This document shows positions 1 to 52,923 of a DNA stretch of 52,923 nucleotides, one piece after another. The notes below the pieces were generated by a model. That model was not told the origin of the DNA and ran no database searches. It was given only the letters and a program-made list of their open reading frames with translations. The stretch is taken from the IMG/VR virus record IMGVR_UViG_2877251553_000008; one strand, given 5' to 3'. Positions within the stretch are counted from its first letter, which is position 1. Every line of letters begins with the position of its first letter. The position numbers and the translations under genes were made by a program. Origin of the DNA: a virus. Lineage: Duplodnaviria > Heunggongvirae > Uroviricota > Caudoviricetes.

Positions 1-221
1 ACCCGCAAACCACACTTCCCTTTAAAACGCGTAACATACATTGCCTGCGTTTAACTTTCTTTGAACTCTTGCAGAAAAATGAGAATTCGTGAGTACAATC
101 ACTCAAAATCGCCTGGCAAAAATAAAATCACCCTATAAATGCACAAAAAACGGGCAAAACTACCTGGTTCGCAAAACTGCGTCTAAAGTTAAACCGGGAC
201 CTCGCGAGCAAGGGTGAGACG

Positions 222-289
222 ATGGCGCTTTACACAATTGGTGAAGTGGCGTTGCTTTGTGATATTAACCCTGTCACGTTACGCGCGTG
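222..289 (+). pseudogene. mlrA: mlrA (yehV) 5' fragment, truncated by prophage integration
   Basis: ATG at 222 encodes MALYTIGEVALLCDINPVTLRA, the MerR-type HTH N-terminus recalled for MlrA; the frame hits TGA at 288-290 where similarity ends, taken as the host/prophage junction. Confidence 0.6.
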
Positions 290-448
290 ACGCAACATTT
301 TTAAAAATCGACGAAGACCGTCCAGGAGCGCCGTTTTTCAAGGGTTGGATAGATGATTCGTTTACCATGTCGACGAACTTCGACGAATTTCGCCGATAAA
401 AAGTGTCCCATACATGCCCCATTGATGCCCCATAAACAATATCAGGAA

Positions 449-499
449 TTGACACTGGTTATCCATACAGATAAAAATAACACCTGTACATAACTACAG
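449..499 (+). promoter_or_regulatory. sigma70-like promoter with overlapping LexA (SOS) box for the dinI-like gene
   Basis: TTGACA at 449-454, 17-bp spacer, TAAAAA at 472-477; perfect SOS-box pattern CTGT-N8-ACAG (CTGTACATAACTACAG) at 484-499; AGGAGG at 503-508, ATG at 515. Confidence 0.75.
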
Positions 500-514
500 T
501 TACAGGAGGGTGTT

Positions 515-763
515 ATGCGTGTTGAGATCTGTATCGCTAAAGAAAAAATCACTAAAATGCCAAACGGTGCTGTGGATGCGTTAAAGGAAGAATTAACCCG
601 ACGCATCAGTAAACGTTATGACGATGTAGAGGTGATCGTAAAAGCCACCAGCAACGATGGCCTTTCTGTTACGCGCACCGCCGATAAAGATTCAGCTAAA
701 ACTTTTGTTCAGGAGACTCTGAAAGATACCTGGAAGTCTGCTGACGAGTGGTTTTTTCACTAA
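515..763 (+). CDS. dinI: DinI-family DNA damage-inducible protein
   Basis: 82-aa [14 protein letters not shown]...[11 protein letters not shown] matches the DinI family in length and conserved C-terminus (ETWxSADxWF); preceded by a LexA box. Confidence 0.85.
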
Positions 764-1079
764 TTAACACGTAAAATCGGTAACGGCTGGAAATCATTCA
801 ATACTCGCACTATCGAAAGTTCGCCAGCCAGCCGTGGCACGTTCTTGCATACGACGTGCTACGGTTTCATTCATCTCCGACCGGAAACTTCTTATACAAA
901 GTCGATACGCCAACATCATAGATGATCACCACCTTCTGGCGAGAAACTCCTGATGCAATTTGTCGTCCGGCCTGTGCCTATTGCTCCGGCGTGAGAGTAA
1001 TACAGTAAACTGTAGAAAAAGCCCATTAAACCTAATATAATAATAAGTTACAGAATTATCTTTACTGAATAATAGATAT

Positions 1080-1625
1080 ATGAATATTAGTGAACTTAAA
1101 AAGTGTATACACTATGAAGTAATAGGTTGTAAACGCCCTTTCTCCTGGCGAAAAGCAATTGTTCGCGCAATAAAACACAGAAGATCACGTTATTTATTTT
1201 GGTGGCGCATAGCAAAATATCTTTTTGATAAAGGCGGATACCGGCGAAAGATTGCAGGAAAAATAGAACGCTTCATTCTTGATAAATACAATGTAACCGT
1301 TCCCTTAACTGTAAATATTGGTAAAGGGTTCGACATATCTTATCTCAATGGCGTTGTTATCGGTCACAAAGTTACAATAGGTGAAAATTGTTCAATTAAG
1401 CCTGGGGTAACTATTGGACTTCGCGGTGAATTTAATGATATGGATATTGTCATAGGAAATAATGTAACCATTGGCTGTAACGCCACCATCCTTGGTGGCA
1501 AAGTGCATATAGGGAATAATGTAAAAATAGGAGCTCATGCATTGGTACTGCATGACATTCCTGATGACTCCACATTCATTACCAAATTTCACTCTGAAAT
1601 TATTTATAATTCATCTCACACATAA
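1080..1625 (+). CDS. hexapeptide-repeat (left-handed beta-helix) acetyltransferase, CysE/WcaB-like
   Basis: 181-aa ORF with tandem hexapeptide repeats (VIGHKVTIGENCSI, VIGNNVTIGCNATI, GNNVKIGAHALV); markedly AT-rich compared with flanking phage DNA. Confidence 0.7.
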   Translation: MNISELKKCIHYEVIGCKRPFSWRKAIVRAIKHRRSRYLFWWRIAKYLFDKGGYRRKIAGKIERFILDKYNVTVPLTVNIGKGFDISYLNGVVIGHKVTIGENCSIKPGVTIGLRGEFNDMDIVIGNNVTIGCNATILGGKVHIGNNVKIGAHALVLHDIPDDSTFITKFHSEIIYNSSHT

Positions 1626-1635
1626 TTCCGTTTAA

Positions 1636-1893
1636 TCACAGCTCAGGCCATACGATATCCGGGGCTGTATTTATATCAATCCGACTCACTAATACCCGGT
1701 ATTTATTCCATGCCTCCAGCAACGATCTTTCTTCCTCCGTTGCGATTTCCAGATCTACAGCATCCTGCAGTGGCGCAATATACTCACTGAATTCCTGGAT
1801 ATAGAACTGTGTGGTGACGGTCTTCCAGCCATTCGGCTCCTGCTGTATCGAAGCATACCAGGCTATTTCAATATCGCTATGCTGCGGCAGCAT
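1636..1893 (-). pseudogene. tfa: tail fibre assembly protein Tfa, C-terminal fragment
   Basis: 85-aa ORF ...[45 protein letters not shown] matches the lambda Tfa C-terminus; an in-frame stop lies immediately upstream of the first Met. Confidence 0.7.
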
Positions 1894-2117
1894 TTAACCC
1901 CTTGTAATTCATCGCCATAATTGATTTAATTCACAAATAAAACCATAACATGGTGAAATCAATGAAAAAAAACACAGATGATGGGGCTAAAATTTACACA
2001 CCACTTACCCTAAAGCTTTATGACTGGTGGGTTTTGGGAGTATCAAATCGGCTTGCATGGGGGGTGATGCTGCCAACTTACTGATTTAGTGTATGATGGT
2101 GTTTTTGAGGTGCTCCA

Positions 2118-2393
2118 GTGGCTTCTGTTTCTATCAGCTGTCCCTCCTGTTCAGCTACTGACGGGGTGGTGCGTAACGGCAAAAGCACTGCCGGACATCA
2201 GCGCTATCTCTGCTCTCACTGCCGTAAAACATGGCAACTGCAGTTCACTTACACCGCTTCTCAACCCGGTACGCACCAGAAAATTATTGATATGGCCATG
2301 AATGGCGTTGGATGCCGGGCAACTGCACGCATTATGGGCGTTAGCCTCAACACGATTTTACGTCACTTAAAAAACTCAGGCCGCAGTCGGTAA
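2118..2393 (+). CDS. insA: IS1 InsA
   Basis: 91-aa [46 protein letters not shown]... Confidence 0.95.
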
Positions 2394-2815
2394 CCTCGCG
2401 CATACAGCCGGGCAGTGACGTCATCGTCTGCGCGGAAATGGACGAACAGTGGGGATACGTCGGGGCTAAATCGCGCCAGCGCTGGCTGTTTTACGCGTAT
2501 GACAGGCTCCGGAAGACGGTTGTTGCGCACGTATTCGGTGAACGCACTATGGCGACGCTGGGGCGTCTTATGAGCTTGCTGTCACCCTTTGAAGTGGTGA
2601 TATGGATGACGGATGGCTGGCCACTGTATGAATCCCGCCTGAAGGGAAAGCTGCACGTAATCAGCAAGCGATATACGCAGCGAATTGAGCGGCATAACCT
2701 GAATCTGAGGCAGCACCTGGCACGGCTGGGACGGAAGTCGCTGTCGTTCTCAAAATCGGTGGAGCTGCATGACAAAGTCATCGGGCATTATCTGAACATA
2801 AAACACTATCAATAA
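2312..2815 (+). CDS. insB: IS1 InsB (made as InsAB' by -1 frameshift at A6C)
   Basis: C-terminal part ...[22 protein letters not shown]...HYLNIKHYQ; start coordinate approximate. Confidence 0.85.
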
Positions 2816-3261
2816 GTTGGAGTCATTACCTGCATGGGGATGTCCTACAAAGGAACACCTTCTTCCACACTTTCTGGAACATGTAGGTAACAACCATCTG
2901 GATATTGGTGTTGGAACTGGGTTTTACCTTACTCACGTACCTGAGAGTAGTCTGATATCTTTAATGGATTTGAACGAAGCTAGTCTGAACGCGGCATCTA
3001 CAAGGGCTGGGGAATCAAAAATTAAACATAAAATTAGCCATGATGTTTTTGAACCTTATCCCGCGGCGTTACATGGTCAATTTGATTCCATTTCCATGTT
3101 TTACCTTCTTCACTGCCTGCCTGGAAATATATCTACAAAAAGCTGTGTAATACGCAATGCGGCGCAGGCGTAAGCGTACAGCCTGAACCGTCTGGTCAGA
3201 ATCTGACGAATTAGACAAAGTGGTGTCCACCAAATAAGTAGTGGGAACCAAAGTGTCAGAT

Positions 3262-3641
3262 ATGCAGAAAAATGTGAATCCCGGCAGGCGAAAAGGCTGC
3301 CCTAATTATCCTCCCGAATTTAAACAGCAGCTCGTTGCTGCCTCCTGTGAACCCGGGATATCCATCTCAAAACTTGCTCTGAAAATGGCATTAACGCCAA
3401 TCTGTTGTTCAAATGGCGACAACAATGGCGCGAGGGAAAGCTGCTATTACCTTCTTCAGAGAGCCCCCAGCTACTTCCTGTGACTCTCGATGCAGCTGCC
3501 GAACAGCCAGAATCGCTCGCAGAGGATCCGGAAACCCTCAGTATCAGCTGTGAGGTAACGTTCCGGCACGGGACGCTCCGCTTCAATGGCAATGTCAGCG
3601 AAAAGCTCCTGACTCTGCTGATACAGGAACTGAAGCGATGA
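3262..3641 (+). pseudogene. IS66-family orfA (TnpA), frameshifted
   Basis: Two overlapping frames (3241..3483 and 3405..3641) together give ...PEFKQQLVAASCEPGISISKLAL / FKWRQQWREGKLLLP...; one base missing near 3380-3385. Confidence 0.7.
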
Positions 3642-3985
3642 TCCCGTTACCTTCCGGGACCAAAATTTGGCTGGTTGCCGGTATCACCGATATGAGAAAT
3701 GGCTTCAACGGCCTGGCGGCAAAGGTGCAGACGACGCTGAAAGACGCTCCGATGTCAGGTCACGTTTTTATCTTCCGTGGGCGTAATGGCAGTCAGGTAA
3801 AGCTCCTCTGGTCTACCGGCGATGGACTGTGTCTGCTGACCAAACGGCTGGAGCGCGGCCGCTTCGCCTGGCCGTCAGCCCGGGATGGCAAAGTGTTCCT
3901 CACACCGGCACAGCTGGCGATGCTCCTTGAAGGTATCGGCTGGCGGCAGCCTAAAAGACTGCTTACGTCCCTGACTATGTTGTAA
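3638..3985 (+). CDS. IS66-family orfB (TnpB)
   Basis: 115-aa ORF MIPLPSGTKIWLVAGITDMRNGFNGLAAKV..., start overlaps the orfA stop (ATGA). Confidence 0.8.
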   Translation: MIPLPSGTKIWLVAGITDMRNGFNGLAAKVQTTLKDAPMSGHVFIFRGRNGSQVKLLWSTGDGLCLLTKRLERGRFAWPSARDGKVFLTPAQLAMLLEGIGWRQPKRLLTSLTML

Positions 3986-4033
3986 GCCTCTTTATCCTGG
4001 TCGACGCTGAATGAGCCTGGTAATATACCCGGT

Positions 4034-5572
4034 ATGAGCAGCTCACTTCCTGACGATATCAATGCACTGAAACGTCTCCTTGCCGAACAGGAGGCGCTGA
4101 ACCGTGCCCTGCTGGAAAAGCTGAACGAGCGTGAACGCGAAATAGACCATCTGCAGGCACAGCTGGATAAGCTGCGCCGGACGAACTTCGGCAGCCGCTC
4201 CGAAAAAGTCTCCCGTCGTATCGCACAGATGGAAGCTGACCTGAAGGCACTTCAGAAAGAAAGTGATACCCTTACCGGTCGGGTTGACGACCCGGCCGTG
4301 CAGCGCCCGCTGCGTCAAACCCGCACCCGCAAACCGTTCCCCGAATCACTCCCCCGCGATGAAAAACGGCTGCTGCCGGCAGCGTCATGCTGCCCGGAAT
4401 GTGGAGGCTCACTGAGCTATCCGGGTGAGGATGCCGCCGAACAGCTGGAGTTGATGCGCAGCGTCTTCCGGGTTATCCGGACTGTACGTGAAAAGCATGC
4501 CTGTACTCAGTGCGATGCCATCGTGCAGGCCCCCGCGCCTTCACGGCCCATCGAGCGGGGTATCGCAGGACCGGGGCTGCTGGCCCGCGTGCTGATCTCA
4601 AAGTATGCAGAGCACACCCCGCTGTACCGCCAGTCTGAAATGTACGGCCGCCAGGGCGTGGAGCTGAGTCGTTCACTGCTGTCGGGCTGGGTGGATGCAT
4701 GCTGCCGGCTACTGTCACCGCTGGAAGAAGCGCTTCAGGACTATGTGCTGACTGACGGTAAGCTCCATGCTGATGACACGCCTGTCCCGGTGCTGTTGCC
4801 AGGCAATAAGAAAACGAAGACCGGGCGGTTATGGACCTACGTTCGTGACGACCGTAACGCCGGGTCAACGCTGGCGCCGGCGGTGTGGTTCGCTTACAGC
4901 CCGGACAGAAAAGGCATCCATCCGCAGACCCATCTTGCGGGGTTCAGTGGTGTACTGCAGGCGGATGCATACGCCGGGTTCAACGAGCTGTACCGGGATG
5001 GCCGGATAACGGAAGCCGCCTGTTGGGCTCACGCCCGCCGTAAAATCCACGATGTGCACGTTCGCACCCCGTCAGCCCTGACGGAGGAAGCGCTGAAACG
5101 GATCGGCGAACTGTACGCCATCGAGGCAGAGATAAGGGGAATGACGGCGGAGCAGCGCCTTGCCGAACGTCAGTTGAAAACGAAACCGCTGCTGAAATCC
5201 CTGGAAAGCTGGCTGCGTGAAAAGATGAAAACCCTGTCGCGACACTCAGAACTGGCGAAAGCGTTCGCATACGCCCTGAACCAGTGGCCGGCGCTGACGT
5301 ACTATGCAGATGATGGCTGGGCTGAGGCGGACAATAACATCGCTGAAAATGCGTTGCGGATGGTCAGTCTGGGCCGCAAAAACTACCTGTTCTTCGGTTC
5401 GGATCATGGAGGAGAGCGGGGAGCGCTGCTGTACAGCCTGATCGGGACGTGCAAACTGAACGGAGTGGAGCCAGAAAGCTACCTCCGCTATGTACTTGAC
5501 GTCATAGCCGACTGGCCGATAAACCGGGTCGGCGAACTGCTCCCCTGGCGCGTAGCACTGCCGACTGAATAA
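4034..5572 (+). CDS. IS66-family transposase (orfC)
   Basis: 512-aa ORF with N-terminal coiled-coil and zinc-finger Cys pairs (CCPECG...CTQC), typical of IS66 TnpC. Confidence 0.85.
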
Positions 5573-5609
5573 CACATCCCCGTCAATACGGTTCTTGCTG
5601 CACGCTTAC

Positions 5610-5857
5610 AACTGTTACGACAACGCTCCGATGGAAAGCTTCTGGGGAACGCTGAAAAATGAGAGCCTGAGCCACTATCGTTTTAATAACCGGGATGAAG
5701 CCATCTCAGTAATACGGGAATACATTGAGATTTTCTACAATCGTCAGCGTCGTCACTCTCGTCTGGGGAATATCTCCCCGGCAGCCTTCAGGGAAAAATA
5801 TCATCAGATGGCTGCTTAAAAAAAGAACAAATGGTAGTGTCCGCTATTGCCAGTACA
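5610..5857 (+). mobile_element. IS3-family element, 3'-terminal fragment (orfB C-terminus plus right inverted repeat)
   Basis: In-frame ...NCYDNAPMESFWGTLKNE...YNRQRRHSRLGNISPAAF (end of a DDE transposase) ending 5819; terminal repeat GGTAGTGTCCGCTATTGCCAGTACA at 5833-5857; 5' part replaced by the IS66-family element. Confidence 0.7.
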
Positions 5858-6538
5858 CCTCATGTGGTTTGGGTTCGTAGTCGCTCTGAACTTGCGTTTC
5901 TGCTTACAGCGTAGCCTTAGCTCCTTACGAAGACGTGCCAGTCGGTCACGACCAACGATGATGCCATTCTCTGCCAGCTCCGTCTGGAGCCGCCGGGTTC
6001 CATATGTTTCGCGAGTGCGGATATGTGCCACCTTAATCTCCAGTTTTAGCCGCTCATCACTTTGTTTTCTGTCTGAGGGTTCATGCTGTACCCAGTTGTA
6101 ATAACCGCTCCTGGATACACCAAATACCTGACACATCGCTTCAATGGGAAATTGTTGTCGCCATTGTTCGATTAACGCGTATTTTTCAGCGACTCCTGTG
6201 CAAAATACGCTGTTGCTTTTTTTAATATATCTCGCTCAAGGCGAGCTTCATTTAACGCCTTACGCAGTTGCAGAATTTCAGATTCCAGTTCAGCCACCGT
6301 GCGGGAACCAGGAGTACCGAGCCCTTTTCTGGCGGCGGTAACCCATTGTCCTAAAGTGCCTTCAGGAAGGGATAATCGGGAAGCGCCTTCACTGATCGAA
6401 AGTTGATTTTCAAGAACCGTTCTGACAGCTTCGGCTTTGAACTCTTTAGAGTAACGTTGGTTTTTTCTGCTCATTATTAGCTCCTTCTGATGCCATTCTA
6501 TTTCAGGAAGGAGTGTCCGTTAAACTCAGGCTACCTCA
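5858..6538 (-). mobile_element. IS3-family element (IS600-like), 5' fragment with orfA and the first ~95 codons of orfB
   Basis: orfA at 6172..6474 (MSRKNQRYSKEFKAEAVRTVLENQLSISEGASRLSLPEG...); orfB N-terminus MCQVFGVSRSGYYNW... loses similarity at 5858 where the opposite-strand fragment abuts; left end ...CTACCTCA at 6538. Confidence 0.7.
6172..6474 (-). CDS. IS3-family orfA (IS600-like)
   Basis: 100-aa ORF with HTH and leucine-zipper-like C-terminus (ELESEILQLRKALNEARLERDILKKATAYFA). Confidence 0.8.
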   Translation of the reverse strand: MSRKNQRYSKEFKAEAVRTVLENQLSISEGASRLSLPEGTLGQWVTAARKGLGTPGSRTVAELESEILQLRKALNEARLERDILKKATAYFAQESLKNTR

Positions 6539-6587
6539 GTTCAACGGTTTTTGGATTACCTGCGACAATGTTTTTTAAATGCTGCAT
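6539..6587 (-). pseudogene. tfa: tfa 5' fragment (first 16 codons), cut by the IS3-family fragment
   Basis: ATG 3 nt downstream of the stf stop encodes MQHLKNIVAGNPKTVE, a Tfa-type N-terminus, then runs into the IS end at 6538. Confidence 0.55.
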
Positions 6588-6589
6588 GA

Positions 6590-9394
6590 TTATACCTGCG
6601 ATACGTTATACCATGTTCCGTTAATTAACTTTTGTATTGGTCTGAATACTGCCGGATCATCACCATCGACTTCACCGATAATACCAAGCCCCGTGATTAC
6701 ATGGCCTGATTTTTCATACATCACGCCTTTCTTCATGGTCTGAACAACTCGTGTGCCAAGTCTGACATCTCTCACATAGCGGGAATCAAAGTTACCGTAA
6801 TCCGAGGGATTAACACGTCCCGTAATATTTATGGTTTTATTACTTTGAATGCTTCCGGAGACAAAGCGCATAACATGGACGTTATTAGCATAAACATCCA
6901 GATTACCATCGCCATTTTGTTTAAAGCCCGTATCATTATCACCCAATACAATCGAATTACCGCCAAGAGCACTGGCTGTTCCGATACCCAGTGCACCATT
7001 CAGTTGACCACCAGATAACGGCAGTGCACCAACATCTCCTGCTGAAGGTTTTCTGGTGGTGGTGTAAAATTCGGACCAGTCGGCTTCAAAACCATAACCA
7101 TCACGGGCTGAACGATAAAAAATACCGCCATTTTTATAATTAATCCGAAACTGAGCTGCAGGACAACTTCCTTCTCCCATATAAAAATGAATAATTAACG
7201 TTGATGCACCTCTAATAGTTGCGTTATAGGCTCCGCTACTCCAGTTCCATCCAACTGCTTTATCATTCGCAACGGTGCTTCCTGTTTTCCCTAAGGCAAA
7301 CGCACCAACATGACTTGCTTTTAATGTGATATCGGAGGAACCATCAAAAGCCACATTGCTTATTTTCCTGGCAGTTTTTAATTTTGCAGCTGTAGAAGCA
7401 TTGCCGGATAGTTCACCAGAAAGGCCACCGCTGAATGTTTGTCGATTAGTCCAGGTATTCGCTGTACTGAGTAACGGTATTTTCTCCCCGCTTGTGCCGA
7501 GTTCTCGTAAACCGAGGTATTCGATAACGGCAGCAACAGTCGATTTCGCAAGAATATCCCGCCCGACTTTTGTCAGGGTTGCCAGGCTGGCGACATCATT
7601 CCCCGTAAAATACGGAAACTTGTCTGCCGCAGTAGTAAGCCCGGCCAGCGCCGTCAGGGTGGCATCTTTCGGTTGCTTACCCGCAAGCGCGTTAGTCATG
7701 GTGGTCGCAAAATTCGGGTCGTTTCCCAGCGCCGCCGCTAACTCGTTCAGCGTATTCAGTGCGTCAGGTGACGAATCTACAAGGGCGGCAATCGCAGCCA
7801 TAACGAAAGCCGTGCTTGCGATTTGGATATTATTCGTTCCCTGTCGCGCAGTTGGTGTTGTTGGCGTTCCGGTCAGTGCAGGACTATTTAAGGGCGCTTT
7901 CTTGTTCGTTTCACCCATTACCGCCTTAACCGCTTTTGGCGTTGCCGCCAGTGACTCGGAAGTGCTGTTGGTCGCACTGCTGAGCTGTACTATCCCCTTT
8001 TTCGTCGTGCTCGCATCCTCCAGCGCCACGGCGGATGCAATATCCTCTGCCCGTTTTGCTGCTGTCTCGGCGCGCGTTGCCGCGGATTCCGCCGTACTTT
8101 TGCTCTGAGCTGCCGCCGTCGCACTACCAGCTGCCTCTGATGCTTTCATTGTTGCTGTCGTGGCACTACCTTTCGCTGCTGACGCTTGTCTGGTCGCCTC
8201 ATCTTTTGAAGCAGACGCAGATGATGCCGATGACGCCGCTGAACTGGCTGACGATGCGGCAGCCGCCTTAGAGGAAGCAGCATTGTCTGCTGAAGTCTTT
8301 GCATTTGTTTCAGAGGTTTTTGCTGCAGAAGCAGACCTCGCTGCTGCAGTGGCTTGCTCAGTGGCTTTGCCAGCCTTCGTTGTGGCTGTTGAAGCGGATG
8401 ATGCGGCGCTTTCTGCCGATTTTCCGGCGGCGCTAGCACTGGCTGAGGCCTGCCCGGCACTTGTTGACGCGGCACTGGCAGACGACGCAGCCGCTGTTTT
8501 TGAGCCTGCCGCAGCTGAGGCGCTCTGTCCCGCTGCTGTTTCAGAAGACTTAGCGTTCGTCTCGGACGTTTTTGCCGCCTTCGCGGAATTTCCTGCCACC
8601 GTTGCCGAGGAAGCTGCACTACTGGCACTTGATGATGCATTCGTTTCTGAAGATTTCGCTGCCTCTTTTGAAGCCGCCGCACCCCGTGCCGAGGTGGCAG
8701 CTTCTGACGCCTTCGTGGTCGCTGTGGATGCAGAAGTGGCTGCCGATTTTTGTGATGCTGCGGCATTCGTTTCTGACGTTTTCGCGGCACTGGCGCTGGT
8801 AGCTGCCGCGCTTTTTGATGACTCTGCAGCAGCAGCACTTTTTGCTGCTTCACGGGCCTTTGTCGATGCCGTTCCTGCGCTGGAAGACGCTGACTGAGCC
8901 GACGACGCGGCCTGTCCGGCTGACGTGCTTGCGGCACGTGCTGAGGCTGCAGCATCGGTTGCATGAGTTGCCGCCTCGCTGGCTGATGCACTGGCATCGC
9001 TGGCTGATTTTTTCGCGGCTGCCGTATTCTGTGCAACCGCGGAGGCGTTACGTGACACCTCTTCCACCATCTGCTCAAAGCGGCGCAGTGCCTCCGGTCG
9101 GACATCATCCTCCGTCATGGCACCGAGAAAATCATTTAGCGTACCTGGTCTGGAACCTTCATAGACGGTAATGGTCCCGGCATGTGAAGGCGGAAAACCT
9201 TCAACCAGCAGGGTGACGCTGTACTGACCATGCTCAACATCCATGCTGTAACGTCCGGCTTCATCCGGATTTTCAGAGGCCACCGTGTTCACCACCACCG
9301 TGCTGCTGGTTCGTCTGGCCTTCAGCACAATGGTGCAGTTCTGTACTGGTTTTCCTGTGCCATCTTTAAGCACGCCAGAAATTTTTACTGTCAT
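6590..9394 (-). CDS. stf: side tail fibre protein Stf
   Basis: N-terminus MTVKISGVLKDGTGKPVQNCTI... matches lambda Stf; long Ala/Ser-rich repeat region; ATG at 9394 preferred over the TTG used by the ORF track. Confidence 0.9.
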   Translation of the reverse strand: MTVKISGVLKDGTGKPVQNCTIVLKARRTSSTVVVNTVASENPDEAGRYSMDVEHGQYSVTLLVEGFPPSHAGTITVYEGSRPGTLNDFLGAMTEDDVRPEALRRFEQMVEEVSRNASAVAQNTAAAKKSASDASASASEAATHATDAAASARAASTSAGQAASSAQSASSSAGTASTKAREAAKSAAAAESSKSAAATSASAAKTSETNAAASQKSAATSASTATTKASEAATSARGAAASKEAAKSSETNASSSASSAASSATVAGNSAKAAKTSETNAKSSETAAGQSASAAAGSKTAAASSASAASTSAGQASASASAAGKSAESAASSASTATTKAGKATEQATAAARSASAAKTSETNAKTSADNAASSKAAAASSASSAASSASSASASKDEATRQASAAKGSATTATMKASEAAGSATAAAQSKSTAESAATRAETAAKRAEDIASAVALEDASTTKKGIVQLSSATNSTSESLAATPKAVKAVMGETNKKAPLNSPALTGTPTTPTARQGTNNIQIASTAFVMAAIAALVDSSPDALNTLNELAAALGNDPNFATTMTNALAGKQPKDATLTALAGLTTAADKFPYFTGNDVASLATLTKVGRDILAKSTVAAVIEYLGLRELGTSGEKIPLLSTANTWTNRQTFSGGLSGELSGNASTAAKLKTARKISNVAFDGSSDITLKASHVGAFALGKTGSTVANDKAVGWNWSSGAYNATIRGASTLIIHFYMGEGSCPAAQFRINYKNGGIFYRSARDGYGFEADWSEFYTTTRKPSAGDVGALPLSGGQLNGALGIGTASALGGNSIVLGDNDTGFKQNGDGNLDVYANNVHVMRFVSGSIQSNKTINITGRVNPSDYGNFDSRYVRDVRLGTRVVQTMKKGVMYEKSGHVITGLGIIGEVDGDDPAVFRPIQKLINGTWYNVSQV

Positions 9395-9411
9395 ACTTTC
9401 CACCAATAAAA

Positions 9412-9440
9412 AAAGCCCGCAGCAGTGACGCCACGGGCTT
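9412..9440 (-). terminator. putative intrinsic terminator downstream of lom
   Basis: Minus-strand hairpin AGCCCG...CGGGCT followed by a T7 tract; the loop is long (~14 nt), so strength is uncertain. Confidence 0.4.
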
Positions 9441-9544
9441 CAGGACAGTGTAACTTTACGTTTCCTCAAACGCAGTTCACCCCATAAGGTGGATGAACCT
9501 GCGTATCATAACAATATTTACAGAAGATAAATCGGCGTCTGTTG

Positions 9545-10144
9545 TCAGAAACGGTATCCGATACCAACAATAAATGCATCCGTTCGCCAGTCGCCACTAC
9601 CGGAACCTTCATAAGCAAGGTCAACGGCCACGGATTCGGTCGGGTTAAACTGCACGCCAGCCCCCCACGCCAGAGAGGTATTGCTGTGGCGACCGTCATC
9701 ACTTCCGGTCAGCACGTCGTGCGTTTTCCCCTTGTTGTCAGTTACGCGGAGATAATCCCCGGAGAAAGTCGACACACGGCTGTAAGCCACACCCGCCATC
9801 GCATACGCGCTGAACCATTCATTCACGCGTACAGACGGCCCCGCCATCACACTGAACCAGCGGTTACGCACGGAATCTTCATGCCAGCGGGTATCGCTGT
9901 AGCGCGTTTTTTGCTCATCCTCAGCATTGGCATAACTGAAGGACGTAATCAGCCCCAGCGCGTCCGTAAACTCATAACGGTATTTCACGTTAATCCCGTT
10001 CAGATCATCACTACCGGGAACGTTCGTCGAGGCATGGAGATACCCCGCGCTCAGCGTGGACTGATGTTCTGCTGCACTCGCTGGCGTAGCAGCGGCGACC
10101 TGCCAGACTACTGCGGACAAAATAACAGCACATAATTTACGCAT
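9545..10144 (-). CDS. lom: Lom/Ail-family outer-membrane protein
   Basis: 199-aa ORF with signal peptide and C-terminal ...AFIVGIGYRF beta-barrel terminus; lambda-type position between J and stf. Confidence 0.9.
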   Translation of the reverse strand: MRKLCAVILSAVVWQVAAATPASAAEHQSTLSAGYLHASTNVPGSDDLNGINVKYRYEFTDALGLITSFSYANAEDEQKTRYSDTRWHEDSVRNRWFSVMAGPSVRVNEWFSAYAMAGVAYSRVSTFSGDYLRVTDNKGKTHDVLTGSDDGRHSNTSLAWGAGVQFNPTESVAVDLAYEGSGSGDWRTDAFIVGIGYRF

Positions 10145-10211
10145 AATTACCTCTCGCTTTTCTGCAATAAAAAAGGCGCCATTTCTGGCGCCCGTATCTG
10201 GGTTATAAAAT

Positions 10212-13200
10212 TCAGCTAATCGTGATGCCTGCAGTGGCTTTCTTCATCACCACAACCAGCAAATCGCTGATACTTGCTGTGGGATACCAGTTATTTACCA
10301 GCCATGCTGACACCGAAAACTCCAGTGTCATGTGACCGTGACCGGCAGGCATATCAATAACACCACTGTAAATCAGCGTATTATCCAGCGCGGTACGGTT
10401 ATAAATTTCAGCACCGTTTTTCCGCACTATCAGACGGCATGAGGAGTAAATATCAGTATGCTCTTTCTCATGTTTAGCGCCGCTGAATGCCACCGCCGGA
10501 ATAACAATCTGCCGGTCAAACGGCTGATCGTCATAAACCCTGACGGTAATGGTTCCTGATGGCCACCGCTCCGGTGCACGGGAGTCCCGGGGAAAGCTTT
10601 GCCCACTGTTTTAACGAGATCGCCTTCAATCTGGTTCGCGGACAATTTTCCCAGAACCCGACAGTTCTCGTTAATCGTGACGTTGTTGAGCGTCCCGGAG
10701 TTCGCATTCACGTTACCGCTGATATCGGCATTTTTCGCCGTCAGCCGCCCGTCCGGTGTCAGGGAAAATGCCGGAGGATTACCGCCGCTGGTAATGGTGG
10801 GAGCCGTCAGATATTTCAGGAACACTTCATTCATAAATATCTGATCGCCCTGACCAACAAACATCGGCTTTGTGTTGCCATTCGCAGGATTAATCATCGC
10901 AATCCTGTCTGCCGCCAGCAGCACCTGACTCTGCATTCCTGCTGGCGTATTCTCAATACCGGCATCGATACCCGCAATATAAAGGCGTCCGTCCTGCATC
11001 TGCTGCAGTTTCACGGCCCACATGCTGTTCAGGTTATTATTTGTATCAACCTGAACTTTCTGTATCTGCTGGATTGCCGCACTCTGATTTTCCAGTTTTT
11101 TATTGACGGTCTGCGTGATTTCATTGCTGACATTCGTAATGGACGTCCTGATTTCAGCCAGGTCCGGCGCAAGCTGACCGTTATCAATCTGCGTCCACAG
11201 CTCCTGGGCCAGATGTGTTTTCCCGATTTCTCCTTTGAAGAAATCCAGGTAACCTTCCGCATCATCGCTCGCCCGACCGACAGCCTCCACGAATGCCGAT
11301 TTGCCAACAGTATTCACACTGCGGATATAAAAATAATAATCATGGCCCGGTTTGATATTGATACTGGCAGCTATCCAGTACAGCGCCGAGCCAAGATAGC
11401 GGGCTGCGGTTTCAACCTGCCTGATATCCGCAATCCGCTTTTCCGAGAACCAGAACTCAAACTGTACCGTCGGGTAATAAACGGCAAGATGCGGCGTGGC
11501 GGTTATCTGAAAATAGCCCGGCGTCAGTTCAATGGTGGCGGGTTTTGCTGGCGCGTTAATCCGGAAGGTGGTGGTGGCCGGTTCGCCCTGCTGGCCATAA
11601 CTGTTAATTGCCCTGACTGTCAGGGTGTATTCCCCGAGCGGCAGACCACTGAAACGATGCTCTGTATCCGCAGTGATAGCGGTGGTCACCAGACGGCTGT
11701 CTTCTCCGCTTCCGCTGGTCAGTCGCAGACTGAAGCGCCCCCCTTCACCACCCGCGGCGTGTCCCATTTCGCCTGTGCCAGATACTGGCCGTCAGCTGCG
11801 CTCACCTCCACCGTCAGGTGCTGCACTGCCGGTGGGATGACGCTGTTCAGGGAGCCTGACTGCGGCTCAAAGCGGGCACCGTTATCCACGATGGCTTCTT
11901 TTTCCGGTACGTGCTGCACCGCCGTGATGGCAAAGGTGCCGTCCGTGTTTTCCCGGACGGAGACACAGCGGAACAGGCGACGGCGCAGTGACGGCAGGGA
12001 GAGTCCCCACACCCCGTATGTCTCCACACCATCAGGCAGGGTACTGACCTGTATCCGGTCCGGCGCGGGGTGTGCGGTGATGTCCACACTCACCGGCTTA
12101 CCGCTGCCGTTAATCAGGTTCACCGCCGATGTACCTGTCTCCGGCAGGGTAACCTCACGGTCCAGCGTCAGGGTGCGGGTGGCAGCATCAATGGACAGGA
12201 CACGTCCGCCGGTCATAGTCCCGGCATAGTCGTTATCACAGATTTCAATAATGTCACCCGGTGTGTGACGCAGCCCCTGTGACCCGAGCGTGAAGTCCAC
12301 CGTCTGCGTTTCCAGCAGTCCGGTCTTTATCACCCACAGACCTGCACGGTGAGCCTGACCGCGGCAGGTACAGCCAAACGCATCCATCTTCAGCAGGTTG
12401 CGTCCGTAGCGCAGTATGGCTTCCGGGTCTTCCACCAGTTCCGTGGAGGTCTGCCAGCCGTTCTGCGGGTCGGTGTAATTCACCTCCACCGCCGTGTGCC
12501 GGTCCTTCAGGGCACTGAAGCTGTAGCGGAATCCCACGCCGTTATCATCCACCACCACATCGCTGTTGGTGTACGGCCACACCACATCCGACGGGCGGTC
12601 CTGAACGAACGTCAGCGTCTGACCGTTCCATACCGGCATACAGCGCATCGCAGAGCAGAAATCACTGAGAACGTCCCACGCCTTACGCTGTTGTGCCAGG
12701 TACGCATTAAAGGTCATCCGCGGCTCGGTCCCCCGAAACCATCCGGGACCGTCTGGTCGCAGTACTGCCCGATGGCATACAGCGCCCACTTGTCCACATC
12801 CGCCGCCCCAGACGTTTTCCCATGCCGTAGCGCGGGTGAGTCAGCATGTCCCACAGGCACCAGGCCGGGTTGTTGCTGTATGCCGGTTTCAGACTGCCGT
12901 CCCAGATACCACTGTACGTGCGTTTTTCCGGGTCATAGTTTGACGGCACCTGGATGATGCGACCGCGGATATGGTAGTTCACCGTCATCTGCTGGCCGCC
13001 GAACTGCTCCGCATCCACCTGCAGCCCCACAATGGCCGTGTTCGGGTAGCACTGTTTCACATCGATGATTTCGGTGTATGACGACCACAGCGTCTTATTC
13101 TGCAGCTGGTCCGTGGTGCTGTCCGCCGTCTCCCTGACCATCCGGATGTTAAAGGGCCGGGGAGGCAGATTATCCAGAATCACCGAGGCCAGGAACTGTG

Positions 13201-13681
13201 AGGTGGTCTTGCCGTTAATGGTGACGTCCTTTTCCGTCACCCAGCGGCCATTACGCTGTAACTGAATCAGAATCCGGACAGAGGAAGGATTACGGTCGCC
13301 CTTTGACGTGGTCTGCACCAGTGACTGCACCCCGAAGGTAACCCGCAGGCGGTCAATGTTCGCGGACGTAATGGTGCGCGTCACCGGTTTTGCCTTCGTC
13401 ACTTCCACGCCCAGTCCGGTTTCAGAGCCGGAGGACTCAAAGCCTTCCGGTGGTGTCTGCTCCTGCTCCCCGGCGCGCCAGACCGCCGTCACACCGTGTA
13501 TCACGGGATTGCCGTCCGTGTCCGTCAGTGGGGTTTTGTTCACCAGAATACTCTGCAGTCCCTTCACCGGACCTTCTATCGGTCCCTCACCAATCGCATC
13601 AATCACACTCATCATCTGCGTGGATTTGAGATTATCCTTCGCCTCACGAGGAGTGTGTGCCTTACCGCCACCTTTTCCCAT
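10212..13681 (-). pseudogene. J: tail tip / host-specificity protein J, at least three frameshifts
   Basis: Four consecutive ORF pieces (12707..13681, 11719..12789, 10430..11767, 10212..10493) each match successive parts of lambda J (MGKG..HTPREAKDNLKST...; ...TEPRMTFNAYLAQQRKAWDV...; ...[16 protein letters not shown]...). Confidence 0.85.
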
Positions 13682-13784
13682 ACAGCCTTCCCCTGAATAA
13701 ATTAACCGCCACTTGCCATTCCGTACAGAAGTCGGATATCCTTCGCCCGAAAAGCATGAAACACATTTCTGCCATGCTAAAGAG

Positions 13785-13814
13785 AAACCCCGGTATCAGC
13801 AGATACCGGGGTTT
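13785..13814. other. strong 13-bp perfect stem-loop in the I-J insert
   Basis: AAACCCCGGTATC-agca-GATACCGGGGTTT, T-rich on both sides. Confidence 0.6.
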
Positions 13815-13920
13815 TCTTTCATGCCCACCGATAATCCTGTTGGTTAAAACCGGTAATGGCATAAAAATTCTGAATATCTTCACATTTTCACACACTGACT
13901 GTGGCGCTTATAATTTCGCT

Positions 13921-14018
13921 GCGTTAGTGTTTTTTTGCCCGAGTAACAAAAACAACTCCTTAACATTGATCTTCATTTGTCTGTCCCCGCAGCTCCGCGA
14001 TCACTGCGGGATTTTTTT
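13921..14018 (+). ncRNA. candidate small RNA (own promoter and intrinsic terminator), antisense to the tail operon
   Basis: Perfect -10 TATAAT at 13909-13914; ~95 nt with no ATG; terminator hairpin CCCGCAG-N11-CTGCGGG plus T7 at 13986-14018; CA-rich stretch AACAAAAACAACTCC. Confidence 0.35.
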
Positions 14019-14023
14019 ATGTT

Positions 14024-14704
14024 TTATCCCTGTCGCCCGATAACCACGACCTTTCCGCCCCCGCCTTCATCACGGGTGCTGATGTCCTGGGATATACGGC
14101 GGGAGCCAACCAGCATTTCCCCGTAAGGCACCGGCATCGGGTTCCCCTGGGCAATCATGTTATCCAGCGAGGAAAAGTACGTGTTCTGTCTGCCGTTATC
14201 CGTTGCGCGGTAATCCGGTGTTTTTGCCTTCGGGGCCAGCATCTGGGCCACACCGCCCAGAATCATGCTGGCTCCAAGTGAAAACAGCATCGTGGTGGCA
14301 GAAAAACCACCGGCTGCCAGGGCTGAACCCCATAACGCCATTGATGCCCCGGCAGTGAAGAAAGAGCCCACGATGGCTGCCGCCCCCAACACAATCTGCA
14401 GTCCACCCTTTCCGGCCCCGGCCAGTCGCGGCACAATATGGATGACCGTTCCCTCACCCAGCTGTTCGTGAAGACGGGCGTACACCGCCTCCGGTGCCGT
14501 GTCATAACCGGCAATACGTATCTGGTACCAGCCTTCGTTCATCTGACGGCGAAAGCCCGGCACCTGTAACGACAGCGCCCGGATGGCTTCCGCTGCCGTG
14601 TTCACATACAGGCTGAGGCGGCGGCCAAATCGTTGTAAATCCCCGTGAAGGCAGATGCGTGCCAGTGGCGGTGACGCCAGACAGAATGCGTTCGTCGTTG
14701 CCAT
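14024..14704 (-). CDS. I: tail tip assembly protein I
   Basis: 226-aa ORF MATTNAFCLASPPLARICLHGDLQRFGRR... matches lambda I. Confidence 0.85.
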   Translation of the reverse strand: MATTNAFCLASPPLARICLHGDLQRFGRRLSLYVNTAAEAIRALSLQVPGFRRQMNEGWYQIRIAGYDTAPEAVYARLHEQLGEGTVIHIVPRLAGAGKGGLQIVLGAAAIVGSFFTAGASMALWGSALAAGGFSATTMLFSLGASMILGGVAQMLAPKAKTPDYRATDNGRQNTYFSSLDNMIAQGNPMPVPYGEMLVGSRRISQDISTRDEGGGGKVVVIGRQG

Positions 14705-15343
14705 TTTTCGGAATACCTCTCCCGTTTACTCAGTTGTTCAGGCAGATGGTGAAGCAGCTCACCGTTGCCGCAGTAAATGGTGGCATGGTTCGGTACCGAA
14801 GCACCAAAGCAGCACAGCAGAATATCGCCCGGCTGTGCAGAGGACAGGGGCACCCGGTAAAAGCCGGTGACCGCCATATTGTCCAGGTACAGGTTCTGGC
14901 CGTTGCGCCACCAGTCATCCTCGCGATGAAAATCCGGCATATCAATTCCCGCCAGATGGTATGCATCCCGGAACAGCGTGTAACAGTCCGTCACCCCGTG
15001 CTCAAAGCGCCGTCCTGTCAGATGTGGCACACAGCGGAATTTATGAATTTCCCCCGGCAGACCAGCCACCAGGGCAGTGCGCTTTTTATCTGCAGCCGCC
15101 GGTCAGCCTCGCTCAGCCAGGGCAGCCCACCGGGATGACTGTGGACCAGTGCCACAATCTCCCCCTGCATCTCTGCCCGCAGCCAGTCTTCCGGTGCGAT
15201 ACGAAAATACGCCTCCGGCTCTGCAGAAATATTCACACAAGGATATACCACTCCCCCTCCGGCGTGCTTATCACGAAGCCGCACGACTCCGCAGGCGCAC
15301 ACCGCCGGGCATGCGCCAGAATCGCTGATTCAGTCTGTGTCAT
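14602..15343 (-). pseudogene. K: tail tip assembly protein K (MPN/JAMM plus NlpC/P60), two frameshifts
   Basis: Three pieces: MTQTESAILAHARRCAPAESCGFV.. / ..HSHPGGLPWLSEADRRLQ.. (JAMM motif) / ..TDCYTLFRDAYHLAG...NHATIYCG..GELLHH (NlpC/P60). Confidence 0.8.
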
Positions 15344-15353
15344 AAACCGGGAT

Positions 15354-16052
15354 TTACTGCGAAAGTTTATTAATGGAAAGGAAACCGCCAAAATTGCCGA
15401 CATTCCTGCGCAGTTCACACCCGCGCATGCACTTGCTGCATCTGTCCTTACGGATATCCGTGGTGGGGTTGTCGAACTCATCCGCCACCGCAGGACCGTT
15501 ATACCCGCATTCATCTCCCCGGTAATCCCACATACAGGTGTTCGCCAGCATGATGCGACCGGGAAACAGCGCCCCATCCGTCTCGGTCGGTGTAGCCAGC
15601 ACAAACGAGGCCGTCATGGCTGTCAGCTGCGACATCTGCTCCACCACCCAGCGGTCACTCAGCTCCTGCTCCGGGTCCGCCTCCGGATTGCCCGCAACGA
15701 AATTCACCGCATCCAGAAAACGGGCATACACCCGGCGGCGGACCACCGTGGCCCCCACCAGACTCTGCAGGTCTTCCGCCATCCCGGTGACCAGACCGAA
15801 CAGATTGGACACCGTCAGCGACGGTCTGGCACTGCTGCCCCGACCGTTCATCTCAAAGCCGCTGCCGTCAATCGGGTATGCCTCATACTTACGCCCCTGC
15901 CAGGTGACCGGCTCCCCTTTTTCATTCAGCTCATTACAGAAAAAATAACGTTCTCCACCGACCTCTGTCAGATCGATTTCCCAGAGCACCACGCTGGCCG
16001 ACTGCTCCGCACGGGTGCATTCATTCAGTGTTTCCTGCCGGATATCCTGCAT
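15354..16052 (-). CDS. L: tail tip assembly protein L
   Basis: 232-aa ORF MQDIRQETLNECTRAEQSASVVLWEIDLTEVGGERYFFCNE... matches lambda L. Confidence 0.9.
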   Translation of the reverse strand: MQDIRQETLNECTRAEQSASVVLWEIDLTEVGGERYFFCNELNEKGEPVTWQGRKYEAYPIDGSGFEMNGRGSSARPSLTVSNLFGLVTGMAEDLQSLVGATVVRRRVYARFLDAVNFVAGNPEADPEQELSDRWVVEQMSQLTAMTASFVLATPTETDGALFPGRIMLANTCMWDYRGDECGYNGPAVADEFDNPTTDIRKDRCSKCMRGCELRRNVGNFGGFLSINKLSQ

Positions 16053-16380
16053 CAGTTCACCACCTGTTCAAACTCTGCGCTGAACTCAACACGCAGCATA
16101 CTGACCCGCGACGACCATTTTGCGCAGGTCACCTTTATCTGCCGCCACTCATAAGGCGGCGTCCACAGAAAGGATTTCCAGCCCCGTGCTCAGCCAGAAA
16201 CGACTCAAGCGCCGTGGCCTCCCAACGGGGAACAGAAAGCGTCACGCTGTACGTTTTCAGGTCGGCATTCAGCCCGGCAGGCGCTCGCTGGGAATAGCCA
16301 TCACCAAAGCGCACTTTCCTGACGGAAGGGGCTGAAGCCACATCCATACCGGGTTTCACTTTCCAGCGGAAGGTCTTCAT
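16052..16380 (-). pseudogene. M: tail tip assembly protein M, frameshifted
   Basis: MKTFRWKVKPGMDVASAPSVRKVRFGDGYSQRAPAGLNADLKTYSVTLSV... then frame change at the run CCCC 16182-16185; C-terminus ...WKSFLWTPPYEWRQIKVTCAKW...EQVVN readable in the adjacent frame; stop overlaps the L start (TGATG). Confidence 0.8.
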
Positions 16381-18949
16381 CGTCCACCTCCGGAGAACAG
16401 ACCACCATCGCGCATCTGTGCCTGAATTTCATCACGGGCACCCTTGCGGGCCATGTCATACACTGCCTTCAGCATCTGTGGACCTGGCAGACCATTCGTA
16501 CCGTCGTTCTGAATCACCACGTTGTTGTTCTGCTCAAATCTGATACCCTCTGAACGCCGCATTTGCGCCGGACTTCCGGTGCCACCGACATAACCGCCGG
16601 TGGCATAGCCGCGCATCAGCCGGTAAAGATTTCCCACGCCAATCCGGCTGGTCGCCTCCTTCGTGAAGACAAACTCCCCGCGATGAACAATCCCCGCAGG
16701 TTCATATTTACCCCCCGTCCCCGTAAATCCCCCGGTCGCGAAATGGAAGTTCGCCGCCGCAGCCTGAATGGCTGTACCGCCTGACGCGGATGCGCCGCCA
16801 CCAACAGCCCCGCCAATGGCGCTGCCGATACTCCCGACTATCCCCACCATCGCCTGCTTCAGAAAAATCTCTGTCAGCATGGACAGCACAGAACGGGTGA
16901 AACCACGCCAGTTCTGTTCGCTGCCGGTCAGCATCGCTGCCATATTCTGTACAATACCGTCAAAGGTCTGCGTGGCCGCGTTTTTAACCTGCGAAAAACT
17001 GTCCGTCGCACTTTCCGCCCACTCGCCCCAGCCGGACTTCATCCCGGCCATCCAGCTTCCACGAAGCTGCTCCTCCGCAGACCAGGTGTTCTTCAGTGCA
17101 GATGTGGCCTTCGCCAGCGCAGCCGGATTATCACCGTACACCTCACGAAGGCGCTGCTCTTCCGACTCCCGCTGCGCCTGACGGTCGGTGAGTCCGCGTG
17201 CTTTTGCGCTGATTGCCGCCTGCTTCGCGCTCTGCTGCTGTTCAAACCGCGCCGCCTGCTGTGCCAGCTCATTCAGCCGTTTCTGGTGTTCAATCTTGTC
17301 GCCCAGCTCAGCCAGCTGGCGTTTGTACTCCAGCGTTTCTTTCTCATGGGCCAGCAGGGATTTTTCCTGCTCAGATAACTGCCGTTTCGTGGCGGCCTCT
17401 TTCAGGACCACATACTGATTTTCCGCTTCCCATAAATCCCGGCGCTGCTGGCTGATTTTCTCATTCACACCGCTGTGTTTTTCCAGCGTCCTGAGCTCGG
17501 TTTCAAGCGCCAGCATGGCTGCATGCGCCCGGTCTTCCTGGCGCTCACCGGCAGACACCTTCACACCTGACGGCTTTTTCAGCGTCGATTCATAATCCTT
17601 TTTTGCCGACGCCATCAGCGTGTTGTAATCCGCCTGCAGGATTTTTCCGTCTTTCAGGGCCTTATTCAGCTCTTTCTGACGGGCGGTATATTTATCCAGC
17701 GGCGTCTGCAGGCGCTCATACGCCTTCTGCGCCTCTCCGGTATACTTCAGCTGTGACGCCTCACGCTCAGCCCGGTCCCTTGCCGCCAGTTCACCGGCTT
17801 TTTCCATATCCGACTGCAGCGTGGCCGCTGCCAGACCCAGACGGGCATTTTCCCGGTCATCCCATGCCCCCTGAAGGTTCGCACGAAAAGAGGAGGTCTT
17901 TCCCCGGCGCTGGCTCCGGCTCTGGTACCACTGCCATTTTTTATCCGCCTCATCAAATGCCTTCTGCGCACTGGCGAGCATATCCGCTGAGGATTCAGGA
18001 CGACCGATATCCAGAATGGCATCCCACATCGATTTGAATGCCTTCCCTGTTTTATCCGCCCAGGTCTCCAGTGTTCCCATGTTTTCTTTCAGGCGACGGG
18101 TCTGCTCATCAAAGCCTTTCGTGGCGATATCGTTCGCCGCCTGCAATGCCCCGGCCTCGTCTCCGGAACGCTGCAGCTGTGCAACATACGCAATCTGCTC
18201 TGCCGTCACGTTACGGAACTGGCGCGCCATCGCCATCAGTCCCGACGTCGGGTCAGTGGTCAGCTTCCCGAAGGCTTCAGCGACTTTATCCACCTCCACA
18301 CCGGATGCAGACGCAAAACGCGCGACACTCTGGTTGATGGCATCAAACTGTTCACCACCACGCACACCGGCATTCACCAGGGCTGCCAGTGACTCTCTCG
18401 CCTGGTTAAACGTCAGCCCTGCTGCCTGCCCGGCTCTTGAGAGAGTCAGCATACGATCGGCAGTCAGTCCGGACTGATTACCGGAAAGAACCAGGGTTTT
18501 ATTAAACGCTGAAAGCGTGGAATCTCCCTGGTACCAGGCGTACACCAGCGCACCTGTCGCCACCGCCAGCGAGGTGACCCCGACCATCGGCAGGGTGATC
18601 GCACCGGCAAGCCCCTGAACATGGGGATCATCCCGCCGAAGGAGTCCTTCACCTGACCGCCCTGTTGCAGCAGGATCAGCCAGGGATTCTGACCACCTGC
18701 AAGCTGCGTGGCGATATCCGTAAACTGTGCGGGCAGGGTTCGCATGGCCGCTTTATACTGCCCGACGGAAATCCCGGCTTTTTGTGCAGCCAGCGCCTGG
18801 CGGCTCAGGCCCTGTTCAACAGCACTGGCGGTTTTTCTGGCGTCGGTATCCAGACCTGAAAAATGACGCCTTACCCGGCTCATCTGCTCATCGAAACGGA
18901 CAGCATCCAGACTCAGGTCAATAACAAGATCACCAACCGGCTGGGACAT
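16377..18949 (-). pseudogene. H: tape measure protein H, frameshifted near 18600
   Basis: N-terminal piece MSQPVGDLVIDLSLDAVRFDEQMSRVRRHFSG...GGMIPMFRGL and 736-aa piece MVGVTSLAVATGALVYAWYQG...DGGLFSGGGR match lambda H. Confidence 0.85.
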
Positions 18950-19095
18950 ATCTCACACCTCCCGGAATCCCCGCTGAAGCCATCATTAATGCGGCATCAT
19001 CCACCATGACATCCGCCACATCCGCAGACGATAAAATATCGCGCCCTCCGTCCCACCGAACCGGACGCCTCCGGCAAGTCCTGCCGCTTTCTGCA

Positions 19096-19799
19096 TCAGC
19101 ATTTTGTCCTCATCCGGCCTCTCCACCTGCTCTTCCTCATGCCGGGGACAAGCAGACTGAAATCAGAGGGATGCATATCCGGATCGCAAAAAAACAGGCT
19201 GAGTACAGCGTACGTCAGCCCGGAAAAATGCATATCCAGCTGGGTATCCTGAAAATAATGCGTACGGTAAAAACGGTGCCAGTCGGCATATTCGGTGGAT
19301 GTCATCCCGGCAAGCATGGCGCGCCAGTCGGGTCTCCCCATCTCACGCGCCAGTCTGAGGGCAAAGTTCAGCTCGCCGTCGAAGACTTTCCCGCAGAAAA
19401 ATCATCATCAGTCAGCGTGTTATTTTTCGCCACTTCAGTAATATCAGTATCCGGACGAACAGCTTCGATCATCCCGGACAGGCACAACACCACGTCTTCC
19501 GCCCGGGCAATGGCATCGGCAGGCCAGGTGGTGAGCACTTCCTGCTCTATCTTCATCACGGCCTCATTCATTGACGGTGACTGCGTTTTCTGTGGATGGT
19601 TATGCCACAGGGACATCGCCACCAGAAACGCGCCGGTTCTGACGAGATCTTCCACGCTTACCTGCAGGTTGCCGCAGGATTCTGCCTGTTCTGCACGCCG
19701 TTTCAGGAGGGCAAGATGCTCGATACGCTGCAGCGCAGACAATTCGGAAAGCGTGACAGACACACCGTTATATTCAAATTGTTCTGTTTTCAGAAACAT
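19096..19799 (-). CDS. T: G-T fusion made by programmed -1 ribosomal frameshift
   Basis: Slippery heptamer GGGAAAG on the minus strand at 19386-19392 near the end of G; the -1 frame continues to a stop at 19096 with T-like sequence (...ADWHRFYRTHYFQDTQLDMHFSGLTY...). Confidence 0.7.
19368..19799 (-). CDS. G: tail assembly chaperone G
   Basis: 143-aa ORF MFLKTEQFEYNGVSVTLSELSALQRIEHLALLKRRAEQ... matches lambda G. Confidence 0.9.
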   Translation of the reverse strand: MFLKTEQFEYNGVSVTLSELSALQRIEHLALLKRRAEQAESCGNLQVSVEDLVRTGAFLVAMSLWHNHPQKTQSPSMNEAVMKIEQEVLTTWPADAIARAEDVVLCLSGMIEAVRPDTDITEVAKNNTLTDDDFSAGKSSTAS

Positions 19800-19812
19800 G
19801 TATTACCTCCGT

Positions 19813-20565
19813 TTACCCTGCAGCGCCCGCTTCAGTAACGGTGACTTCAGCCACTGCGGCGAACTGACCATTTCCGCTCACCACAGGGATCTGCACCTTA
19901 CCTGTCGCCACGCCGTTTACCGTAATTGTCATATCTTTCACACTAATGGTGGCTTTCGACGGATCGGCGGAAACCGCTCTGAACGTCTTGTCGGTTGCAC
20001 TTTCCGGCTCAAAAGAAACCGTCAGGGTGGTTGTTTTCCCTTTTGCCACCGTACCGGATGTCGGCGTCACCTTAATCGCACTGACCGGCGTAATTTTGCT
20101 GCGTTCTTCCGCTACAGAAGGTTTACCCACGTTAGTGACTTTCACCGTGCGGGTGATCACTTCTTTCGCCGTCACGGCCTTACCGATACTGCTGACCCAG
20201 CCACGAAACACATCCACCGTGCCATTCGGAAAACGGATTTTATAGGCCTGGACATCGCCGCTTTCAAACCAGCCTATAAGCCCTTTCTGACCTTCCTCTC
20301 CCGGTTTCCAGGCCAGCGTAAAACTGGTATCACCTGCAGATTTCTGCCCCTGCCCGGTCGCGGTCCAGTCTGCGTCTTCATCATCCAGGTAGTTATCATC
20401 GTAGGATTCTGCCGTCATCTCGCCCGGCGTCAGATCCTTCACCTTAGCCAGTCGCTGCCAGTCAGCGTCTGACAACGGGTTTGCATAAGCATCACCCTTG
20501 CCGTTGTAAACCCACAGAGTGGTACCGGCACCTTTTACTGGCTCCAGGGGATTTGGTGTTGCCAT
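19813..20565 (-). CDS. V: major tail protein V
   Basis: 250-aa [96 protein letters not shown]...; assigned as lambda V from its position between G and U and its Ig-like C-terminal region. Confidence 0.9.
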
Positions 20566-20572
20566 ATCGTCC

Positions 20573-20968
20573 TCACATCTCGTATGTAATGGAATAAGTC
20601 AGATCCGCAGAGCTCCATAACGCCATATCGTCATCACGACGATACTCATAGCCCTGCGTAACCATCGTGGTAATCAGTCCTGCCAGTGCCTGGATCGCAG
20701 TCATCGCCGGATAAATCCGGCTTTCCATCCACTGATCAAGCTCTGAATCCGGTACCTGTGCCGGTAAAAACACCTCAATATGCAGCGTGGCCCGCCAGGT
20801 ATCTGCATCCAGCTCTTCACCGGTATACTCTGCATCCGTCAGATAAACCGCGATCGCAGGAAAATCCTCTTCGTCAAAAACAACGGGGCGACCATCAAAC
20901 AGCGTCGCCCCGTGTTCATGCTGCTCGAGTGCATCCAGCACTGCAGCACGGATATCAGTGTGTTTCAT
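20573..20968 (-). CDS. U: tail terminator protein U
   Basis: 131-aa [38 protein letters not shown]...; assigned as lambda U from size (131 aa) and position between Z and V. Confidence 0.85.
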
Positions 20969-21540
20969 CGTTTTATCGCAATCCTCAGTTGTTGTTTCAG
21001 CGCGGATGCCAGTTCTCCGGGCAGGCGTTCACGCCGGATACGGTCAACATTCTCATCAAATGCCTGTTTCAGTGGGGCCGCCATCGGGATTTTCACCACC
21101 TGAATGGGAAGGCGATTACGCTTTTTCCTTCCCTTGTCGTCATTGCCCTCCTCATATCTGGCCTGGGGAAGACGTTGCATAACATGCCAGCGCCCATTAT
21201 TTAATCGCTGGATAAATGCCCGCTGATAACGATGCTGACCGGCTTTGAGTATGCTGTTCGGACGACGCCCCAGCATTCTGATCCCCAGCTTAATCACAGG
21301 GAGATCACCGCGGTTAACGATAATTCTGGCATTCGGATTTCTGACCGTCGCCCGTTTCAGTCTGGACCGTTCCTTTACCAGTTTCCGTCTCACCCTGGTT
21401 TCCCGGGCAACCTGTGACGAAGACTGATTAATCGCCGTTGTGGCCACGCGGTTAATGGTCATTGCAGAAGCAGCCGGAATGGCGTTTTTACGAACCCGGC
21501 TCAGATTGTCAATCGCCTGATCAAGCCCTTTTATCGCCAT
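20965..21540 (-). CDS. Z: tail completion protein Z
   Basis: 191-aa ORF MAIKGLDQAIDNLSRVRKNAIPAASAMTINRVATTAINQS...; assigned as lambda Z from size and position between FII and U. Confidence 0.85.
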   Translation of the reverse strand: MAIKGLDQAIDNLSRVRKNAIPAASAMTINRVATTAINQSSSQVARETRVRRKLVKERSRLKRATVRNPNARIIVNRGDLPVIKLGIRMLGRRPNSILKAGQHRYQRAFIQRLNNGRWHVMQRLPQARYEEGNDDKGRKKRNRLPIQVVKIPMAAPLKQAFDENVDRIRRERLPGELASALKQQLRIAIKR

Positions 21541-21554
21541 AATTCACCCTGCGT

Positions 21555-21908
21555 TTATCGTCGCCGGTTAACTGCGGGTGGTTGCCCACGGTTGAGCCAG
21601 AGATAACAGCTACCCCCGTCATCCGGAGAAACACGATCCACCCAGAATGTCTCACCATTAATGGTCAGCGTGTCACCACGCCGCACGGCACGAACCGTAT
21701 CCGTCCGCACAAATAATGACGGGCTGCTTCCTTCAATACGGACCCCGCTACCGGCAAACCCCAGCGACTCCGGATCGTCAAAAACCCCCTGAACTTCGCT
21801 GCCACACTGTGCCCCCGAGGTGAACTGCGCACAGAGCCCCATCACTTCAACAATCGTTCTGTCCACCCTGGCAAGGGCAGCATCAAAGGAATTCTCAAAA
21901 TCACGCAT
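21555..21908 (-). CDS. FII: head-tail connector FII
   Basis: 117-aa ORF ending ...FWVDRVSPDDGGSCYLWLNRGQPPAVNRRR, matching the lambda FII C-terminus. Confidence 0.85.
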   Translation of the reverse strand: MRDFENSFDAALARVDRTIVEVMGLCAQFTSGAQCGSEVQGVFDDPESLGFAGSGVRIEGSSPSLFVRTDTVRAVRRGDTLTINGETFWVDRVSPDDGGSCYLWLNRGQPPAVNRRR

Positions 21909-22269
21909 AAACGGCCATTCCGCTCCTGACCATGTCTTTTGCCACTGAGGGGGGCATCAGAATTACTCTGCCAGCATCAACATGCTCAACAGGCTCACCT
22001 GTTTCATCGTCAACACCGCACAGGTAAAAACACTTCAGAAGCCTGATACGTTCCAGAATACCAACGTCATCCTCACCGGTGTGCCTGCATGCCTGCTCAT
22101 GAACGGTATCATCAACATCTGCGATTTCATTTTCCGAGGCGCAAATCTCCTCTTCCCACTCTGCCACACGCTGTGCGATATCCGCAGCACTCCCCGACAT
22201 ATCCGCCTCGCGCCCCAGCAGACCAGCCAGTTCACGAAGACGTTTCTGATTTTCTTCTTTTGTTGCCAT
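21901..22269 (-). CDS. FI: DNA packaging protein FI-like
   Basis: 122-aa acidic ORF placed between E and FII; assigned by position and composition, sequence similarity to lambda FI weak. Confidence 0.55.
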   Translation of the reverse strand: MATKEENQKRLRELAGLLGREADMSGSAADIAQRVAEWEEEICASENEIADVDDTVHEQACRHTGEDDVGILERIRLLKCFYLCGVDDETGEPVEHVDAGRVILMPPSVAKDMVRSGMAVYA

Positions 22270-22318
22270 ATCCAGCTCCCTGTGAAAAAAACACGGGGCA
22301 TTTCGCCCCGCTCACGGA

Positions 22319-23346
22319 TTATTTCACCTGTACCACCACAAACTCATCCGGATCCGGCAGCACCATCAGCGGCGCGGACTGCGTCATGGTGAATTCACAG
22401 GACGGATCGCCCACGGTCAGCCAGTGTTTCGGGTAACGGGAAGAAGCCACCACTCCTTCAGACAACGCCTGTGCATCCTTAATGGCTCCATAGCAACGAA
22501 TCCCCTCTGCTGCCGTATTCCCCAGCACCAGCGTGCCCTCCGGCAGATAACGTTTTTCGGTACCGTCCTCTGCCACATAAGACGTTTTCGCTACCGCAAT
22601 GACCAGATCGCCGTAATACCCTTGAAGGATACCACTGCGCCCAGATCTTTCACTGCCGTTTCGAGTTGTGAATTTGAACCGCGACGGGTATCCATTTTTT
22701 CGCGGAAAAGCTTAAAGCCATTCAGCAGACGCCAGACGGTACCGTCCATAATGGCAATATTCACAAGACCACTGGCCTGATCACAGAAAAGGTCGATATC
22801 ATATGTCGGGTCGAACGTGTCACGATCCTGTTTTGACCACTCCTTACCGCTACCTTGTATGATGTTATTCTTCGTCGATCGGCCAAAATCGACTTCAATT
22901 TTCTCGAACTGGTCTCCTTCCATCGTATATTTGCCATACAGCACGGCATTCACCGCCTGCATTTCTTCCACCTGCACAATAGCGTGCTCTTCCTGTTTGA
23001 GGTTATCAGTGATGATACGCAGACGACGGTAGGCCGGGTCGTTCAGCTGAGCCGGATCTTCACCGGGAAGGCGCTCAACCGCCTGCTGGTAATTAAATTC
23101 GTGTTTGGGCTTGACGTAGCCCGGACGCAACACGCGGGTTTCACCACCACGATGGCGCAGCACTTTTCCTTCAACGATCGGGGAGACATAGGCCGCCACC
23201 GGCGTTTTTCCGGTAATTTTGTCCAGCATCACCTCTTCGGTGTGGAAATTCACCGTACGGCGGAAAAACAGCTCCAGAAATAGCGCACGGAATTTAACTT
23301 TTTGTTCGGTATAACTGAGTAACTGGCGGGTCGTAAACAATCCCAT
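22319..23346 (-). pseudogene. E: major capsid protein E, frameshifted near 22580
   Basis: 251-aa piece MGLFTTRQLLSYTEQKVKFRALFLELFFRR...RRGSNSQLETAVKDLGA and 85-aa piece ...EGTLVLGNTAAEGIRCYGAIKDAQA...PLMVLPDPDEFVVVQVK match lambda E N- and C-terminal parts. Confidence 0.85.
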
Positions 23347-23403
23347 AAATCAGTTCCTTTCATTCAGAAATCAGTCAGGCCACCATGGTGGCCTGATAAC
23401 GTG

Positions 23404-23751
23404 TTACGGCAGAGCCGCGTGACTCAGGGCGGTGCCGGCAAAGGCATTTGCCTTTTTGTGTTCATCCACACTGTCAGGCCAGCGGATTGCCTCCGTCGCA
23501 AAGGTCCCCGACTTGTAATAGGTCAGCACCGTCTCTGTGCCTTCAAGCGGCAGTACCAGTATGCCAACCGCACTACCGGCTTTCTGTCCATCCCAGACCA
23601 CCAGTTTCCCGGTGGCTTCATCCAGCATCAGGGGCGTCAGAGCCGGTGTTGCAGAAGAAATCCCGCTGCTGCCTGTGGCGGTATGAGCCGGATCATTACC
23701 AGCAAAAATACGTACTTCCGCACGCTGTTCAGTGATGGTTTTCGTCACCAT
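23404..23751 (-). CDS. D: head decoration protein D
   Basis: 115-aa ORF ...NDPAHTATGSSGISSATPALTPLMLDEATGKLVVWDG...YKSGTF matches lambda D. Confidence 0.85.
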   Translation of the reverse strand: MVTKTITEQRAEVRIFAGNDPAHTATGSSGISSATPALTPLMLDEATGKLVVWDGQKAGSAVGILVLPLEGTETVLTYYKSGTFATEAIRWPDSVDEHKKANAFAGTALSHAALP

Positions 23752-23787
23752 TTTGTTAAAACCTCATATTGATGGTCAGCACTGACT

Positions 23788-25292
23788 TCATGGCATGGCC
23801 ATGAGCATTTTCACGTCCGCATCACCGTCTGCTGACGTCTGTGACACGCCACCCCGCACCGCTGCCGGTGAATGATTCGCCATGAAATGTTCAAACAGGG
23901 CGGTTGTGGATGCAGAGACCGGTTCTGCCTTACCTGATCCCGCAGCCAGCACAGCCCGGGCGCTCTCCACGGTCATTCCCGGGCAGGCAGCCAGCTGTTC
24001 AGCCTGCGCCTCAGCCCCTTTTGCCTCATCCAGTGCCATGATCTGATCACGGAGTGATGGTCCGGCATTCGCCTGCGGTGAAGCAGCCAGGATCGGGCGG
24101 GCTTTTTCCACCGTCATCTCCGGCATCGCCGCCAGCGTTGCTGCCAGTTGTTCACGACCGTTCGCTTCTTCACACGCCATAATGCGATCGGCTTCACTCT
24201 GCGCGGATGCCACCGGCTGCTGCGGTGCCGCCGCGGCCAGAATCGCCCGGGCCTGTTCAACGCTCATGCCCTGTTGCCCTGCCAGCATCGTGGCAAGCTG
24301 TTCACGTCCTTTCGCTTCCTGGCATGTCAGGATCCCCATCACTCGCTGGTTCTCCTGCACGGCGGCTTCCGTTGCAGTTAATTGCGGCATAGTGCCTCCT
24401 CTGACATTACTGTTCAGCGCCGTGGCCATCACACTGATGGCATCCGACGCATTGATTAATTCATCCGCCAGCCCGGCCTCAATGCCGGACTGACCTTCAA
24501 AAACGGCGGCCTCTGTTCCCGTGACCGCATCCACAGACAACCCGGTATACATCGCCACTTTTTCGGCAAACATCCGGTGCGCCGCATCAATCCGCTGCTG
24601 CATATCCTGGCGAACCTCTGCCGGCAACGCTTCAAACTGATTGCCATCCACCTTGTGCGCCCCGGCATAAATCAGCGTGATATCCACACCGGCCTGCGCC
24701 AGATGACCGGCATAGCTGACATGGCTCATCATCACGCCAATGGAGCCGATACGGGATGTCTGGGTAACCAGCCGTCGGGAGCAGGCCGACGCCAGCAGCA
24801 TGGCTGCAGAACAGGCCGTGTCATTGCACAGTGCCCAGACCGGCTTCTGCTGACGGAGGCGGTAAATCATGTCAGCGCAGTCAAACGCGCCGGCGGCCTG
24901 CCCACCCGGACTGTCAATGTCCAGCAGTATGCCCCGCACCTGGCTATCTGCCATTGCCTGCTGAAGACAGGCGACAATGCCGTCATAGCCAGTCATTCCG
25001 GAAAATGGCCGCATCCCCCCAGCCGGTGCACCAGCGTGCCGGTCACCGGCAGTACCGCAATACCGTTCACCACCCGGTAAACACGGGCCGGTCGTTTACC
25101 TCCGGCCATGTACTCGTCCGTTTCAGCCAGCATTCCGGGAGCATCAAGCTGTACCTGCTGTTGTGGTACCGAAAGACTTGCTGCGCCCATCTCGCGCCCG
25201 AGCGCGCAAAAGAAAACCCGCGCATAGGCGGGCTCCAGAAGCAGCGGTTCATTGAATGCTGCGGCAATAATGTGTGAAAGATTACGTCTCAC
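23788..25292 (-). pseudogene. C: capsid assembly protease C (S49/ClpP-like; Nu3 scaffold in frame), frameshifted near 25000
   Basis: N-terminal piece ...AAFNEPLLLEPAYARVFFCAL... and 408-aa piece ...GILLDIDSPGGQAAGAFDCADMIYRLR...RLVTQTSRIGSIGVM match lambda C. Confidence 0.85.
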
Positions 25293-26874
25293 GTGGTGTT
25301 GTCTCCTCTTCCGGCCTGCGACTCTCCGCTATCTGCTGCTGATACGCCTGCGCTATCCACACCGGACGTGAGAGTCCGGCTTTTTCCCGCTCTGCAGATT
25401 CCCTGACCTGCTGGCGGAAAATGTCCTGATAATCCTCGCCCATCAGCGCCAGCTCTTTCTCATACGTGCTCAGTCCGGCCTCAATGCGCATCACTGATTC
25501 CTGAACCTCCTTGAGCCCGTCAATGGCCATTCTTCCGGCTCCAATCCACTCAGCCCGTGACCAGGCTGATCGCGCCTGATAAAAATCAAAACGTGCCCGT
25601 GGCGGACGAATAATCCCCCGAAGAAGTGCCTCTTCCAGCCAGCAGGAAAACATCTGCGTGGCCAGCCGGGACGCAATAAATTTTCGCCGCCCCATAAAAT
25701 AGCGCCACGACTCATTGGCGGATGCGCGGGCACTTGAATAACTGACCTTCGAGTAATCACGGGACAACTGTTCGTAGGAAACGCCAAGACCGGCGGCGAT
25801 ATACCGCAGCAGCGCCTGTTCAAGCGCCGAAAATCCATTGTCTGAATCCTGCGCGGTCTGAAGTTTCAGATCATCACCGGGGAAAAGGTGCGGAATTTTG
25901 ACACCGCCCAGCGTCACGCTATTCGTGTCATACCAGGTGGAGAACTTATCCAGAATATTAATAAGCGGATTATCCTTCTGCCCCTGCGGCGCACCGGCGA
26001 TATATTCAAAGGCCTTTTCGGTATCAAGGTCACTTTCAATCGTCGCTGCATACATCGCCTTCACTATGGCCGACTGAAGCTGTGTTGCCTGCAGGGAATC
26101 CAGCATCTTCAGCCGTTCCATAACGCTGTAAAACTGATTGGCTCCACGGGTCTGCCCGTCCTCCACCGGCTCGAAAATATGCAGCATGGCCGGACGCCCG
26201 GTGGGTAGTTCACGCGGGATCCGTTCCCATCGTCCACTCCCGGAGCGAGGAAAATCATCCTCACAGATATGGTACGCAACGGCACGGCCATATCGATCAA
26301 CCTCCACACCAGCCCGCAGAAAACGGTTCCCCATACCGTGTCCTGGCGTGTCCACCCGTTTCGGACTCACGGCTTTAAAACGCGTACGAAACAGTTGCGT
26401 ACTCTCCGTATCCCAGACCGGCTGCACAAAGATTTCGCCGTTAAACGCATGAACGCCCACACCTTCACGGATAAATTCCGTAAACGTGCGTTTCCCTTCC
26501 ACGTCGATCTCACCAAACATCCCTTCTGCGTATTCTGACCAGGCCGCCTCCACCTCATCGACAAAACTTTTTGCCGCGGTCTCCCGCATCCCCAGCCAGC
26601 GCCAGTTCGGACGGTAGCTAATCAGAAACATATGCCCGACAATGTGATCCTTATGCAGTGCCACCGCATTGGCCGCTATTCCGTTATTGCGCACCAGATC
26701 ATCTGCACGGGCATTCCCCAGACGCAACGCGGGCAGCAGGGCCGCATCGGCACTCTGCGAGGGTGGCAACCACTCTGCCATTTGCCCGCCAAATCCTGCA
26801 CCGCCACCGGTGTAGCTGAGGCTCTCCCGAAGCGGAACGCCGTTCACATCAATCAGGACAGGCGTTCGTTTCAT
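25282..26874 (-). CDS. B: portal protein B
   Basis: 530-aa ORF MKRTPVLIDVNGVPLRESLSYTGGGAGFGGQMAEW... in the lambda B position. Confidence 0.9.
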   Translation of the reverse strand: MKRTPVLIDVNGVPLRESLSYTGGGAGFGGQMAEWLPPSQSADAALLPALRLGNARADDLVRNNGIAANAVALHKDHIVGHMFLISYRPNWRWLGMRETAAKSFVDEVEAAWSEYAEGMFGEIDVEGKRTFTEFIREGVGVHAFNGEIFVQPVWDTESTQLFRTRFKAVSPKRVDTPGHGMGNRFLRAGVEVDRYGRAVAYHICEDDFPRSGSGRWERIPRELPTGRPAMLHIFEPVEDGQTRGANQFYSVMERLKMLDSLQATQLQSAIVKAMYAATIESDLDTEKAFEYIAGAPQGQKDNPLINILDKFSTWYDTNSVTLGGVKIPHLFPGDDLKLQTAQDSDNGFSALEQALLRYIAAGLGVSYEQLSRDYSKVSYSSARASANESWRYFMGRRKFIASRLATQMFSCWLEEALLRGIIRPPRARFDFYQARSAWSRAEWIGAGRMAIDGLKEVQESVMRIEAGLSTYEKELALMGEDYQDIFRQQVRESAEREKAGLSRPVWIAQAYQQQIAESRRPEEETTPRET

Positions 26875-27077
26875 AACCTCACTCCCAGCGGACGACGGCG
26901 ACGGCGGGTTGTCCCCAGTACCGACTCCGCATCATTGATCGCCCGGTTAAGCTCATCCAGAGAAGCTGCCGTATATTCAATTCTGCGACCATCTTTCTGG
27001 ACAGACACCACCCGTTTACCGGTTAATAAATCAAGGCGCGCCTGACGCAGCGCCTGCAGTTCAGCGACTGTAACCAT
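26871..27077 (-). CDS. W: head-tail joining protein W
   Basis: 68-aa ORF MVTVAELQALRQARLDLLTGKRVVSVQKDGRRIEYTAASLDELNRAINDAES. Confidence 0.9.
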   Translation of the reverse strand: MVTVAELQALRQARLDLLTGKRVVSVQKDGRRIEYTAASLDELNRAINDAESVLGTTRRRRRPLGVRL

Positions 27078-29030
27078 TCACTCCTCCGGACAGCTTCGCT
27101 GCCAGTTCTTTAAGGGTTGGCCGGGTCGTCTCTTCTTCCCGGGATTTTGCCAGTACAGCCAGATCAAGCTGCCAGCGTTGCACGGACACACGTAATGCCG
27201 CGTAGGCATACACCAGGCAGTCCAGCGCTTCGTTACGCCGCTTTTTGTTATCCCACAGCAGACGCATCTTTCCTTTTTCCCACTTCTCCACAAGCTCTTC
27301 CGCCACCAGTTGCTGCGCCTCTGTCTGCGAAAAAATCTCCGGATCATCAGGAAAACGGATGGCATACGACGTGGCTTCATCCACAGGCGTGGGATCGGCT
27401 TTCATACGGGCATAGAGAATTTCTTTTGCGGTGTCCGTCCCCACTTCACACAGATACACGCCCCGCTGATTGCGGGTTTTTGGCATGGTGATCACCGGCT
27501 TGCCATAGACAGATGCGCCTTTTACCGGCAGCACCCGGAAAACACCGTGTTTTTTTGACCTCTGATAAACGATTTCGCCATCAATCCCCCGATGTCCCAG
27601 CAGACACGGGAAATAGTCATTTCGGTTCCGTCTGCATGGCGGTATTTTTTGTTGATCGCCGCATCCACACGTAATAGCGTCTCTTCCTCATCGGGACGCC
27701 CCATAATGATGATTTTATCCACCAGAAAGGCTTCCTCTCCCGGAGCCCATCCCCAGACATACATCTCAAAACGGTTTCGCTGCGAGTCAATGCCCGCCGT
27801 CAGATAAACCACCCGGGCAGGCACCGCCGTCGTGTAACGCACAACCTTATCCATCAGTACCTGGTGATCGAGTTTTTCGCCCACGGCCTCTTCCCAGGTC
27901 TCGCCCAGCGTGGTGTTCACAAAGGTTTTCAGGCCGTTGGGATCTTTCAGTGCATCCAGCCAGTCATAGACAATCTGTACCCAGGTGGTGAACGGACTGT
28001 ACGCCGTCCAGATATGGAAAGTGATGGAGCGCGGCGGCGGAATTTCATCACCCCGGGCGCTGAAAAACATCAGGCCGTCACGGGTCCACATGCCCGTGTT
28101 TTCACAGATCCACCGCCCGTTACTCTGGTCAAGCTCAGACTGATGGATCACACAGCCATGATGCTCACAAAGGTAGAAAACACTTTCTGGCTTATTCTTC
28201 TCCCACTTAAGACCGAAAGGCGAGGCATCATCGCCAAATTTCAGATACTGCTCCTCCCCACAGTGCGGACAGGGCACATAAAAACGCATGAAGTGTGCCG
28301 ACTCGTTAGCGGCTTTTTCGATCTGGCAGGAGCCTTTGATTTTAGGCGTCGAGCCGCGAATGGATTTTGGCCATACAGAGCCCTCAATACGTTTATCCCC
28401 CAGCAGGGTTGACGAACCCTCTTTTTCAACATCCGGTTCGAACGAGGAAAGCTCGTCATAACAGACCACATCCACGGATTTTTCACGGTAGTTTTTTGCT
28501 GCCGCACCACCCAGACACCAGAACCCCACACCGGAGGAAAAACGCTTCAGGGTGAGCGTATTATCGCGGTGTTTTCTTCCGAACCATGGAGCCAGCTCCA
28601 GCAATGCAGGAACATCCCTTATCGTTGGCTCAACATGAGATTTCATAAAATCTTCAGCAGCTGAGTCCGTGGGCTGAAAAAGAAGGCTGTTGCGTGATTT
28701 ATGCTCAATAAAATAAGCCTCCACTCCCAGCAACATCTTTGTATAACCAACACGGGCAGATTTAATCAGGTTAACCGTGCGAATCAGATCGTTGCCCATA
28801 CAGTTCATGATGCCAACCTGAAACGGCAGTGTTTCCCACCGCCCCGGGGTATAAGACGACTCTTTAGGAAGGTAATAATGTTTATTGGCCCACTGAACTG
28901 TCGTCAGTGGAACAGGAATAATGAGAGATAAAAGCCCTGTAGCTATCGCACCGGCTGCATTAGCTGCCTTCTGCGCGTCTGAAATCATCGATCCATCCGC
29001 CCACGTTTTCACCGGCCTTAGCTGAAACAT
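27061..29030 (-). pseudogene. A: terminase large subunit A, frameshifted near 27530
   Basis: 502-aa piece [27 protein letters not shown]... and 157-aa piece ...KGASVYGKPVITMPKTRNQRGVYLCEVGTDTAKE...WDNKKRRNEALDCLVYA match lambda A. Confidence 0.9.
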
Positions 29031-29508
29031 TGGAGGCTTTCGCGATTTCAGTTTTCACCACATCAAGGTGTGATGGTGAAATGTCCGGATATTTACGCTG
29101 TAATGTCAACGGCACACGCACAAGTATCCCCGAAATCTCCTGTGCCACACGTTGCAGAATGAAGGTAAACAGTTCAGTTTCCAGCACTACTCCGTCTTCA
29201 CGGGCATTTTTCAGTTCCTGCGCATCTGCCTGCACTTTTGTGAGCCGGTAGCGTTCATAGTCAATGGTGCCGGGTTGTAAATCTGACTCCGCTGCCGCAC
29301 GCAAATCGTCCAGTTCTTTGCGGAGCTTTTCGTTTTCGATATCAGTTTCCCTCTGCGCATACCACTGAATTGCCATGGCAGTATCAAATACAGATTCAAT
29401 GCCCTTACTACCTTTGGAGGCGCAAGGGAGTCCCTGAGACTGCCAGCGTTCAATCGTCCGCGGGTCCACGTTGAAAATTTCGGCAAGCCTCTTTTTATTA
29501 ACCTTCAT
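28960..29508 (-). CDS. Nu1: terminase small subunit Nu1
   Basis: 182-aa [36 protein letters not shown]...[30 protein letters not shown] matches lambda Nu1. Confidence 0.9.
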
Positions 29509-29684
29509 GAAAACAACCCATTATCAAATACAAGGCCCGACATGAAAACGCCAGAAAAAGGCATTTTCGGACACTTTCATGTCGGACCTTTACGGATGCA
29601 ATATTAAAAAAAACAAAAAGTTATATTCGAGAAGTACCGACACGATTTTCCCTGAAAAATTTTCATAAATAGTGAAAAACCGCG

Positions 29685-29696
29685 AGGTCGCCGCCC
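29685..29696 (-). other. cos cohesive-end site (cosN) with lambda-type cosB/cosQ flanks
   Basis: Reverse complement of 29685-29696 is GGGCGGCGACCT (lambda 12-nt cohesive end), followed on the minus strand by CGCGG..TTTCACTATTTATGAAAATTTT and preceded by ..GCGGGTCCTTTCCGGCGATCCGACAGGTTACG as at the lambda ends. Confidence 0.85.
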
Positions 29697-29895
29697 CGTA
29701 ACCTGTCGGATCGCCGGAAAGGACCCGCAAAATGATAATAATTATCATCTACATGTCACAACGTGCATCTACGCCATCAAACTACGTCAAATAATCAATT
29801 ATGACGCAGGTATCGTATTAATTGATCTGCATCAACTTAACGTAAAAACAACTTCAGACAATACAAATCAGCGACACTGAATACGGGGCAACCTC

Positions 29896-30090
29896 ATGTC
29901 AACGAAGAACAGAACCCGCAGAACAACAACCCGCAACATCCGCTTTCCTAACCAAATGATTGAACAAATTAACATCGCTCTTGAGCAAAAAGGGTCCGGG
30001 AATTTCTCAGCCTGGGTCATTGAAGCCTGCCGTCGGAGACTAACGTCAGAAAAGAGAGCATATACATCAATCCAAAGTGATGATGAATAA
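29896..30090 (+). CDS. YlcI-like small ribbon-helix-helix protein (DUF3950-type)
   Basis: 64-aa ORF with RHH-like pattern NIRFPNQMIEQINIALEQKGSGNFSAWVIEACRRRL; sits opposite the late genes between cos and the lysis cassette, as ylcI does in DLP12. Confidence 0.6.
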   Translation: MSTKNRTRRTTTRNIRFPNQMIEQINIALEQKGSGNFSAWVIEACRRRLTSEKRAYTSIQSDDE

Positions 30091-30283
30091 ACATCCCGGT
30101 TTCTTCCACCATCGCACCGGACAGGCGACTATGAGGGGACAACGCCGCGCTCCGTTAACGCGGTAAACCCCGGTGTGTATCGTTTTTGATTATCCCCGCA
30201 CACTCGCGCAGAGGAGTCTCCCTGTCGGGCTGCGGTCTCTGTTAATGAGGGAATACAGCGACGATACGGCGCATCAACAAAAC

Positions 30284-30750
30284 TTATTTCAGGCACTGAG
30301 TACGGATATATTCCTGCGCCCCTTCCAGTTGCTTCTGCATCGTCATCAGCCGCTCTCTGAGGGTGAAATAATCCCGTGTAACGGTGTCTGCCAGTCGGGG
30401 CCGGTTGCATTATCCACGCGGGCGGTGCCGGTGGCTTCACGCACGGGACCTGGACAGGTGGCGTTGATACGCAGGCGCTTACGACCAGCGGCAACGTCAG
30501 CGCGAAGAGTTTCATTTTCAGCTCTCGCATCGGCTAATTCCCTCGAGTATTTTGCATCGAGCGCAGCAACATCACGCTGACGCATCTGCATGTCAGTAAT
30601 TGCCGCGTTCGCCAGCTTCAGTTCTCTGACATTTTTGTCGCGCTGGGCTTTGTAGGTAATGGCGTTATCACGGTAATGATTCAGCCCCAGACTAAGCGCA
30701 CCACAGGCCACCAGCAGGGCAATGATGACCACGCACAGTACGCGGTTCAT
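30284..30750 (-). pseudogene. Rz: i-spanin Rz, frameshifted at 30397-30400
   Basis: [40 protein letters not shown]...VDNATGP then frame change; C-terminus [35 protein letters not shown] readable in the third frame. Confidence 0.8.
30346..30530 (-). pseudogene. Rz1: o-spanin Rz1, embedded in Rz in another frame, hit by the same frameshift
   Basis: N-terminus [22 protein letters not shown]...[15 protein letters not shown] in one frame; C-terminus [16 protein letters not shown] in the Rz frame; a single missing C in a C-run reconciles both genes. Confidence 0.7.
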
Positions 30751-30751
30751 T

Positions 30752-30850
30752 TCACCACCAGCGTATCTGACCGATGAAATAACCGGAGGCCATAATCACA
30801 AACACCAGCCAGATAAGAATGAACTTCCAGGTGGATAATTTTTCAGCCAT
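30752..30850 (-). CDS. candidate 32-aa single-pass membrane peptide between endolysin and Rz
   Basis: GGGAGA-N8-ATG start; [32 protein letters not shown]; stop TGA overlaps the Rz ATG (coupling); a longer 72-aa GTG-initiated version runs through a hairpin. Confidence 0.3.
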
Positions 30851-30925
30851 CACTCGAATCTCCCGAATCAGTTTGCTAAAATCAAACACACTTTCTCCTT
30901 TGACTTTTCCAGAGTCAGGAAACAC

Positions 30926-30958
30926 AAAACCCGCTTGCAGCCAACAAACGGGTTTTTT
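30926..30958. terminator. hairpin with T-rich flanks between R and Rz (possible bidirectional terminator)
   Basis: AAAACCCG-cttgcagccaacaaa-CGGGTTTTTT on the plus strand; the reverse complement is likewise followed by TTTTGTGTTT. Confidence 0.35.
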
Positions 30959-31047
30959 ACTTTTATTCACTTAGTTTTTGTCAGTTCGCAGGATTTCGTG
31001 TTATCCGTCCGTGTAAGCAAACCGCATTTTTCAGCAAAATATTCTGC

Positions 31048-31581
31048 TTATCTGTCGATACCCCAGCACGCCAGCGCGCTCTCCTGGTCACGACGGGATA
31101 CCTGACCGTAGCAGTTGTTTGAACGAATACGGCAGTCTCTGCCACCGTCCTTAATCCACCAGCGAATCGCCTCACACGCTCCCCTGCGATCACCTGCATT
31201 AATTCGTTTATAAAACGTCGACGGGAAACACTTACCGGGACCAATGTTGTACGGACAGAATGACGCGATCCCCGCTTTCTGGGGTTCGCTCAATGGCACT
31301 CTGATGTTTTTCTCCACCCATGCCAGCGCCTTATCACGCTCAATGGCGTTAACCCGGTCGCATTTTTCCTTCGACAACTTCATGCCCGGAACGACAGGTT
31401 TGCCATCCACCAGGATGGCACCGCGGCAGATGGTCCAGATACCCGCGCCATCACGGTATGCCGTGGTGTGGTTACCTTCCTTTTCATCCAGAAACTGGTC
31501 GAGAATGTCAGGCGCAGGCGCACCAGCGGCAATCAGCGCCAGAACGGCAGCCGACAGGCCGTATTTGATTTTGGTGTTCAT
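31048..31581 (-). CDS. R: SAR endolysin (phage lysozyme, GH24-type) R
   Basis: 177-aa ORF with N-terminal signal-anchor-release segment (YGLSAAVLALIAAGAPA) followed by a lysozyme domain (EGNHTTAYRDGAGIWTICRG...). Confidence 0.85.
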   Translation of the reverse strand: MNTKIKYGLSAAVLALIAAGAPAPDILDQFLDEKEGNHTTAYRDGAGIWTICRGAILVDGKPVVPGMKLSKEKCDRVNAIERDKALAWVEKNIRVPLSEPQKAGIASFCPYNIGPGKCFPSTFYKRINAGDRRGACEAIRWWIKDGGRDCRIRSNNCYGQVSRRDQESALACWGIDR

Positions 31582-31784
31582 GGATATATTAAATATTCAG
31601 CCGCTGTCCCTGGCCCACTAAATACGCACTTTAAGATAAGTCAGCCCCGGATGAAGCCAGTAAGCCGGCACTTTTTTAAAGGGTGGAGTATTAAAATCAC
31701 GAAGAAGAGCCTCCCGCACAATTGCATCCGGTAATGCTGCCAACTTACTGATTTAGTGTATGATGGTGATTTTAAGGTGCTTGC

Positions 31785-32060
31785 GTGGCTTCCATTTCCA
31801 TCAGATGTCCTTCCTGCTCCGCTACTGAAGGCGTGGTGCGTAACGGCAAAAGCACTGCCGGACATCAGCGCTATCTCTGCTCTCATTGCCGTAAAACATG
31901 GCAACTACAGTTCACTTACACCGCCTCTCAGCCCGGTACGCACCAGAAAATCATTGATATGGCCATGAATGGCGTCGGATGTCGCGCCAGTGCACGCATT
32001 ATGGGCGTTGGCCTCAACACGGTTTTACGTCACTTAAAAAACTCAGGCCGCAGTCGGTAA
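31785..32060 (+). CDS. insA: IS1 InsA
   Basis: 91-aa [43 protein letters not shown]... Confidence 0.95.
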
Positions 32061-32482
32061 CCTCGCGCATACAACCGGGCAGTGATGTGATTGTCTGCGC
32101 TGAAATGGACGAACAGTGGGGCTACGTCGGTGCTAAATCACGTCAGCGCTGGCTGTTTTACGCGTATGACAGGATACGGAGGACGGTTGTGGCGCACGTC
32201 TTCGGTGAACGCACTCTGGCCACACTGGAGCGTCTTCTGAGCCTGCTGTCGGCCTTTGAGGTCGTGGTATGGATGACGGATGGCTGGCCGCTGTATGAAT
32301 CACGCCTGAAGGGAAAGCTGCACGTTATCAGCAAGCGTTACACTCAGCGCATTGAGCGACATAATCTGAATCTGAGACAACATCTGGCAAGGCTGGGACG
32401 GAAGTCACTGTCGTTCTCAAAATCGGTGGAGCTGCATGACAAGGTCATCGGGCATTATCTGAACATAAAACACTATCAGTAA
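31979..32482 (+). CDS. insB: IS1 InsB
   Basis: 167-aa ORF ...[37 protein letters not shown]...HYLNIKHYQ. Confidence 0.9.
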
Positions 32483-33205
32483 GTTGGAGTCATTACCATT
32501 GCATCCTTATCAGCACCACTGGCCAGCGCTTCAATCTCAGCAGCTATCTGCAGATATCCCATGCAACGACCAATGCACTTCATCAGCCCCTGCTTTTTAT
32601 TGTTCTTCAGGTAATCAATGGCAAATTCAATGAGCGCCTCACTATGCTGGTGCGATGGCGGTGTTAATTTCCCATTTTCTGAGATGGTTATTTTCCCGCC
32701 ATCTCCGTATACAACAAAGGATGGCCGGTTACACTCCCATTCCTGATCTTTATCAGGTGCAGACGCAATAAAATAACGTTTATTTCCTTCCTCTCCGGCA
32801 CTTTTAACCGTAATGGAGTACTCAGACTGCAGACAAGACGCCTCTTTTTCTGACCGCAGTGTTGACGGCGGCATCTTCAGAGAACAAGTAATTATTCCCG
32901 GTAGTTTTCCTCTGTAGGTTATCAACACATCCTGCGCCTCTAAAATGATGGGGCGCTTTTCCTGCAACGGTTCGTTCCCTTCACATAACCCGGCAGCAAC
33001 ATCCATGAAAAACTGCTTCGCCTGCTTTTTCGCCTCCGCTTCGTAAAACTCCAGCTTGGCACCTTCAGTACGGTCAAGACTAATCGCCACATATGGCAAC
33101 AACAGTGACGGATACCCACCAATTTCCAGTGCCACAGTAACAGTAATCTTATCCGGGTAATTATTTATCCCTTTAACAACCAGTTCGTATTTTTTCTTCA
33201 TCACT

Positions 33206-33420
33206 TTACTCTCCCCGTACAGCCTTACGACGGTCCTCTCTGATTTTGAAATACAGGTTAGTCAGATATGTCAGCAGCCCAAACAGCAGACTCCCAGCAC
33301 GCCTATTGCCGCCCACTGAGACGGGGAAACCCTGTCCAGCAACTGCAGGAACCAGTAGCCCGTTCCCACCGCTGACGTGGTGTATGACACACCTGTTGTG
33401 ATTTTTTCCATCTGGTACAT
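33206..33420 (-). pseudogene. S: S21-like pinholin/antiholin with dual-start motif, frameshifted at 33293-33295
   Basis: [43 protein letters not shown] then frame change; remaining [28 protein letters not shown] readable in the adjacent frame; Met1 and Met4 give holin/antiholin starts. Confidence 0.8.
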
Positions 33421-33570
33421 ACCCCGTCTCCCGTTATCCGGAAGCTGACAACAATAAAAAAAGCCACCAGTTAAGTACTGATGGCTCTGATAACTCATGC
33501 AGGCATCTCAGACGACCCACTGACACTACCGGTGAGTTTAACGATACCTTCCATTTGACTGGCTCACTTT

Positions 33571-35465
33571 TTATGATGATGCCGGTGCATTTATCTCCAG
33601 CACCAGACTTTCTATCTCAACGCCATACGCTGCATTTTTGGTAATATCCGTCAGCGTCAGTGCATTTAGTCCCACTGCCAGACTGTCTTTTATGGCCTGG
33701 AATGCCGGGCCAGCCACTCCATTCAGTTTCGGAGTAACCGTGGCACTGCCGGCGGTGAACACCAGCTCCAGCGTCTGCCAGTCGTTACTGTAATTCCCGA
33801 ACTCGCCCAACTTTGTGTTTCCGGCTTTCTTGTGATGCATCAGATTCCGTTTGCCGTCTGTGGTCTGGGTGAAGAACGACATCAGGAACGGGTTACCAGT
33901 CCCGGTCATCGCCACGACGTCAGGTAACGCTACATCGGTATACAGATAAATTCCCAGACCGAACTGATTGTTGGTCAGTGCGCCTGACAGTCGAAACTTA
34001 CAGCTCAGTCTGCCACCCCGTGTCAGCAGGGAGACTGCGTCATCCACCGGGCGCGTCAGGGACCAGGCTTTATTGCTCTGCTTGGCGATCTTAAATACAC
34101 CACCCGACAACTGAATTCCGCCGTCCTTAATGGTCCAGCCCTGCGCAGCAGCCTCTCCGGCTGTCGGCAGCAGGGAGATTGTGCGAACGGACGTATCTGC
34201 AGACGGACCCGATGGCGTGTCGCCGCCGGGCGAGGGTTTGATTTCCGGTGCCTTACCACTGATGAAGGCTGAGGTGCGCCCGGCTGCGTTCAGAATAGCG
34301 GTTGCCATACGATCGGGAATAATGCCACGACGCGCCCATGAGCTGAAATTTGTCGGGCGATTTGATGATACCCAGTTTTTGTTCGTTCGGGATGCCGAAC
34401 CGTAATAACCAGACCCGACAATATCAGGATCTTCTGACGGGTTGTTTGTCGGTGTATTAACTCCGCTACCATCGGTCATAAAGGGAACAAAATAAATCTG
34501 CTGGGATTCTTTACCTTTATATGCACCATATACCACTTCATATTGCGTACCGTGTTCTTGTTTCCACGCGTATGTCGTGTCGCCACAAATCCAGGGGACT
34601 GTTGCCGGACTTCCACCGTGACACTGCGCCGCCAGCCCGGCAAGGTCAGCACGGAACTGCTGTACCATTGCAAGAAATGCTGCTGGCTGCTGGGCGTAAC
34701 TGGCATTCGTCATATCGAATTCCCCCTGCATCCAGCATATCGCCAGCAAAACGTTTTTCGGGTTTTTCTGCAATGCTGCCTTCGTGCGGAAAAGCAGATC
34801 CTGATATAACGGCTTACCCACTCCCCAGCGAGCCGAATCCTGACTGGCCCCCGTGGACTCGCTGAATGTCCCCTCCGTGCCCTGGGTGAATGCCGAACCA
34901 CCACGACAGCATGGTACCAGCAGGATCCCGCGTTATTAGGGATATACGGAAGCAGTTTTTTGGCAATATGTAAGCCCTGTCCGACACAGCCGTACTGCCC
35001 TTTGCTCAGGTCAGCCCGGGGATGGTTAATCGTACTCATATCCTGAACATCATGCAGACAATGGTCAGCAGGAATGATGTCGTTAAATACGCATACTTCA
35101 CCACCGGGAGTCACTGTGTTACGACGGGCCAGTTGCTTAATGCGCGGATGGGGCGCATCGTATGAATCCGGAAGCGGAAGCCCTTCACCGTAAGCCATGG
35201 CATTGGACTGCCCGGCCAGGGCAACAACAAATTAATACTCCGGGTTGCTGGTGGTGCTGATAACTGCGCCTTCTCCATCCGACGGCTTCACCACCACAGG
35301 TGTGGTGACATCACCTTCCGCCGCAATGGCCTGCATCAGGGTATAAGGCGTGATGGCCACCGGACTGCCAAATGGCTGCCACCCCTCCTTCAGTTTTTGT
35401 GTCAGTCGCTCCGCAAGGTCTGACGGCGACGCCGCCCTGACCACGTCATAGTGTTTAAATGCCAT
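33571..35465 (-). pseudogene. nanS-p: NanS-p-type sialate O-acetylesterase (DUF1737 plus SGNH esterase), two frameshifts
   Basis: Pieces MAFKHYDVVRAASPSDLAERLTQKLKEGWQPFGSPVAITPYTLMQAIAAEGD.. / ..NAMAYGEGLPLPDSYDAPHPRIKQLARRNT.. / ..MGKPLYQDLLFRTKAALQKNPKNVLLAICWMQGEFD...; typical position between stx/tRNAs and S in Stx phages. Confidence 0.75.
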
Positions 35466-35658
35466 AAATCCTCCCGGCCTGGATAATATTGTGAGTAAAA
35501 TGAGGAGCGGGCTGAAGTCCGGAAGTTACAGGACAATGGCAGAAGATAGACAACAGCCCGCAATATGAAAAAGGCCGCGCTATTGCGCAGAGTGATTACT
35601 GTCGGATATTATTCACCAGCTGAAATATTACTTCACGTTTTGTTGTTTATTCCTTGCC

Positions 35659-35687
35659 GCCCGCGTCTCCCAGCGCGGGCTTTTTTT
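35659..35687 (+). terminator. intrinsic terminator (plus strand)
   Basis: GCCCGCG-tctcccag-CGCGGGC followed by TTTTTTT. Confidence 0.6.
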
Positions 35688-35689
35688 GT

Positions 35690-35717
35690 CCATAAGAAAG
35701 CCCCTCCGGAGAGGGGC
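35690..35717 (-). terminator. intrinsic terminator (minus strand), downstream of the tRNA cluster
   Basis: Minus-strand hairpin GCCCCTC-tccg-GAGGGGC followed by TTTCTTAT. Confidence 0.5.
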
Positions 35718-35965
35718 TGGAGAGTGGCGCTATGTGCCATTGCATGGTGCCGGGTGCCTCCCGGTGAGTTCAGTATCAGCACCTGAACCCGCACAGAAAG
35801 GATAAGGGTCGGTGACAAAACACCAGTTGCTGATTGCCCTCCGCACAGGGGATTCACCATGCCAGTTTCTTTTAACAAACTCCCCGCAAACCAGACAACA
35901 GTCAACCGCCTGAATTGTGAGACATTTAAAAAAAGCCCGCAAAAGCGAGCCAGGGAAAATAAGTG

Positions 35966-36042
35966 TGGCGCGTTCTACTGTATTCGAACCAGTGACCGAT
36001 TGCTTAGAAGGCAATTGCTCTGTCCGGCTGAGCTAACAACGC
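35966..36042 (-). tRNA. argN: tRNA-Arg (anticodon UCU)
   Basis: Hand-folded cloverleaf: acceptor GCGTTGT, D-arm GCTC..GAGC, anticodon arm ATTGC-CTTCTAA-GCAAT, T-loop TTCGAAT, encoded CCA; one T-stem mismatch. Confidence 0.6.
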
Positions 36043-36058
36043 AGGATACAGATAATGA

Positions 36059-36132
36059 ACCGCCTTCGGGGACCCGAACTCCGCGCAACCAGCTTCGAAG
36101 GCTGGCGCTCTTTCCTGATGAGCTAATGGCGG
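36059..36132 (-). tRNA. tRNA-Arg-like (anticodon UCG by hand fold), possibly degenerate
   Basis: Acceptor CCGCCAT/AAGGCGG, D-arm GCTC..GAGC, anticodon arm CCAGC-CTTCGAA-GCTGG, T-loop TTCGGGT (G at position 58 is unusual), no encoded CCA. Confidence 0.4.
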
Positions 36133-36139
36133 TATGTGA

Positions 36140-36215
36140 TGGTGGCCCTTGCTGGATTTGAACCAGCGACCTGGCGATTATGAGTCGCTCGCTCTCACCA
36201 CTGAGCTAAAGGGCC
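36140..36215 (-). tRNA. ileZ: tRNA with CAU anticodon (Ile2 ileZ-type or Met)
   Basis: Perfect 7-bp acceptor stem GGCCCTT/AAGGGCC, D-arm, anticodon loop CTCATAA, T-arm GCTGG-TTCAAAT-CCAGC, encoded CCA. Confidence 0.75.
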
Positions 36216-36264
36216 GGGAGCAGAATAATAATGGTGCGTAATTAATTCTGCAATCTCATCCGTT

Positions 36265-37314
36265 TCAAACGATTAAATCCTGAACTTCCCTGACTGTCTG
36301 CTCAAAACGTCCGGTCTCCAGTTCAACGCCAATCGCACGACGCCCGAGCGCCAGTGCCGCTTTTACCGTTGAACCTGAGCCCATAAAAAAATCTGCAACC
36401 TGGTCTCCCGGACGACTGCTCGCGTTGATTATCTGCTGCAACATTTCTGCCGTTTTTTCGCACGGATGTTTCCCTGGATAGTACTGCACCGGTTTATACG
36501 TCCACACATCGGTGTACGGCACCTGCACCGTCACACCGAAATACCTCCGCAAATTTTTATATTCACTCTGCAGCTCCACATACTGCCGGCTCAGCTCACT
36601 GTATGTGCTGACCAGTTGGTAATGGGACTTTTCCAGTTCTCCCCGCTGATGTTTCTCTTCTGCCACCCGGGCAAACAGCGACTGTAATTTCAGATAATCG
36701 CTTTCGTTCGGTAGCTGCCACTGACTGGCACTGAACCAGTGCGACACCATGTTTTTCTTTCCTGTGGCATCTGCAATCTGTTTTGCCGTTATCCCCAGGG
36801 CAGCTCGCGCATCACGAAAGTAAGCAATCAGCGGGGCCATCACATGCTGTTTCAGTACCCTGCCCTTCGCCTCATAGCCATCATCTTTCGGGCGGTACGG
36901 CCCCTGATAATGTTCCGCGAACAGAATGCGCTCTGTGGCGGGGAAATACGCCCGCAGGCTTTCCTTGTTGCACCCGTTCCAGCGTCCGGACGGCTTTGCC
37001 CAGATAATATGGTTCAGCACACTGAAGCGTTCACGCATCATGATTTCGATATCAGATGCCAGGCGATGACCACAGAACAGGTAAAGACTTCCGGCAGGTT
37101 TCAGCACCCGCCAGAACTGCGCCAGACACTGGTCCAGCCACTTCAGGTAATCATCGTCGCCCTTCCACTGGTTATCCCAGCCCTCAGGCTTCACTTTAAA
37201 GTACGGCGGGTCCGTGACTATCAGGTCAACAGAATTTTCGGGTAACGACCGGATAAATTCCAGGCAGTCGGCGTTGATTAACTCACAACTGGATATTTTT
37301 ACAGTATTAGCCAT
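36265..37314 (-). CDS. DNA N6-adenine methyltransferase (DPPY motif)
   Basis: 349-aa ORF with DLIVTDPPYF catalytic motif and C-terminal SAM-binding FFMGSGSTVKAA. Confidence 0.85.
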   Translation of the reverse strand: MANTVKISSCELINADCLEFIRSLPENSVDLIVTDPPYFKVKPEGWDNQWKGDDDYLKWLDQCLAQFWRVLKPAGSLYLFCGHRLASDIEIMMRERFSVLNHIIWAKPSGRWNGCNKESLRAYFPATERILFAEHYQGPYRPKDDGYEAKGRVLKQHVMAPLIAYFRDARAALGITAKQIADATGKKNMVSHWFSASQWQLPNESDYLKLQSLFARVAEEKHQRGELEKSHYQLVSTYSELSRQYVELQSEYKNLRRYFGVTVQVPYTDVWTYKPVQYYPGKHPCEKTAEMLQQIINASSRPGDQVADFFMGSGSTVKAALALGRRAIGVELETGRFEQTVREVQDLIV

Positions 37315-37453
37315 AGATCAATAAGCACTTCTCTGATAGGCTCATACCGCTTTTGCGCAAAGCAGATGGGCCTGAGGTTTGCTTGTGACCCCAACGCATG
37401 AGCAGATGGCTGGTGGGTGCCCCTAACACCCACCAGCCGCCCATTTACCACAA

Positions 37454-37480
37454 ATAAAAAAGCCTTCACTGCGGAAGGCG
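37454..37480 (-). terminator. intrinsic terminator upstream of the methylase gene
   Basis: Minus-strand hairpin GCCTTC-cgcagt-GAAGGC followed by TTTTTTATTTG. Confidence 0.5.
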
Positions 37481-37536
37481 TCTGTAACAACCGAACTGAT
37501 AGTCTGCCAGACCCGCCATAACCAGCTGGGTCAGTA

Positions 37537-37662
37537 TTAACTGGCAGCGTTCGCGTGAAAGGTAAGTATTCTGCGCAATCTCCCGACTGTCGCCGGTTCG
37601 GTGACGCTTAATTCATTAAACACCACTCTGGCGGTTTCTGTCATATCCTGCTGTTTCAGCAT
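37537..37662 (-). CDS. hypothetical small protein (41 aa from internal ATG)
   Basis: MLKQQDMTETARVVFNELSVTEPATVGRLRRILTFHANAAS preceded by a purine-rich RBS; no homologue recalled. Confidence 0.25.
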   Translation of the reverse strand: MLKQQDMTETARVVFNELSVTEPATVGRLRRILTFHANAAS

Positions 37663-38195
37663 GTCTTTTTCCCTTTTCCGGTTAACGTGACACACCAATA
37701 ACTCTTGTCGAAAAAGCCAGCAAGCTGAAAGACAGGTATTCACCGCCACCAGCGCGTTTACTGTACTGACGCGATTTCAGTCATAAAAAACCCGCCAGGC
37801 GGCAGGTTTAAGCTGTATGACGGAGTGACCAATCTTAACAGATTAAGATGGTTTTTGTTATAACACAAATCATTTCCTCGGTATCTTTATATCCCTTATG
37901 TTTCAATCGCCATAGATACCATCAATGAAAGTCGCTTAAAAAACTCTGTAGCAGCTTTGTCTAACGTTGAATAAGTTCTTAGCTCTCCACGCCCGGGACC
38001 AGTCACAACCCACGGACGTCTTTTAGGTGTTCTGGCTCCCTCCGAAATCACAACACCTGATAGACTGACATCAATTGTTATCTCCGTTCTTGTTTCATCC
38101 TCATTAGACTGGCCCCCTGAATCTCCAGACAACCAGTATCACTTAAATAAGTGATAGTCTTAATACTAGTTTTTAGACTAGTCATTGGAGTACAG

Positions 38196-38561
38196 ATGAT
38201 TGATGTCTTAGGGCCGGAGAAACGCAGACGGCGTACCACACAGGAAAAGATCGCAATTGTTCAGCAGAGCTTTGAACCGGGGATGACGGTCTCCCTCGTT
38301 GCCCGGCAACATGGTGTAGCAGCCAGCCAGTTATTTCTCTGGCGTAAGCAATACCAGGAAGGAAGTCTTACTGCTGTGGCCGCCGGAGAACAGGTTGTTC
38401 CTGCCTCTGAACTTGCTGCCGCCATGAAGCAGATTAAAGAACTCCAGCGCCTGCTCGGCAAGAAAACGATGGAAAATGAACTCCTCAAAGAAGCCGTTGA
38501 ATATGGACGGGCAAAAAAGTGGATAGCGCACGCGCCCTTATTGCCCGGGGATGGGGAGTAA
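38196..38561 (+). CDS. insC: IS2 InsC (orfA)
   Basis: [56 protein letters not shown]... Confidence 0.95.
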
Positions 38562-39424
38562 GCTTAGTCAGCCGTTGTCTCCGGGTGTCGCGTGCGCAGT
38601 TGCACGTCATTCTCAGACGAACCGATGACTGGATGGATGGCCGCCGCAGTCGTCACACTGATGATACGGATGTGCTTCTCCGTATACACCATGTTATCGG
38701 AGAGCTGCCCACGTATGGTTATCGTCGGGTATGGGCGCTGCTTCGCAGACAGGCAGAACTTGATGGTATGCCTGCGATCAATGCCAAACGTGTTTACCGG
38801 ATCATGCGCCAGAATGCGCTGTTGCTTGAGCGAAAACCTGCTGTACCACCATCGAAACGGGCACATACAGGCAGAGTGGCCGTGAAAGAAAGCAATCAGC
38901 GATGGTGCTCTGACGGGTTCGAGTTCTGCTGTGATAACGGAGAGAGACTGCGTGTCACGTTCGCGCTGGACTGCTGTGATCGTGAGGCACTGCACTGGGC
39001 GGTGACTACCGGCGGCTTCAACAGTGAAACAGTACAGGACGTCATGCTGGGAGCGGTGGAACGCCGCTTCGGCAACGATCTTCCGTCGTCTCCAGTGGAG
39101 TGGCTGACGGATAATGGTTCATGCTACCGGGCTAATGAAACACGCCAGTTCGCCCGGATGTTGGGACTTGAACCGAAGAACACGGCGGTGCGGAGTCCGG
39201 AGAGTAACGGAATAGCAGAGAGCTTCGTGAAAACGATAAAGCGTGACTACATCAGTATCATGCCCAAACCAGACGGGTTAACGGCAGCAAAGAACCTTGC
39301 AGAGGCGTTCGAGCATTATAACGAATGGCATCCGCATAGTGCGCTGGGTTATCGCTCGCCACGGGAATATCTGCGGCAGCGGGCTTGTAATGGGTTAAGT
39401 GATAACAGATGTCTGGAAATATAG
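38519..39424 (+). CDS. insD: IS2 InsD (orfB transposase)
   Basis: 301-aa [33 protein letters not shown]...[23 protein letters not shown]... Confidence 0.95.
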
Positions 39425-39447
39425 GGGCAAATCCAGTAACTGTTCAT

Positions 39448-39839
39448 TTATCTTGAATCATTTTCGTGATTCATATAGCAATCCATTTCTAAAGATACCT
39501 CGAGCATTGCCAGACACCCTTCAACAAACCCTTCAGCTTTCTGCAATCTAATAACAACTTGATTAAGCGATATCCCCATTTTCGCCCCTAACGCTCGTAA
39601 TGTGATCCCATATACATAATACATTTCCAGTAATTGGTATTGATATGGTTCCTTTTTCTTGAGAACTGCCATAACTGAACTAATGATAAGACCATCATCA
39701 TCGCAACATTGCGGTCGATATTTTACTTTTGAGGGATGAGGCCTTTAAACCCCGCAGCAATTGGCGACCAACTAACATTCTCATGATTATTTGCCGCCCA
39801 TGCTCCCCAGCGTTCGAGAACCATCTGAATATCACGCAT
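39448..39839 (-). pseudogene. Q: late-gene antiterminator Q (Q82/QuuD family), frameshifted at 39733-39735
   Basis: ATG at 39839 with GGAGAAAG RBS encodes [35 protein letters not shown], then frame change, then ..[17 protein letters not shown]...LQKAEGFVEGCLAMLEVSLEMD; matches the recalled DLP12 QuuD layout. Confidence 0.65.
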
Positions 39840-39856
39840 CAACTTTCTCCACAAAA

Positions 39857-40876
39857 TCAGGACAGCACACCTATCGCCAGCGCGCGATCGATAAAACGAA
39901 ATATCAGCTCCAGTTGGGAACCATACTTCTCTTCAAATGCCACGGTATCCGCATGCAGTCCGTCATGGTGTTTTCTGCACAAAGGCAACACAAAAAGGTC
40001 ATGCGCTTTTGTACCCATTCCACCCTGACCATGACCAATCAGGTGATGAGGATCGTCGGCTGGCTTACCACAACATGCACACGGCTGCGTCTTAACCCAG
40101 CGCGTGTACTTTTCATTAACCCAGCGACGACGTTTGGGGCGTAACATAAAAGACTCCGGCGACTCCGGATCCACTTTCAGCGCCAGCACCTTTTTCGCCT
40201 TATCCCGGATGATGCTGGTGGCAGGAACCGAAGGCACAAGGTCACTTTCCCGGGTGACAGACGGCACAACAGGCTTCGGTAATCTCAGTGCCTTACGGGC
40301 TGCACTTTCCGGTAAGGCATCCGCCAGGTCATTACGAACCAGCCACCAGCACAGTTCCGGCATTGTCACAACGTGGCTGTCATCAAAACCGAGATCACGA
40401 CGGACTACGGACAACACCCAGCGGGCACAGTTATCCGTTGCCATTGATTCCAGACGTTCCGTGAACTGATCGCGAAGCAGGTTATCGCAGTGCCAGCACA
40501 GACGGATTGCGCCCGGCGCGTGTCGCATTGTGGTCATGTTCTCGCTGTGCCATCCGGAATGAGGCCACTGGCAGCCTTTTTCACGAAGTAACCAGCTCTC
40601 AAGGCATTCCACGCCACCAGCACGACGGATCACCGCCTCATGGCGGAACACGGCCCGAACGGCAGGATCATCCGCCAGCGGTTGTGATGCTGCCGGAACG
40701 GCACCACTGGCAAAAGATGAATAACGTTCCGGCTCAGGCTCCAGCAGGACACGCCCCTGCATAAACAGGGGCATCAGCTCTGAACCGGGTCTGAACAAGA
40801 CGATCCCCATACGCGGGGCAATTTCAGGGGTCAGCAGTGCTCTCACGGTCACCTCAGCAAACGATATTGAATGCAT
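39857..40876 (-). CDS. DUF968-type protein (YdfU-like), HNH-like Cys/His C-terminus
   Basis: 339-aa ORF with C-terminal ..[45 protein letters not shown]..; sits next to Q as ydfU does in Qin. Confidence 0.55.
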
Positions 40877-40897
40877 ACAGAGAAAAAAACTCAGTCA

Positions 40898-41155
40898 TCA
40901 CGCAGTAAACTCCTTCACCAGCGTTTCAAACTGGCTTACCTGTCCTTCCAGTTCCGCCACGCAATCCACCAGCTCATCCACCGCCTTTTGTGTGCGGTGT
41001 TTTGCCTGCAGCAGATCACGAAGCGCCGGAGTAAGCTGCTTGCGGAGCGTATCTTTTTTCACGCTCGTTTTTTCCATCTGTTCAGCACAACGAAGCATCT
41101 CCTGCGCCTGCCGACGAAGTTGTTCCGGTGAAACAGTGATTGTTCTGTTGTTCAA
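40898..41155 (-). CDS. hypothetical protein (85 aa)
   Basis: ORF between helicase and the DUF968 gene; predicted helical/coiled-coil; start overlaps the helicase stop. Confidence 0.4.
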   Translation of the reverse strand: MNNRTITVSPEQLRRQAQEMLRCAEQMEKTSVKKDTLRKQLTPALRDLLQAKHRTQKAVDELVDCVAELEGQVSQFETLVKEFTA

Positions 41156-42551
41156 AATAAACGCTCCGTTTTACTGCCCGACATGCGGTTATTGCTGTAT
41201 CTGCGCGGATTGCCCGGCGTCATGGGTGTGGAAAGAACCCGGGCACTCTCCTGGTCCACAGGCAGAAAATGTCCGTTATGAAAACGCCGGTAAATGGTCC
41301 CGAGTGTGCCATTACGCTGTTTCGTGATGTTGATTTCTGCTATGCCTCTGGCCTGTGTATCCGGGTTATACACCTCATCCCTGTAAAGCATCAGAATGAT
41401 GTCGGCATCAGCCTCTATTTCCCCGGAGTTTTTCAGGTCTGAGTTCATGGGACGTTTATTGGGTCTGGATTCCACGCCTCGGGAGAGCTGGCTCAGAGCA
41501 ATCAGCGGGAAACCGCCGGATTTTGCCAGGCTTTTAAGTCCCTTTGAGATTTCCCCCACAGCAAGGTCGTGACGCCCCGTGCTGCGGGTTTTAATCAGAC
41601 CGAGGTAATCGACCACCACCAGCGCCGTTTCCGGATGCTTCATCCGGTGGTACCTCGTGGTTGCACATATCTCATCAATTGTTAGATTTGCCTGGTCCAC
41701 CATCCAGATATTACGCCCCGTCATTCGTCCCACGCCCTGCGAGAAACGAGCCCAGTCTTCATCTTCAAAACGGGCAACAGACTTAAGACGGGATACCGGC
41801 ATTCCACCGGCAGTAGACACCATACGTTCACCAATCTGGATGTTCGCCATCTCCATGGTGAACAGAAGCACGCCATGCCCCTGCTCAGTCACCTTGTCGA
41901 TGATGTCCAGCGCCAGTTCGGTTTTCCCCATCGAAGGACGAGCCGCAATGAATACCAGGTCGCCTGGCTCCATCCCCCTGTTTTTGCGTCCAGTTCATTA
42001 ATACCAGTCATCAGTGTTCTGGATTTCTCCAGTCCCTGATTCCGGCATTCAACACGGCCCACCACTTCCGGAAGGACATCATCAATGTGAACCGGCTGAA
42101 TGACGCCCTTTCCGGTCGACAGTGAGGCCATCATGTTCTGCGCATCCTTCAGGGCATCCTCGGCTGCTTCACAGGTATACGCATCACGTAAATTCTGTAA
42201 TGCTTCAGTCAGTGTTTTTTCTGCATCACGCAGTGCGGCATTGCGCCGCAACGCTGCGACATAGTGCTCCAGTGAAGACTTCACCCAGGTTTTGCGTCCG
42301 GTGTCGGTAATCACCGGGGCAAGTTCCGGCATCTCATTGCACAGCAGTACGGGGTCAATGACGCCGGATATGCGAGCCTGTCTGCAAATCCCCGCGTAAA
42401 TATCCCGGTACTGACGCACAAAAAATACATCCGCCGGAAGTGTGGCCAGAATATCCATCACTTCCGGATCGGCCCCACGCAGAAAAAACGCACCGATGAC
42501 AGCGCCTTCCAGGTCATCGTTACGCCATGCCGGGGTGTTCTGGCTGGTCAT
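41152..42551 (-). pseudogene. replicative DNA helicase (DnaB family), frameshifted near 41975
   Basis: 220-aa N-terminal piece and 273-aa piece with Walker A (IAARPSMGKTELAL) and RecA-like DnaB C-terminal motifs. Confidence 0.8.
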
Positions 42552-43435
42552 GCGGCAACACCTCCGATACGAGAAAGGTAGCTGGGCCAGTTAAACGACA
42601 ACCAGTTGCGCCCGCCATCGGTGATCCTGTCGGCAATCCGGGGACTGATGAACGCCCACAATTCTTCCGGTGAAAGGTTGCTGATCAGGATAGTTGGCAA
42701 AATACCCTCATACCGGGCATTGATAATTTCCTGCAAAATGGCCATTTCAGCCGCACTGCCAAACTGAACGCCGACTTCGTCGACAATCAGCAAATCCAGT
42801 GACGCATAATGCTCAATGACGTCATCCGCTGTTTTTTCACTGTCATTCCGCCAGCAGTTTTTCACAGCCCGGGTAAGGCGCATCACGTCGGTGATCTCCA
42901 CACTGGCCAGATAGTTACGGATGATGTGTTTTGCCATTGATACCGCCAGATGATTTTTCCCGGTACCGCAACTGCCGGTCATAACAAGACTGGTACCGTT
43001 CTCCAGCATATCTGGCCAGTTCTCCGCATAGCGGCGACAGGCCGCAAGATTTCTGGCTGCGTCAGGATTAACCTCCAGATAATTATCAAACTCGCAGTCC
43101 CGAAAACGCAGAGCAATTCCGGCGTTATCAGTCAGTTCTTCCGCCTTAAGGGACGACAGTTCCATGGTCAAATCACTGGCCTCAGCGATCAAGCAGTCAG
43201 GGCAGCATGAAATTTTTTCTCTGTCCTCGCCATTACGATCGATCCACACCAGTATATGCGTACGATATTTACCGTGTTTTTCGCAATATCCGCGACCTTC
43301 ACGCATCAGGCAGGAACGATAAGGCCATGGCTTTTCGCCCTTCTGAGCAAATGCAATCTCTGCCCGTAACTCATCCATTCGCGCCTGTAGTCTTGTTTGT
43401 TTCTCACGTTGGTCAATCGTCATCATCGCTGTCAC
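42548..43435 (-). CDS. DnaC/IstB-like replication ATPase (helicase loader)
   Basis: 295-aa ORF with Walker A (MTGSCGTGKNHLAVSMA) and Walker B (LLIVDEVG). Confidence 0.8.
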   Translation of the reverse strand: MTAMMTIDQREKQTRLQARMDELRAEIAFAQKGEKPWPYRSCLMREGRGYCEKHGKYRTHILVWIDRNGEDREKISCCPDCLIAEASDLTMELSSLKAEELTDNAGIALRFRDCEFDNYLEVNPDAARNLAACRRYAENWPDMLENGTSLVMTGSCGTGKNHLAVSMAKHIIRNYLASVEITDVMRLTRAVKNCWRNDSEKTADDVIEHYASLDLLIVDEVGVQFGSAAEMAILQEIINARYEGILPTILISNLSPEELWAFISPRIADRITDGGRNWLSFNWPSYLSRIGGVAA

Positions 43436-43436
43436 C

Positions 43437-44261
43437 TCAGAATGTCAATTTGTTACTGGATTTACCGAATTTGTCAGACATGGCTCCCAGGCCAGCCAGG
43501 ACATCGACCTGTCGCTGTCGCCCACCTCCGTGAGCGGCTGGCTGTTGCCAGTAATCTTCGAAGTGACGATCGGGTCCAAAGAACGTCGCAGCCTGCTTCA
43601 CGAACTGTGTGCCGGTATTTCCTGTAGCACGTACCCAGGCGGCATACCGCTTCACGCCATCAAGCATGGTCTCCGGTTTTATTCCCTCCCTGATACGGGC
43701 TTTCCAGGCTTTGAAGGCTGCTGACTTGGAATTGCCACCAGCACGTTTGGGATATTCCTGCCAGGCCTGTTCAAATTCCGGTGAATATTCCTGTCTGGCA
43801 GAACGCGCTGGTGCAGACGCGTCAGCGGATGCGCCAATAGTTGATTCATTGACTGGTTCTTTGACTGGTTCAAAAGAGTGACTGGTTCTGGGTGAATCTC
43901 CTGCACTACCCCCTGGTGCAACTCCTACACCACCTGGTGAATTTGCTGCACTAGGTAGTGAATTATTTGCACTACCACCTGGTGAATCTTTTGCACCATC
44001 AAGACGAAGAAGATAAATATTGCTCGAGTTCCCTTTTTCACCTTTCCGGGAAACTTTTTTTACCAGTCCAGATTCACAAAGAGCCGTAATATAATTCATC
44101 ACAGAACGTTTGCTAATCTCGCACTGATCAGCAATATGCTGATAGCTGGGCCAGCACTCGCCCTGATCGCTGGCATTATCAGCCAGCTTAATCAGAACCA
44201 GTTTTCGCAACGGATTTCCCACACGAATTTTCATCGCTTTCACCATCAGCTCCATGCTCAT
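43437..44261 (-). CDS. replication initiation protein (O-like, N-terminal HTH)
   Basis: 274-aa ORF; N-terminal winged-HTH region (KLADNASDQGECWPSYQHIADQCEISKRSVMNYITALCESGLV); origin-type iterons lie inside the gene; start may be slightly downstream. Confidence 0.7.
   Translation of the reverse strand: MSMELMVKAMKIRVGNPLRKLVLIKLADNASDQGECWPSYQHIADQCEISKRSVMNYITALCESGLVKKVSRKGEKGNSSNIYLLRLDGAKDSPGGSANNSLPSAANSPGGVGVAPGGSAGDSPRTSHSFEPVKEPVNESTIGASADASAPARSARQEYSPEFEQAWQEYPKRAGGNSKSAAFKAWKARIREGIKPETMLDGVKRYAAWVRATGNTGTQFVKQAATFFGPDRHFEDYWQQPAAHGGGRQRQVDVLAGLGAMSDKFGKSSNKLTF
43878..43990. repeat. five ~22-bp iterons (candidate phage origin) inside the O-like gene
   Basis: CCTGGTGAATCTCCTGCACTACC / CCTGGTGCAACTCCTACACCACC / CCTGGTGAATTTGCTGCACTAGG / TAGTGAATTATTTGCACTACCACC / CCTGGTGAATCTTTTGCACCATC, followed by an AT-rich stretch. 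Confidence 0.7.
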
Positions 44262-44481
44262 AACACACCTCCCAGGCGTTTAAACATTTTTCCAGACAGA
44301 AATACCGCCAGAGGGTAACTGATGGTGTAGCTACGCCCTGTAGTTCGCACACGACTTTCTGGCTTTCAGCGTTGACTAGGCAAACCCGCAGAACGTGACC
44401 GTTGCTGGTGGCGAACCACTGCCCCACACGGGGGCAACGGTTGTATCGGTGATACAGGGAATTAACGATGTGGCGGATCAT
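44188..44481 (-). CDS. hypothetical protein (97 aa), overlaps the O-like start
   Basis: ORF MIRHIVNSLYHRYNRCPRVGQWFATSNGHVLRVCL...; no homologue recalled; the 74-nt overlap with the O-like gene makes boundaries uncertain. Confidence 0.3.
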   Translation of the reverse strand: MIRHIVNSLYHRYNRCPRVGQWFATSNGHVLRVCLVNAESQKVVCELQGVATPSVTLWRYFCLEKCLNAWEVCYEHGADGESDENSCGKSVAKTGSD

Positions 44482-44672
44482 GGACGCACCTCCGCCGTAG
44501 TTACGTATTTAACCGGGCTACCTTTCATTGAGATGGTTTCACACATCTCTGCCGCTTTCAGTTCCGCTGTTTTTCTGGATTTATAGCGACGGTGCCAGAC
44601 AGATACATCCGTGCGAACTGATACATCGTTTCTGTATTCCGTAGTGGAGATGATGATTTCGTAACTAATCAT
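44478..44672 (-). CDS. hypothetical protein (64 aa)
   Basis: Small ORF with ATGA coupling to the upstream Rha-like gene; no homologue recalled. Confidence 0.3.
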   Translation of the reverse strand: MISYEIIISTTEYRNDVSVRTDVSVWHRRYKSRKTAELKAAEMCETISMKGSPVKYVTTAEVRP

Positions 44673-45520
44673 GGGCGAACCTCCTTGTCAGAACCATTCA
44701 GCCTGGAATCAACAAGTGCAGCGCCAAAAACAGCATCACCAACACGGTCGTACAGTTTGCTAGCCAGCGGAGATTCAATGGCCTTAAGCATTGGATAAAG
44801 CTGGCTTGTCCAGATTTGATGGATTTCACGCAAATGCAGGTATACGCCTCTGGCGTTTCGTGCGACAGCTGACATATCAACCGCGTCAGCACCAGATAAA
44901 TTCTTCTCCATCTGGTTAAAGGCGTTGATGTATGCCTCTTTGAACCGGGCTGCACGTTTGCCAGTAAAGCCCATAGCAAGGAACGCGAAGCCATCACGGG
45001 TGATTTGATAGCAAGGTAGTTTGCGGCCTGTGCAATCGGTGTAATCACTCACCGAAAAATTGCGGGCAGTGAATGATGCGGAGCATTCAAGCGTGCGGAT
45101 CTTTTTCAGTACATCGTCATGACGCTTGGAGAAGAAGTTGGCAACAGCCAGGGATGAAGTAACAGCCTGACCATCAACGATGGCAATTTCAGGTTGAGTG
45201 AGGGTTGGGATCGTAGCCATGATGGCAGCCTCCGTTGACTGTGGAAAACTTCCACCACCGGAGCTGCGAAACTCACTGGTGGCAGACTGAACAGGGTTCG
45301 CAGTACCGGCGTCAACGGAGACCGGCGAGCCTTTCGGCTCCCCTGCCCAGCCCACCATAATTCTGGCGTGCGTGAGCGCGGACGATAAAAAAGACGCTGG
45401 CGCGTCATATATCGCCGTTGACAATTCCGGGCTGCGACCCCCGGCACCCACTTTATAAGGTGCAGAGACAGTGTAACGTCCCGAAATTGCAGAATCAATA
45501 TTTGGTCTTGAAATGATCAT
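44669..45520 (-). CDS. Rha-family phage regulatory protein (functional start probably ATG at 45220)
   Basis: Rha domain IVDGQAVTSSLAVANFFSKRHDDVLKKIRTLEC... begins ~100 codons into the ORF; internal ATG at 45220 has a GGAGG RBS. Confidence 0.6.
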   Translation of the reverse strand: MIISRPNIDSAISGRYTVSAPYKVGAGGRSPELSTAIYDAPASFLSSALTHARIMVGWAGEPKGSPVSVDAGTANPVQSATSEFRSSGGGSFPQSTEAAIMATIPTLTQPEIAIVDGQAVTSSLAVANFFSKRHDDVLKKIRTLECSASFTARNFSVSDYTDCTGRKLPCYQITRDGFAFLAMGFTGKRAARFKEAYINAFNQMEKNLSGADAVDMSAVARNARGVYLHLREIHQIWTSQLYPMLKAIESPLASKLYDRVGDAVFGAALVDSRLNGSDKEVRP

Positions 45521-45628
45521 ATAGCTGCTGATATCTTTAGAACTGTTCTTGGATGTTTCGGAGCCGTTTTATGCGAAACAGCTCCCCGTTATTGATGTTG
45601 AGTGAGCCGGGTTACTCCCGGCTTTTTT

Positions 45629-46336
45629 TCACCGCTGCCAACCAATAACCTGAAATAACCCCATTTTCGGGTGATACCAGCGAGTCCCTCGCGGTTCTGC
45701 TTCCTCCATAACCCGATAAAAAGCAGCCATAAACGGTTCCACAGCAACAATTGCGCGACGTGACAACAATCCGTCCGGCGTCATGAACTCATGGGTGTCT
45801 GTAGGAATCTGATAGGCGTTCACCAGATTGCGGCATTTATCATCTGACAAACCGGTTTTTGCTTTCAGTTGGCGATATCCGGCATAGCCCTCACGAATAG
45901 TGCCCTTTTTAATTTGCTCGACTGTTTCAGCAACGTGGCTGACTTTTTCTTCCACCTGAGTGATCCGTTTCTGCTGACGAACTGCTTCAAGAGCCATCGC
46001 GGCAACCATTTCGATTTCGCTCATTGGCTTACGGATCTGTTCTTCCAGTTCGCGCCAGCGATCTACCAGGCGAGCAGTGAATTCAGGACAGAGCTGTGCG
46101 ACGACAATGATGCTGTCGCGCTTACCTTGTTCTCCTTCAAACAGGTAATGCTCATATTGAACTTTAAAACCTAAGTTATTGATTCTTTCGGAAACCTCAA
46201 TTTGAGGAGACCGGACAACGCCACCTTTGGCTAATGTTTCAATAGTGCGTTTCACATTGTCATGACGTTTACCCACCAGCTCTGCGATCTCAACGCTGGT
46301 CATGGATGCTTTGCCGTTAAAAATTGCGGTGTTCAT
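45629..46336 (-). CDS. Rha-family / antirepressor-like protein
   Basis: 235-aa ORF with N-terminal SVEIAELVGKRHDNVKRTIETL Rha signature; start coupled (ATGA) to the cro-like gene. Confidence 0.65.
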   Translation of the reverse strand: MNTAIFNGKASMTSVEIAELVGKRHDNVKRTIETLAKGGVVRSPQIEVSERINNLGFKVQYEHYLFEGEQGKRDSIIVVAQLCPEFTARLVDRWRELEEQIRKPMSEIEMVAAMALEAVRQQKRITQVEEKVSHVAETVEQIKKGTIREGYAGYRQLKAKTGLSDDKCRNLVNAYQIPTDTHEFMTPDGLLSRRAIVAVEPFMAAFYRVMEEAEPRGTRWYHPKMGLFQVIGWQR

Positions 46337-46560
46337 TGTTGGTCTCCTGTGGGCTTGTCATCTTCTGTATTCGCTAGACTTGGGTGTGTATATGGAATGC
46401 TCGGATCCAGATGACAAAGAATGGCAACATCCTCCGGAACACCTCGCGTTTTCCACTTTCCAACACCTTGACTGCCACGAGGCCTTCCTTTCTTTGGGAA
46501 CCTGCGACCAATAGCGGCATTGGTTTTAAATTGAATTTTTAATATTTCATAAAGGGTCAT
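46333..46560 (-). CDS. cro: Cro-like small regulator (first gene of the rightward early operon)
   Basis: 75-aa ORF transcribed divergently from cI across a 111-bp operator region; assigned by position, sequence similarity to known Cro weak. Confidence 0.4.
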   Translation of the reverse strand: MTLYEILKIQFKTNAAIGRRFPKKGRPRGSQGVGKWKTRGVPEDVAILCHLDPSIPYTHPSLANTEDDKPTGDQQ

Positions 46561-46671
46561 TCTTTAGTCTCACACCAGATACTTTGTTATCCAACGATGT
46601 TAACCGCAAGAATCCAAAGTATCAAGATATTCTGTTACTTTAGTATCAACAGCCATGAGAGGAGAAGAAAA
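46561..46671. promoter_or_regulatory. cI/cro divergent promoter-operator region (OR-like)
   Basis: Repeated half-site core GTATCA/TGATAC (GATACT 46579-46584; AGTATCAA 46618-46625 and 46642-46649); RBS GAGAGGAG before the cI ATG. Confidence 0.5.
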
Positions 46672-47327
46672 ATGAAGTCTTTAGGTGAACGTCTCATCAA
46701 CGCACGGCAAAAAGCTGGGTTAACACAAGATGCGTTGGCTAAAAAAGCTGGGATCACCAGAGTTGCAATCAGTAAAGCCGAGCAAGGCCTTACAAAAAGT
46801 TTCAACGGTGACACCCTTTTTAAAGTTGCAGCTGCACTGCGGTGTTCACCGCAGTGGCTTCAGAACGGAGATGAAAAAGATAAGCATTGGGAAAATAATG
46901 TTAAGAGCTGCCCACAGAGAGACACAGCACACTCTTACCCTGTAATTAACTGGGTTCAGGCAGGATTATTCGCAACTTCTGGTGATGACTACAACATGTA
47001 TGATCAGGATAATTGGAGGCATTCTGTAAAATACGCTGGTGAGAGGGGTTCTGGCTGGAAGTGCACGGAGACTCAATGACTTCGCCCGTAGGAATAACAT
47101 TTCCTGAAGGAATGTCGATCCTTGTCAACCCAGATAAAGAAGTTTTTTCAGGGTGTTACGTCATCGCCAGAAAAAAATCCACCAATGAAGCAACATTCAA
47201 AAAATATATTTCTGACATGGGAAAGGCGTTTCTAAAGCCCCTTAATCCACAATATCCAATCATAGAAATGGACAATGATTGCGAAATAGTAGGTGTTGTG
47301 GTTGATGCCAGGTGGGATATTTTCTGA
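46672..47327 (+). pseudogene. cI: CI-type repressor (HTH plus S24 LexA-like peptidase), frameshifted at G-run 47045-47048
   Basis: N-terminal MKSLGERLINARQKAGLTQDALAKKAGITRVAISKAEQG (HTH) ...KYAGE; C-terminal domain with catalytic G-D-S-M (VHGDSMTSP) and KKY; adding one G to GGGG restores ...AGERGFWLEVHGDSM. Confidence 0.8.
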
Positions 47328-47339
47328 CCAGACACAAAG

Positions 47340-47430
47340 CACAAAAAGAAAACAAAGTATCAAAAATCACTTGTCACACCTTGATACCTTAGTTACCATA
47401 AAACAAAGTTCGTAACTGAGGTATCATCTC
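47340..47430 (+). promoter_or_regulatory. second operator-bearing promoter region (OL/pL-like) downstream of cI
   Basis: Same half-site core as the cI-cro region: AGTATCAA 47356-47363, TTGATACC 47381-47388 (inverted pair), GGTATCA 47420-47426. Confidence 0.45.
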
Positions 47431-47675
47431 ATGTTCAATAAAGCTACAACTCTTGACTGTCTCGAAGAACTGAAAAACCTCGGCAGCCTCATTACACTAA
47501 TAGCAAAAGCAACACCTGATGCTACGCTCTCTAGCGATATAGAGTCATGCGCAGGACTGGCATGGGATATGACAAATAGCATATCCAGAAAGCTATCGTC
47601 AGCAATGCTTTTACAGAACAAAAATTCTGCAATCAACAACCGTCTTCGCACCCAACGCGAAGCCTGCGGCTTAAC
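47431..47675 (+). pseudogene. first early-left gene (unknown function), 3' end cut by IS911
   Basis: ORF MFNKATTLDCLEELKNLGSLITLIAKATPDATLSSDIESCAGLAWDMTNS... continues into the IS911 end; not Arg-rich, so not an obvious N homologue. Confidence 0.4.
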
Positions 47676-47683
47676 TGAAGTGG

Positions 47684-48852
<1,169 letters not shown>

Positions 48853-48960
48853 TGGAGCACCTGTGTTGTTCTGAGGTGAGCATATCACCTCTGTTCAGGT
48901 GGCCAAATTCAGTGTGCCACTTCAGTGTTATGTTCAACCAGTTACTTAAACAGGTAAGAA

Positions 48961-49278
48961 ATGGCAACTGACTCACAACTAACCATAGAAACGGCCCTGA
49001 ATGTCGGCCTGGCGCTCCTTGGTTATTTTTACATCGTGTTCTGCAGCAGACGGTGGCTGTCGCTGTTGTTCCTGAAAAAATGGAATAAACGCCGTAAGCA
49101 GGATGAACGCCAGAAGGCAATGAATGCGTTTTCCGAAGCCTTCGGAATTGACGGCATGGAACCAGGGGATCCAGCTCGCGCAATCAGCAGAGGGGGTGTA
49201 GTAATCCTTGTATATCGGAGTGAAGAGAAAAATGACGATCACAAAACAACGAGTAGAAAAAATCATATATCGCCATGA
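48961..49278 (+). CDS. hypothetical small membrane protein (N-terminal TM helix, basic tail)
   Basis: 105-aa ORF; TM segment LNVGLALLGYFYIVF followed by SRRW..KKWNKRRKQDERQK; 3' end overlaps the next gene. Confidence 0.4.
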   Translation: MATDSQLTIETALNVGLALLGYFYIVFCSRRWLSLLFLKKWNKRRKQDERQKAMNAFSEAFGIDGMEPGDPARAISRGGVVILVYRSEEKNDDHKTTSRKNHISP

Positions 49279-49546
49279 AATGGGACTGAACAGCGATGTC
49301 ACTGCCGAAGAGGTTTATGACCTGGCTGTACTGGCGCTGAATTTATCAAATATCGCAAACCTGAAGCGATACGAGCTTGATATGGATGGTTGCGACTCGT
49401 GCGGTCAGGATTGTGGCGCAGATATGACTGAAGATCCTGATGGTGATTATGTCCTGTTTGATGACGTGGTTAAGTTGTTTGAATTTGATACAACCACTCA
49501 AAAGTTAGAAATCCCGGCAAAGGAGGCTGCCAGTGAGCAAGATTGA
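49232..49546 (+). CDS. hypothetical protein (104 aa)
   Basis: ATG at 49232 with GGAG RBS; MTITKQRVEKIIYRHEMGLNSDVTAEEVYDLAV...; acidic Cys-containing C-terminus. Confidence 0.4.
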   Translation: MTITKQRVEKIIYRHEMGLNSDVTAEEVYDLAVLALNLSNIANLKRYELDMDGCDSCGQDCGADMTEDPDGDYVLFDDVVKLFEFDTTTQKLEIPAKEAASEQD

Positions 49547-50078
49547 CTATCAGGCACTGCGTGAGGCGGCAGAGAAGGCTACGAAAGGTAAGTGGGCTGT
49601 TGAATTCGACGATGAGATTTACTCCACTGACGGCATAAACCATGAGCAAATAGCTATGGTGTTCAGTGAAAACGAATCTCGTGATGCTGAATTCATCGCC
49701 GCAGCCAATCCGGCTACCGTCTTGGCGCTTCTGGATGAACGGGAAAGAAACCAGCAATACATCAAACGCCGCGACCAGGAGAACGAGGATATTGCGCTTA
49801 CGGTTGGGAAGCTGCGCGTTGAGCTTGAAGCAGCAAAATCAAAACTCAACGAGCAGCGCGAGTATTACGAGGGAGTTATCTCTGATGGGTGCAAGCGTAT
49901 TGCTGAACTGGAAGCGCGGGAAGTTCAATTACCGACTCGCTACGACCTTCGATATGGACACCCGATAAATGCAGATGAGCGACAAGTCATGATACCTAAA
50001 GAAAATGGCAGTTGGCTTTACCTGATTGACCTAGAACACGCATTACGCGTCGCTGACATTCGTATCAAAGGAGAGTGA
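49533..50078 (+). CDS. Ead/Ea22-like protein
   Basis: 181-aa ORF (GTG start, AAGGAGG RBS) with ..ATKGKWAVEFDDEIYS...AAANPATVLALLDERE.. typical of the Ead/Ea22 family. Confidence 0.6.
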   Translation: MSKIDYQALREAAEKATKGKWAVEFDDEIYSTDGINHEQIAMVFSENESRDAEFIAAANPATVLALLDERERNQQYIKRRDQENEDIALTVGKLRVELEAAKSKLNEQREYYEGVISDGCKRIAELEAREVQLPTRYDLRYGHPINADERQVMIPKENGSWLYLIDLEHALRVADIRIKGE

Positions 50079-50079
50079 T

Positions 50080-50343
50080 ATGGCCACTTTAACAAAAAAA
50101 GAACGGGCATGGTTGAATGAATTACAGGACGTTCTTGATCGCTGTCCATTACCAAAAAAAATTGGTTTTTACACCATTGGCGATAAAACCATTTACCTGT
50201 ATGACCTACGCCGCATGGATGAAATCATGGAGGCTCTTGATAATCGTTCGTCGATGGATTGGTGTGTTGCTGTCCATGATATGAATGCAGGGTTTGATGA
50301 AAAGATTTTGTTCCCCTCATCAGTTGAAAGCACTGCGGGTTAA
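50080..50343 (+). CDS. hypothetical protein (87 aa)
   Basis: Compact ORF immediately after the previous stop; no homologue recalled. Confidence 0.4.
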   Translation: MATLTKKERAWLNELQDVLDRCPLPKKIGFYTIGDKTIYLYDLRRMDEIMEALDNRSSMDWCVAVHDMNAGFDEKILFPSSVESTAG

Positions 50344-50353
50344 GGAGTAACAC

Positions 50354-50617
50354 ATGACCACTATAACCAAAGAGCGACTGCTGACAATCAAGCAGTGGCG
50401 CGAAACATACGGACCGGGTAGCAACGTTGTGCTTCCAGCAGAAGAAGCGGAAGAGCTGGCACGGATTGCGCTGGCATCACTGGCAGCAGAGCCGGTGGCA
50501 AAGATTATAGCTCATTACCCATTAGGAGTTGACGTAGGCAAACAAAAATTCGTACAGGCCATTAGAGAGCTTCCTGACTTTGGCGGATATCTATTTGCCG
50601 CCCTCCAGCGCCGATAG
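50354..50617 (+). CDS. hypothetical protein (87 aa)
   Basis: ORF with RBS GGAG; no homologue recalled. Confidence 0.4.
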   Translation: MTTITKERLLTIKQWRETYGPGSNVVLPAEEAEELARIALASLAAEPVAKIIAHYPLGVDVGKQKFVQAIRELPDFGGYLFAALQRR

Positions 50618-50865
50618 TGCCGGAAGAAATGTATAGGCAGGATGCGCCAGTTGAAGGCAGCAGCAAAGCGGCTGCATACGCTACAGGCTGGAACGATTGC
50701 CGCGAAGCCATGCTTCAGTCCGGAAACTTTCGGGAAAATAAAGATTCGTCAACCAATAATTTTCGGAAAATCCCGGAAGCGTCAACCAGCTCTCCGGTAA
50801 CTCCGGATGGTTGGATAAGCTGTAGTGAGCGAATGCCGGACGACAGGCAGGAGGTGAATCAATGA
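50617..50865 (+). CDS. hypothetical protein, DUF551-like C-terminus (82 aa)
   Basis: ...TPDGWISCSERMPDD resembles the DUF551 WIS..RLP motif; stop overlaps the next ATG. Confidence 0.35.
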   Translation: MPEEMYRQDAPVEGSSKAAAYATGWNDCREAMLQSGNFRENKDSSTNNFRKIPEASTSSPVTPDGWISCSERMPDDRQEVNQ

Positions 50866-50945
50866 GCTGGCCTGATGCAATCGTAACTCTGGGGGTGGTA
50901 TTCGCAGCAGCGTTTGTTGTGTTCTCGATTTGTCGATGGGGATAA
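50862..50945 (+). CDS. candidate 27-aa hydrophobic peptide
   Basis: AGGAGG-N7-ATG; MSWPDAIVTLGVVFAAAFVVFSICRWG; ATGA-coupled to the upstream gene. Confidence 0.35.
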   Translation: MSWPDAIVTLGVVFAAAFVVFSICRWG

Positions 50946-50949
50946 CCAC

Positions 50950-51192
50950 ATGTTCGCTTTGATTCAACGCGGTCAGATATACACGGACAGAGCCGGATAC
51001 CCCGTGGTGATTACTCGCATCACTGAGCACTCAGTGTTCTTTCGACGGATGGACGGACGATCCGGGCGGGTACGCATTGGTGAGTTAAACTGCCTGTTCG
51101 AACATATTGACCACCAGGAGTACCGCAAAATTCTCGCGGACACTGAGCAGGAAAAGCACCTGAAAAAATTACGAGCCATAAAAAGGAAGTAA
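50950..51192 (+). CDS. hypothetical protein (80 aa, DUF4222-like)
   Basis: MFALIQRGQIYTDRAGYPVVITRITEHSVFFRRMDGRSGRVRIGELNCLFEHIDHQEYRKILADTEQEKHLKKLRAIKRK. Confidence 0.45.
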   Translation: MFALIQRGQIYTDRAGYPVVITRITEHSVFFRRMDGRSGRVRIGELNCLFEHIDHQEYRKILADTEQEKHLKKLRAIKRK

Positions 51193-51195
51193 AGA

Positions 51196-51330
51196 ATGAA
51201 TAAAGCATTTGAACGATGGGTCCACCAGCGTTACGGCAATCGCTATGACCTGACGCGAGATGTTGACGGCTTCTACTGTCGTGAAGTTGTGAAGCGAATG
51301 TTTGACGTGTGGTGCCACTGCCGTGGATGA
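51196..51330 (+). CDS. candidate 44-aa Cys-rich small protein
   Basis: AAGGAAG RBS; MNKAFERWVHQRYGNRYDLTRDVDGFYCREVVKRMFDVWCHCRG. Confidence 0.3.
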   Translation: MNKAFERWVHQRYGNRYDLTRDVDGFYCREVVKRMFDVWCHCRG

Positions 51331-51348
51331 AAATTTTATGAGGTTGGC

Positions 51349-51603
51349 ATGCAGACAATCATCTATCAGATAACCCCCAGCAAATGGTGTACGGAGAGAG
51401 TCCTCATTGCATCAACAGGGCTAAAGCCTGGCACCATTGAGCGGGCAAGAAGAAAGTCATGGATGCAGGGAAAAGAATACCGCCATTACGCTGTAGAAGG
51501 TGATCCGGGGCACTACAGTGAATGCCTGTACAACATCGAAGAAATTATGCGATGGATCGAAAACCAGAAACAACCAGGTGCCAAAAATGCAAGTTCCGGT
51601 TAA
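51349..51603 (+). CDS. xis: putative excisionase (Xis-like, DUF1233-type)
   Basis: 84-aa ORF immediately upstream of int; assigned mostly by position and size. Confidence 0.5.
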   Translation: MQTIIYQITPSKWCTERVLIASTGLKPGTIERARRKSWMQGKEYRHYAVEGDPGHYSECLYNIEEIMRWIENQKQPGAKNASSG

Positions 51604-51636
51604 CCTGTTAATGCTCCTGGACGTCTGGGAGGTTTA

Positions 51637-52923
51637 ATGAGTAACGCATCATACCCGACAGGCGTTGAAAAACATGGAGGATCACTCCGTATATGGTTTC
51701 ACTATAATGGCAAACGTGTCAGAGAAAACCTCGGTGTTCCTGACACAGCCAAAAACCGGAAGATCGCTGGTGAACTTCGCACTTCCGTTTGTTTTGCAAT
51801 CAGAATGGGGAGTTTCGACTACGCCGCGCAGTTCCCTAATTCCCCTAACCTGAAACACTTTGGTCTGGGAAAAAGAGAGATAACCGTTAAGGCACTTTCG
51901 GAAAAATGGTTGGACCTTAAGAAAATTGAGATTTGTGCGAATGCACTTAACCGTTACCAGTCAGTAATTAAAAACATGTTACCAATGTTAGGTGAAAAAA
52001 AACTGGTTTCATCCATAACAAAAGAGGATTTACTTTTCGTAAGGAGAGATTTGTTGACCGGTTACCAAAAGCTTTCTAATGGAAAGACTTCTTCCATAAA
52101 AGGGCGCTCAGTGGTCACGGTAAACTACTATATGACAACCATAGCTGGAATGTTTCAATTTGCAACAGATAATGGTTATACCTCAGGAAACCCATTTAAC
52201 GGTCTGGCTCCCTTAAAAAAGTCCAAGGTAAAACCAGATCCTCTCACCCGTGACGAATTTATTCGTTTTATTGAGGCTTGCCGTCATCAACAAACAAAAA
52301 ACCTGTGGATTCTCGCTGTATACACGGGTATTCGTCACGGGGAGTTGGTATCGCTGGCATGGGAAGATATAGACCTTAAAGCAAGGACTATAACCATCCG
52401 TAGAAATTATACAAAACTTGGCGAATTCACTCCACCAAAAACCGATGCAGGCACCGGAAGGACAATTCATCTGGTTCAACCAGCTATTGATGCTCTTAAA
52501 AGCCAGGCGGAAATGACCATGCTTGGAAAGCAACATTCTGTAGAGGTGAAGCAGAGGGAATATGGGAGAACTGCTGTGCATAAATGCACTTTTGTTTTTA
52601 GTCCTCAGGTAACAAAACAGCAGCAGTTGTCCGGACCTCACTACAAGGTTGACTCCATCAGGGAGTCATGGACAAGTATCTTAAAACGCGCAGGTCTGAG
52701 ACACAGAAAATCGTACCAATCCAGGCATACTTATGCATGCTGGTCACTTGCCGCAGGAGCTAATCCTAGTTTTATCGCAAGCCAGATGGGCCACACAAAC
52801 GCACAAATGGTATTCAATGTTTACGGAGCATGGATGAAAGACAACAATCACGAACAGATAGAACTCCTTAACAAAAGACTATCTGAAAGTGTCCCATGTA
52901 TGCCCCATAAGAAAGCTGGGTAA
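51637..52923 (+). CDS. int: tyrosine-type site-specific integrase
   Basis: 428-aa ORF; C-terminal catalytic region with ..HGELVSLAWEDID.. and ..SRHTYACWSLAAGANPSFIASQMGHTNAQMVFNVYGAWM (R..H..R..Y signature); AT-rich; stop is the last codon of the window. Confidence 0.9.
   Translation: MSNASYPTGVEKHGGSLRIWFHYNGKRVRENLGVPDTAKNRKIAGELRTSVCFAIRMGSFDYAAQFPNSPNLKHFGLGKREITVKALSEKWLDLKKIEICANALNRYQSVIKNMLPMLGEKKLVSSITKEDLLFVRRDLLTGYQKLSNGKTSSIKGRSVVTVNYYMTTIAGMFQFATDNGYTSGNPFNGLAPLKKSKVKPDPLTRDEFIRFIEACRHQQTKNLWILAVYTGIRHGELVSLAWEDIDLKARTITIRRNYTKLGEFTPPKTDAGTGRTIHLVQPAIDALKSQAEMTMLGKQHSVEVKQREYGRTAVHKCTFVFSPQVTKQQQLSGPHYKVDSIRESWTSILKRAGLRHRKSYQSRHTYACWSLAAGANPSFIASQMGHTNAQMVFNVYGAWMKDNNHEQIELLNKRLSESVPCMPHKKAG

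Follow-up and report, generated by a model that had tools for sequence, protein, structure and literature searches.

The open reading frame (ORF) between the holin gene S and the endolysin gene R of this prophage belongs to the YdfR/DUF1327 family, and an IS1 element has split it. In all likelihood the ORF is the long form of this family, a common and dispensable accessory gene of Escherichia/Shigella lambdoid (Stx-phage-like) prophages. The gene is ordinary rather than new: the allele and its family are both already named in public databases. We analyzed a window of 52,923 nucleotides (IMGVR_UViG_2877251553_000008), and coordinates given without a locus name refer to this window.

An IS1 insertion splits a gene in the lysis cassette

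The lysis region of the window contains the features listed below. S and R were assigned from sequence, reading frames and Pfam. IS1 was assigned from its sequence, the RefSeq label 'IS1-like element' on matching records and a Pfam match to PF03400 (DDE_Tnp_IS1).

33206..33420, minus strand: class II (S21-type, PF04971) holin gene S
32498..33201, minus strand: YdfR-family gene, 5' part, codons 1-234 and 2 nt of codon 235
32498..32506: target-site duplication, copy 1, GGATGCAAT (minus-strand reading)
31730..32497, plus strand: IS1, 768 bp
31785..32060, plus strand: insA, IS1 reading frame, 91 aa
31979..32482, plus strand: insB, IS1 reading frame, 167 aa
31721..31729: target-site duplication, copy 2, GGATGCAAT
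31618..31720, minus strand: YdfR-family gene, 3' part, last nt of codon 235 to codon 268 and TAG stop
31048..31581, minus strand: endolysin gene R, PF00959 lysozyme, 177 aa

The YdfR-family ORF starts at ATG 33201 on the minus strand, 4 nt past the holin TAA (33208..33206), with GGGGAGAG immediately 5' of the start codon. An alternative in-frame GTG is present at 33204; homologues begin at the ATG instead. The ORF stops with TAG at 31620..31618, which leaves 36 nt to the endolysin ATG at 31581, the distance given in the initial annotation. The N-terminus of R is Ala/Gly-rich and weakly hydrophobic (SAR-like), and the spacing of its E35/D44/T50 triad, as read from the sequence, is that of phage 21 R. 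These features are consistent with R being a SAR-type endolysin. Co-oriented and closely spaced with both neighbors, and with homologues down to 24-34% identity, the ORF is a coding gene wedged between an S21-type holin gene and a putative SAR-type endolysin gene, as was first proposed.

The insertion is also as clean as it had first appeared. The element is 768 bp long, has the ends GGTAATGACTCCAACTTACTGAT / ATCAGTAAGTTGGCAGCATTACC (the outer ends read GGTAATGACTCC... and ...GGCAGCATTACC), contains the insA and insB frames, and has the perfect 9-bp direct repeat GGATGCAAT on both sides. Because insA and insB are on the plus strand, IS1 transcription opposes the lysis genes. Q-modified RNA polymerase reads through terminators, so polarity of IS1 on R cannot be assumed and we make no claim that R is silenced.

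Excising IS1 and one copy of the duplication restores the pre-insertion gene (33201..32498 joined to 31720..31618; 807 nt, 268 aa). The restored protein aligns without gaps to intact 268-aa alleles. The initial annotation had given 272 codons because both duplication copies were kept; the join it proposed (33201..32498 and 31729..31618) yields 271 aa and a stop.

The 5' part of the gene encodes the DUF1327 domain (aa 1-100), a linker of low predicted confidence and most of a C-terminal module (C-module). Of the 15 invariant C-module residues, seven (P248, K250, W256, P259, G260, Y263 and L264) are encoded in the 3' part. Insertion at codon 235 removed the last 34 residues. The IS1 allele reads on into the element and ends at 32476, which gives a 241-aa product with an IS1-derived tail and without those seven residues. 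The loss leaves the C-module dead. The DUF1327 domain, which occurs naturally as a free-standing unit, is spared and still encoded intact.

The gene belongs to a named but under-annotated family

We compared the restored protein to protein family databases. It matched Pfam DUF1327 (PF07041) over aa 1-100 (E 7.6e-43; 145.1 bits, gathering cut-off 25; profile positions 1-88 of 93), and over its full length it matched phrog_1085 (PHROG 1085) with E 5.9e-159. All 15 invariant C-module residues of PHROG 1085 are present. The order S (PF04971), YdfR-family gene, R (PF00959) is found in the window and in its relatives, and in many E. coli prophages RefSeq labels the gene at this S-R position 'YdfR family protein'. 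The IS1 allele is itself already in RefSeq (WP_000731248.1, 'MULTISPECIES: YdfR family protein [Shigella]', 241 aa), and UniRef places the truncated product under Shigella dysenteriae. Pfam, PHROG and RefSeq thus all name a gene in which no motif had been recognized at first. An NCBIfam scan of the restored protein gave no match, and a scan with the PADLOC-DB v2 defence HMMs gave no family at E up to 1.

The absence of a transmembrane segment, noted at the outset, was borne out by a 19-residue Kyte-Doolittle analysis of the restored protein. Its highest mean is 1.29, compared with 1.70 for S and 1.74 for the N-terminus of R, and the stretch in question is a beta-strand in the AlphaFold2 model. 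The protein therefore lacks the membrane segment of a holin or membrane antiholin.

RefSeq treats the long form unevenly and often labels no more of it than the DUF1327 part. In the O104:H4 strain FDAARGOS_401 (L001 4401..5207), it covers only the first 336 nt, as an 'incomplete' pseudogene, and the 268-codon ORF is intact. In many genomes, the C-module region has no RefSeq annotation. The long form is systematically under-annotated in RefSeq. Since all 268 codons of the O104:H4 ORF are open, the 'pseudo' flag on intact long alleles is an artefact of annotation.

The long form combines two modules

An alignment of homologues revealed a mosaic made of an N-terminal DUF1327 module, a variable middle and the C-module. 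The DUF1327 module covers approximately aa 1-76 and is followed by the conserved stretch 'EKRPIILEAQDVLITY.GKLPG.IT'. Longer alleles (287-333 aa) have a coiled coil and extra segments in the variable middle, and relative to them the 268-aa form seems to have lost an internal segment between short SEK(E/D) repeats. The invariant C-module residues are H186, I195, G211, R212, L217, Q218, A220 and A221 in addition to the seven named above. Each module is also found alone at the same slot. DUF1327-only proteins (~114 aa) are encoded by many Stx1, Stx2a and Stx2c phages, and C-module-only proteins (185-213 aa) are encoded by Stx2a phages.

The AlphaFold2 model of the restored 268-aa protein (pLDDT 60) has two confident domains and a linker (aa 70-156) below pLDDT 50. 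The DUF1327 module is modeled as three strands and a long helix. The C-module, which comprises ~110 aa (aa 157-268), is modeled as a small sheet with four helices, and a C-module-only homologue was modeled at pLDDT 77. Foldseek searches of both models against the PDB, and of the 268-aa model also against BFVD, returned nothing at E <= 1e-3; the best-scoring structures were generic NTF2/cystatin-like sheets or helical repeats, none above TM 0.25. Searching PDB sequences with the single protein and with the family profile produced insignificant coiled-coil-like matches only. The C-module has no family in Pfam, and no structural relative was found in PDB/BFVD by HMMER or Foldseek.

The family is common in E. 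coli and narrow elsewhere

Part of the gene is carried by 2936 of 5426 complete E. coli genomes (megablast). At least 80% of the gene is present in 553 of these 5426 genomes and its C-terminal 348 nt in 777. By the initial annotation's own account, a match to a common prophage protein would refute its reading, and these numbers and the existing family name amount to such a match. The IS1 allele, with its 241-aa product, is fixed in at least 9 complete Shigella genomes.

The family is narrow: of 1.84 billion cluster representatives scanned in full with HMMER, no more than 71 matched at E <= 1e-3. Among species-representative genomes, a strict pattern that may miss distant relatives identified 3 loci, all from Escherichia or Shigella. 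The C-module is confined to Escherichia/Shigella-type lambdoid phages. S and R lie on either side of the gene in 77 of 80 IMG/VR C-module relatives, of which ~35 have the N-domain and 41 do not.

More distant homologues (P0147, P0148, P0151, P0160 and P0165; 24-34% identity) retain the N-terminal plus C-terminal layout, and one of them has a weak DUF1327 match (E 0.0044). This layout and the 15 invariant residues rule out a fusion of unrelated frames, which the initial annotation had listed as a finding that would refute it. P0148, P0151, P0160 and P0165 belong to lambdoid prophages, where their genes come after that for the Q antiterminator but upstream of S, and three of the four adjoin a different holin family, PF16080. 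These positions indicate that the conserved feature is a promoter-proximal place in the late operon near the lysis genes. Neither the S-R junction as such nor a particular holin type is conserved. The initial interpretation of a real cargo gene in the lysis cassette stands; its description as an unrecognized gene does not, since the family is named and widespread.

At two distant loci, the family member shares its first 4 nt with a DUF4406 (nucleoside 2-deoxyribosyltransferase-like) gene (L013 4639..5004 and L011 1089..1487). The overlap suggests translational coupling of the two genes at these loci.

A second gene recurs next to the C-module. In five contexts (phage 86 gp06, Stx2_12E129, L011, L015 and L017), a convergent gene of ~105 aa with the motif ELSYLDC.WD (phrog_1853) directly follows the C-module gene. 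Genes of this type have the following positions.

L002 4809..5123, minus strand: phrog_1853-type gene
L009 3456..3770, minus strand: phrog_1853-type gene
L015 6807..7124, minus strand: phrog_1853-type gene
L017 585..902, minus strand: phrog_1853-type gene
L011 2378..2713, minus strand: phrog_1853-type gene

The phrog_1853 gene has no Pfam family and occurs with close relatives and with relatives of 24-34% identity alike. It is absent from the window. Its counts are 90 of 5426 E. coli genomes, compared with 777 for the C-module, and 1 of 80 IMG/VR loci. We rejected an obligatory partnership as a general rule given this absence and rarity. The phrog_1853 gene may be an optional partner.

The gene resides in a decaying, stx-less prophage

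The element is a decaying Stx-phage-like lambdoid prophage of Shigella. Its gene order begins with replication genes, DUF968 and Q, followed by an IS3-family element, a DNA methylase gene, three tRNA genes, DUF1737 and an SASA esterase gene (nanS-p type). S, the YdfR-family gene, R and Rz come next, and then terminase, head and tail genes. The three tRNA genes occupy the position where Stx phages have stxAB. No stx gene is present in the window, and we therefore call the prophage stx-less. Additional features are as follows.

35966..36215, minus strand: tRNA genes Arg-TCT, Arg-TCG and CAT-anticodon, between the methylase and DUF1737/SASA esterase genes
38151..39424: IS3-family element (HTH_Tnp_1 + rve), within ~25 nt of the end of the Q antiterminator gene
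2063..2830: second IS1 copy, 91% identical to the IS1 at 31730..32497
~2438..5572: IS66-family element
47684..48523: further rve transposase gene
33488..33460, minus strand: terminator-like hairpin, 12 pairs then a T-run, between the SASA esterase gene and the holin start

The IS3-family element sits roughly at the expected late promoter region and is a further sign of prophage decay. The two IS1 copies are just 91% identical and thus represent two isoforms. We scanned 30000..34000 for promoters and terminators and obtained chance-level counts, with nothing inside the YdfR-family gene. Promoter consensus matches numbered 5, compared with 4.0 expected by chance. The hairpin at 33488..33460 is the sole strong hairpin in this interval; it lies upstream of S and is presumably read through by Q-modified polymerase.

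The holin gene of the window (L008) is 1 nt short, with GGGG reduced to GGG at ~33296, and encodes 49 aa instead of 71. S is intact at 71 aa in five sister genomes (L003-L007). In a 20.7-kb comparison, the window and CP026825.1 were 100% identical. Over 20.7 kb, all 12 indels that separate the window from the sister L003 are single-base losses in G/C homopolymers, at the following positions.

~33296, 41979, 39736, 37585, 35852, 35840, 34930, 30933, 30401, 27591, 25021 and 22622: homopolymer indels in the window relative to L003

The genes broken by these indels are S, Q, Rz, the SASA esterase gene (nanS-p), terminase and capsid genes. Such a pattern is typical of unpolished long-read assemblies. 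Because all 12 indels are of this kind and five sisters are intact, the holin deletion is most likely an assembly error. We rejected a biological holin frameshift, as this assembly differs from its sisters by G/C homopolymer deletions only. The frameshifts in the Q, Rz, nanS-p, terminase and capsid genes are probably long-read assembly errors as well.

Candidate roles for the YdfR-family protein

Our literature search for ydfR and DUF1327 found functional data in one paper (PMC13232886). K-12 Qin YdfR (103 aa, DUF1327) was picked up there in a two-hybrid screen. YdfR residues 1-72 were enough for two-hybrid interaction with RNase G and RNase E, including RNase E 1-597, the catalytic N-terminal half, with which full-length YdfR interacted as well (PMC13232886). 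Strep-YdfR co-purified FLAG-tagged RNase E 1-598 along with DNase-resistant nucleic acid, although the authors noted that a contaminant could explain the RNA, and YdfR overexpression altered few transcripts (PMC13232886). Aligned over 89 residues, the N-domain of the window protein and a 103-aa YdfR-type representative are 43% identical.

The likeliest role for the window gene is that of a dispensable cytoplasmic accessory protein of the late operon, not a core lysis component. Dispensability is indicated by the many S-R cassettes with one module or none and by the IS1 allele, which is fixed in at least 9 Shigella genomes. The gene's location, immediately downstream of the class II holin gene and ahead of the SAR endolysin gene in what would be a Q-dependent late operon, points to late co-expression with S and R. 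The protein is predicted to be soluble and cytoplasmic. Its DUF1327 domain may bind RNA, the catalytic N-terminal half of host RNase E, or both, in the way reported for K-12 Qin YdfR. In that case the protein would adjust the turnover of RNA late in infection, and the C-module could contribute a second interaction partner.

We advance this RNase E/RNA mechanism tentatively, by analogy to YdfR. The RNase E link comes from a single study, and the homologue examined in it is 43% identical; few transcripts responded to overexpression of this homologue, and the RNA that co-purified with it may have come from a contaminant. The mechanism also leaves the C-module, the most conserved part of the protein, unaccounted for. 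In addition, dN/dS relative to intact alleles is 0.3-0.5 on few substitutions, which indicates mild constraint only. Finally, the tight, invariant S-R placement in Escherichia phages also fits a lysis-related role.

Such a role could be that of a soluble regulator of lysis timing (an antiholin, holin antagonist or SAR-endolysin modulator) made from the lysis transcript. It would act on the cytoplasmic tail of the pinholin or on the endolysin before export, following the logic of P1 LydB or T4 RIII. The spacing at the junction (4 nt from the holin stop, 36 nt to R) and the S-R position of 77 of 80 close IMG/VR relatives speak for this model, and distant relatives are likewise within ~1-2 kb of holin and lysozyme genes. 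A genetic screen flagged ydfR for envelope integrity, as cited in PMC13232886. Several features of the family nonetheless make a timing regulator unlikely. The protein has no transmembrane segment and no similarity to LydB (hhalign probability 0.06%). Its slot holds the N-domain alone, the C-module alone or both, interchangeably, which sits poorly with a single specific partner. In distant relatives, the gene is upstream of the holin gene, beside the other holin family PF16080. To our knowledge, a YdfR-family gene is absent from many cassettes of the class II holin/SAR endolysin type, of which phage 21 is the prototype. Module interchange, distant positions, the second holin family and the lack of LydB similarity argue against a core or holin-specific lysis role.

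The extreme mosaicism of the locus, with its shuffled domains, is reminiscent of a lysogenic-conversion or defence 'moron', i.e. a superinfection exclusion or anti-phage module, possibly with the convergent phrog_1853 gene as partner. The gene lies in the region from Q to the lysis genes, which in Stx phages holds cargo (stx and nanS-p, for example), and phage 86, Stx2_12E129 and three distant loci share the conserved convergent gene directly behind that for the C-module. However, PADLOC gave no match, and the partner is missing from the window, from all but 90 of 5426 E. coli genomes and from all but 1 of 80 IMG/VR loci. The gene lies on the late-operon strand, and promoter matches do not rise above chance (5 vs 4.0), so expression in the lysogen is not indicated. 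We consider a moron improbable. We give still less credence to the idea that the C-module is the active part of an undescribed late-region system that ancestrally included phrog_1853 (for example, as an exclusion or lysis-checkpoint pair), with DUF1327 as a tether to the membrane-bound RNase E degradosome.

We dismiss a non-functional chance ORF or fusion of unrelated remnants as extremely unlikely: the weakly predicted middle (aa 70-156 below pLDDT 50), its resemblance to an internal deletion between SEK(E/D) repeats and the RefSeq pseudogene marks on some intact long alleles are outweighed by a two-module layout and 15 invariant residues held at 24-34% identity, an intact ORF in hundreds of genomes, two confidently predicted domains and the artefactual nature of the pseudo flag on the open 268-codon O104:H4 ORF.

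For the window itself the locus is of little importance: the Shigella prophage is decaying, and the gene is yet another accessory gene lost to an IS element. Of more general, if modest, significance is that the lysis cassette of Stx-type phages houses a family that over half of all complete E. coli genomes carry in some form. With the 2026 RNase E data for YdfR, an RNase E role becomes a concrete hypothesis that can be tested in inducible Stx phages. The C-module, which has no Pfam model or structural relative, and the RefSeq under-annotation of the long form are also worth keeping in view.

Comparison with known systems

We compared the window gene to the closest known systems. P1 LydB, a soluble antagonist of the LydA holin, likewise has no transmembrane segment and is encoded directly downstream of a holin gene. 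The likeness appears to be one of logic alone; we rejected LydB as a relative because hhalign detected no sequence or profile similarity to the restored protein (probability 0.06%, E 0.79).

K-12 Qin YdfR (103 aa, DUF1327, P76160) shares the homologous N-terminal domain with the window protein. Unlike the window protein, it consists of the N-domain and a short helical tail and has no C-module. On the K-12 map, ydfR likewise adjoins a class II holin gene (essQ) and a prophage lysozyme gene. RNase E binding and RNA co-purification were reported for K-12 YdfR (PMC13232886).

The C-module-only proteins (185-213 aa; e.g. Stx2_12E129 BCI98956.1) occupy the same S-R slot as the window gene. Their C-terminal ~115 residues are 83-97% identical to those of the window protein, and the two share the motifs GRCMGYLQ-AAEIE, (D/N)xPPFK and PGxxYLK. 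They differ in having a coiled-coil segment at the start in place of the DUF1327 domain.

The closest relatives are gp05 of the Stx2-converting phage 86 (YP_794052.1, 'YdfR family protein'; 268 aa, 91% protein identity) and the O104:H4 prophage ORF (L001 4401..5207; 268 aa, ~96% DNA identity across the region). Both have the same arrangement as the window gene at the S-R junction, with a start 4 nt after a class II holin gene and a lysozyme gene downstream. In the O104:H4 prophage, as in the window, a short spacer leads to R with no intervening gene. Phage 86 has an extra 447 bp before R that contains the convergent 105-aa gp06 (phrog_1853) and is absent from the window. The initial annotation had suggested looking for an intact copy at the junction in related prophages, and phage 86 and the O104:H4 prophage each provide one, whereas the copy in the window is split by IS1.

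Follow-up and report, generated by a model that had tools for sequence, protein, structure and literature searches.

The stretch of DNA analyzed here (the window, 52,923 nt; IMG/VR record IMGVR_UViG_2877251553_000008) holds a lambdoid prophage whose late region is read from the - strand. In the lineage to which it belongs, Q is followed by a 66-bp spacer, a gene for a 205-aa protein, the late promoter pR', a leader of about 49 nt and the tR' hairpin, beyond which lie a 65-aa gene, a methyltransferase gene, tRNAs, and then the lysis and morphogenesis genes. In the window, a complete IS2 stands 12 bp beyond the Q stop codon (39448-39450, - strand), and only the 3' part of the 205-aa gene is found on its far side (Table 1).

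Table 1. Features of the Q and late-promoter region, with positions in the window
Feature	Position	Strand	Remarks
Q antiterminator gene, 130 aa in intact relatives	39448..39839	-	Pfam PF06530; C-run contraction as read
12-bp remnant of the 66-bp post-Q spacer	39436..39447	-	by comparison with intact relatives
IS2, complete, 1331 bp	38105..39435	+	IRL at 38105, IRR at 39435
3' remnant of the accessory gene, 69 codons and stop	37896..38104	-	205-aa phrog_8498 gene; first 136 codons deleted
Predicted late promoter pR', Q933-like family	37811..37870	-	homology to the mapped Sp5 pR'
First late terminator, tR'-like	37785..37809	-	9-bp hairpin, then T6
First gene of the late unit, 65 aa in relatives, phrog_331	37466..37662	-	1-nt G/C-run contraction at about 37581
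Second terminator-like hairpin, after the 65-aa gene	37462-37479
DNA methyltransferase gene, next in the late unit	36265..37314	-
Three tRNA genes	35966..36215	-	as upstream of stx or lysis genes in related phages

Several further elements accompany these features. Rfam models identify the small RNA STnc100 (130 bits, 35688-35891, - strand) just downstream of the three phage tRNA genes, as well as a C4 antisense RNA (78.8 bits) beside isrK (56.4 bits) at 45275-45463 (- strand) in the early part of the prophage. Near the tail-fibre end, 2438-2815 and 3638-5572 are taken up by a fragment of an IS1 transposase and by a member of the IS66 family (TnpB and transposase), and the host is rich in IS elements.

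Q, IS2 and the adjacent deletion

In its intact form, the Q protein of this lineage (Q130) matches PF06530 over profile positions 1-118 of 118 (E = 5e-49, 165.6 bits, cut-off 26) and also matches phrog_79. It is 59% identical to the Q of the Sp5/933W type, 54% to the allele of ZH063 (L002) and 32% to Q21, and its divergence from the Q proteins that adjoin homologous promoter modules (identity 54-59%) is greatest in the C-terminal half. As read in the window, the 392 nt of the gene contain no open frame: a C4 run is contracted to C3 at 39733-39735, and Q ends after 38 codons. The frame is intact in a second IMG/VR contig (UViG_2872174743_000006, hereafter L020) that carries the same IS2-Q junction, and the frameshift is probably a sequencing artefact that leaves Q itself intact.

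Comparable contractions occur at many positions of the window. Relative to its relatives, single bases are missing at 25014, 27585, 30929, 33292, 34926, within 35836-35847 (35839 and 35847), and at 35927, 37581, 39732 and 41978, the affected runs being G/C tracts 4 to 7 long and, in one case, an A tract, while a single homopolymer gap in the opposite direction is found at 30095. As read, these contractions split the genes for the head protease and the large terminase, the esterase gene, the 65-aa gene and Q. If the frameshifts were genuine, the prophage would be dead in any case and IS2 would be one lesion among many. The gene-splitting deletions at 25014, 27585, 33292, 34926, 37581 and 39732 and elsewhere speak for such a history, as does the presence of the IS1 fragment and the IS66-family element in the same window; it is nevertheless quite unlikely. 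All gene-splitting lesions are homopolymer contractions, always shorter in the window, and none is a nonsense substitution. Moreover, outside IS2 and one recombinant patch, L020 differs from the window by one substitution; every indel between the two is a homopolymer contraction in the window, and every affected run that L020 covers is one base longer there, with Q and the 65-aa gene intact. This contraction-only pattern, together with the uncontracted runs of a near-identical contig, argues for sequencing error rather than decay, and the contractions probably reflect systematic under-calling of homopolymers in the source assembly. Apparent pseudogenes in this record, Q included, are hence unsuited for inferring prophage decay. 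The patch that separates the two contigs is short and highly divergent, covers 34894-35172 in the esterase-like gene, and is probably a recombination tract.

The inserted element is a canonical IS2 of the IS3 family with IS2-specific OrfA and OrfB. Its termini, TAGACTGGCCCCC... at the left end and ...GGGGCAAATCCA at the right, are each single-copy in the window; they are complete and fit the imperfect terminal repeats characteristic of IS2 (IRL TAGACTGGCC..., IRR ...GGCAAATCCA), and the length fits the expected value of about 1331 bp. The first reading frame, orfA (38196-38561, + strand), scores 276 bits against NF006928 (cut-off 229), and orfB (38519-39424, + strand) scores 728 bits against NF006918 (cut-off 597), both of which are IS2-specific NCBIfam models; the overlap between the two frames holds the A6G slippery frameshift site CAAAAAAG. 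The element is oriented against phage late transcription, the phage genes around it lying on the - strand. A new promoter arising at the joint of phage DNA and IRR (TGAACA-17-TATATT, 39446-39418) was considered and rejected, being a chance-level match that reads into IS2.

A preliminary description of this DNA had reported that the 1331-bp IS2 begins 12 bp past the Q stop and lacks a 5-bp target duplication, and both the coordinates and the flanking pentamers (CTCAT and GTAAC) agree with it. When the target duplication is missing and DNA beside one end has gone as well, this is a classical sign of an IS-adjacent deletion or of recombination between two IS copies. The deletion that had been suspected from the missing duplication is found by comparison with IS2-free relatives, obtained by megablast against 5426 complete E. 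coli genomes. In many of these genomes, the two IS2 flanks are joined by extra DNA, and in E. coli SCU-105 (L001) 463 additional bp lie precisely between them. In SCU-105, Q (130 aa) is separated by a 66-bp spacer from a 205-aa hypothetical gene, and 233 bp of intergenic DNA follow before the 65-aa gene, the DNA methyltransferase gene, three tRNAs, an esterase-like gene and the holin gene. The segment absent from the window (L001 4907-5369) takes in 54 bp of spacer as well as codons 1-136 of the 205-aa gene. Of the 5426 genomes, 67 carry 80% or more of a 1241-bp query spanning Q130, the 205-aa gene and the promoter module. Because the adjacent 463-bp deletion explains the absence of a target duplication, this absence reflects the history of the IS2 copy rather than the identity of the element, which is an ordinary IS2 and, as a case of IS-adjacent deletion, nothing unusual.

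The junction between IRR and the Q side is reproduced exactly in two independent IMG/VR contigs, IMGVR_UViG_2872174743_000006 (L020/L096) and IMGVR_UViG_2826321507_000001 (L019/L095), of which L020 covers IS2 in full. There, the IRL-side junction falls at the window equivalent of 37919, 185 bp beyond that of the window itself, and the promoter is kept; comparison of these junctions indicates nested deletions anchored on IS2. A common IRR-side junction combined with differing IRL-side junctions fits a single insertion 12 bp after the Q stop, followed by deletions from the IRL end, and repeated second insertions of IS2 with recombination would be a less economical alternative. In the inferred order of events, IS2 would have entered 12 bp past the Q stop, probably at the target GTAAC, and a later loss beside IRL would have removed the second copy of the target along with 54 bp of spacer and the first 136 codons of the 205-aa gene, leaving the late promoter, leader and terminator untouched. 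An ancestral insertion with a GTAAC duplication was not found in IMG/VR, nor does the left IS2 junction of the window have a match in that collection. In IS2 transposition, IRR serves as the donor end and IRL as the recipient end (PMC3299598). The variable junction here is on the IRL side, and it may be speculated that the one-sided deletions are due to this asymmetry.

It is extremely improbable that the arrangement is an artefact of assembling an IS present in multiple copies, whether by misplacement of IS2 or by collapse of the 463 bp beside it. The assembly does appear error-prone at homopolymers, and the right (IS2-Q) junction of the window is found in none of the 5426 complete E. coli genomes, the GTDB species representatives or the metagenome contigs; however, the IS2-Q junction recurs in the two independent contigs described above, and both ends of IS2 are complete and joined cleanly to phage DNA.

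The late promoter module beyond IS2

The reference for locating the late promoter is Sakai prophage Sp5, where dRNA-seq has placed the pR' start and Term-seq the 3' end of tR' (PMC7547250). The published coordinates were moved to NC_002695.2 with an offset of 142 bp, under which the 3' end falls on the last T of the terminator run. The Sp5 start is the A of GATAAGAG, 22 nt past the Q stop and 7 nt past TATCAT, and it aligns with A37833 of the window, which is accordingly the predicted start. In E. coli ZH063, which lacks the 205-aa gene, the sequence immediately past the Q stop is homologous to what immediately follows the stop codon of the 205-aa gene in the window, and both of these segments are homologous to the post-Q sequence of Min27 and Sakai Sp5.

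A scan of IMG/VR with Q130 yielded 80 loci, 77 of them usable. The core [AT]TAAGA[GT]TG[AG]T lies no more than 60 nt from the Q stop in 44 of the 77 and more than 700 nt away in 13; the remaining 20 lack it and have other promoter types. Twelve distinct modules align without gaps and share a -35 hexamer (TTTACG or TTGTGT), an A5 tract, a -10 hexamer, an invariant G and the core, the -10 hexamer reading TAnnnT in 11 of the 12 and nAnnnT in all of them; the -35, spacer and -10 of the window are in register with those of its 11 relatives. A weight matrix was built from ten modules, with the window and L001 left out. It gives 47.4 bits at 37870-37811 (- strand), whereas the next best score on both strands of the 52.9 kb is -3.1, against a background over both strands with a mean of -58.7 and an SD of 12.9. 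This single high score means that the window contains exactly one promoter of the Q933-like pR' family.

The module comprises a -35 TTGTGT (37868-37863), 17 bp, a -10 TAATCT (37845-37840) and then the conserved core GTTAAGATTGGT. It is identical in sequence to the promoter of intact relatives, lies 237 bp past IS2 on its left side, and stands immediately ahead of the terminator hairpin. In intact relatives without IS2, the core is 741 nt past the Q stop. The two hexamers are weak, with 6 of 12 consensus positions, and a generic promoter scan is unhelpful for hexamers of this kind; generic sigma-70 and terminator scans called neither the post-Q spacer nor the downstream module nor the hairpin. 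A TAAGAT overlaps the predicted start; the family as a whole has no conserved TAnnnT between +2 and +15, and no clear sigma-dependent pause element or Q-binding element (QBE) is readable from the pR' sequence; to our knowledge, no QBE has been defined for Q933-like proteins. In E. coli 99-3165, the same core precedes tRNAs, holin and lysozyme, and the regions downstream of other PF06530 Q genes (DLP12 QuuD, 2G7b, PhiR40_1 and SfIV) have no homology to either candidate site, spacer or module. The site is predicted to be a sigma-70 promoter downstream of Q that reads into the late genes, and its activity, like the action of Q130 upon it, is likely on grounds of homology, although the identity of only 54-59% between Q130 and the Q proteins beside homologous modules speaks against a firm assignment of specificity.

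The preliminary description had also pointed to a candidate tR'-like terminator at 37786-37812, on the far side of IS2, and the hairpin with its T6 run does behave as the first terminator of the late unit. A leader of about 49 nt is predicted, and a 54-nt leader segment folds at -18 kcal/mol (z = -3.0); no Rfam family covers the leader. The hairpin is kept in relatives with either type of Q. In one of them, prophage L007, the same late region of 65-aa gene, methyltransferase and tRNAs stands behind a 273-aa lambda-like Q, and the slot occupied by pR' in the window holds the lambda pR' core GGTAAATTTG followed by the pause sequence AACGATGGG, as direct comparison with lambda reveals. From the hairpin onward, L007 is near-identical to the window, with scattered differences only, so the Q-specific unit ends at the hairpin, which is the first late terminator for both Q types.

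These results bear on whether IS2 struck the late promoter itself. It had been supposed that the element sits where pR' and qut should be; in this lineage, however, the 205-aa gene separates Q from pR', the promoter of the family survives beyond IS2, and the best matrix score in the 3' end of Q and the spacer of L001 is -18.5 bits. A remaining version of that idea holds that Q130 had its cognate pR'/qut in the 66-bp spacer, with the 205-aa gene between this promoter and the hairpin, and lost it in the deletion linked to IS2, so that the late genes are locked and the downstream module is a relic of a previous Q. In keeping with this idea, the promoter of most relatives begins only a few bases past the Q stop, the core being no more than 60 nt away in the 44 loci. 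The divergent C-terminal half of Q130, the spacer and the 205-aa gene travel together in a single AT-rich block, which could have arrived bringing its own promoter, and the spacer contains TTTACA and TAATCT, which resemble the family hexamers. Yet the spacer falls far short of the 47.4 bits reached downstream, no -10 stands 16-18 bp after its TTTACA, and the generic scan detects no promoter on its strand; it contains no recognisable pause element, and there is no terminator between it and the 205-aa gene. The downstream module, for its part, is complete and conserved and occupies the slot of the lambda-type pR' in a prophage with another Q, and in a second Q group, too, Q is separated by a gene from a bona fide Sp5-type pR'. 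A lost spacer promoter is therefore judged unlikely; were it true, the prophage would be locked.

The premise that pR' lies immediately after Q holds as the usual arrangement, given the 44 of 77 loci, but not for this lineage, where the distance is 741 nt, nor for the second lineage, in which the promoter is likewise displaced. Adjacency of Q and pR' is usual and mechanistically not required. Q binds DNA at the promoter and is loaded there onto paused RNA polymerase (bioRxiv 10.1101/651190), and the distance between the Q gene and pR' is not critical for that reason. As Q is diffusible, 1.3 kb of extra DNA between its gene and its target should not uncouple the two, a deduction from established mechanism, and control of the late genes should persist if Q is intact and works in trans at the promoter. 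The proposal that Q is uncoupled from every late gene is thus probably incorrect, the promoter and terminator having survived past IS2. The favoured reading, held with considerable confidence, is that IS2 and the 463-bp deletion destroyed an accessory gene between Q and pR', that the late promoter and terminator are intact, and that Q is probably still coupled to them. If an IS right after Q is read as a destroyed late promoter, such a prophage will be misclassified as locked.

Accessory genes between Q and pR'

The protein encoded between Q and pR' belongs to phrog_8498, a family of unknown function. It has weak WYL matches in PADLOC (E about 1e-4), no match in Pfam or NCBIfam, and distant phage homologues only. 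A single block with a G+C content of 33-40%, flanked by DNA of about 50%, extends from the 3' half of Q through the spacer and the 205-aa gene. The octamer AAATGATT occurs twice on the - strand, at 39456-39463 in the 3' end of Q130 and at 37868-37875 just before the -35 of pR'; situated at both borders of the AT-rich cargo block, it may represent a recombination joint. In E. coli 266917_2 (L012, NZ_CP026723), an IS10-like element (ISVsa5, 2197-4152) independently splits the same 205-aa gene. This gene looks like dispensable cargo, and the functional loss from the IS2 event is that of the accessory gene.

An equivalent arrangement with a different gene is found in IMG/VR locus L066, where a complete Sp5-type pR' module (about 3670-3770) is separated from a Q933-like Q by an unrelated 197-aa gene with CxxC motifs (3016-3609); L083, L086 and L091 are organized likewise. 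It is conceivable, if doubtful, that the interval between Q and pR' is a recurrent slot for unrelated accessory genes in Q933-like lambdoid phages and is repeatedly subject to inactivation by IS elements, as exemplified by IS2 with its nested deletions in the window and by the IS10-like element in E. coli 266917_2. Genes in such a position might not depend on the late switch for their expression and could, for example, be active in the lysogen. Since some Q933-like phages have a cargo gene between Q and pR', the position of the promoter should be assigned by homology and not by adjacency to Q. Only two points about the locus are mildly unusual, namely the displaced pR' and the nested deletions anchored on IS2.

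Comparison with known late-control systems

Phage 21 provides a late regulatory cassette annotated in detail, with Q21, its QBE and its SDPE (OL657228; bioRxiv 10.1101/651190). Q130 is a distant relative of Q21, with 32% identity and E = 1.4e-8 to PDB entries 6P18 and 6JNX. The promoter sequences of phage 21 and of the window are not alignable, and unlike phage 21 the window has no direct repeat of the Q21 binding subsites ATTGAGCA/AATGAGCA and no evident pause element at +2. Common to both is a terminator less than about 50 nt past the start, and hence a short leader.

The lambda pR'/qut region occupies the same functional slot as the window module, as illustrated by L007, in which the lambda pR' core stands directly ahead of a hairpin of the window type. 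Nevertheless, the Q family of the window is unrelated to that of lambda, as are its promoter and pause sequences.

The Shiga toxin phages Sp5, 933W and Min27, whose pR'-tR' region is the source of the small RNA StxS (PMC7547250), offer a further comparison. The -35 of Sp5 is contained in the 3' end of Q, and transcription starts only 22 nt past the stop, in contrast to the window lineage, where an accessory gene intervenes and the separation amounts to about 0.74 kb when intact and 1.6 kb with IS2. The hexamers of the window are weaker than those of Sp5, the StxS region with its second terminator at +258 is absent, and the 65-aa gene and the methyltransferase gene lie downstream of the terminator instead. 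In Sp5 (L006 871-895) and Min27 (L004 2982-3006), the mapped pR' transcript contains, between about +26 and +50, a hairpin with T7 that is homologous to the terminator of the window and far ahead of the published tR' at +258. Despite the differences in spacing and downstream content, the Q of the window is in the same Pfam family as its counterpart in these phages, and the two systems have in common the -35, the A5 tract in the spacer, the -10, the core around the mapped start, and a hairpin with a T run some 25-50 nt downstream.

What the first reader, a model, noticed from the sequence alone, without database searches (positions are those of the whole stretch)
46672..47327. Repressor is split between HTH/linker and the S24 autocleavage domain by a missing G
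One G missing from GGGG at 47045-47048 separates the DNA-binding domain and Ala-Gly linker from the catalytic domain (GDSM...KKY). If real, the prophage would make a truncated, non-dimerising repressor and a separate inert C-terminal domain. If an artefact, the repressor is an intact, SOS-inducible CI.
Basis: seen in the sequence. Interest (0 to 1): 0.5.

Follow-up and report, generated by a model that had tools for sequence, protein, structure and literature searches.

The report
Repressor frameshift is an assembly error
The split phage repressor gene is really in the sequence, but it is almost certainly one of many single-base sequencing errors in G/C runs of this Shigella dysenteriae assembly, so the true gene is an ordinary intact lambda-CI-type repressor.

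Summary
Window 46672-47327 is a lambda-CI-type repressor gene broken by one missing G in the run at 47045-47048 (G4 here, G5 in relatives). Restoring the G gives a 218-aa protein identical to one seen on at least 1000 public contigs.

The break is very probably not biological. The window is identical to Shigella dysenteriae assembly CP026825.1. Six sister assemblies carry the same prophage at the same mlrA site, with the same IS911 insertion, and all have the intact 218-aa gene.

Over 21.3 kb, the window's assembly has 0 substitutions against one sister and 1 against another. It has five one-base deletions, all in G/C runs, one of them in a chromosomal housekeeping gene.

Over 41.8 kb against sister CP026807.1 there are 19 one-base deletions, no insertions and only 6 substitutions. 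G/C5 runs are shortened in 7 of 25 cases, G/C runs of 6 or more in 3 of 4, and A/T runs in 0 of 1225. This is the pattern of homopolymer undercalling, and it also splits the terminase, capsid, protease, helicase and other genes here.

The real gene is therefore best read as an intact CI repressor of the RecA/SOS-cleavable type. Cleavage site: A97-G98. Nucleophile: S135. General base: K177. Low interest; not a real feature.

The parts
46672..47327 (+). Lambda-CI-type prophage repressor gene (HTH_3 + hinge + Peptidase_S24). As assembled it carries a one-base frame break; with the base restored it encodes 218 aa.
   Evidence: the repaired product is identical to WP_000838344.1 and aligns to lambda CI 3BDN over residues 12-215 (E 9e-34).
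47045..47048 (+). G4 run that is G5 in all close relatives and in six sister assemblies of the same prophage. This is the site of the presumed homopolymer undercall.
46672..47079 (+). Apparent N-terminal ORF (135 aa): HTH_3 (residues 10-63), hinge with cleavage site A97-G98, then 9 out-of-frame residues.
47076..47327 (+). Apparent C-terminal ORF (83 aa from ATG 47076; the frame is open from 47043 and there is a GTG at 47061): the Peptidase_S24 part. ATG 47076 overlaps the N-ORF stop (ATGA) and follows GGAG at 47068-47071. A product starting there would lack the nucleophile S135.
   Evidence: gene callers in public assemblies call this 83-aa product.
46960..46965 (+). Codons for A97-G98, the predicted RecA-stimulated self-cleavage site (VQAG, matching lambda A111-G112).
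   Evidence: alignment.
47073..47075 (+). Codon for S135 (GDSM), the predicted nucleophile (matching lambda S149); read in the downstream frame.
   Evidence: alignment.
47199..47201 (+). Codon for K177 (TFKKY), the predicted general base (matching lambda K192).
   Evidence: alignment.
46561..46671 (.). Divergent intergenic region between the repressor gene and the 75-aa gene in the Cro position (46333-46560, minus strand). It holds two AGTATCAA motifs and inverted partners, which are candidate operators.
   Evidence: 6 AGTATCAA in the window against 1.06 expected; 3 of them flank the repressor gene. The operator function is inferred.
47676..48925 (-). IS911 copy that truncates the downstream HTH gene to 92 aa (47431-47709). 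This is a real lesion, shared by all sister assemblies.
   Evidence: 99.6-99.8% identical to IS911 copies, no indels.

Best explanation
The frameshift is a consensus (base-calling or assembly) error: one G of a G5 run was dropped in the S. dysenteriae assembly this window comes from. The real gene is an intact 218-aa lambda-CI-type repressor of a phiP27/Stx-phage-like prophage integrated at mlrA. By homology it binds operators through an N-terminal HTH, dimerises through its C-terminal S24 domain, and is inactivated during the SOS response by RecA-stimulated self-cleavage at A97-G98 using S135 and K177. Shown here: the missing base, the identity of the repaired gene, the intact gene in sister genomes, and the error pattern of this assembly. 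Inferred: that the pattern comes from long-read homopolymer undercalling (the sequencing platform of the record was not available), and the repressor mechanism itself, which rests on homology to lambda CI and was not tested.
For: (1) Window 41637-52923 is identical to CP026825.1, and the 871 nt around the gene match it 100%. (2) Six other assemblies carry the same prophage at the same mlrA site, with the same integrase and the same IS911-truncated 92-aa gene: CP026807.1, AKNG01000044.1, CP026823.1, PSST01000003.1, CP026840.1 and CP026805.1. All encode the intact 218-aa repressor. (3) CP026825.1 against AKNG01000044.1 over 21,288 nt shows 0 substitutions and five 1-bp deletions in CP026825.1, all in G/C runs: window 41973 C6>C5 in the helicase, 44335 C4>C3, 47044 G5>G4 in the repressor, 50600 C4>C3, and G5>G4 in a chromosomal OpuAC-domain gene that drops from 305 to 240 aa. 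The same five appear against CP026807.1, with 1 substitution. (4) Window 18960-39508 against CP026807.1 shows 5 substitutions, 14 one-base deletions in the window's assembly and 0 in the sister. These split the terminase, S49 protease, major capsid protein, SASA esterase, holin and lysis genes, all of which are intact in five or more sister or draft assemblies. (5) Per-run rates over 41.8 kb: G/C4 9/149, G/C5 7/25, G/C6 2/3 and G/C7+ 1/1 shortened, none lengthened; A/T runs 0/1225; G/C3 0/620; sign test for 19:0, p = 3.8e-6. A more distant intact E. coli reference gives the same picture (8/19 G/C runs of 5 or more shortened). (6) Other assemblies with accessions in the same range have their own private G/C-run deletions. 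(7) None of the 186 complete RefSeq E. coli genomes that match this junction has G4. (8) Errors in long-read assemblies are mainly homopolymer indels that fragment genes (PMC12007338).
Against: No reads were examined, so the base itself was not verified. The sister assemblies are different records and possibly different strains, so a strain-private real mutation cannot be formally excluded. The exact 135-aa truncated product is also encoded in nine other public assemblies or runs, on several flanking haplotypes. That could mean the G5 run is a real mutational hotspot. In two of them (L006, L011) G4 is the only indel seen against the references used. The IS911 and IS2 copies in the window have no indels, but they hold only two G/C5 and seven G/C4 runs, so about one error was expected. 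The prophage really is hit by IS elements in all the sisters, so losing the repressor might be tolerated.
Confidence: 0.93

Rival explanations
1. The G5>G4 deletion is a real, strain-private mutation. This S. dysenteriae prophage is already crippled by IS insertions, so loss of CI function is tolerated. The cell makes a 135-aa HTH-plus-hinge fragment that dimerises and represses poorly, possibly together with an 83-aa C-terminal fragment lacking the catalytic serine, re-initiated at the ATGA overlap.
For: The prophage carries IS911, IS2, IS1 and an IS66-family element, also present in the sisters, so it may be non-inducible. Homopolymer runs are natural slippage sites. The ORF layout (GGAG at 47068-47071, ATG 47076 overlapping TGA 47077-47079) would allow coupled translation.
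Against: The deletion is one of 19 unidirectional G/C-run deletions, with only 6 substitutions, relative to a sister genome, and one of them is in a housekeeping gene. A natural process giving that indel-to-substitution ratio, touching no A/T run and producing no insertion would be very unusual. All six sister assemblies have G5. The background chance of a spurious shortening at a G/C5 run in this assembly is about 25% (6/24 excluding this site), whereas G4 was seen 0 times in 186 complete E. coli genomes.
Confidence: 0.05
2. The G run in this repressor family is a genuine recurrent hotspot or phase-variable switch. G4 alleles arise repeatedly in P27-like prophages and produce a split repressor with some function, for example a non-cleavable HTH fragment that locks in or modulates immunity.
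For: The exact truncated product occurs on at least 10 contigs from different assemblies, with at least 5 flanking haplotypes and different neighbouring genes. The 83-aa C-terminal product is recorded on 33 contigs. In L006 the G deletion is the only difference in 12.4 kb from two complete E. coli genomes.
Against: These loci were found by searching for the truncated product, so recurrence is expected from recurrent error as well. L007 and L008 show the same error pattern at about 1 per kb. L010, L012 and L013 carry further 1-bp deletions in A7, T7 or T6 runs. L006 and L011 have only 4 and 1 aligned G/C runs of 5 or more. A five-base run is short for phase variation. A real cI knockout in the otherwise intact L006 prophage should induce the phage and kill the lysogen. 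G4 was seen 0 times in 186 complete RefSeq genomes.
Confidence: 0.02
3. The gene is expressed as a full-length repressor despite G4, through programmed -1 ribosomal frameshifting or transcriptional slippage at the G run.
For: The downstream domain is in the -1 frame, and the rare codon AGG sits immediately before the site.
Against: There is no X XXY YYZ slippery heptamer in the zero frame (GAG AGG GGT TCT). A G4 run is far shorter than the runs known to give transcriptional slippage. Every relative encodes the protein in one frame with G5, so recoding is not conserved.
Confidence: 0.003

Closest known systems
Bacteriophage lambda CI repressor (PDB 3BDN, 1F39, 2HO0)
   Same: Same architecture and alignable over residues 12-215 (E 9e-34): N-terminal HTH, hinge with the VQAG cleavage site (A97-G98 = lambda A111-G112), and a C-terminal S24 domain with GDSM Ser (S135 = S149) and TFKK Lys (K177 = K192).
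   Different: The HTH domain is closer in sequence to the 434 Cro, P22 C2 and 434 repressor type (E 1e-8 to 1e-3) than to lambda's. The protein is 218 aa against 236. Operator specificity differs: candidate AGTATCAA half-sites, not tested.
Putative CI repressor L11 (NP_543063.1) of Stx2e phage phiP27, and 'phage repressor protein CI' of Stx1a/Stx2a-converting phages
   Same: 98% (phiP27) and 94% (Stx phages) protein identity to the repaired gene, the same 218-aa length and the same neighbourhood: a divergent 75-aa gene, two Rha-family genes upstream and an HTH gene downstream.
   Different: As assembled, the window's copy lacks one G. The S. dysenteriae prophage also has IS911 inserted just downstream and a lambda-like structural module in place of a P27-like one.
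Gene-fragmenting homopolymer indel errors in long-read genome assemblies
   Same: One-base deletions confined to homopolymers, dependent on run length, all in one direction, fragmenting many genes including a housekeeping gene, and absent from sister and draft assemblies. This matches the error class described in PMC12007338.
   Different: Here only G/C runs are affected (A/T 0/1225). The paper's nanopore example had more A/T-run errors. The platform of this record could not be checked.

Membership tests
Lambda-CI / LexA-type self-cleaving repressors (HTH + Peptidase S24) | N-terminal helix-turn-helix DNA-binding domain | tested here: met
   Pfam HTH_3, E 4.9e-15, residues 10-63. PDB hits to 434 Cro, P22 C2 and 434 repressor HTH domains.
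Lambda-CI / LexA-type self-cleaving repressors (HTH + Peptidase S24) | C-terminal Peptidase_S24 domain with a Ser/Lys dyad | tested here: met
   Pfam Peptidase_S24, E 4.1e-13, on the downstream ORF. S135 and K177 align with lambda S149 and K192.
Lambda-CI / LexA-type self-cleaving repressors (HTH + Peptidase S24) | Ala-Gly cleavage site in the hinge, about 35-40 residues upstream of the nucleophile | tested here: met
   VQAG A97-G98 aligns with lambda VQAG A111-G112 and lies 38 residues before S135.
Lambda-CI / LexA-type self-cleaving repressors (HTH + Peptidase S24) | Both domains encoded in one continuous reading frame | tested here: inconclusive
   Not met in the window as assembled (G4). 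Met in six sister assemblies of the same prophage and in all relatives. The break is attributed to assembly error, but reads were not available.
Lambda-CI / LexA-type self-cleaving repressors (HTH + Peptidase S24) | RecA-stimulated self-cleavage and repression of lytic promoters | not testable with these tools
   Needs cleavage and immunity assays; inferred from homology only.
Sequencing or assembly artefact (homopolymer undercall) | The difference lies in a homopolymer and is absent from independent assemblies of the same element | tested here: met
   G5>G4. Six sister assemblies have G5, with 0-1 substitutions over 21 kb in the two closest.
Sequencing or assembly artefact (homopolymer undercall) | The same assembly shows many like differences, unidirectional and dependent on run length, out of proportion to substitutions, including in conserved chromosomal genes | tested here: met
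   19 deletions, 0 insertions and 6 substitutions over 41.8 kb. G/C5 7/25, G/C6 or longer 3/4, A/T 0/1225. One deletion is in the chromosomal OpuAC-domain gene.
Sequencing or assembly artefact (homopolymer undercall) | Raw reads or an orthogonal method show the longer run | not testable with these tools
   No read data could be reached. The platform of CP026825.1 was not available, and a paper search for the accession found nothing.
Programmed frameshift or phase-variable gene | Slippery site or long tract, and conservation of the two-frame arrangement in relatives | tested here: not met
   No slippery heptamer, the run is only 4-5 nt, and relatives are single-frame.

The most novel reading that the evidence does not exclude
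The G5 run in the repressor of phiP27-like prophages is a genuine recurrent slippage hotspot. G4 alleles, seen on at least 10 public contigs with several flanking haplotypes, would then be real. They would give a split repressor (an HTH-hinge fragment plus a translationally coupled, serine-less C-terminal domain) that changes immunity or inducibility in E. coli and Shigella lysogens.
Probability: 0.03. Interest if true: 0.4.

Novelty: not a real feature. Interest (0 to 1): 0.05.

Why it matters
The biological importance is small: the gene is an ordinary CI-type repressor, 100% identical once repaired to a protein already seen on more than 1000 contigs. The practical point matters more. Every apparent frameshift in a G/C run of this window should be treated as suspect, including the helicase, terminase, capsid protein, protease, tail protein J, esterase and holin. 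So should any conclusion that this prophage is 'decayed' by point frameshifts. The lesions this prophage shares with its sister genomes are the IS insertions (IS911, IS2, IS1; the IS66-family copy was not compared).

Tried and rejected
(1) I first read the recurrence of the exact 135-aa truncated product on at least 10 contigs, with different flanks, as evidence for a real inherited allele. I dropped this because I had found those loci by searching for the truncated product. L007 and L008 carry the same G/C-run deletion pattern at about 1 per kb, L010, L012 and L013 have extra A/T-run deletions, and L006 and L011 have too few G/C runs of 5 or more to count as 'clean'.

(2) I used the IS911 and IS2 copies as internal error yardsticks. 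They have 0 indels, but they contain only two G/C5 and seven G/C4 runs, so the result says little.

(3) The differences in mlrA (215 vs 233 aa) and bglX-like (755 vs 765 aa) gene lengths between assemblies looked like further frameshifts. The DNA is identical to the sister's, so they are only different start-codon choices by the gene callers.

(4) Programmed -1 frameshifting or transcriptional slippage: rejected, because there is no slippery site and relatives are single-frame.

(5) Paper searches for the accession and for the S. dysenteriae genome project found nothing usable, so the sequencing platform remains unverified.

(6) My first translation attempt used 46673 as the start and failed.

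Full report
OBSERVATION

An ORF starts at ATG 46672 and stops at TGA 47077-47079 (135 aa). The rest of the homologous protein lies in the -1 frame, which is open from 47043 to the stop at 47325-47327. Pfam finds HTH_3 in the first ORF (E 4.9e-15) and Peptidase_S24 in the second (E 4.1e-13).

An alignment with two E. coli prophages, phage phiP27 and two Stx-converting phages places the only indel in the G run. The window has G4 at 47045-47048; the relatives have five bases there (GGGGG, or GGGGA in one). Adding one G gives a 218-aa protein identical to WP_000838344.1 of E. coli ZH063, 98% identical to phiP27 L11 and 94% identical to the Stx-phage CI proteins. That exact 218-aa sequence is recorded on at least 1000 public contigs.

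WHAT THE GENE IS

The repaired protein aligns with lambda CI (PDB 3BDN) over residues 12-215 (E 9e-34).

- VQAG A97-G98 aligns with the lambda cleavage site A111-G112.
- GDSM S135 aligns with S149.
- K177, the first K of TFKKY, aligns with K192.

The self-cleavage site is therefore A97-G98, 29 residues upstream of the frame break. It is not the A122-G123 pair that sits next to the break. The break corresponds to about lambda residue 140/141, at the start of the C-terminal domain.

The neighbourhood is a typical immunity region. There is a divergent 75-aa gene in the Cro position, two Rha-family genes, and an HTH gene downstream. AGTATCAA motifs with inverted partners flank the repressor gene and are candidate operators. 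That function is inferred.

IS THE BREAK REAL?

I first looked for the allele elsewhere. None of the 186 complete RefSeq E. coli genomes that match this junction has G4. The exact 135-aa truncated product, however, is encoded on at least 10 contigs from different assemblies, with several flanking haplotypes. That looked like a real allele, until I examined the quality of those assemblies.

Two of them (L007, L008) carry 7-9 isolated one-base indels in about 7.5 kb, nearly all deletions in G/C runs. Others carry extra deletions in A7, T7 or T6 runs. Because I found these loci by searching for the truncated product, recurrent error explains their recurrence as well as recurrent mutation does.

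THE WINDOW'S OWN ASSEMBLY

The window is identical to S. dysenteriae CP026825.1. The organism name comes from the sources' own names for the exact integrase and for the IS911-truncated 92-aa product.

Against an intact E. coli relative of the structural module (96-97% identity), the window's isolated indels are almost all one-base deletions in G/C runs. With strict flank matching, 8 of 19 G/C runs of length 5 or more are shortened and none is lengthened. A/T runs of length 5-6 are shortened in 0 of 110 cases.

THE DECISIVE COMPARISON

Using the integrase and the small terminase subunit as handles, I fetched the same prophage from sister assemblies. Six of them share the mlrA insertion site, the integrase and the IS911 insertion that truncates the downstream gene to 92 aa: CP026807.1, AKNG01000044.1, CP026823.1, PSST01000003.1, CP026840.1 and CP026805.1. 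All six encode the intact 218-aa repressor.

Over 21,288 nt, CP026825.1 differs from AKNG01000044.1 by 0 substitutions and five one-base deletions, all in G/C runs:

- window 41973, C6>C5, in the helicase
- window 44335, C4>C3
- window 47044, G5>G4, in the repressor
- window 50600, C4>C3
- a G5>G4 in the chromosomal OpuAC-domain gene, which drops from 305 to 240 aa

Against CP026807.1 the same five appear, with 1 substitution.

For window 18960-39508 against CP026807.1 there are 5 substitutions, 14 one-base deletions in the window's assembly and none in the sister. These deletions split the large terminase subunit, S49 protease, major capsid protein, SASA esterase, holin and a lysis gene. All of these are intact in five or more other assemblies.

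Pooled over 41.8 kb:

- G/C4 runs: 9/149 shortened
- G/C5 runs: 7/25 shortened
- G/C6 runs: 2/3 shortened
- G/C runs of 7 or more: 1/1 shortened
- G/C3 runs: 0/620 shortened
- A/T runs of any length: 0/1225 shortened
- No run is lengthened. The sign test for 19:0 gives p = 3.8e-6.

Other assemblies with accessions in the same range each have their own private G/C-run deletions.

INTERPRETATION

This set of differences is 3:1 indels to substitutions. It is strictly unidirectional, confined to G/C runs, rises steeply with run length, hits a housekeeping gene, and varies idiosyncratically among near-identical assemblies. That is the behaviour of homopolymer undercalling in consensus sequence, a known gene-fragmenting error class in long-read assemblies (PMC12007338). 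It is not how natural decay behaves.

Excluding the repressor site itself, a G/C5 run in this assembly has about a 25% chance (6/24) of appearing shortened. The observed frequency of a G4 allele is 0/186 among complete E. coli genomes and 0/6 among the sisters. I put the probability of artefact at about 0.93. The remainder goes mostly to a strain-private real mutation, which the prophage might tolerate because it is interrupted by IS911, IS2, IS1 and an IS66-family element. IS911, IS2 and IS1 are shared with the sisters; the IS66-family copy was not compared.

LIMITS

- No reads were available, and the sequencing platform of the record could not be checked.
- The IS911 and IS2 copies in the window have no indels, but they contain too few G/C runs to be informative.
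- In L006 (an NCTC E. coli), the G deletion is the only difference in 12.4 kb from two complete genomes. That is a lone difference in a prophage that looks intact, where a real repressor knockout should be lethal to the lysogen. I read it as an error too, but this was not shown.
- Window 1-18959 was compared only with a 96-97% identical reference, not with a sister genome.

MECHANISM OF THE REAL GENE (INFERRED FROM HOMOLOGY)

The 218-aa protein would bind operators in the regions flanking it, repress the divergent Cro-side lytic operon, and dimerise through its S24 domain. On DNA damage it would be inactivated by RecA-stimulated self-cleavage at A97-G98.

If the break were real, the products would be two fragments. 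The first is a 135-aa HTH-hinge fragment, similar to the cleaved form of lambda CI, which represses poorly. The second, possibly made by re-initiation at the ATGA overlap behind GGAG 47068-47071, is an 83-aa C-terminal fragment lacking S135.

VERDICT

This is not a real feature, and interest is low.

Noticed in passing
window 18960-52923: sites 19055, 19148, 22299, 22306, 22622, 25021, 27591, 30401, 30933, 33296, 34930, 35840, 35848, 37585, 41973, 44335, 50600: Further one-base deletions in G/C runs relative to near-identical sister S. dysenteriae assemblies. They split the helicase (41152-42551), large terminase subunit (27061-29030), S49 protease, major capsid protein (~22.6 kb), SASA esterase (33571-35198), holin, a lysis gene, a 74-aa gene and a 170-aa gene. 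All look like the same consensus-error class as the repressor frameshift.
   Followed up: yes
window 9396-16000: e.g. 10588 (G5>G4), 12729 (C6>C5), 12805 (C5>C4), 13929 (T8>T7), 15050 (C6>C5): The tail gene J appears as three overlapping ORFs (10430-11767, 11719-12789, 12707-13681), and other tail genes are broken by one-base homopolymer deletions relative to an intact E. coli relative (L021, 96-97% identity). Probably the same artefact, but this part was not compared with a sister S. dysenteriae genome.
   Followed up: partly
window 47676-48925 (IS911), 38104-39435 (IS2), ~31730-32500 (IS1), ~4034-5572 (IS66-family transposase): IS insertions in the prophage. IS911 truncates the HTH gene downstream of the repressor to 92 aa. 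IS2 sits just downstream of the antiterminator Q gene. IS1 lies between a DUF1327 gene and the lysozyme gene. IS911, IS2 and IS1 are also present in the sister assemblies and so are real; the IS66-family copy was not compared. Together they may make the prophage defective for late gene expression.
   Followed up: partly
window 46578-46649 and 47354-47426: The motif AGTATCAA occurs 6 times in the window against 1.06 expected. Three copies flank the repressor gene (46618, 46642, 47356), with inverted partners (46578-86/46615-23; 47354-63/47381-90; 47382-96/47412-26). These are candidate operator half-sites on both sides of the repressor gene, like OR and OL.
   Followed up: partly
window 33571-37314: The late region has the layout of Stx-converting phages (Q, DNA methyltransferase, DUF1737 gene, SASA/NanS-p-like esterase, holin, lysozyme), but the gap where stxAB would sit is only about 800 nt, so no toxin genes appear to be present.
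   Followed up: no
L028:15815 (chromosome flank of CP026825.1, outside the window): A G5>G4 deletion truncates a conserved chromosomal OpuAC-domain (osmoprotectant-binding) gene from 305 to 240 aa in this assembly only. This shows the error class is not confined to the prophage.
   Followed up: yes
L010, L012 (window-equivalent 47177), L013 (47143): Some public contigs that carry the G4 allele also carry a second one-base deletion in an A7 or T6 run inside the same repressor gene. This suggests error-prone long-read data, though real secondary decay is not excluded.
   Followed up: partly
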